From NCBI GenBank assembly GCA_038046605.1, contig JBBSVW010000037.1, positions 1-18,389 of the forward strand: 18,389 nucleotides of DNA, given 5' to 3'. Shown piece by piece: positions 1-18,389 of this stretch. The notes beneath the pieces were generated by a model. The model did not search any database. It saw only the letters and a list, made by a program, of their open reading frames with translations, and was not told the DNA's origin. The DNA comes from Candidatus Micrarchaeota archaeon. Lineage in GTDB: Archaea > Micrarchaeota > Micrarchaeia > Norongarragalinales > SBBD01. The first letter of the stretch is position 1. The number at the start of each line of letters is the position of its first letter. Made by a program: the position numbers and the translations under genes.

Positions 1-2
1 CA

Positions 3-3000
3 TTGATCGACACTGGCCTATATGCCCGAGTTGACGCCTATTATGACGAGCTTGGCCGCAATTACAAATCAGTCCAAGTTGATTTGTCAGATACATCGCC
101 GGGGCGGACGCTGAATAAGGATATTAAGGCCATTACCGAATTCGACAATGCCGGAAGGCCATACAAAGGCTACAAACCAGTCAAAATAAATGATGCACTC
201 TCGCTTTACACCCAAACCGCTTATCTGAACGACCCCTTAAGCCGCCCCTCGGTTATCACAAATCCCGACGGCACCACCATAGAATCCAAATTTGGGATTG
301 AACTGAACGCGGATCCCCAAATATTGGGCGAGCCATTTGCAAAAGTCAAGGATGAACGGGGCTACTGGAAAAAATCCATCTCCAACCAATGGGGCAGTAC
401 CGTGAATGTCAAGGAGGCTTCCACAGATTCCCCCGGAGATTCATACACAAACAACAATATTTTCACCTATGATGAAAAAGATAATCTCCAAACAATCACA
501 GATGCCGAATCGCACACGACCACCTACACTTACGATTCGCTTGGAAGGATCAAGGCATTCAATCATCCCGACATTGGAATTATCAACTACAAATACGATG
601 ATTTGGGCAATCTCATAGAAAAAGGGCCTGTTGAGATGCTTAAGAACGGTGATTTCGAAGGCGGAAGCAAGGATTGGGGATCGCAGGATTGGACCTCCGA
701 AACAGTAGGCTGCCGCACCGGCAACAGGTGCTTTAAGGCTACGCATGGCAACTGGGGGGCCAGCCAAAACGTAAAGCTTGAGCCCAACACCGTTTATACC
801 TTGAAGATATGGGAAAAGGATGCGAATTTCCTTTCCGGCCCCGCTTTTGCCCTGGTTGAAACGGCTTACAAATATCCCGACCCCAATGGCGCATCATCCT
901 CAACTAACAGCTGGATCGGATACCTTAGGAGCTATCTTGATACGCAATGCGTAAATGGCGCCCTGGAGAATGGCTGGCAGGAGCGCATTTGCACTTTCAA
1001 TCCAACCACAATAATTCAAGGTCTTTCAGCGCCTTTCAACACCCCGCTGTCGGATCCGGACGATCCGCGCCTAAATGTCAATATATATTTGCTGGTCGAT
1101 TCATCGTGCCCTGCTGGCCAGGAAGAAACATGCAAACGGGAATACAATCTGGTCGATGGCATTTCCCTTACCGGCTCCAGCATTAAATACGAATACGACG
1201 ATTTGAACCGGCTAACAAAAGTAAACTACCCCGGCGCCTGGGGCGATGTTACTTATTCATATGACATTCCTTGCGCCAACGGAAATGGCAGGATCTGCAG
1301 CGTTTCTGATGATTCGGGAACCACATTATTCGATTACGATTTAAGGGGAAGAGTAATTTCTGTTACAAAAACCTTAACCGACCAAATCAGTAGCGCGCCA
1401 GTTTCCTACTTGACTCAATACTCCTACACCGAAAATGATGCAATCAAGACAATAACCTATCCCGATTCGCAGGGGACCGTAACTTACAAATACAACAATT
1501 TCGGCCAAATTGCCGGCGTTGAGGACGGTTCAACAACCAAGCTCGCCTCATTCCAATACAACCCCGCCTCGACAATAGACACGATAAAATTCGGCACCGA
1601 TCTTAGTGGCAACAATCCTAAGGTCACAACCGAATATGAATATTGGAGCAGGGATAATTTGAAAAGCATCGATACATACCGCCTAGGCTCGCCTGCCAAC
1701 ACCCTATATCGCCGCTCCTACAAATATGACAATGGGTTAAATCTCCTCACCACCTGGGACGCCCTTGCCCCCGAAACCGGAACAAAGAAGTCTGAATACA
1801 CCTACGACAAGCTTAACCGGCTTGAGACCAACCCCATTTCCGAAACATCCAAGTCGTTTGCCTTCACCTATGATAAGGCTGGAAACCGGTTTAGCGAAAC
1901 AGTAACCGGCGCACAAAGCTATACGAAAACCTATGGCTATGATTACGCGACCGGTTCGCATTCGCAAAAACTCAATACAGTGCAGGTGAGCGCCGCCAGC
2001 ACGACCCAGTCCTCCTCCCTGAATTATGATGAGCATGGGAATCAAATCAAGAAATCCTGCGCTTCCAATGAAGCCGGCTGCATCTCCGCCTCCTTTGATT
2101 ATGACCCCGAAAACCGGCTCACATACGCCTACATTCCGGGAACCAAGCTTACGGAAATCTACACTTACGATTACACCGGCCTTAGGGTAAGGAAGGAAAT
2201 TCGGGATTCGAAAGGGACAACGGCGCAAGTCCTCCATTACATATATGACTCCCTTGGCAACGTCATCCTTGAAAATGATTTCAAAGGCTGCAGCTGCCCC
2301 AATGCCGGCGACCCGAATGGCGATGGCATAATAGCCGATATATTGGATGCTGTCAGCGTAGTGAATGTGGCGTTCAGGGGCGTTGCTGCAAAATTTGACC
2401 CCTACTGCCCATATGGCCGCGAGGACGTTGATGCAAGCGGCGCCGTCGACGTACTTGACGTCGTGAAGACCGTTAATGTGGCATTCAGGAACTTCGCATC
2501 CGGTTCCCAATTCAATTTCAATCCATGCTCAACCACAATGGGCGCAAGTTCAATATCCAATGGCAACGGAGCGCTTTCAATGTCGGTTGCATCCGCACCA
2601 CAAACAACATCCGCAACGCTGCCGGTAACCTACTCCTCAACGGAAGATGTCTACGGCTTGCAGTTTGCCATCACATTTGACAAGGCAAAATATGCGATCA
2701 CTCCCGGCCTATCGTCCAAATTTTCGGCACTGACGCTGGTATCGAGCGATCAACCATACGGAAAGCTTATTGGAATTTACAGCCGGGATGCAATGATTCC
2801 GGCCGGTTCCGATGCGCTCCTAATTCTCAATGTTCAGGCGCTAACAGGAACAGTTGATCCAACTGAACTCGCAATTGAGCAGCAGGTGCTTGCAAATTCG
2901 CTTGGGCAATTGATTCCAATTGCAAATGCGCTGGGGCCAACAGGGCCAACCCCAACTCCGCAACCCTCCCAAACCCCCACTCCAACGCCAACTGCAACCC

Positions 3001-3146
3001 CTATTCCTACGCCAACGCCCACTCCGACGGTTTCCTCCACACCCACCCCTACAGCGACCTTTGCGCCCTCACCAATGCCCTCAATCAGTGTTACACCAAC
3101 ACCTTCGCCCACCAAAAAGCCCAAGTCGGTGGCCGGTATTAATTAA
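3..3146 (+). CDS. Rhs/YD-repeat protein (probably 5' partial) with inserted CBM-like domain, dockerin, cohesin-like domain and Pro/Thr linker; lacks the Rhs core
   Basis: Many YD repeats (TYTYDSLGRI, YEYDDLNRL, YTYDKLNRL, FDYDPENRL). An LKNGDFE...QNVKLEPNTVYTLKIW CBM4/9-like insert lies at ~624-1175, a duplicated dockerin motif GDPNGDG.ADILD / DVDASGAVDVLD at ~2290-2490, a YGLQFAITFD cohesin-like strand after that, and PT repeats at the end. The frame is open from the window edge. Confidence 0.9.
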   Translation: MIDTGLYARVDAYYDELGRNYKSVQVDLSDTSPGRTLNKDIKAITEFDNAGRPYKGYKPVKINDALSLYTQTAYLNDPLSRPSVITNPDGTTIESKFGIELNADPQILGEPFAKVKDERGYWKKSISNQWGSTVNVKEASTDSPGDSYTNNNIFTYDEKDNLQTITDAESHTTTYTYDSLGRIKAFNHPDIGIINYKYDDLGNLIEKGPVEMLKNGDFEGGSKDWGSQDWTSETVGCRTGNRCFKATHGNWGASQNVKLEPNTVYTLKIWEKDANFLSGPAFALVETAYKYPDPNGASSSTNSWIGYLRSYLDTQCVNGALENGWQERICTFNPTTIIQGLSAPFNTPLSDPDDPRLNVNIYLLVDSSCPAGQEETCKREYNLVDGISLTGSSIKYEYDDLNRLTKVNYPGAWGDVTYSYDIPCANGNGRICSVSDDSGTTLFDYDLRGRVISVTKTLTDQISSAPVSYLTQYSYTENDAIKTITYPDSQGTVTYKYNNFGQIAGVEDGSTTKLASFQYNPASTIDTIKFGTDLSGNNPKVTTEYEYWSRDNLKSIDTYRLGSPANTLYRRSYKYDNGLNLLTTWDALAPETGTKKSEYTYDKLNRLETNPISETSKSFAFTYDKAGNRFSETVTGAQSYTKTYGYDYATGSHSQKLNTVQVSAASTTQSSSLNYDEHGNQIKKSCASNEAGCISASFDYDPENRLTYAYIPGTKLTEIYTYDYTGLRVRKEIRDSKGTTAQVLHYIYDSLGNVILENDFKGCSCPNAGDPNGDGIIADILDAVSVVNVAFRGVAAKFDPYCPYGREDVDASGAVDVLDVVKTVNVAFRNFASGSQFNFNPCSTTMGASSISNGNGALSMSVASAPQTTSATLPVTYSSTEDVYGLQFAITFDKAKYAITPGLSSKFSALTLVSSDQPYGKLIGIYSRDAMIPAGSDALLILNVQALTGTVDPTELAIEQQVLANSLGQLIPIANALGPTGPTPTPQPSQTPTPTPTATPIPTPTPTPTVSSTPTPTATFAPSPMPSISVTPTPSPTKKPKSVAGIN
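2934..3113 (+). repeat. Low-complexity Pro/Thr linker coding repeat
   Basis: Encodes GPTGPTPTPQPSQTPTPTPTATPIPTPTPTPT... Confidence 0.85.
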
Positions 3147-3178
3147 CGGCTTCCGTTTTATTTCCGCAAGCGGTTTTC

Positions 3179-4624
3179 ATGAAGAAGAAGAAGAAGTGGT
3201 CCCTAAAGGATACGAAAATAGTATTTTCCATCATTTTTTTGATCATTGCGCTTTCCATCGCTTTTTATGCCGGAAAGCTTCCGATCGGGAGGGCTTTTGG
3301 GATTTTTGTAGGCATCCCCATTGCGGAAACCATCAATGAGGCCGGTTCCGCAGGCACATCCATAGCCGCTCCTTCCCAAACTCCAACCTATGCAGCAACC
3401 GACCAACCTCAACCCCAACAAATCTTTTCAACAACCAGCACTGCAATTTCCTCCACGCCAGATTTAAGCTCTTTCACCAAAACCTCCAAAGCCAATATCT
3501 TTGCCGGCTCAAGGCAGATCGCGGAAAAAACCAAAATCGGCCCGCAACCAACCATTTTGAAATATGCGCACAGGGATAATTTGGGCAGCATTGCAGCCTA
3601 CACGGATGAAGCCGGGATCCTTTCAGGAAATATGATTTCCTTCGATTCATTTGGCCAATCCGATGAACCCTCCTCCAAATTCACAGGTAAAATCCGCGAT
3701 GGCACCGGCCTGTATTATTTTGGCGCAAGGTTCTATGACCCCCAAATTGGAAGGTTTTCCTCTGCAGATTCAATGGCTGGCAATGCAATAAGGCCGCAAT
3801 CCCTCAATAGGTTTACCTACACATTGAACAACCCGCTGAAATACGTTGATCCTTCCGGGCGCAGTGAACGAATCCCTTTTGGGGCAATGGAAGGCGATTT
3901 GCCCACAAATTCCCCCCTACGGAATCAGGTTTTAGGCGGAACTCCAGGCACAGTCAATTCCCCATGGGTTGCCCTGGCTGGCGCAATTCACGGCATTACG
4001 ATGCCAATAAGTTTGGCTAGGGGTACCTTAGGCCCCTCATCGCTGGCTGAAGAGGAAGACTCCGAATCATTTGCAGGCGGTGCAATCCTTGGCGTCTTTG
4101 CAACAGGAGCAGCCATGCGCATGGGTTTGAAAATGATCCCAAAATCATTGAATGCGCTTTTGGAAGGAGCAAAGCCTTTGGCGGAGCAAGGGTTGCAGGG
4201 AACCGTTTACCTAAAAAATGGCGAAATTATCAAAGTCAGGCAAGGCAGCGGCGCGCTCACCGAAGCGCAATACCAGGCAGCGGCAGCGCAGGTAGGTGCC
4301 GCTCCGCAGGTCCTTGAAGCAGGAGCCACCCAAGGAGGAAGTTACCTTCGGATGCCTTACGAAGGCAATTCGTGGCTTGGCCATTGGAGGCCCCTAACTC
4401 AGGATGAATTTGCCGACGCTACAAATAAACTTGGTGCACTGTACCGTGCAGGCATCAGCCATGGCGACGTTAGCCCACAAAATATGATTATCACCCCTAG
4501 TGGGAGGATAAAATATATAGATTTTGGGTTTTCAAAAGGAGCGTCGCTGGAATCATATGGGGATGATCTAAGGGAGTTGGAATTCTGGCAAGGGCATATG
4601 GAAAAATACGGGCATAATAAATGA
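3179..4624 (+). CDS. Membrane-anchored Rhs-associated core protein with C-terminal protein-kinase-like toxin domain
   Basis: Basic N-terminus plus hydrophobic helix and S/T-rich linker, then YAHRDNLGS, FTGK..DGTGLYYFGARFYDPQIGRF, and NNPLKYVDPSG (ends 3859). The C-terminus has kinase motifs G.QGTVY..K, HGDVSPQN and IDFG. Confidence 0.9.
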   Translation: MKKKKKWSLKDTKIVFSIIFLIIALSIAFYAGKLPIGRAFGIFVGIPIAETINEAGSAGTSIAAPSQTPTYAATDQPQPQQIFSTTSTAISSTPDLSSFTKTSKANIFAGSRQIAEKTKIGPQPTILKYAHRDNLGSIAAYTDEAGILSGNMISFDSFGQSDEPSSKFTGKIRDGTGLYYFGARFYDPQIGRFSSADSMAGNAIRPQSLNRFTYTLNNPLKYVDPSGRSERIPFGAMEGDLPTNSPLRNQVLGGTPGTVNSPWVALAGAIHGITMPISLARGTLGPSSLAEEEDSESFAGGAILGVFATGAAMRMGLKMIPKSLNALLEGAKPLAEQGLQGTVYLKNGEIIKVRQGSGALTEAQYQAAAAQVGAAPQVLEAGATQGGSYLRMPYEGNSWLGHWRPLTQDEFADATNKLGALYRAGISHGDVSPQNMIITPSGRIKYIDFGFSKGASLESYGDDLRELEFWQGHMEKYGHNK

Positions 4625-4679
4625 AAAAAGCAAATTAATACAGTAAAACTTTTACCTCCAACAGGGGGCGGGGATCCTT

Positions 4680-5225
4680 ATGGGGATTTTTCAAGAAAAA
4701 TTAGCTGGAATAAAAAAGGAACTCCCTTTGTGGCGAAGCAAGCCCGCTTTGGACTTTCTTGCAGCAAGGGCGGCTCTTCCGCCGGAACGTAGAAATCATG
4801 AATACAGGCAATGGGCAATAGAAATGCTAAATGTCACTCCCGAAACCCGGGGCGCTATAACCGGAATCGCAAGTCGGATCCATGAATTTGAAAGATTATA
4901 TTCAGCAGCAGATAAGCGGCATCCAATCAGCGTAAAAGATATTGTCGAGGCATATGGCTTTGTGATTCAGTCGCTTAACAAGCACAGACACCTATCAACG
5001 AGCGATAATTTACGCGAAGAGCATGCAAAACTTTTTGCAGGAATAAGAAAAAATGCAGAACCTTATGCTCAAATTCTAATAAGGGATCCCAATGCCGTTG
5101 TCGCTTTAGGCAATCCGGAAGATTTGAAGCATTTCGTAAATATCGGGAACGAATCAATTATTCTAACCTTAGGCAAAAAAGGCAAAATATGGCGCCGTTT
5201 GATGGGGCATTTGCATTCCAAATAA
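4680..5225 (+). CDS. Hypothetical protein, candidate immunity protein
   Basis: 181-aa ORF directly downstream of and co-oriented with the Rhs toxin, with a G-rich RBS-like stretch. The immunity role is inferred from position only. Confidence 0.6.
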   Translation: MGIFQEKLAGIKKELPLWRSKPALDFLAARAALPPERRNHEYRQWAIEMLNVTPETRGAITGIASRIHEFERLYSAADKRHPISVKDIVEAYGFVIQSLNKHRHLSTSDNLREEHAKLFAGIRKNAEPYAQILIRDPNAVVALGNPEDLKHFVNIGNESIILTLGKKGKIWRRLMGHLHSK

Positions 5226-5241
5226 ACCGGCAATTCCGTTT

Positions 5242-5586
5242 CTATTCGCCTTTGTGCCTAACTGGCTTTCCCCTTGGGGGCGCAAAATCAGACCTTTGCA
5301 AATTCCGAACAAAAGCCTCCGCCCGAACAAGGCCCTTGCCCATTCCGCTTATCTCCGGATTTTTTATCCTATCGAAGCATCTATGTATTTCCCTTAAGGC
5401 ACTTTCCAGTTCCCCCCGGTTTTTGATGCCATGCATGCCCAGGGGCACGCGCTTCCTGGCTTCATCACTAACCCCCGGATGCGTATGGAGCATATCGATC
5501 ATGTTCTCTATTGCCATTTTATGGATTGCGGGCAAATGTGAATGCCAATTTGGCGGAAACGGCCTATCCCTTGGAACCATGTTCAT
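5242..5586 (-). CDS. Hypothetical protein
   Basis: 114-aa ORF with GGTGA just upstream; the true start may be the ATG at 5580. Confidence 0.6.
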   Translation of the reverse strand: MNMVPRDRPFPPNWHSHLPAIHKMAIENMIDMLHTHPGVSDEARKRVPLGMHGIKNRGELESALREIHRCFDRIKNPEISGMGKGLVRAEAFVRNLQRSDFAPPRGKPVRHKGE

Positions 5587-5616
5587 TTCACCATTTTATT
5601 GCAGTAATGCGATTTT

Positions 5617-6336
5617 TTAATCCCCTAATAATTTTTTCAAAAAAACCGCATCCATCTCGCATCTCCCAAATTCCTTTCCATTAAAAATATGCTTGTACGA
5701 ATCCAAAGTCAAGCTTAGCATTTCAAACCCCGCCTCCTTAAAACCCTTTTTCACCTCCTCTTCAGTAAAATAATGCACCCAGACATTCGTTCCCTTCCGG
5801 AAGGTGTTGCTTTCCACTTCAATTCCCTTCCCGAAACGATAATCTGTAATGTGGAACTCCCGGAAATAGCATTTCCCTCCCTTTTTGAGCACCCGGAATG
5901 CCTCCTTTATCGCCAATTCCCTCTCCTTTTCGCTCAAATGCCCCAGAATATGGAATAGGAAAACCACATCAAAGAAATTATCCTCAAAATGAAGCTGCGT
6001 AGCGTCACCAATAGTCAAGATCGCCCCCTCTCCACTTAATTCAGCCCTCTCCTTTGCTAATTTGATAGCACTTGGTGAAATATCAACTCCATACACATCA
6101 AAGCCCTTATCAAGCAGCGCACTTAAGTGCTTTCCATTCCCGCAACCAACTTCCAGCACTCTGCTGCCTTTTTTTGCCTCAAATTGGAAATTAGTTGTTC
6201 CCCTCCATCTCCCTCTCCCAGTCCGGTACTCCTTTTCCCAGGCGTAGAGATGCGGCTTTGCAAGTGCGGATCCTTCCAGCCCCGCTGCCTGCATTGATGC
6301 GCCCTGCGGCTTTCGTTTTGATCTCAAAAACACCAT
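5617..6336 (-). CDS. Class I SAM-dependent methyltransferase (Methyltransf_11/UbiE-like)
   Basis: Motifs VLEVGCGNG, GVDIS, GDATQLHFEDNFFDVV and AFRVLKKGG. Confidence 0.93.
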   Translation of the reverse strand: MVFLRSKRKPQGASMQAAGLEGSALAKPHLYAWEKEYRTGRGRWRGTTNFQFEAKKGSRVLEVGCGNGKHLSALLDKGFDVYGVDISPSAIKLAKERAELSGEGAILTIGDATQLHFEDNFFDVVFLFHILGHLSEKERELAIKEAFRVLKKGGKCYFREFHITDYRFGKGIEVESNTFRKGTNVWVHYFTEEEVKKGFKEAGFEMLSLTLDSYKHIFNGKEFGRCEMDAVFLKKLLGD

Positions 6337-6389
6337 GGGTTCACCGGCTTGGAATAGCTATAATCAACTTATTTTCTACTATTAATCAA

Positions 6390-6403
6390 CCGAAGTTATA
6401 TAT
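6390..6403 (+). promoter_or_regulatory. Putative BRE/TATA promoter for the 6427 operon
   Basis: CCGAAG-TTATATAT ends ~24 nt upstream of ATG 6427, consistent with a leaderless transcript. Confidence 0.6.
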
Positions 6404-6426
6404 CCGGGTTGCGCCAATAAGGCCGC

Positions 6427-6666
6427 ATGCAAATTCAATTTTCAAGGCACCTAATTCAGAAGTTGGAATTTTCCCGCAGGAATATTACCGGAAACATGGT
6501 TCTCGAAACAATTGAATATTATGATTTAATCAAGCCCGCCGGATCAGCTAACCGCTTGCTCTACCTTAAATACTATGAAAAATTAGATAAGTTTTTATTG
6601 GTCGTCGTTGAAAACAATATGTGCGCAATCACGGCTTATCTCATAAGCAAAGGTCGAGTATTATGA
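6427..6666 (+). CDS. DUF4258-like putative toxin (RelE/BrnT-like fold)
   Basis: I.FSRH...K...R.I at the N-terminus and LLVVVE....ITAY at the C-terminus; ATGA-coupled to a DUF2283 gene, a known pairing. Confidence 0.7.
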   Translation: MQIQFSRHLIQKLEFSRRNITGNMVLETIEYYDLIKPAGSANRLLYLKYYEKLDKFLLVVVENNMCAITAYLISKGRVL

Positions 6667-6923
6667 AAGGAATGCGGTATTTTCCAGGGGATGATGTGCT
6701 TTACATCAAGGTCAAAAACGGCAAATATAGCGAGAGCAACCCCATTTCTGAAAACCTCATTCTCGACATAGATAAGGATGGAAACACCCTAGGTATCGAA
6801 ATTCTCCATGCTTCAAAAGAACTAGCCAAAGCGAAGTTGCCAGTCAAAACAGCAGCCAAAAAGAAGGGGTTTGGAATGTTTCCAGATGTCCCTAAATTTA
6901 CTCATGATCCAGATATGTTTTGA
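6663..6923 (+). CDS. DUF2283 family protein (putative antitoxin)
   Basis: Y...DDVLYI...ES..ISENLILDIDKDG..LGIEIL signature; ATG 6663 overlaps the upstream TGA. Confidence 0.85.
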   Translation: MKGMRYFPGDDVLYIKVKNGKYSESNPISENLILDIDKDGNTLGIEILHASKELAKAKLPVKTAAKKKGFGMFPDVPKFTHDPDMF

Positions 6924-6945
6924 TTTTGCTACGGGATGATGATCT

Positions 6946-7116
6946 ATGGTCGGGCTGAAAAGAAAGAAAATATTATCTAAAAGACTAACTCCCGTTGAAC
7001 AAAAGCTGCTCGATAAATTTAGGAGAATTGCCGATGAAAAAGGAATTACAGATCAGAAATTAATCGAGATTTGCAGGGAAGTCGGAAGGCAAGTCTATCA
7101 GGAAGAATACGGATAA
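6946..7116 (+). CDS. 56-aa protein resembling a VapB-type antitoxin C-terminal region (not in ORF track)
   Basis: Manual translation MVGLKRKKILSKRLTPVEQKLLDKFRRIADEKGITDQKLIEICREVGRQVYQEEYG, with a GATGA RBS upstream. Confidence 0.6.
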   Translation: MVGLKRKKILSKRLTPVEQKLLDKFRRIADEKGITDQKLIEICREVGRQVYQEEYG

Positions 7117-7129
7117 GGCTGTGAAAATA

Positions 7130-7234
7130 ATGCAAACAAAGATTTCATCAGTTTTGGAAGAGATAGTTGGGATCCTGCCAAAGGGTGCGCCACTCTTTGT
7201 TCGGGATAAGCGCGATTTTGATAGAAATATTTAA
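7130..7234 (+). CDS. 34-aa micro-ORF, antitoxin-tail-like (not in ORF track)
   Basis: Manual translation MQTKISSVLEEIVGILPKGAPLFVRDKRDFDRNI, with GTGA upstream; co-oriented with the preceding operon. Confidence 0.4.
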   Translation: MQTKISSVLEEIVGILPKGAPLFVRDKRDFDRNI

Positions 7235-7296
7235 GGATAAATAATCTATTTTGATATAAAATAGCTAAATTTTTCTCCTTAGCCTCACGTCGTCCC

Positions 7297-7527
7297 CTAA
7301 AGTTTGCCAAAACAATTGTCGCATAAACCCGCATGCCAATCCTTGTTATGGGCAGATATAGTAGCGGCGCAATTTTTGCAGAAGTAATTCATATCCTCGT
7401 CATGCCCCTTATGGAAAGTCTTTAGCCTCAGTTTCAAGTCCTTGTCTCCCAGCGTTTCGGAAAAATCTTTTTCAGCCCATATGCTTTTTTCGCCGGTTTG
7501 TACTTTGGCCGATTTCCCCTTTTTCAT
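7297..7527 (-). CDS. Small putative zinc-binding protein
   Basis: CKNC...H...H..LCDNC motif; GGAGTGA RBS before ATG 7527. Confidence 0.7.
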   Translation of the reverse strand: MKKGKSAKVQTGEKSIWAEKDFSETLGDKDLKLRLKTFHKGHDEDMNYFCKNCAATISAHNKDWHAGLCDNCFGKL

Positions 7528-7679
7528 TAAAATCACTCCATTTCCTCAAGAACTTCATTTTTCCTTCTTTTTTCCGGTTTCCTTGGTGAGGATTGGAATG
7601 CTACCACATCCACCTTAATTCCATTAAGGAAACATTAATATTAAACAATATGGATAGGCTATATGCAAAAGGTTATCCC

Positions 7680-7889
7680 ATGACTAAAAAAGATGCTGAT
7701 TTTGAATTCTACCTGAAAACAGACCTCAGTAAATACGAAGGGCAATACGTCGCAATTGCAGGGGGTAGGGTAATTGCACATGGGGATAATGCATCGGAGG
7801 TAATGAATAGGGCCAGCCGGCTGCACCCCAACCTAATACCGACCCTTGCTAAACTCCCAAAGGATGAAATTTTCATCTATTTGAACTGA
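7680..7889 (+). CDS. DUF5678 family protein
   Basis: LSKYEGQYVAIAGGRVIAHG.NASEV...A...HP pattern; likely start is ATG 7680. Confidence 0.8.
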   Translation: MTKKDADFEFYLKTDLSKYEGQYVAIAGGRVIAHGDNASEVMNRASRLHPNLIPTLAKLPKDEIFIYLN

Positions 7890-7948
7890 AAAGCGTTAAA
7901 TGAAAGGTATAAAATCATCCCTTGCGGAATATGATGAATGGTGGTAAT

Positions 7949-8179
7949 ATGTCTCAAAAACTCTCGGCTATAATCACGAAGGGCGAAATCGCCTATGTTG
8001 CCCTATGCCCGGAATTAGACGTTGTCAGCCAGGGTAAAAACAGGGCCGATGCGCTTGCAAACTTAAAGGAAGCCGTCGAATTATACCTGGAAGATGAAGA
8101 TGTCCAAAAAATGCTTGCAAAAAATCCTATACGGAAGGCCGTGGTGGCAGAAATATCAGTTAAACGCAAGCTGAGTTGA
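7949..8179 (+). CDS. hicB: HicB-family antitoxin (short form)
   Basis: YVALCPELDVVSQGK...ALANLKEAVELYLE; GGTGG RBS before ATG 7949. Confidence 0.92.
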   Translation: MSQKLSAIITKGEIAYVALCPELDVVSQGKNRADALANLKEAVELYLEDEDVQKMLAKNPIRKAVVAEISVKRKLS

Positions 8180-8183
8180 TTTC

Positions 8184-8417
8184 GTGCCAAAATTGCCTAT
8201 AATTTCAGGCGTTGAACTGATTAAGGCTCTTTCAAAAATCGGTTTTGCGCAAGTCCGGCAAAAAGGGAGCCATGTGACTGTAAAGAAGCATGCTGAAGGT
8301 AAACTCCTTATTGCTACAATTCCATTGCATCCGGCCCTCGATACCGGCACCCTGCTCGGCATATTGCGCAAACTTCAAATATCAAGGGAAGATTTCCTGA
8401 AACTTTTGGCAAAATGA
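8184..8417 (+). CDS. hicA: HicA-family toxin
   Basis: MPKLP.ISG.ELIKAL.K.GF...RQKGSHV...IPLH..L..GTL..IL. Confidence 0.93.
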   Translation: MPKLPIISGVELIKALSKIGFAQVRQKGSHVTVKKHAEGKLLIATIPLHPALDTGTLLGILRKLQISREDFLKLLAK

Positions 8418-8468
8418 TGGGTTCATGCTCTCCCCTAAACTTCATTTTTTCCCTGCTTACCGAACAAT

Positions 8469-8738
8469 TCAAAGGAGCTTTTCTTGCAACGATTTTGCAT
8501 CCTTCAACTCAATCGCCAAGTGAGGACCAGCCAACCCCGAACCCACAAAAATATGAATACTGTGATTCCTGACCAGTTCAATTGCCGGAATGCCATTCTG
8601 CTGGGTGCGCTTTAACAGCCTTTGGCGGCCTTCAACCGATTTTGTATCTACCTCCTCGAAAATTATGGAGCGCATTTGAAGGTATTTCCTTACTTCAGTG
8701 CTTTTTGCAGAATTGTCGGAATACAGGACGACTTTCAT
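8469..8738 (-). CDS. Glutaredoxin/NrdH-like protein lacking cysteines
   Basis: KVVLYS...[SAKS]..VRKYL....I.FEEVD...TQQNGIPAI follows the Grx pattern, but CxxC is replaced by SxxS. Confidence 0.75.
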   Translation of the reverse strand: MKVVLYSDNSAKSTEVRKYLQMRSIIFEEVDTKSVEGRQRLLKRTQQNGIPAIELVRNHSIHIFVGSGLAGPHLAIELKDAKSLQEKLL

Positions 8739-8795
8739 CCATTCACCTTTTTGTGTTTTGAAGTTTTTTCCCCTTCCTTTTTTCCGGTGTCCTTG

Positions 8796-8813
8796 GTTCG
8801 GATGGGCATAATC
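8796..8813. repeat. Degenerate cassette-junction site
   Basis: gttcggatgggcataatc is 15/18 identical to the 9439 site and overlaps the stop of 8812..9372. Confidence 0.6.
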
Positions 8814-9372
8814 ATGGATTTTTTCTGAAATAAGTAAACTTAGGGTAAGTGGTTAATTTATTTATCAAGCCGGCGGCAGAAAGGGAATTCCGGAATTCAT
8901 ATGGATTGTGCAATCTCTGGGTAAATTCTCCATCTATTGTTTTTATTTTAATATAATATCTTTTTGTAATATCAAAAGTTATCTGGATTTCCAGAATTTC
9001 TTTTTTTTCGAATTCTTTTTGTTTGGCGCCCTCAAAAGCGAGGAAAATACAATAAACAAATGGGATCCAGTCAAAATACGGCAATTTATCGCTCAAATTT
9101 GAATTGCTCATCCTTATGGCGCCAGGTACAACCCTAACTGGCCTCCACATGAAAAGCTCTGCGATTATTGTCAATAGCGTTCCCAATCCAAACCAAACAA
9201 ATAGAAAATATGTGACATAAATTGGATAAGCTGCAAGAATAGCCATAAATACAAACCATAGGAGAAAAAGAATTCCAATCGAAATGAATCCGTTGATTAA
9301 TACATTAATCCGAGTATCTTTTGTTGATACGTATAATGGATGATCCTCCCAAATTAATTCACCTTTAACCAT
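8812..9372 (-). CDS. Hypothetical membrane protein (2 TM plus possible PH-like beta domain)
   Basis: Two hydrophobic helices followed by a beta-rich region; GGTGA RBS. Confidence 0.75.
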   Translation of the reverse strand: MVKGELIWEDHPLYVSTKDTRINVLINGFISIGILFLLWFVFMAILAAYPIYVTYFLFVWFGLGTLLTIIAELFMWRPVRVVPGAIRMSNSNLSDKLPYFDWIPFVYCIFLAFEGAKQKEFEKKEILEIQITFDITKRYYIKIKTIDGEFTQRLHNPYEFRNSLSAAGLINKLTTYPKFTYFRKNP

Positions 9373-9390
9373 TTTCTCACCATTTATTTA

Positions 9391-9408
9391 GTTCTTACTT
9401 GAATGAAC
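9391..9408. repeat. Cassette-junction palindrome
   Basis: gttcttacttgaatgaac. Confidence 0.9.
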
Positions 9409-9438
9409 TTCATTTTACTTTGTTTTTCAACTTTTTTG

Positions 9439-9456
9439 GTTCGGATGGGGATGAAC
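9439..9456. repeat. Cassette-junction palindrome (variant centre)
   Basis: gttcggatggggatgaac. Confidence 0.8.
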
Positions 9457-9497
9457 GACACCCCAAAGGGGAAACTACGTTTCCCCTACCACGTGTC
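9457..9497. other. Imperfect hairpin (REP-like or terminator-like)
   Basis: GACAC-N5-AGGGGAAAC-TAC-GTTTCCCCT-N5-GTGTC. Confidence 0.6.
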
Positions 9498-9513
9498 GCC
9501 GCCTACCCTTTCC

Positions 9514-9924
9514 TCATATTCTGAAAACGCCCATGTAATGAATCCAAACGTTTTGTTGACCACCACTCAAACTATATGGAAAAGTTGAGCCAACGCCAGG
9601 ATGATTTTGCCAAGATTCTAAATTTAGCGCTTGAATTTGACGAGAATTGGAATAAGGTTGAGTGATATTAGGAAGAATTTGATTTTGCTGATAATAAAAT
9701 ATGCTTCCTGCTTCAACTCTCAAATCTCTTCCTGAATGACTAATTATTTCGTCAAATTCACCTGTCTTTTTCATTTGCGAGAGTTTAGTCTCTAAATTAT
9801 AAAATGAATTGCAAGATAAACATTGAGACTCCGTGTTTGTTCCACCATTGCATAGGCTAACTCCCACATGACCAACAGTTATTGGTAAATTAGAGCCGCA
9901 TTCTGCGCATATTCCAATTGCCAT
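9514..9924 (-). CDS. Hypothetical protein with N-terminal zinc-ribbon-like motif
   Basis: CAEC...CLSC; GGTGA RBS before ATG 9924. Confidence 0.65.
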   Translation of the reverse strand: MAIGICAECGSNLPITVGHVGVSLCNGGTNTESQCLSCNSFYNLETKLSQMKKTGEFDEIISHSGRDLRVEAGSIFYYQQNQILPNITQPYSNSRQIQALNLESWQNHPGVGSTFPYSLSGGQQNVWIHYMGVFRI

Positions 9925-9960
9925 TTTTCTCACCAAACACTTTTTCCCAATAGCCGGATA

Positions 9961-10386
9961 TTAATCTTCCTTGGTTCTTACTTGGATGAACTTGTTTTTT
10001 GAAATGTACTCTTTGATCAAACCAATTCCCATCCCAAAATAAACATCGTTGGTCGCATTTGAAAAATTGCCGCTATCTTGAAAATAGCCGTATATTGCAA
10101 ATGCTAGAACCAAAAAGCCGGAAATTAGATAAATTTGATCCATTTCTTTCTCATTTGGACTGTACCTTTTTAGCCTAAAAGCCAAATAGAACTTAAAAAC
10201 AGAGATAGCTGGACCTACAATCAAAGTGGTCAATATGATACGCGCTAGGGTGCCAATTGGTCCAAGAAAGTACATTCCAACAGCAAAGAAAAGGGCTATC
10301 CCAAGAAGTATGAGTTTTGCAAGTTCATTTGCTTCATTATAATCCTTCATTTGTTTGAAATCAATTTTTTCTACCATAAACATCAT
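9961..10386 (-). CDS. Hypothetical multi-pass membrane protein
   Basis: Three to four hydrophobic segments; the C-terminal FIQVRT is encoded by the 9974 repeat. Confidence 0.75.
   Translation of the reverse strand: MMFMVEKIDFKQMKDYNEANELAKLILLGIALFFAVGMYFLGPIGTLARIILTTLIVGPAISVFKFYLAFRLKRYSPNEKEMDQIYLISGFLVLAFAIYGYFQDSGNFSNATNDVYFGMGIGLIKEYISKNKFIQVRTKED
9974..9991. repeat. Cassette-junction palindrome inside a gene 3' end
   Basis: gttcttacttggatgaac, 17/18 identical to the 9391 site. Confidence 0.85.
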
Positions 10387-10434
10387 ACTAATAGCGTAAA
10401 TATTAACTTTCCTCCGGATTCGCCATCATCCCCC

Positions 10435-10462
10435 TTTTTGTTCATCCAAATATGAACAAAAA
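10435..10462. repeat. Cassette-junction palindrome, perfect 11-6-11, opposite orientation
   Basis: TTTTTGTTCAT-CCAAAT-ATGAACAAAAA (core 10440-10457). Confidence 0.9.
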
Positions 10463-10549
10463 TGTGCAAATCTTTTTTCCAATTTTGCACCTTAAAGATA
10501 TCCTAAGTAAAGGTTAAAATACTCGGATTGAGAGAATAATTCGTTAACT

Positions 10550-11068
10550 ATGAAGAATATCTATTTTTTGCTTCTTTTATCAATTCTATTGTTTGGATGT
10601 GTTGTTAAAACAGCATCGGATAAAGGAGAAAGGCAGCTTCAGGATGAAAGTTATCAAGAATACAAAAAATGCAAGGAAGTTAATGGTGAAGCATCAAAAA
10701 GAGGGGTAGACCTGATCGAAATTCCGCAGTATTCCTATCACTATGATATATGTGATTTTGAAAGGTCTAAAGTCGTATGTGTTGGTCATGGAGGTGACGA
10801 AAATCATTGCTACTGGAACCAAGCTTTGATATATCAAATCCTCCGTGAGGATGCAGTCAATTTATGCGAAAAGGCAGGTGATTCAAAGTCACAATGCTTA
10901 ATCGATGTCGAAACATTACAGGATATGAAGGAAGAATGTCAAAAATTGTCATCAGAAGAGGCACTTAAATGCCTAAAACTTGGTGGAACTCTTCACAAAG
11001 AGCAAGCAAAACTAAGGGAAAATGTTTTTTCGGGAACCAATTTAACTGAGGTCTATATTGTTGGTTAA
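10550..11068 (+). CDS. Cys-rich putative lipoprotein
   Basis: MKNIYFLLLLSILLFGC lipobox-type signal and multiple spaced cysteines. Confidence 0.8.
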   Translation: MKNIYFLLLLSILLFGCVVKTASDKGERQLQDESYQEYKKCKEVNGEASKRGVDLIEIPQYSYHYDICDFERSKVVCVGHGGDENHCYWNQALIYQILREDAVNLCEKAGDSKSQCLIDVETLQDMKEECQKLSSEEALKCLKLGGTLHKEQAKLRENVFSGTNLTEVYIVG

Positions 11069-11306
11069 TTGTTCATTAATATTATTACAATATCATCTGA
11101 CTAAAATTAAGTAGGTAATTAACTCCATAACGCTATAATCACCGGTTCCTTTCCCCTATTTCTCATTCCTTTGGCCTAAAGTTCTGGCTTAGGCACACCC
11201 GAGCCACCCCAGATTCTCCCACCATACCGGAATGATAGAACCATGACCGGAAAATGGGTTTATGATGATTTTTTTGGTTATAGTATGTTGAAACGCCGGA
11301 ATGTGG

Positions 11307-11621
11307 TTATAGAGAGATGTTATTTTTTATGCAATAATCAATAACCGCAATAATCAATACCAAAATAAAAAAAACGATTCCTATGTAAAAAAATATCTTA
11401 GCAAATTTTACCGCTTCGTCCCCTTCCTTTAAACCAAAATTGTACCAACGAGTACCAAAGAATCGTTTTCTCTTGATGCCAATCAGTCCAAAAACAATGT
11501 ACCAACCCGTAAATAAGAATCCCCATAAGAACGGATCCATGAAACTATGGAGAAAGATGAGGATTAATTGAACTCCAAGGAATACTACTGCAAGAAATAT
11601 GTTTTCAATATTTTTTTCCAT
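11307..11621 (-). CDS. Small 3-TM membrane protein (paralog of 13185..13508)
   Basis: Hydrophobic helices and an EGDEA motif. The GTG called at 11630 lies inside the GGTGG RBS, so the likely start is ATG 11621. Confidence 0.75.
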   Translation of the reverse strand: MEKNIENIFLAVVFLGVQLILIFLHSFMDPFLWGFLFTGWYIVFGLIGIKRKRFFGTRWYNFGLKEGDEAVKFAKIFFYIGIVFFILVLIIAVIDYCIKNNISL

Positions 11622-11639
11622 TTCCCCCACCTTTTTTCA

Positions 11640-11657
11640 GTTCATACTTGTGTGAAC
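11640..11657. repeat. Cassette-junction palindrome
   Basis: gttcatacttgtgtgaac, preceded on + by ccaccttttttca. Confidence 0.95.
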
Positions 11658-11659
11658 AA

Positions 11660-11899
11660 TTATTTTCTTAACAATTTGATGAAATCATCCCGTTCAATTC
11701 CAGCCTGCTTTAAAATATCATGAAGAAGGCCGGGTTTCAGGTCTGCATTGCCATGAAGGGGAACCACTGTAACTAGAACCTCAATAACCGTTCTTTTCTT
11801 AAGCCGGACATGGCTGCCTTTCTGGGCGACAATTTCAAACCCTTGCTTCTGTAAGAACTTGACCATTTCCTTTCCGGAAATGACTGGCAGTTTAGGCAT
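11660..11899 (-). CDS. hicA: HicA-family toxin
   Basis: MPKLPVISGKEMVKFL.K.GF....QKGSHV...VPLH...LKPG.L..ILKQAG. Confidence 0.95.
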   Translation of the reverse strand: MPKLPVISGKEMVKFLQKQGFEIVAQKGSHVRLKKRTVIEVLVTVVPLHGNADLKPGLLHDILKQAGIERDDFIKLLRK

Positions 11900-11908
11900 T
11901 AGATCCCC

Positions 11909-12160
11909 TCAATTGCCGTTCTTTTTGATTTTGGAGGGAACAACAATAGTTGTGACAATTGGATGAGAAAATTTCCTTCCCTTGAGCATTTTTTGCACAT
12001 CTTCATCTTCCAAATAAAGTTCTACGGCCTCCTTAAGATTAGTGAGAGCAGATTCGACGCTTTTACCCTGGCTTGCAACTCCTAACTCGGGGCAATGGGC
12101 AACATACCAATCATCTTCCTTTTCCAGAACCGCGGAAAATTCTTCCATTAATTTTACCAT
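11909..12160 (-). CDS. hicB: HicB-family antitoxin (short form)
   Basis: WYVAHCPELGVASQGKSVESALTNLKEAVELYLE. Confidence 0.93.
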   Translation of the reverse strand: MVKLMEEFSAVLEKEDDWYVAHCPELGVASQGKSVESALTNLKEAVELYLEDEDVQKMLKGRKFSHPIVTTIVVPSKIKKNGN

Positions 12161-12237
12161 AAAACCACCGTTTTAGCTATATTCATTTTAGAGAATAATA
12201 AACTATCTTTTTCCTAGATTTTCCCCACCTTTTTTTA

Positions 12238-12255
12238 GTTCATATGAGTGTGAAC
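12238..12255. repeat. Cassette-junction palindrome
   Basis: gttcatatgagtgtgaac; arms extend to TTTAGTTCA/TGAACTAAA and overlap the TAG stop by 1 nt. Confidence 0.95.
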
Positions 12256-12632
12256 TAAACTGCACCACTTTCTCGAAGGCTTTCAAGATGCGCTTTTGTT
12301 GCTTGAAGCGGTTTCACCCAAATTTCCCGGAATTGATCTTCCGGCATGCCCCTCAAGGTTGCAAATATAGCAACTGGTACATAGCTTCGTCTTTCACCTC
12401 CATTCAGAGCGCGATGGGCGGCTTTCATTAATCTGGATGTAAATCGGACAGAGGCGATTAAATCCTCAACAGATGAAGCCGATCGGAGGGTATGTAGTTC
12501 AGGTTGCCCCCTAAATCTTCTTGTGTTGGAAGCCCAAATGCTATAGGTCAAATGCAATCTTCTCTCGTGTTCCTCGCCAAGATGCGATTTTATTTTCTGA
12601 AAAAAATCACTTTCGGGCAAATCATCTGTCAT
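12255..12632 (-). CDS. Hypothetical helical protein (paralog of 14617..14973)
   Basis: Fills the space between two sites exactly; SV.DLI...M...HR..N motif. Confidence 0.75.
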   Translation of the reverse strand: MTDDLPESDFFQKIKSHLGEEHERRLHLTYSIWASNTRRFRGQPELHTLRSASSVEDLIASVRFTSRLMKAAHRALNGGERRSYVPVAIFATLRGMPEDQFREIWVKPLQATKAHLESLRESGAV

Positions 12633-12650
12633 TTTCTCATCTTTATTTTA

Positions 12651-12668
12651 GTTCATACAAGCCTGAAC
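12651..12668. repeat. Cassette-junction palindrome
   Basis: gttcatacaagcctgaac. Confidence 0.92.
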
Positions 12669-12670
12669 CA

Positions 12671-13144
12671 TTACGCAACCATCCGCATCTCAAAATGATG
12701 CTCCCTAAACCCAAATTTGCAGTAAAGGGCGAAAGCTTTCCTATTCTTGGTATGGATCGTGATGCTTAAGAAATGAAGTTTCCGGCTTTTTGCCCACTCT
12801 CGGGCTTTCTTAAGCAATTTGGTGCCGATCCCCATGTTTCTGTAGCCTTCCGCAACAAACATCTCATATACGCAGGCATCCCGATCGTAAAAATATATCG
12901 GGAAATGGGATTCCTCCCTAACTATAATGTGGCCAATAACCTTTCCTCCATCTTCAGCGATAAATACGGCACTTTTTGGGCCTTTAATCATTTTCCGGAT
13001 GGTATTCCGATAAATTTCAACATAATTTGATTTGAAGCGGTAAATCTGGGGGTCGTAGAGCTTGAGAAATTTGGTTAGGGATAGCCCTTCAGCAAGAATT
13101 GCGGAAATATCTTTATGGAAGGCTTTCCGGATTGCTATTTTCGT
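12671..13144 (-). CDS. GNAT-family N-acetyltransferase (apparent ACG start)
   Basis: FIAEDGGKVIG, MFVAEGYRNMGIGTKLL and N..A..LY.KFGF motifs. The frame stays open 51 codons upstream of ATG 12991, to ACG-AAA-ATA-GCA-ATC-CGG-AAA-GCC (KIAIRKA). Confidence 0.88.
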   Translation of the reverse strand, partial: TKIAIRKAFHKDISAILAEGLSLTKFLKLYDPQIYRFKSNYVEIYRNTIRKMIKGPKSAVFIAEDGGKVIGHIIVREESHFPIYFYDRDACVYEMFVAEGYRNMGIGTKLLKKAREWAKSRKLHFLSITIHTKNRKAFALYCKFGFREHHFEMRMVA

Positions 13145-13164
13145 ACTTTAGACACCTTTTTTCA

Positions 13165-13182
13165 GTTCATACTCGTGTGAAC
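13165..13182. repeat. Cassette-junction palindrome
   Basis: gttcatactcgtgtgaac. Confidence 0.95.
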
Positions 13183-13184
13183 CA

Positions 13185-13508
13185 TTAATTCTTCCCATCA
13201 ATTCCTAGAAAGAAAAATACCAAGCTAATAACCAAAAATAAAGCGGAAACCTTTGCAAACGTTATAGCTAGTCTTTGTGCCTCCTCCCCCTCAAATAGTT
13301 TGAATGCACCGATTCTAATCCAACCTGCAAATTCAATCATCTTTCGAGTGTGATAACAAATAATTGCGAATATCAACCACCAGACCATTGTTGCTGAAAA
13401 ATAAGCGGAATTCCGCATGTGGAGGACACCTCCCCCATAAATTATGATTGCAAATGAGATGCCGAAGAATAAAACATAGTATATTATCATTTCCGTAATT
13501 TTATTCAT
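13185..13508 (-). CDS. Small 3-TM membrane protein (paralog of 11307..11621)
   Basis: Hydrophobic helices and an EGEEA motif; ATG 13508 follows a GGTGG RBS. Confidence 0.75.
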   Translation of the reverse strand: MNKITEMIIYYVLFFGISFAIIIYGGGVLHMRNSAYFSATMVWWLIFAIICYHTRKMIEFAGWIRIGAFKLFEGEEAQRLAITFAKVSALFLVISLVFFFLGIDGKN

Positions 13509-13526
13509 TTCCTCCACCTTTTTTCA

Positions 13527-13544
13527 GTTCATACTCTACTGAAC
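13527..13544. repeat. Cassette-junction palindrome
   Basis: gttcatactctactgaac. Confidence 0.93.
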
Positions 13545-13549
13545 CACAA

Positions 13550-14020
13550 TCAATGATGGTGGTGCCCATGCCCATCCTCCAGCTTCCTAGAGGTCCATCT
13601 GGCTATCCAGCCTTGGAAACCGGCATTTTCGATGACTTTGTATTTGAGAGCTCCTTTTTCCTCATCTGTGCCAATTGCAATGATGTTCCCGTGCCTTATC
13701 TGCATCCCTTGGGTGTTTGTGATCAAGGGCCAGGCAAAACTGCCATCATCCAGATGAACCCTCAAATCGCTGGCTTTTTTATCGTGGGTTATAATACGAT
13801 ATTCGCCTTTTTCACCTTTCACTATAGACAAATGGATGGGCAAAAACGTGCTCTTGGGGGTGCCAGCAGGCATATGCTGGTTCACTTCCAATGGGTCCAG
13901 CCGTATTGAAGCAGATTTATCATGCCCAATGGTGATCGGCAGCCCATCGAGGGAATACAGTGTTCCCCTATCGGGGTCCTTGAGGCTTTTTAGGAGGAAT
14001 TTTGGTTTTTCTTCTGGCAT
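13550..14020 (-). CDS. Degenerate FHA-like domain protein with His-rich tail
   Basis: G..Y.L...PITIGH....SIRL, H..I......Y.I and I.HGNII.IG match the FHA strand pattern; ends GHGHHHH. Confidence 0.65.
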   Translation of the reverse strand: MPEEKPKFLLKSLKDPDRGTLYSLDGLPITIGHDKSASIRLDPLEVNQHMPAGTPKSTFLPIHLSIVKGEKGEYRIITHDKKASDLRVHLDDGSFAWPLITNTQGMQIRHGNIIAIGTDEEKGALKYKVIENAGFQGWIARWTSRKLEDGHGHHHH

Positions 14021-14038
14021 TTTATCCACCTTTTTTTA

Positions 14039-14056
14039 GTTCATACGAGTGTGAAC
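14039..14056. repeat. Cassette-junction palindrome
   Basis: gttcatacgagtgtgaac. Confidence 0.95.
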
Positions 14057-14059
14057 CAA

Positions 14060-14302
14060 TTAATCGTAAATGCTTTGCCGTGGCCCAACCTTATGGCAAA
14101 CAATATCGTTTCCGATGATTTGATAAATAACGCGATAATTCCCAATCCGTAAGCTCCGGTACTCCTTCAGGCTGCCTTTGAGTGGTTTTCCAGTTAGTGG
14201 TTCATTTTGTAATATTGGCAATTCTTTAACAATCCGGCCAATATCCTTGGGATGGATATTTTTAAGAGTGGACTTGAATTTATTCGTTAGAACTAGTTGC
14301 AT
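14060..14302 (-). CDS. relE: RelE/ParE-family toxin
   Basis: P..GKPLKGSLKEYRSLRIGNYRVIY...VGPRQSIY. Confidence 0.93.
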   Translation of the reverse strand: MQLVLTNKFKSTLKNIHPKDIGRIVKELPILQNEPLTGKPLKGSLKEYRSLRIGNYRVIYQIIGNDIVCHKVGPRQSIYD

Positions 14303-14311
14303 GAAGAAGAC

Positions 14312-14542
14312 CTATTTGGCTTTCTTTTTTCTCGAGTTTTTAAGCTCTTTTTCAACTTCAGCCAAGGTATAAGTGCGTCCTGCATGGTAATCCGCTTTGC
14401 TTTCAGCCAAATCCTTCAGAATGTGGGGATCCGAGGTAAGAATATCGATTGTTTCTGTGAAGGATTCGAATTTGCTCTTCAATTCTGCGAGTTCTTTCCT
14501 TGTTTTATCCAATTCAAATAAAATGTGTTTGTTTTCGTACAT
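14312..14542 (-). CDS. Antitoxin of the RelE module (RelB/Phd-like C-terminus)
   Basis: ETIDIL.SDP.ILKDL.ESKAD..AGRTYTL.EV, located upstream of relE. Confidence 0.82.
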   Translation of the reverse strand: MYENKHILFELDKTRKELAELKSKFESFTETIDILTSDPHILKDLAESKADYHAGRTYTLAEVEKELKNSRKKKAK

Positions 14543-14573
14543 TTATTTCGCCTCTGTTTGTATTGTTTCCTAT

Positions 14574-14590
14574 GAATAATAGCTTTTCGC
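14574..14590 (-). promoter_or_regulatory. Putative BRE/TATA promoter of the RelBE unit
   Basis: Minus strand GCGAAAAGC-TATTATTC, ~30 nt upstream of ATG 14542. Confidence 0.5.
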
Positions 14591-14593
14591 ATT

Positions 14594-14611
14594 GTTCATA
14601 TTTACCTGAAC
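14594..14611. repeat. Cassette-junction palindrome
   Basis: gttcatatttacctgaac. Confidence 0.9.
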
Positions 14612-14616
14612 TAAAA

Positions 14617-14973
14617 TTAATCTAACACTCCCCTGGCTTTCAACCGTTTCAGGAGCTTTTTAGTTGAAAGGAGGCTAGTAATTAATTCCGCCGATTTTAT
14701 TGGTTTGCCTTTCTTTGGTCCCTTACCTTGGCCTCTTGCAATCGCGTTCATAACCCTATGGAATCCAATCATTGAACTTGTATCATGATTAAACGCTTCA
14801 ATCAGGTCATCAACGCTTTTTACACCGGTTTCAAGTTTTTTATCGACTTCGGGAGCTTGAGGGTTTTCTCTAAGGACATGATAAAGCCAAGCTCCACGTA
14901 TATTTGCTAAATGGATTTCATGATTGCCGGCTTTTTTTAGCTCTTCGACCAATCTTTCGTGTGAATAAGCCAA
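14617..14973 (-). CDS. Hypothetical helical protein (paralog of 12255..12632)
   Basis: Likely TTG start at 14973 after a GATGA RBS; SVDDLI...M...HR.MN motif. Confidence 0.7.
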   Translation of the reverse strand: MAYSHERLVEELKKAGNHEIHLANIRGAWLYHVLRENPQAPEVDKKLETGVKSVDDLIEAFNHDTSSMIGFHRVMNAIARGQGKGPKKGKPIKSAELITSLLSTKKLLKRLKARGVLD

Positions 14974-14990
14974 TTTATCATCTTTTTTCA

Positions 14991-15008
14991 GTTCATATAA
15001 ACATGAAC
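14991..15008. repeat. Cassette-junction palindrome
   Basis: gttcatataaacatgaac. Confidence 0.93.
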
Positions 15009-15010
15009 CA

Positions 15011-15382
15011 TTATTTCTCCTTAACAAAATGCACATTTGGCTTTCCCCTGAAATGCTCATCGCCCGTTAAAAAAGGCGCCTCGCTGGAGGCATATCGGTA
15101 AAGAATGGAATCCATCAGGGGCAATTTATCAGAATCGGAGAGCTTGCCAGCCATGATGCCCAATTTCAGGTCAAAATCAAGAATTAGGCTGTGCTTTTCC
15201 ATGAATTCGAAGAGCTTATCAATTTCGTAGTCCTCTAAACCGCGTCTCTTCAAGGTTCGGGAAAGTTCGGAAAAAACCAATGCAGGCGTTTTTATGATAT
15301 TTTTTTCAATCAGGTCGCGATATGCCTCGGATTTGTCAAAGTAGGCCATCCAGGCATAGGTGTCTGCAACGTAAATAGCCAT
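15011..15382 (-). CDS. vapC: PIN-domain VapC toxin
   Basis: YVADTYAW, E, L..MDSI and LTGDEHF catalytic pattern; likely start is ATG 15382. Confidence 0.92.
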   Translation of the reverse strand: MAIYVADTYAWMAYFDKSEAYRDLIEKNIIKTPALVFSELSRTLKRRGLEDYEIDKLFEFMEKHSLILDFDLKLGIMAGKLSDSDKLPLMDSILYRYASSEAPFLTGDEHFRGKPNVHFVKEK

Positions 15383-15387
15383 TTTGC

Positions 15388-15627
15388 TCACTTCTTGAAA
15401 TGTTTCCAATGCTCATTGAGTGCCAACTCATCCCCTTTGCGGTCCTCCAGCAGATCCTTTACGCTTGCCCTGCCTTTAAGTGCGCCCCACATACTCTCCT
15501 TCTTCTCCTCAAATAAATGCTTGTGGAGAAGAACATTTACTCCTCTCGATAGGTTGCCATCAAAAAGTTGCCTAACCTTATCTGCTATCATGTCGTCCAG
15601 CATCAATGTGGTTTTTATGGCTGCCAT
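15388..15627 (-). CDS. vapB: VapB-type antitoxin (ribbon-helix-helix-like)
   Basis: KTTLMLDD....K......GNLSR.VN.LL...L and SMWGALK, upstream of vapC. Confidence 0.82.
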   Translation of the reverse strand: MAAIKTTLMLDDMIADKVRQLFDGNLSRGVNVLLHKHLFEEKKESMWGALKGRASVKDLLEDRKGDELALNEHWKHFKK

Positions 15628-15660
15628 ATAGAATACACCATATAGAGTATGCCATAATCG

Positions 15661-15676
15661 TTATATAAAGCTTTTC
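15661..15676 (-). promoter_or_regulatory. BRE/TATA promoter of the VapBC unit
   Basis: Minus strand GAAAAGC-TTTATATAA, 33 nt upstream of ATG 15627. Confidence 0.75.
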
Positions 15677-15695
15677 TTTCCCCCACCTTTTTTCA

Positions 15696-15713
15696 GTTCA
15701 TACTTGTACGAAC
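15696..15713. repeat. Cassette-junction palindrome
   Basis: gttcatacttgtacgaac. Confidence 0.93.
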
Positions 15714-15719
15714 AAATAA

Positions 15720-15938
15720 TTATACTTCAATATGTGTAAATAATGCAGCCGATAACTTCCTTTCATCGACTTCTTTCCTTGCCTCCTTCTCCTCAAGATA
15801 TAATTCCACTGCCTCTTTGATGTTTGATAAGGCTTTTTCAACAGTTTTGCCCTGGGTAGTTACTCCTACTGACGGGCAATAAGCAACATATTCGTTTTGT
15901 TCCTTCTGGATAATAACTGGAAAAGTGTGTTTCTTCAT
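15720..15938 (-). CDS. hicB: Orphan HicB-family antitoxin
   Basis: FPVIIQKE..EYVAYCP.VGVTTQGKTVEKALSNIKEAVELYLE; no adjacent hicA. Confidence 0.9.
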   Translation of the reverse strand: MKKHTFPVIIQKEQNEYVAYCPSVGVTTQGKTVEKALSNIKEAVELYLEEKEARKEVDERKLSAALFTHIEV

Positions 15939-15948
15939 AAAATCACTG

Positions 15949-15966
15949 GTTCATATCGATCAGAAC
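15949..15966. repeat. Cassette-junction palindrome
   Basis: gttcatatcgatcagaac. Confidence 0.85.
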
Positions 15967-15969
15967 CAC

Positions 15970-16158
15970 TTAAATCGCCTCCGCCATATGGTGCTTCTCA
16001 ATTCTGTCTACTTGTTGGGAGGTGAAGATGAATTCATTGCATATAGGGCATTCATATGCTTTCACATTGTGCAAAGGAACGCCAGGCATGTACTCGTAAG
16101 TAGGAAAGACGATTTTCCTCGCTTCAACCTTATCCTTTTTGCAGATTATTTTACTCAT
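15970..16158 (-). CDS. YgiT/MqsA-type zinc-finger-like protein
   Basis: NVKAYECPICNEFIFT..Q..RIE; the first knuckle is CKKD; ATG 16158 overlaps the upstream TGA. Confidence 0.75.
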   Translation of the reverse strand: MSKIICKKDKVEARKIVFPTYEYMPGVPLHNVKAYECPICNEFIFTSQQVDRIEKHHMAEAI

Positions 16159-16331
16159 CGAATCTTCCGCCTCTTCCATATTTCATCATACATTTTATCA
16201 TGCTCTATTTCTGCTTTTCTATCCTCCTCCCTCATTTTTATTATGTCCTCCCCAGAAACTAGCCCTTTCAAGGAGCCAAAACCTGCATTTGAGATAATTT
16301 TTCCGCCCTTATTCTTGTTTTTGCTTTTCAT
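16155..16331 (-). CDS. Small protein resembling a stand-alone VapB C-terminal (toxin-binding) region
   Basis: GSLKGLVSGEDIIKMREEDRKAEIEH aligns without gaps to GALKGRASVKDLLEDRKGDELALNEH of 15388..15627. Confidence 0.6.
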   Translation of the reverse strand: MKSKNKNKGGKIISNAGFGSLKGLVSGEDIIKMREEDRKAEIEHDKMYDEIWKRRKIR

Positions 16332-16344
16332 ACCAATCAAAAGC

Positions 16345-16725
16345 TCATTTTACAAATTTGACATTCTTTAATCCCCTAAAGGCATCATCGCCCGTAAGGA
16401 ATTTGAGGCCCATGGATTTGGCCAAATGGTAGCCTAGAGCGTCGACGAATGATACATCTTTTTTTGTCAGTTTCCTGAGGGAAAATTTTTGCCTGCACGC
16501 TTCGATGAGTGCAGTTTTTGATGGGATAAGCGCATCTTCCATCATCATATCCTGCAATTTTTCAGCTATATCGATATTGCCATTCCTTAGTAGGACGAAA
16601 TAGGCTTCCGCAACATTCAGGTCGCATGTCACAACCTCAAATTCCTTGCCATAATATGGCATATAGCTACTGCTCCCGAAAACAAGCTCCAAGAGTGCGT
16701 ATGTGTCAAAATAATATTTCACCAA
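16345..16725 (-). CDS. vapC: PIN-domain VapC toxin
   Basis: YYFDTYAL, E, SFVDALGY and FLTGDDAF. Confidence 0.93.
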   Translation of the reverse strand: MVKYYFDTYALLELVFGSSSYMPYYGKEFEVVTCDLNVAEAYFVLLRNGNIDIAEKLQDMMMEDALIPSKTALIEACRQKFSLRKLTKKDVSFVDALGYHLAKSMGLKFLTGDDAFRGLKNVKFVK

Positions 16726-16937
16726 AAATCATCCTCCCCTCTTAGTTCATCTTTTATTTTTTGGGCGTTAAGGTCCAGATGTTTGCCGATTCCAAATAAT
16801 GACATATAGTCCTTCTTTGGCACCACCCGAAGTTTTAGCTCTTGGTTCTCCTTCAAATTAAGCTCCTTTGCTTCAGATGCAGGAAACCTGCCAAAAAATG
16901 AGCCGCCGATGCGCTTGATCTTTATGTTCACATACAT
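16719..16937 (-). CDS. vapB: AbrB/MazE-type VapB antitoxin
   Basis: KIKRIGGS....FP...AKELNLKENQEL and SLFG; overlaps the vapC start. Confidence 0.9.
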   Translation of the reverse strand: MYVNIKIKRIGGSFFGRFPASEAKELNLKENQELKLRVVPKKDYMSLFGIGKHLDLNAQKIKDELRGEDDFW

Positions 16938-16982
16938 AGGGGTACCTTGTTTAATTTATTGTTATATTTATTATACTGAATG

Positions 16983-17000
16983 TTATATATAAAGCTTTCG
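16983..17000 (-). promoter_or_regulatory. BRE/TATA promoter at the head of the minus-strand array
   Basis: Minus strand CGAAAGC-TTTATATATAA. Confidence 0.75.
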
Positions 17001-17041
17001 AGAATACGGTGTTTTATGCAAAGTTTGCAATCATGTAAATG

Positions 17042-17254
17042 CTAAATCCTATGCGAAATCATGGAAATGCCGATGAACACGAGGATGAGGGGCCAGAACG
17101 GGAAATTGCCGAACTTGATTATGCCAAACTCTCGCCCGATCTCAAAAAGCCCCCAGATCAGGATGAAGATGCCAAGCCAAAAGCCAAACCCAAAGCGCCT
17201 GCACCTTCCCCACCAGCCGTATTCGACATCCATATCATGGTCCTTATCCTTCAT
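17042..17254 (-). CDS. Small 2-TM membrane protein (LiaF/DUF5668-like)
   Basis: FWLGIFILIWGL...G....FWPLILVFIGI; GGTGG RBS before ATG 17254. Confidence 0.75.
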   Translation of the reverse strand: MKDKDHDMDVEYGWWGRCRRFGFGFWLGIFILIWGLFEIGREFGIIKFGNFPFWPLILVFIGISMISHRI

Positions 17255-17369
17255 TTGCCACCACCTATTTTTGATGAAAAGGAGGGCTATGGATGCAGGT
17301 TGCAACATTGCCCAAACCTTGCTTAAACATTGGCCAATAATCGATAGTGATGATTGCCAATAATTCATT

Positions 17370-17741
17370 TCACTTATTCCTTTTTGACATTTTATCCATG
17401 TAATCGAGCACTCTTTTCCTTTGTGCATTGGGCAGGCCATTTAGGACGGTATGGAAATCCGAGGTCAGGCTTACAATGAAAGCATGCAGGGGGGCATTGT
17501 ATGTGGCTAGGCGCCTCATTTCCCATGTGGCTTTTCTTGCCTGTGGCTCAAGAGCGGTCGCCCTCCGGATCAATTCGGGGGTTGGATTTGGAATATCATT
17601 CATTTCCGAATGGATATCCCCAAGCAACCTGAAACCGTGCTTTAATCTTTCGACATGATCGTAGGGGTGGATCGTTTCGAGCGCCGATCTAAGTTTTGAG
17701 AGGTCGGTTTCTTGCTTGTGCAAAACTATGGGGTTTCTCAT
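17370..17741 (-). CDS. Hypothetical protein
   Basis: 123-aa helical-looking ORF with no recognised motif. Confidence 0.6.
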   Translation of the reverse strand: MRNPIVLHKQETDLSKLRSALETIHPYDHVERLKHGFRLLGDIHSEMNDIPNPTPELIRRATALEPQARKATWEMRRLATYNAPLHAFIVSLTSDFHTVLNGLPNAQRKRVLDYMDKMSKRNK

Positions 17742-17973
17742 GGGCTGCTCACAATAATAATTGCGTCTTAGGATTTATAATCAAACCTGTTGAAGGAAAA
17801 AAGTCCCGGCAATTCTTCCAGTTGTTTGGCTTTAATTCACTTGATTTTTTTTTCGAAACGCATAAAAAAGGGTGCTGCGTTAAAATGCTTGGAATTATTT
17901 ATTGGGGAAAATATTTTTCGGAGAATATATTTTTTCGGATCATTTTTTCCATCATTTTTTCGAGGGATCGACC

Positions 17974-18389
17974 ATGGAAGGGCACGAGGGGCATCACAAG
18001 AATGATAGGAAGGCAATTGGAGCCGAGAAGCTGGGGACGGGCTATTCGCATCACCTAAAGCCGCTTCGCCCGCTGGATTTGAGCAAGGTGCACACAGTCA
18101 ATGACCTCGTTTTGCAAATGAAGGAGACAAGCTTTGGCGCGCGCAACCTGGGCGAAGCTGCCGATGTGCTTGAGGCGATGTCAAACGACAAGGAATGCTT
18201 CAAAGTCCTAACGCTTTCCGGCGCCATGACAATTGCCAAGATGGGCCTTGTTGTTTGCGACATGATAGAAAACGGGATGGTCGATGCGATCGTATCAACT
18301 GGCGCGCTCATGGCGCATGGCTTTGTCGAATCCGTCGGGAAGGTTCACTTCAAATATGAGTTCAACATGGATGATACTAAATTGTATTA
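17974..18389 (+). CDS. Deoxyhypusine synthase family protein (3' partial; not in ORF track)
   Basis: Manual translation ...MKETSFGARNLGEAADVLEAM...LTLSGAMTIAKMG...VDAIVSTGALMAHGFVES; runs off the window. Confidence 0.92.
   Translation, partial: MEGHEGHHKNDRKAIGAEKLGTGYSHHLKPLRPLDLSKVHTVNDLVLQMKETSFGARNLGEAADVLEAMSNDKECFKVLTLSGAMTIAKMGLVVCDMIENGMVDAIVSTGALMAHGFVESVGKVHFKYEFNMDDTKLY

Follow-up and report, generated by a model that had tools for sequence, protein, structure and literature searches.

How does an archaeal chromosome come to carry a row of small, unrelated genes, each set off from the next by the same short palindrome, and what do the palindromes do? To our knowledge, integrons and dif modules are the two systems that collect genes by means of short sites, and both need tyrosine recombinases. 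The window considered here, meaning the whole 18,389-nt stretch of contig JBBSVW010000037.1 of a Candidatus Micrarchaeota archaeon, had been read from its letters alone as holding an integron-like cassette array, possibly served by a recombinase acting in trans. Genomes are designated by G numbers: G000 is the window's own assembly, 90.7% complete, and the others are relatives, G003 belonging to the window's own genus.

Palindromic sites in the window

All 14 predicted copies of GTTC-N10-GAAC were found, at 9391..9408 (site 1), 9439..9456 (site 2), 9974..9991 (site 3), 10440..10457 (site 4), 11640..11657 (site 5), 12238..12255 (site 6), 12651..12668 (site 7), 13165..13182 (site 8), 13527..13544 (site 9), 14039..14056 (site 10), 14594..14611 (site 11), 14991..15008 (site 12), 15696..15713 (site 13) and 15949..15966 (site 14). 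Fewer than one copy had been expected by chance in 18 kb, and 200 shuffles indeed gave a mean of 0.14 and a maximum of 2. In the whole genome this loose pattern occurs 21 times, the seven copies outside the window being single and scattered; spacer lengths of 0-30 other than N10 give 3-21 copies genome-wide, so the signal lies in the clustering of GTTC-N10-GAAC. A site weight matrix was built from 62 sites of relatives only, with the window sites not used and four early candidates, taken for chance matches within genes, left out. By this matrix the 14 window sites score 15.4-29.2 bits and no other site in the genome exceeds 12.1, strong sites being confined to this one array. Site 1 scores 25.2 bits; site 2, which lies 48 bp away across a gene-free gap and has its better arm on the opposite strand, scores 15.4. 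At the proposed left edge of the array, 8796, there is only a degenerate half site of 2.8 bits (8796..8813). A short non-coding hairpin repeat (9457..9508, plus strand) lies 3' of a site here and in G003, and its own 3' part is scattered in the genome.

The fuller palindrome is GTTCATA-N4-TATGAAC, and the repeated unit exceeds 18 bp, continuing on the coding strand with an A-run and then a GGTG ribosome-binding motif. The centre is a variable 6 bp; strong conservation is limited to 4-7 bp on either side of it, and towards their outer ends the arms pair in under half of 76 sites. Among the 10 co-oriented window sites, mismatches number 0/70 in the arm on the side of the ribosome-binding motif and 14/70 in the gene-end arm. 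The window sites mostly follow one another in direct rather than alternating orientation, and their 18-mer hairpins are weak (-0.5 to -4.5 kcal/mol).

Gene content of the array

One small gene or toxin-antitoxin (TA) operon had been predicted for every interval. This is so in 11 of the 13, the genes being short, in tandem and co-oriented; interval 9391-9439 has no gene, and two genes of opposite orientation share 10440-11640 with a conserved non-coding element, E. For ten sites (11640-15949) the distance to the upstream stop codon is -1 to 6 nt, as predicted; site 3, in correction of the earlier reading, overlaps the last codons of gene 9961-10386. Site 5 begins 2 nt past the HicA stop and is followed by a ribosome-binding motif. 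Site 6 overlaps a stop codon, after which come a ribosome-binding motif without a start codon and the 5' non-coding region of hicBA; at site 13, too, the motif that follows has no start codon.

With one exception, the genes are on the minus strand. They encode, in order of position, a 186-aa hydrophobic protein (8812..9372, no Pfam family), a 140-aa protein with Cys pairs (9514..9936, a weak zinc-ribbon match), a 141-aa hydrophobic protein (9961..10386, a weak MASE6 match), a 172-aa Cys-rich protein in the opposite, plus orientation (10550..11068, no Pfam family) and a 107-aa hydrophobic protein whose 3' end extends into element E (11307..11630). Then follow a HicB-like antitoxin and HicA toxin (11660..12160, the same module having different neighbours in G003 and G006), a 125-aa protein (12255..12632, no Pfam family), a GNAT acetyltransferase frame without an in-frame start codon after the site (12671..13153), a 110-aa hydrophobic protein (13185..13517) and a 159-aa orphan whose sole homologue is itself (13550..14029). 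The remainder are an antitoxin and ParE/RelE-family toxin (14060..14542), a protein of about 119 aa (14617..14976, no Pfam family), a putative antitoxin with a PIN (VapC) toxin (15011..15627) and a solo HicB-like protein (15720..15938). A small gene and PIN toxin (16345..16937, minus strand) stand at the head of the array here and in G002, G003 and G006, with a site following them in those three genomes but not here. Of the labels given earlier to this cargo, HicA, HicB-like, ParE/RelE, PIN and GNAT stand, while the FHA-like label of 13550-14029 finds no Pfam match. Sigma-70 promoter and terminator scans, whose models do not cover archaeal promoters, gave chance-level results.

A single locus in one order

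In one Micrarchaeota order, 10 of 49 genomes contain GTTCATA-N4-TATGAAC, compared with 1 of 352 others, and there the palindrome forms a single cluster beside single-copy element E. The sites keep to this one locus and are not scattered beside core genes; 1,046,038 bp of the relatives' control windows contain no matrix match of at least 13 bits. Loci have 1-14 sites, their number increasing with that of the genes, and gene-free runs at 38-56 bp spacing are found in G015, G030 and G022; sites occur inside genes too. The window array is an expanded form of this order-wide single-locus landmark, which has an element at its centre, motifs of set orientation and genes for two DNA-binding proteins.

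In a GTDB-wide scan for the palindrome, 23 of 45 matches, all in Bdellovibrionales, lie in divergent-promoter regions beside a winged-helix regulator gene, once per locus; this regulator has no homologue in the window's genome and shows no alignment with the archaeal family of winged-helix proteins described below. Two site patterns gave 0 and 1 matches in viral contigs. No description of the element was found in the open-access literature searched; the supplementary tables of the archaeal integron paper, which lie outside that search, may list Micrarchaeota genomes.

Exchange of genes between sites

Cargo content and order differ among relatives, in site-to-site units. Three genomes (G022, G038 and G026) have different DNA between the same two sites, with 5 of the 6 inner block ends within about 25 nt of site centres, and the HicBA and LiaF-like modules are each bounded by sites while their neighbours differ among genomes. 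Of 70 homology-block ends, 22 have a site no more than 25 nt away in each of the two genomes compared, where about 8 are expected. A stop codon abuts 38/57 sites in the window's family and 53/124 of those in other families, as it would about 10% of random positions; stop, ribosome-binding motif and start lie on one strand in 17/57 and 10/124, against at most 1%. These junction statistics are partly non-independent, since a TAG/TAA triplet is part of the extended consensus and homology naturally breaks at gene ends. Stop codons are commoner beside a site than start codons.

Of 139 pairs of neighbouring sites, 11 agree throughout the 6-bp spacer, compared with 1.0% of 16,399 between-genome pairs, and in G008 three identical sites surround small genes. 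Neighbours in the window have 2-5 of the 6 spacer bases in common, so ordinary homology-dependent exchange between them is not expected. In other genomes the same GNAT, LiaF-like and RelBE genes lie near the locus with no sites, and in the window the variable island reaches past the sites. Contigs of four runs contain no site-to-site excision joint, which is not evidence either way because contigs drop rare variants.

Search for a recombining enzyme

In the window's own assembly (90.7% complete; the unassembled part may differ) tyrosine and serine recombinases, Cas1, the IS110 transposase and reverse transcriptase were searched for and not found: PF00589, PF00239, PF07508, PF01867, PF02371 and PF00078 have no match, nor has a profile of the relatives' integrases. 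Serine recombinase, Cas1/casposon, IS110 and retroelement systems have been set aside, the respective enzymes not being found in this assembly. One gene for an IS200/IS605-type Y1 transposase lies on another contig, with no strong site nearby. PF07508 and PF00078 are absent in five of five genomes, and the near-complete 1.30-Mb single contig of G016 has no tyrosine recombinase. Neither PF00589 nor NF040815 (XerA) has a match in G016, G036 or G020; below the cut-off, NF040815 has two matches in G003 and one in G006, on contigs other than the array's. PF00589 is absent from 10 of 18 pattern-positive genomes. Some tyrosine integrase is present in 32 of 60 relatives, and none of 30 integrase loci lies within about 1.5 kb of a site. 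Of the original prediction of an archaeal cassette-capture system, the single locus, the variable content and the breakpoints at sites are supported, and no recombinase was found; one may yet act in trans.

Element E and the neighbouring DNA-binding genes

Element E is a conserved non-coding sequence at 11136..11326 (minus strand), with an order-wide core at 11158-11250 (~95 bp); it is single-copy in the genome, essentially gap-free, and contains one TAGGCA motif. Of 53 loci with a cluster or a winged-helix gene, 39 have it at E<0.05, against none of 58 control windows, with a model trained iteratively on these same loci. It was considered as a structured non-coding RNA and rejected, there being neither an Rfam match (up to E 5) nor compensatory pairing: a double change is seen in 3 of 33 predicted pairs among 7 sequences, and 35 sequences give two weak column pairs without clear covariation.

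Across the order, a ribbon-helix-helix gene and a winged-helix gene are usually near the cluster. In 9 of 12 ribbon-helix-helix loci not initially found via a site, a site of at least 13 bits lies within 1.5 kb. The gene is absent from 10 of 10 relatives in the window's family, and the own-genome match to its profile turned out to be an ordinary antitoxin upstream of a PIN gene. Winged-helix family A is present in 40 of 61 genomes and family B in 11 more that have no A; the two align weakly (P 0.003, probability 9.6%), and G016 has sites and neither family. In G007 a second element E, a site and a family-B gene are found together in a defence island. The candidates have no sequence-related solved structure, and fold searches returned generic winged helices only, with AspA (E 0.033) and RTP (E 0.055) among the weak, non-significant matches; the predicted winged-helix model resembles the Fur DNA-binding domain (Z 9.7, rmsd 2.1, 76 aligned), a plain DNA-binding fold. 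From its genomic linkage and this modelled fold, the winged-helix protein is the best candidate for binding the palindromes. No ParA-type partner is among the conserved neighbours. The Lhr helicase gene and a ubiquitin-like operon, frequent neighbours in other families and on other contigs here, are taken as synteny.

Oriented motifs and skew

Within 2.5 kb of the cluster, TAGGCA[GC] points toward it 64 times and away 7 times, and inward-pointing TAGGCAG motifs flank the cluster in many relatives. The octamer TAGGCAGG has no chromosome-wide, KOPS-like polarity in five genomes tested and is absent from the flanks of the window array. In G016, G026 and G007 the cluster coincides with a plus-to-minus turn of the keto skew at fourfold sites, and in G016 GTTG-containing words point toward the site. 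The GC skew of G003 switches the opposite way about 30 kb from the array, that of G040 turns from minus to plus (in three windows), and G036 and G032 show no switch at the locus. On contigs that carry both, about 27-320 kb separate the cluster from the nearest cdc6; a cdc6-linked origin was rejected, the sites not being adjacent to orc1/cdc6. The landmark is most likely the replication-terminus region, a position suggested by the skew in three genomes.

Interpretation

We put at about one half the probability that the palindromes are a protein-bound, single-copy landmark of this Micrarchaeota order, probably its terminus, that doubles as a series of gene-module boundaries. A dimeric DNA-binding protein would bind them at one fixed place on the chromosome, the landmark comprising element E, one to several palindromes, the ribbon-helix-helix and winged-helix genes nearby and, in many lineages, the inward TAGGCAG motifs. 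A module, made up of the conserved arm, the ribosome-binding motif and a gene through to its stop codon, would be inserted or swapped at a site. Insertion, by whatever strand-exchange chemistry it might use, would duplicate the site, and later drift of the spacer would hinder loss between neighbours. In the window's genus, arrays of 4-14 sites may have been built so, with TA modules stabilising them.

More tentatively, the locus may be a cassette system with neither integron integrase nor Xer, in which the terminus landmark (E, octamers and palindromes bound by the winged-helix protein) would serve as a platform and a host enzyme of unrecognised type would insert genes, duplicating an 18-24-bp site with its own ribosome-binding motif.

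It seems unlikely that this is a cassette system of the dif-module type, with 11-6-11 sites at the terminus and a tyrosine recombinase that the profiles miss through its divergence or that mobile elements bring in transiently. The conserved and variable arms around a 6-bp spacer, the empty modules and the TA cargo do resemble pdif modules, as far as the consulted part of the source describes them (PMC13141974), and the terminus-type skew in three genomes and the integrases of many relatives agree with it; against it stand the lack of sites at integrase loci, the three genomes without a PF00589 or XerA match, the few invariant, poorly paired bases of each arm and the mostly direct orientation in the window.

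We likewise doubt that binding a protein is the sites' sole role, in an array that organises a centromere, origin or terminus and into which genes enter by ordinary homologous or microhomology recombination in the 30-bp repeats of site and ribosome-binding motif and by tandem duplication while streamlining trims DNA until stops touch sites. Gene-free site runs, a gap-free E, oriented motifs, the two DNA-binding neighbours, the plain fold of the winged-helix model and the failure to find a recombinase would all suit such an array. It does not account for a site number that tracks gene number, for unrelated genes that all end flush with a site, or for the ribosome-binding motif that stays on the site without a start codon (12238, 15696), and the sites are not beside cdc6. 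That they serve a transcription regulator as operators, or divide a long transcript into single-gene units as signals for RNA processing or termination, is very improbable: the Bdellovibrionales promoters and the position of sites directly upstream of ribosome-binding motifs speak for it, but the excess of stops over starts beside sites, the single locus with unrelated lineage-specific cargo, the weak hairpins and a regulator without homologue in the window's genome speak against it.

Comparison with known systems

AspA, RTP/Ter, SegB and MatP/matS are centromere- or terminus-binding systems with winged-helix or ribbon-helix-helix proteins and clustered palindromes at one chromosome region; we know of none among them whose sites delimit exchangeable genes. 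The present locus is like them in its clustered palindromes at one region and its small DNA-binding proteins of these folds, and differs in that the fold matches are non-significant, no ParA-type neighbour is conserved, and the sites bound exchangeable genes. Even if protein binding were all that the sites do, the locus would be a first candidate for a terminus or centromere landmark in these small-genome archaea, in many of which XerA is not seen; three small candidate proteins and defined DNA targets make it possible to test how their chromosomes are finished and segregated.

With archaeal XerA/dif and its polarised ASPS words, as these appear in the parts of the two reports consulted (PMC2958812, PMC5357621), the locus shares the terminus-type skew switch in three genomes and the G016 words pointing toward the site, while its local oriented G-rich octamers recall KOPS; it differs in having several sites rather than one, no XerA, and octamer polarity that is local only.

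Chromosomal integrons and CALINs, including archaeal ones, have in common with the array, according to the sections of the source available (10.1101/2022.02.06.479319), tandem and mostly co-oriented short genes with the site beside the stop codon, TA modules that keep a 5' region of their own, and order-level conservation of sites. The array has an 18-24 bp site with GTT and AAC arranged in reverse, no long bottom-strand hairpin and no intI. R-box pairs occur within 150 nt of 0 of the 14 window sites, which bears out the earlier remark that the attC box layout is lacking; membership was rejected, attC anatomy being absent and no integron integrase being found in the 90.7%-complete assembly.

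The pdif/dif modules of Acinetobacter plasmids, which use XerCD, have two-armed sites with one arm more conserved and a variable 6-bp spacer, and hold one or two genes, TA pairs or nothing, their content being shuffled between relatives, in the portion of the account consulted (PMC13141974). The array is like them in each of these respects: short two-armed sites with one better-conserved arm, the 6-bp variable spacer, TA cargo, empty modules and shuffling. It differs in being chromosomal and archaeal, with an unrelated site sequence, shorter conserved arms, mostly direct orientation, an attached ribosome-binding motif and a central element E, and Xer was not found. The locus works like pdif modules and is outside that family. 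It is set apart as a new kind because it fails the defining tests of both nearest families, a distinction that a divergent tyrosine recombinase would lessen. If it is truly an order-wide array with the logic of integrons and dif modules but without such an enzyme, it would point to a third route beside those two, possibly with a new site-specific enzyme of very short target.

Sites and surrounding genes

All 14 copies of the 18-bp palindrome GTTC-N10-GAAC lie in the window where the original prediction had placed them, against 0.14 expected by chance; the whole genome (1.64 Mb in 106 contigs, completeness 90.7%) holds 21 copies of this loose pattern, 14 of them packed into one 6.6-kb tract. 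Scanned with a weight matrix trained on 62 sites from relatives, the genome gives the window's 14 as its top matches (15.4-29.2 bits), the next best scoring 12.1. Read along the coding (minus) strand, the repeated unit passes from a stop codon through a variable arm, a spacer of 6 bp and the invariant arm TATGAAC to an A-run, a GGTG ribosome-binding motif and a start. At the ten co-oriented sites the distance to the stop codon is -1 to 6 nt, as had been predicted, with 14/70 mismatches in the variable arm and 0/70 in the invariant arm. Sites 12238 and 15696 retain the ribosome-binding motif with no start codon after it. The GC content of the array tract is 39%, versus 47% for the genome.

Pfam matches bear out the predicted cargo labels HicA, HicB-like, ParE/RelE, PIN and GNAT; for most of the remaining array genes the Pfam search gave no family. 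In the GNAT gene (12671-13153) no start codon in frame follows the ribosome-binding motif, and the gene is likely damaged at its 5' end. Two proteins are encoded one after the other at positions 3-4624: the first, by inspection, is RHS/YD-repeat-like (1047 aa); the second is RHS-core-like, and its C-terminus weakly matches a kinase. The region could be a polymorphic toxin locus, here in an archaeon of small genome size. Two further short repeats are seen in the window (7550-7599, 8760-8809, 9457-9508); a T-rich CCGG repeat precedes genes and is common in the arrays of relatives G003 and G004 too, while the 3' part of a GC-rich hairpin repeat is found about ten times across the genome. The sole mobile-element enzyme found in this genome is encoded by a GC-rich IS200/IS605-type Y1 transposase gene (locus L063, 1500-1900, contig C9).

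An order-wide landmark

With a stricter palindrome pattern, clustered matches appear in 18 of 61 order-level genomes, against one match in the controls; by another count the pattern is present in 10 of the 49 genomes from the order and in 1 of 352 from other orders. Sites of at least 13 bits number 1-14 per locus in 45 of 46 loci, these having been chosen through a site or through the ribbon-helix-helix gene, and none occurs in 58 control windows totalling 1,046,038 bp. Among the matches listed, G003, G005 and G006 have one cluster per genome; G007 has a second, smaller one. Homologues of one protein from the relatives' loci come from organisms named Candidatus Micrarchaeota.

Every array of the genus (7/7 loci compared) also contains element E, a conserved non-coding stretch at 11136-11326 that is single-copy in the window's genome. 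Of 53 loci with a cluster or a winged-helix gene, 39 were found to contain its core (11158-11250), and of 58 control windows none was; the search model was trained iteratively, which makes its E-values optimistic, and it did not detect the core in the loci labelled f7. In loci with both E and sites, at most about 1.2 kb separates E from the site closest to it. The alignment of E is nearly gap-free, with no clear pairing covariation and no Rfam match; E thus has the appearance of a spaced DNA element. In the 2.5-kb flanks the motif TAGGCA[GC] faces the cluster 64 times and away from it 7 times, mostly in families other than the window's; chromosome-wide it is not polarised. A second E copy in G007 (L280, 8938-10153) shares a restriction/defence island with a family-B winged-helix gene, one full site and two degenerate ones, and may be a landmark captured from another lineage.

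Several genes encode candidate DNA-binding proteins. The single-copy ribbon-helix-helix-like gene, with weak VapB/RHH matches, is present in 33 of 60 relatives but in none of the 10 from the window's family; it frequently ends at a site, and a site is nearby in 9 of the 12 loci not first found through one. Winged-helix family A (40 of 61 genomes) is predicted to be a generic winged helix (pLDDT 82), and at 7 of 30 loci a site lies no more than about 1.5 kb from it; the window genome's own copy is on another contig, without sites. Family B, in 11 genomes without A, often adjoins the cluster, and its predicted structure (pLDDT 57) has the helix/strand order of A; its alignment to A is weak. Ten of the 61 genomes, G016 among them, show neither family. 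In several families (L025, L026, L027, L097-L108) the cluster adjoins an Lhr-type helicase gene and a ubiquitin-type-looking operon. Known centromere- or terminus-binding proteins for comparison are AspA, RTP, SegB and MatP.

The sites do not adjoin cdc6, which was looked for. In G016 the keto skew at fourfold sites, taken over 21 windows of a 1.30-Mb contig, changes sign in both directions: it becomes positive close to the two cdc6 genes and goes from plus to minus at the cluster. A cruder skew measure gave no clear pattern. The switch at the cluster is also plus to minus in G026 and G007. In G003 the TA skew goes from plus to minus and the GC skew switches the opposite way about 30 kb off; G040 switches in the opposite direction, on three windows, and no switch was seen in G036 or G032. 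A replication terminus is the likelier reading of the cluster. The G016 pattern (L115-L134, L096) suggests two cdc6-linked origins.

Apparent exchange of genes between sites

Same-genus arrays differ in genes and gene order, as expected of the integron-like cassette array originally proposed. The window and G003 share a HicBA block whose two ends lie 12 nt and 2 nt away from the centres of sites, and the neighbours on both sides of it differ between the two genomes; a LiaF-like gene forms a site-bounded block in loci L019 and L166/L168; and in another family (G022, G038, G026) the flanks and both sites are kept while the DNA between them differs. Of the 70 homology-block ends that lie inside clusters, counted over all genome pairs tested, 22 are no more than 25 nt from a site in each of the two genomes, with about 8 expected. 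The stop codon abuts the site in 38/57 cases in the window's family and 53/124 in others (about 10% at random). Of 139 pairs of adjacent sites, 11 have the same spacer, compared with 1.0% of pairs taken between genomes; neighbouring window sites have 2-5 of 6 spacer bases in common.

Several observations speak against a pure cassette view. Breakpoints fall naturally at gene ends; GNAT, LiaF-like and RelBE genes are also found without sites; gene-free site runs exist, spaced 38-56 bp; and the variable island extends past the array on both sides, site-free, at 4680-8738 and 15970-17741 (methyltransferase, a DUF4258-like pair, a second HicBA, glutaredoxin-like and LiaF-like genes, orphans). We favour, with a probability of about 0.5, a combined model: a chromosome landmark whose palindromic sites bound exchangeable gene modules.

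That a divergent dif-type recombinase runs the array, perhaps in trans as first supposed, we consider unlikely. The searches run found no recombining enzyme in the window's genome, PF00589 is missing from 10 of the 18 genomes that carry the pattern (near-complete G016 has no match), XerA has no match in G016, G036 or G020, and none of the 30 integrase loci has a site. No joint linking one site to another was seen in four runs searched as contigs, a result that carries no weight either way. It is similarly improbable that the sites are a binding array only; on its side are the gene-free runs, of which one in G015 (L193, 942-1447), with eight sites mostly 38-56 bp apart in a 600-bp gene-free tract, appears iteron- or centromere-like.

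Bdellovibrionales account for 23 of 45 matches to the near-consensus palindrome in a GTDB genome scan, and there it is single, between divergent genes, adjoining a winged-helix regulator gene. The sequence can therefore work as an operator; this favours protein binding and leaves a regulatory role in play, but no homologue of this regulator was found in the window's genome, and a transcription or RNA signal seems very unlikely to be what the sites are. In these bacteria (L235-L278) the operator-like palindrome is conserved together with the regulator and with OsmC/Ohr-like, photolyase-related and TIGR03643 genes, which probably make up a regulon for light or oxidative stress.

Comparison with known systems

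The landmark is real, order-wide and apparently undescribed: titles and abstract beginnings in the literature surveyed contained no description of it. The attC anatomy is missing at the window sites, in agreement with the original prediction, and a search of the genome found no intI; the archaeal integron paper, in the portion of its main text available, does not mention Micrarchaeota (10.1101/2022.02.06.479319). Xer/dif systems, in the portions available, are characterized by 11-6-11 sites, XerA and a terminus position (PMC2958812, PMC5357621); for XerA the searches of the window's genome and of G016, G036 and G020 gave no match. Its closest working analogy, as far as the available part of the source describes them, is with pdif modules (PMC13141974).

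Follow-up and report, generated by a model that had tools for sequence, protein, structure and literature searches.

Archaeal replication origins generally comprise ORB boxes and an unwinding element next to an orc1/cdc6 gene (excerpts of PMC4010727 and PMC3528665), and in Pyrobaculum a gene of the CopG/RHH family adjoins predicted origins (excerpt of PMC4009838). We analyzed an 18,389-nt stretch of DNA, here called the window, from a Candidatus Micrarchaeota archaeon of the order Norongarragalinales, which are tiny groundwater archaea. Its array resembles archaeal origins in that inverted boxes recur about a non-coding core, at what in part of the genomes is a switch of strand skew, but the box, an 8-2-8 palindrome, has no G-string, such boxes lie between genes over up to 6.6 kb, and cdc6 is distant. 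The attC site of integrons is a long imperfect hairpin (RYYYAAC...GTTRRRY) with R''/R' boxes and extrahelical bases. Integrons and CALINs, including archaeal ones, hold mostly promoterless ORFs, TA pairs and acetyltransferases (Ghaly et al., 2022, PMC9668308, in excerpt), with the site at or beside the stop codon (PMC11511950, in excerpt). Our arrays share these traits and an order shuffled between relatives, but have no IntI, carry an 18-bp site with GTT...AAC polarity instead of an attC hairpin, and grow to either side of an element at their centre; boxes of other families stand without cassettes. In Xer/dif and pdif modules and in the rAID immunity arrays of Bacteroidales, too, a palindrome whose centre and one arm vary while the other arm is conserved borders single genes or TA pairs and lies at a replichore boundary. 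They differ from our locus, where the arms are unrelated, no tyrosine recombinase is linked and XerA stays below its cut-off throughout 68 genomes. In the Sulfolobus SegAB centromere, the RHH protein SegB acts on palindromic S1/S2 sites (PMC8682754, in excerpt). A small RHH-like protein encoded beside clustered palindromes recurs here, but ParA/SegA is not adjacent, the host family lacks the RHH gene, and the RHH-like protein matches SegB significantly neither in sequence nor in fold. The Sulfolobus factor UBP joins a non-initiator DNA-binding protein to an origin motif, as is predicted here, but that motif, ucm, is 11 bp long, non-palindromic and present at hundreds of genomic sites (PMC12141716, in excerpt), whereas our box is palindromic and confined to a single locus. 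A limited literature search found no description of the box or array, nor of any replication origin or segregation site in these Micrarchaeota.

The palindromic box and its distribution

The box consensus, GTTCWTAY-NN-RTAWGAAC, is an 18-bp 8-2-8 palindrome with GTT...AAC polarity. The window contains 26 strand-matches, or 14 sites, against a shuffle mean of 0.17; a PWM scan recovered all 14 and, in the rest of the 1.64-Mb genome, a single weak match. The annotated features are as follows.

16345..16999, minus: AbrB-like/PIN pair with BRE/TATA promoter at 16993-16986; upstream end of the array
16326..16343, minus: decayed box (PWM 2.6) behind the PIN gene; three sister genomes have it intact
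15949..15966, minus: box; start of HicB-like gene (15938-15720) at +11, SD GTGA, no A6 module
15677..15713, minus: box 15696-15713 with perfect TGAAAAAAGGTG module, no start at +19
15669-15662: TATA-like TTTATATA behind box 15696-15713, then VapB-like/PIN pair 15627-15011
14973..15008, minus: box 14991-15008, GATG module, TTG at +18
14973-14617: 118-aa ORF (TTG start 14973) of a helical family with paralogs in sister arrays
14594..14611, minus: box without module
14581-14574: TATA-like TATTATTC behind box 14594..14611, then ParD-like/ParE pair 14542-14060
14020..14056, minus: box 14039-14056, module, ATG at +19; 156-aa ORF ending 13550
13508..13544, minus: box 13527-13544, module, ATG at +19; 107-aa membrane ORF ending 13185
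13144..13182, minus: box 13165-13182, module, ACG at +21; GNAT acetyltransferase ending 12671
12632..12668, minus: box 12651-12668, variant module TAAAATAAAGATG, ATG at +19; 125-aa ORF ending 12255
12219..12255, minus: box 12238-12255, perfect module, ATC at +19
12202-12195: TATA-like TTTATTAT behind box 12238-12255, then HicB/HicA 12160-11660
11621..11657, minus: box 11640-11657, module, ATG at +19; 104-aa membrane ORF ending 11307; last box before the core
11127..11330, unstranded: conserved single-copy non-coding element of about 200 nt, candidate origin core
10550..11068, plus: 172-aa lipoprotein-like ORF, opposite in orientation to the array
10440..10457, unstranded: box with extended 11-bp arms
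10406-10399: TATA-like TTAATATT behind box 10440..10457, then 141-aa ORF 10386-9961
9974..9991, minus: box within the 3' end of the 141-aa ORF
9457..9508, plus: dispersed hairpin repeat (16 additional BLAST matches in the genome); its insertion point coincides exactly with the edge of box 9439-9456
9439..9456, plus: box, best score on the plus strand
9372..9408, minus: box 9391-9408, variant module TAAATAAATGGTG, ATG at +19; 186-aa membrane ORF ending 8812

Throughout the order, clusters of two or more sites occur in at least 35 of 68 genomes and in 8 of 11 families, each genome having a single cluster. Beyond the order, lone matches in 12 of 351 genomes did not exceed a reversed-pattern control. 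In the other families the box occurs in both orientations, mostly without the SD module and often in non-coding DNA, where boxes stand 25-60 bp apart, and some boxes lie within genes. A box falls -3 to +8 nt from a stop codon at 37 of 60 host-family sites and 32 of 88 other sites (null, 20% per gap). The half-sites are conserved over eight families despite turnover of the centre and of adjoining genes: among 148 sites all 16 central dinucleotides are present.

Outside the host family, clusters usually adjoin a lone RHH-like gene, which is present as one copy in 34 of the 67 other genomes and missing from the host family. Among the matches listed, box and gene lie within about 800 nt of each other in 12 of 18 genomes outside the training alignment; the remaining ones show one weak box and, in five, none near the gene. 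Genus g16 has the gene and lacks boxes. Our best reading is that the palindrome serves as a double-stranded DNA box for a predicted dimeric chromosomal protein, with GTTCWTAY as half-site and a free 2-bp centre.

Start-codon spacing behind the box

The first-pass annotation had described a T(G/A)AAAAAA-GGTG/GATG module that sets a start codon at fixed spacing from the box, and had proposed site plus RBS as a standard adaptor for captured promoterless ORFs. All seven of its distances were exact on recount: ATG at +19 for 9391/9372, 11640/11621, 12651/12632, 13527/13508 and 14039/14020, TTG at +18 (14973) and ACG at +21 (13144). The exact motif stands at five of these seven sites, 9391 and 12651 deviating, and fixed spacing applies to 7 of the 14 window sites (+18 to +21) and not to the others. 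Two sites not cited earlier, 12238 and 15696, have exact modules, yet ATC and AGA at +19; their first ATG comes at +78 and +69, respectively, after BRE/TATA-like promoters with TA genes downstream. The remaining five window sites lack the module and have no start between +18 and +21. The claim that there is no room for a promoter thus holds for promoterless junctions and is limited to them, because two exact modules precede TA genes with promoters of their own. Expression of the array probably proceeds from several such internal TA promoters rather than from a single read-through transcript, as judged from the sequence.

The module accounts, as had been proposed, for false GTG starts: at +10, GTG is itself the SD, and in three cases (11630, 13517 and 14029) it shares the reading frame of the ATG. 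Comparison of GGTG with the 16S anti-SD bore out the RBS, since AGGTG of the module pairs with the 16S 3' end GAUCACCUC. By this complementarity to the anti-SD and by genome-typical spacing it is an archaeal Shine-Dalgarno sequence. The spacer is 5-7 nt in 107 of 178 GGTG matches genome-wide, so the 19-nt spacing follows from a fixed SD position plus an ordinary spacer. By itself, then, the spacing is ordinary SD geometry, and what counts is copying together with the box.

Evidence for copying is found in the leaders. The genome contains eight copies of TRAAAAAAGRTG, seven of them adjoining a palindrome, and seven 18-nt leaders are 61% mutually identical vs. 34 ± 3% for 161 ordinary SD leaders, a value reached in 0 of 5000 random draws. 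Flank identity, from -12 to +21, peaks within a single genome and on a single side of the core. These data support the copying within genomes of a site-plus-SD unit extending from about -12 to +21 around the palindrome. The module is retained even where no start codon follows, is one-sided in arrays (15 of 30 upstream sites vs. 0 of 18 downstream sites), and is canonical at the last box before the core in six of six genus arrays. In genome G045, the box itself provides SD and an ATG-AAC start for three different ORFs. The adaptor proposal stands as a copied unit whose SD pairs with 16S rRNA and which persists without starts. It is not supported as the purpose of the site, given the ordinary geometry and a module that is one-sided and mostly missing from the boxes of other families.

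Gene turnover around the core

The core at 11127-11330 is central in all eight host-family arrays, was not detected outside the family, and showed no Rfam match and weak covariation. Around it, single ORFs and TA pairs differ in position between sister genomes, with a box 0-8 nt past the stop codon. Homology between the HicBA pairs of the host genome (G000) and G040 ends at boxes on both sides, and genes of the GNAT and LiaF-like types have a box in one genome but none in its sister genomes. Cassette comparisons divide on the adaptor: the array copy of GNAT carries the module and the site-less copy a different leader, whereas the LiaF-like cassette of G038 shares its leader with the homolog in G039, which has no site. 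The core flanks are thus a gene-turnover hot spot in the host family, and the cassettes, like those of integrons and CALINs, are bounded by the site, single-ORF, tandem and shuffled between relatives. Such integron-like, ORF-precise turnover in genomes without detectable integrase or XerA bears on how gene cassettes arise and gain translation signals.

A proposed replichore boundary and competing explanations

The fourfold-site GC-skew minimum lies inside the cluster or within 2 kb of it in four of seven long contigs (G040, G030, G038 and G060), two of these minima being close to contig ends. In G040 the minimum is at 91.5 kb, the cluster at 87-93 kb, and the skew forms a V across 298 kb. Of 26 loci 15 could be tested; a (-,+) switch occurred at 9 of these 15 vs. 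18% at random points (p about 4e-4, kin not being independent), was reversed in G017 and was absent at four loci. The minimum was not at the cluster in G044, G025 or 1.1 Mb of G006, and in the latter two genomes was closer to cdc6. A pooled away/toward test on 16 short loci gave nine positive values (p = 0.45); f9, g15 and g6 were negative. At all six family loci, genes on the array strand have a higher G content past the core than ahead of it. The locus departs from a canonical archaeal oriC, cdc6 lying 57, 79, 130 and 320 kb from the cluster in the four genomes with both on one contig (G044, G025, G040 and G006); no ORB cluster was found upstream of cdc6 in five of five genomes, and the box consensus is unlike ORB/mini-ORB spacing. 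A non-coding gap of 190-870 nt, only 51-74% AT, is present in 23 of 26 clusters. On this sequence evidence, the boxes appear to mark one fixed chromosomal landmark throughout the order, most likely a replication origin not beside cdc6, an origin being likelier than a terminus. Box, linked RHH-like gene and skew switch together offer a concrete locus, motif and candidate proteins.

The boxes could instead be a replication terminus or centromere (matS/Ter-like, or a SegB-like RHH site) whose array is a terminus-type insertion hot spot, which we consider quite unlikely. If the C-rich strand were the leading strand, the landmark would be a terminus and the skew switch would fit; ribosomal-protein-like operons (five of six real runs) and most coding length are on the C-rich strand, genes favour it in five of eight genome sets, and the operons are directed toward the cluster in G040 and G038. 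However, such operons typically lie close to the origin, and in two genomes they are within 5 kb of the cluster. A sharp switch centred on a conserved non-coding core likewise suits a fixed start better than a broad zone of fork fusion. The linked protein is RHH-like, and the palindrome-binding SegB is an RHH protein (PMC8682754, in excerpt), but ParB is absent in five of five genomes and XerA stays below its cut-off in all 68. The adjacent ParA-type ATPase of a parABS/SegAB centromere is also missing: in three genomes with readable distances, the 20 kb around the cluster hold no ParA-like gene (the nearest clear ones are at 23 kb in G025 and 100 kb in G006, with a weak match at 51 kb in G040). 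Operators for a transcription factor such as an RHH protein, or RNA-processing hairpins that regulate local genes, are improbable. Boxes do overlap the start codon of the RHH-like gene in G013, G014 and G016 and enclose that of the AbrB-like gene in G040 and G041, yet they more often follow gene 3' ends, those of the RHH-like gene included; the host family keeps up to 14 boxes without that gene, and the boxes form a single cluster in each genome, with no dispersed regulon. Watson-Crick pairing of the two arms did not exceed the shuffle value at any of the five variable position pairs (148 sites), and seven junction RNAs folded unremarkably (z -1.4 to +0.7). Neutral relics of tandem duplication and gene conversion, with no binding partner, would explain junctions homogenised within genomes and paralogous cargo genes; this account is highly improbable, being largely refuted by half-sites conserved while centres and neighbours change, at one locus per genome.

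Recombination sites of an integron- or pdif-like kind, served by a recombinase of an unrecognised family encoded elsewhere, with the core as attI-like primary site and site plus RBS as expression adaptor, are unlikely, although several observations favour them: the cargo types (self-promoted TA pairs, GNAT and ORFans) and the stop-abutting boxes resemble integron cassettes (PMC9668308 and PMC11511950, in excerpt), ORFs are precisely boxed and shuffled, and the most canonical module adjoins the core. The centre also avoids self-complementary dinucleotides (27 of 148 sites vs. about 40 expected); at 50 of 148 sites it reads AA/TT. Against this, no known recombinase family tracks the box. The host genome (90.7% complete) yielded no tyrosine recombinase or IntI by Pfam or custom HMM, and PF00589, matched in 33 of 68 order genomes mostly by integrases of about 400 aa unlinked to arrays, is missing from at least 10 cluster-bearing genomes. 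XerA exceeded the NF040815 cut-off in 0 of 68, serine resolvases occur in 8 of 68 and not in the host, IS110 in one of five and an SSV-type integrase in none of five. These profile searches also leave the earlier notion of captured ORFs without its implied enzyme. Centres are highly variable, boxes of other families stand close together in non-coding DNA or lie within genes, and four contig sets, at low power, contained no excision joints. The box does not have the anatomy of an integron/CALIN attC (18-bp 8-2-8 box, no covariation, no Rfam match); no XerA or XerC/D homolog of a Xer/dif or pdif system exceeded the cut-off in 68 genomes, and for a serine-recombinase site the cognate enzyme is missing in the host and the centre is variable.

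Our best explanation, on which we are about evenly divided, is that predicted protein-binding boxes lie at the replichore boundary and that, in the host family, genes were added around the ~200-nt core by duplication of box plus RBS. It builds on a single cluster per genome, free of RNA-type covariation and, in most other families, accompanied by a lone RHH-like gene; on a boundary position supported statistically in part of the genomes, with a presumed function there; and on the hot spot at the core flanks, with 11127-11330 as candidate origin core. Entry of DNA would duplicate the junction, that is, the box and about 18-21 nt behind it, and the incoming ORF would inherit a working RBS because the duplicated stretch includes the neighbour's A-tract and SD. 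Selection would keep inserts with a start codon 5-7 nt past the SD or, as in TA pairs, with their own promoter. Under junction duplication and selection, the 19-nt spacing would therefore be real but secondary and lineage-specific, not a conserved function of the site. A more speculative version, which we view as doubtful, is an integrase-free gene-capture platform on a replication origin: a putative origin-binding or nicking protein would recognise the box and insert gene-sized DNA beside the core, duplicating box and RBS, and the box would define a hitherto undescribed, cdc6-distal class of DPANN origins. If true, arrays would grow in a polarised, CRISPR-acquisition-like manner, and promoterless ORFs trimmed to stop and start would be translatable at once. 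The ACG at 13144, with an in-frame stop shortly upstream, corresponds in alignment to the ATG of the G039 GNAT homolog and is a candidate non-ATG or damaged start.

The palindromic box, its start module and the conserved core

The host genome (G000; 1.64 Mb, 90.7% complete), whose contig C37 is the window, carries 14 copies of the palindrome GTTC-N10-GAAC, hereafter the box, between window positions 9391 and 15966 (shuffle mean, 0.17), and a PWM scan of the genome returned a single weak match outside the window. The first-pass annotation had described an adaptor in which the site and a ribosome-binding site (RBS) precede a start codon at a fixed spacing, 19 nt in five cases and 18 and 21 nt in one each. 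Each of the seven start-to-box distances it quoted was exact on recheck, although two of the seven sites deviate from the motif given for them. The module behind the box consists of an A-tract and a Shine-Dalgarno (SD) sequence, AGGTG, which is complementary to the 3′ end of 16S rRNA, as the pairing check proposed in that annotation shows. The 12-mer TRAAAAAAGRTG occurs eight times in G000, seven of them immediately behind a palindrome, and the seven module leaders share 61% identity vs. 34% for ordinary SD leaders, indicating that site and SD module are a copied unit. Of 178 GGTG-to-ATG spacers among 973 long ORFs of G000, 107 measure 5-7 nt, so an SD at +9 to +12 would by itself place the start at +18 to +20. 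The start module is not universal, however, since the boxes at 15696 and 12238 have a perfect module leading to a TATA-like promoter (called, like all TATA-like boxes here, from sequence reading) and a toxin-antitoxin (TA) operon rather than to a start codon, and 5 of the 14 window sites lack both the module and any start between +18 and +21. Such TATA-like boxes were read at window positions 16993, 15669, 14581, 12202, and 10406. A sigma-70 promoter and terminator scan, with a model ill-suited to archaea, stayed at shuffle level. At 13144, a GNAT gene has ACG where its homolog has ATG; the gene may use a non-canonical start or have been inactivated by a recent change. Another reading considered was a coupling mini-ORF, with a stop that overlaps NTG-GTT...ATG-AAC-TRA. 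NTG directly precedes about one fifth of the sites in the host's family, close to the expectation from base frequencies, and such coupling is therefore not claimed.

The same kind of array was found in seven further genomes of this family (eight arrays in all), with boxed genes on either side of a conserved, non-coding core of ~200 nt that is present once in each of the eight arrays (window 11127-11330). Within the host's genus, TRAAAAAAG-type modules accompany 15 of 30 upstream sites and none of 18 downstream sites, and the box immediately before the core has the canonical module in 6/6 arrays. Promoterless starts across the genus fall mostly at +17 to +21; those of family genome G044 lie at +11 to +14 or inside the box, and in G045 three ORFs begin at the ATG in the right arm of the box, their SD overlapping its left arm. 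Identity of box flanks peaks within one genome and one side, from about -12 to +21, and is at background beyond. The core may act as RNA or as DNA. An Rfam scan of the window gave no match to it, and its alignment shows little covariation, with a double change in 1 of 32 pairs of the predicted fold (plus strand only). SRP RNA and RNase P RNA were rejected as identities, both being located elsewhere. The core carries repeated TATAAC/GTTATA words.

Two kinds of sequence were seen at gene ends. A repeated purine-rich tail of ~50 nt (CCGG-A-tract-GGGG-A-tract on the array strand) lies at window positions 7550-7599 and 8760-8809, where it has no intact box, and at downstream junctions of the loci L029 and L017. 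In G040 and G042 it precedes boxes. A half box, GTTCAT, is all that is left after ParE at ~4719 of L017 and ~18888 of L014 (oriented arrays), where it is fused to the end of a convergent gene; a box may have broken at its centre.

Box clusters across the order and their chromosomal position

A looser box pattern was found in 17 of 48 other genomes sampled from the order (control pattern, 2), and outside the order in 12 of 351 genomes, as single sites only. With mismatches allowed, clusters of two or more sites occur in at least 35 of the 68 genomes of the order and in 8 of 11 families among the matches listed; none was seen among these matches in genus g16, G011, or G056. Outside the host's family, boxes of either orientation occur without the RBS module, frequently in non-coding DNA at intervals of 25-60 bp, with eight of them inside 820 bp in G064. 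The arms of the consensus, GTTCWTAY-NN-RTAWGAAC, vary independently of each other, a pattern that fits a protein dimer on duplex DNA rather than an RNA stem. The non-coding parts of 26 clusters share only A-tract words as k-mers. In two loci of family f8 (L070, 7780-8110; L071, 7950-8620), TAATGGTG-like words recur in the non-coding DNA between two boxes and may be a second binding motif. In the host's family the left arm of the box has drifted, and the winged-helix domain of Cdc6 (E 1e-5 to 1e-10) has diverged far beyond that of other families.

A small basic protein encoded beside the clusters has a predicted strand and two helices (pLDDT 72) and CopG/VapB-like distant relatives. Its ribbon-helix-helix (RHH)-like gene lies inside the cluster at 12 of 18 non-family loci compared, and a divergent one does so in G017 and G018. 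The gene occurs as a single copy in 34 of 67 genomes; judged from coordinates, it is co-located with a box in 12 of 18 out-of-sample genomes. A fold search returned nothing at E ≤ 0.001 and weak RHH rows (ParD2, TraM, NikR), and no family name came from searches of NCBIfam, PDB sequences, or the Atlas. The gene is missing from the host's family, where the best match is an unlinked antitoxin-like gene; the protein thus cannot be the only box binder. A FitA-like RHH gene near the G044 and G045 arrays was rejected as the linked gene, being unlinked in G038, G040, and G000.

Corrected for coding bias, GC skew at fourfold sites reaches its minimum in or within 2 kb of the cluster in G040, G030, G038, and G060, and has no minimum there in G044, G025, and G006. 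Bootstrapping placed the minimum within 10 kb of the cluster in 63, 85, 99, and 52% of replicates for the former and in 0, 2, and 0% for the latter. Skew at all third positions had put the G044 and G006 clusters near maxima, a result superseded by the fourfold-site analysis, which has no switch there. A two-sided strand test found a switch at 9 of 15 testable loci vs. 18% at random points, 11 of 26 loci having been dropped for missing cells and the window's right side amounting to 40 sites; pooling 16 short loci in a cruder test gave no significant result, and the signs were lineage-specific. These data suggest, with moderate confidence, that the cluster marks a replichore boundary in many genomes. 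Skew polarity does not settle whether this would be an origin or a terminus, since the C-rich strand carries the r-protein operons and the bulk of the coding DNA in contigs of G000, G006, G040, and G030, a preference that may reflect inverted skew polarity in these archaea. The cdc6 gene is distant from the cluster and has no ORB cluster beside it. The sharpness of the switch and its position around the conserved core make an origin more likely than a terminus.

Gene turnover at boxes and a possible route of insertion

Between G000 and G040, the limits of HicBA homology coincide with boxes at both ends. The GNAT gene is boxed in the window and has no box in G039; the window box lies 2 nt past a stop position common to both, and the module replaces the leader. 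A LiaF-like gene has a box in G038 but none in four sister genomes, and its leader in G038 is that of the box-less G039 copy, so its RBS is native in G038. These differences could reflect either capture or decay. A stop codon adjoins the box in 37 of 60 cases in the family and 32 of 88 elsewhere (null, 20%). A dispersed hairpin repeat, with 16 further matches in G000 besides the window copy, is present at four places in the arrays:

Hairpin-repeat copies in arrays
Window 9457-9508
L029, 9726
L029, 13120-13166
L029, 14314-14349

All four copies start exactly at a TGAAC edge, and two are flanked by boxes on both sides, which suggests that the repeat targets the box edge and fits a possible shared route of duplicative insertion. 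No box-to-box joint was seen in four contig sets. The single joint in them, 9508-to-11655 on opposite strands with a 35-nt side (depth 2.3, likeness 85), mirrors the G040 arrangement and probably derives from a relative. The site-plus-module pattern had no match in the viral collection and recovered only the window's own DNA in a metagenome scan.

No candidate for an inserting enzyme tracks the cluster among PF00589, a custom integrase HMM, NF040815, PF00239, PF16795, PF01548, and PF07282, nor do serine recombinases, IS110, or SSV-type integrases. Two methods detected no tyrosine recombinase in G000, at least ten cluster-bearing genomes likewise lack one, XerA passes the cut-off in 0 of 68 genomes of the order, and neither ParB nor an adjacent ParA was found. 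The genomes searched are incomplete MAGs, in most of which a housekeeping enzyme should show despite the incompleteness. A Y1 HUH transposase, encoded on another G000 contig and found in 5 of the 11 family genomes, had no visible link to the cluster.

The likeliest reading is that the boxes serve as binding sites at an origin-type landmark. In the host's family, insertion of DNA next to the core would duplicate the junction and bring the neighbor's RBS along, and selection would keep inserts with a fitting start codon or a promoter of their own. The start module of the first-pass annotation is real and in part an adaptor, but a lineage-specific by-product of something more general and apparently undescribed: a cluster of palindromic boxes, seen across the order, that sits at a chromosomal landmark and has turned, in one family, into an integrase-free cassette array. 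No description of the motif or locus turned up in titles and abstract openings of the open-access literature on Micrarchaeota/DPANN origins, integrons, copG, and segregation; comparison drew on PMC9668308, PMC11511950, PMC4010727, PMC4009838, PMC3528665, PMC8682754, PMC12141716, and bioRxiv 10.64898/2026.08.15.744077.

Other genes in the window

Two adjacent RHS/YD-repeat ORFs, followed by short ORFs, occupy window 3-4624 (+) and resemble a locus for polymorphic toxins that has been split, here in a DPANN archaeon. TA content is unusually dense for 18 kb and lies partly outside the boxed array.

RHS/YD-repeat and TA genes of the window
Within 3-4624, plus strand: RHS/YD-repeat ORF 1, 1047 aa, dockerin-like repeat, Pro/Thr tail
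Within 3-4624, plus strand: RHS/YD-repeat ORF 2, 481 aa, RHS core motif, C-terminal kinase-like domain (Pfam Pkinase, E 5e-5)
6427-8417 and 14060-16937: two HicBA pairs, ParDE, two PIN pairs, DUF2283, DUF5678, and a solo HicB-like gene
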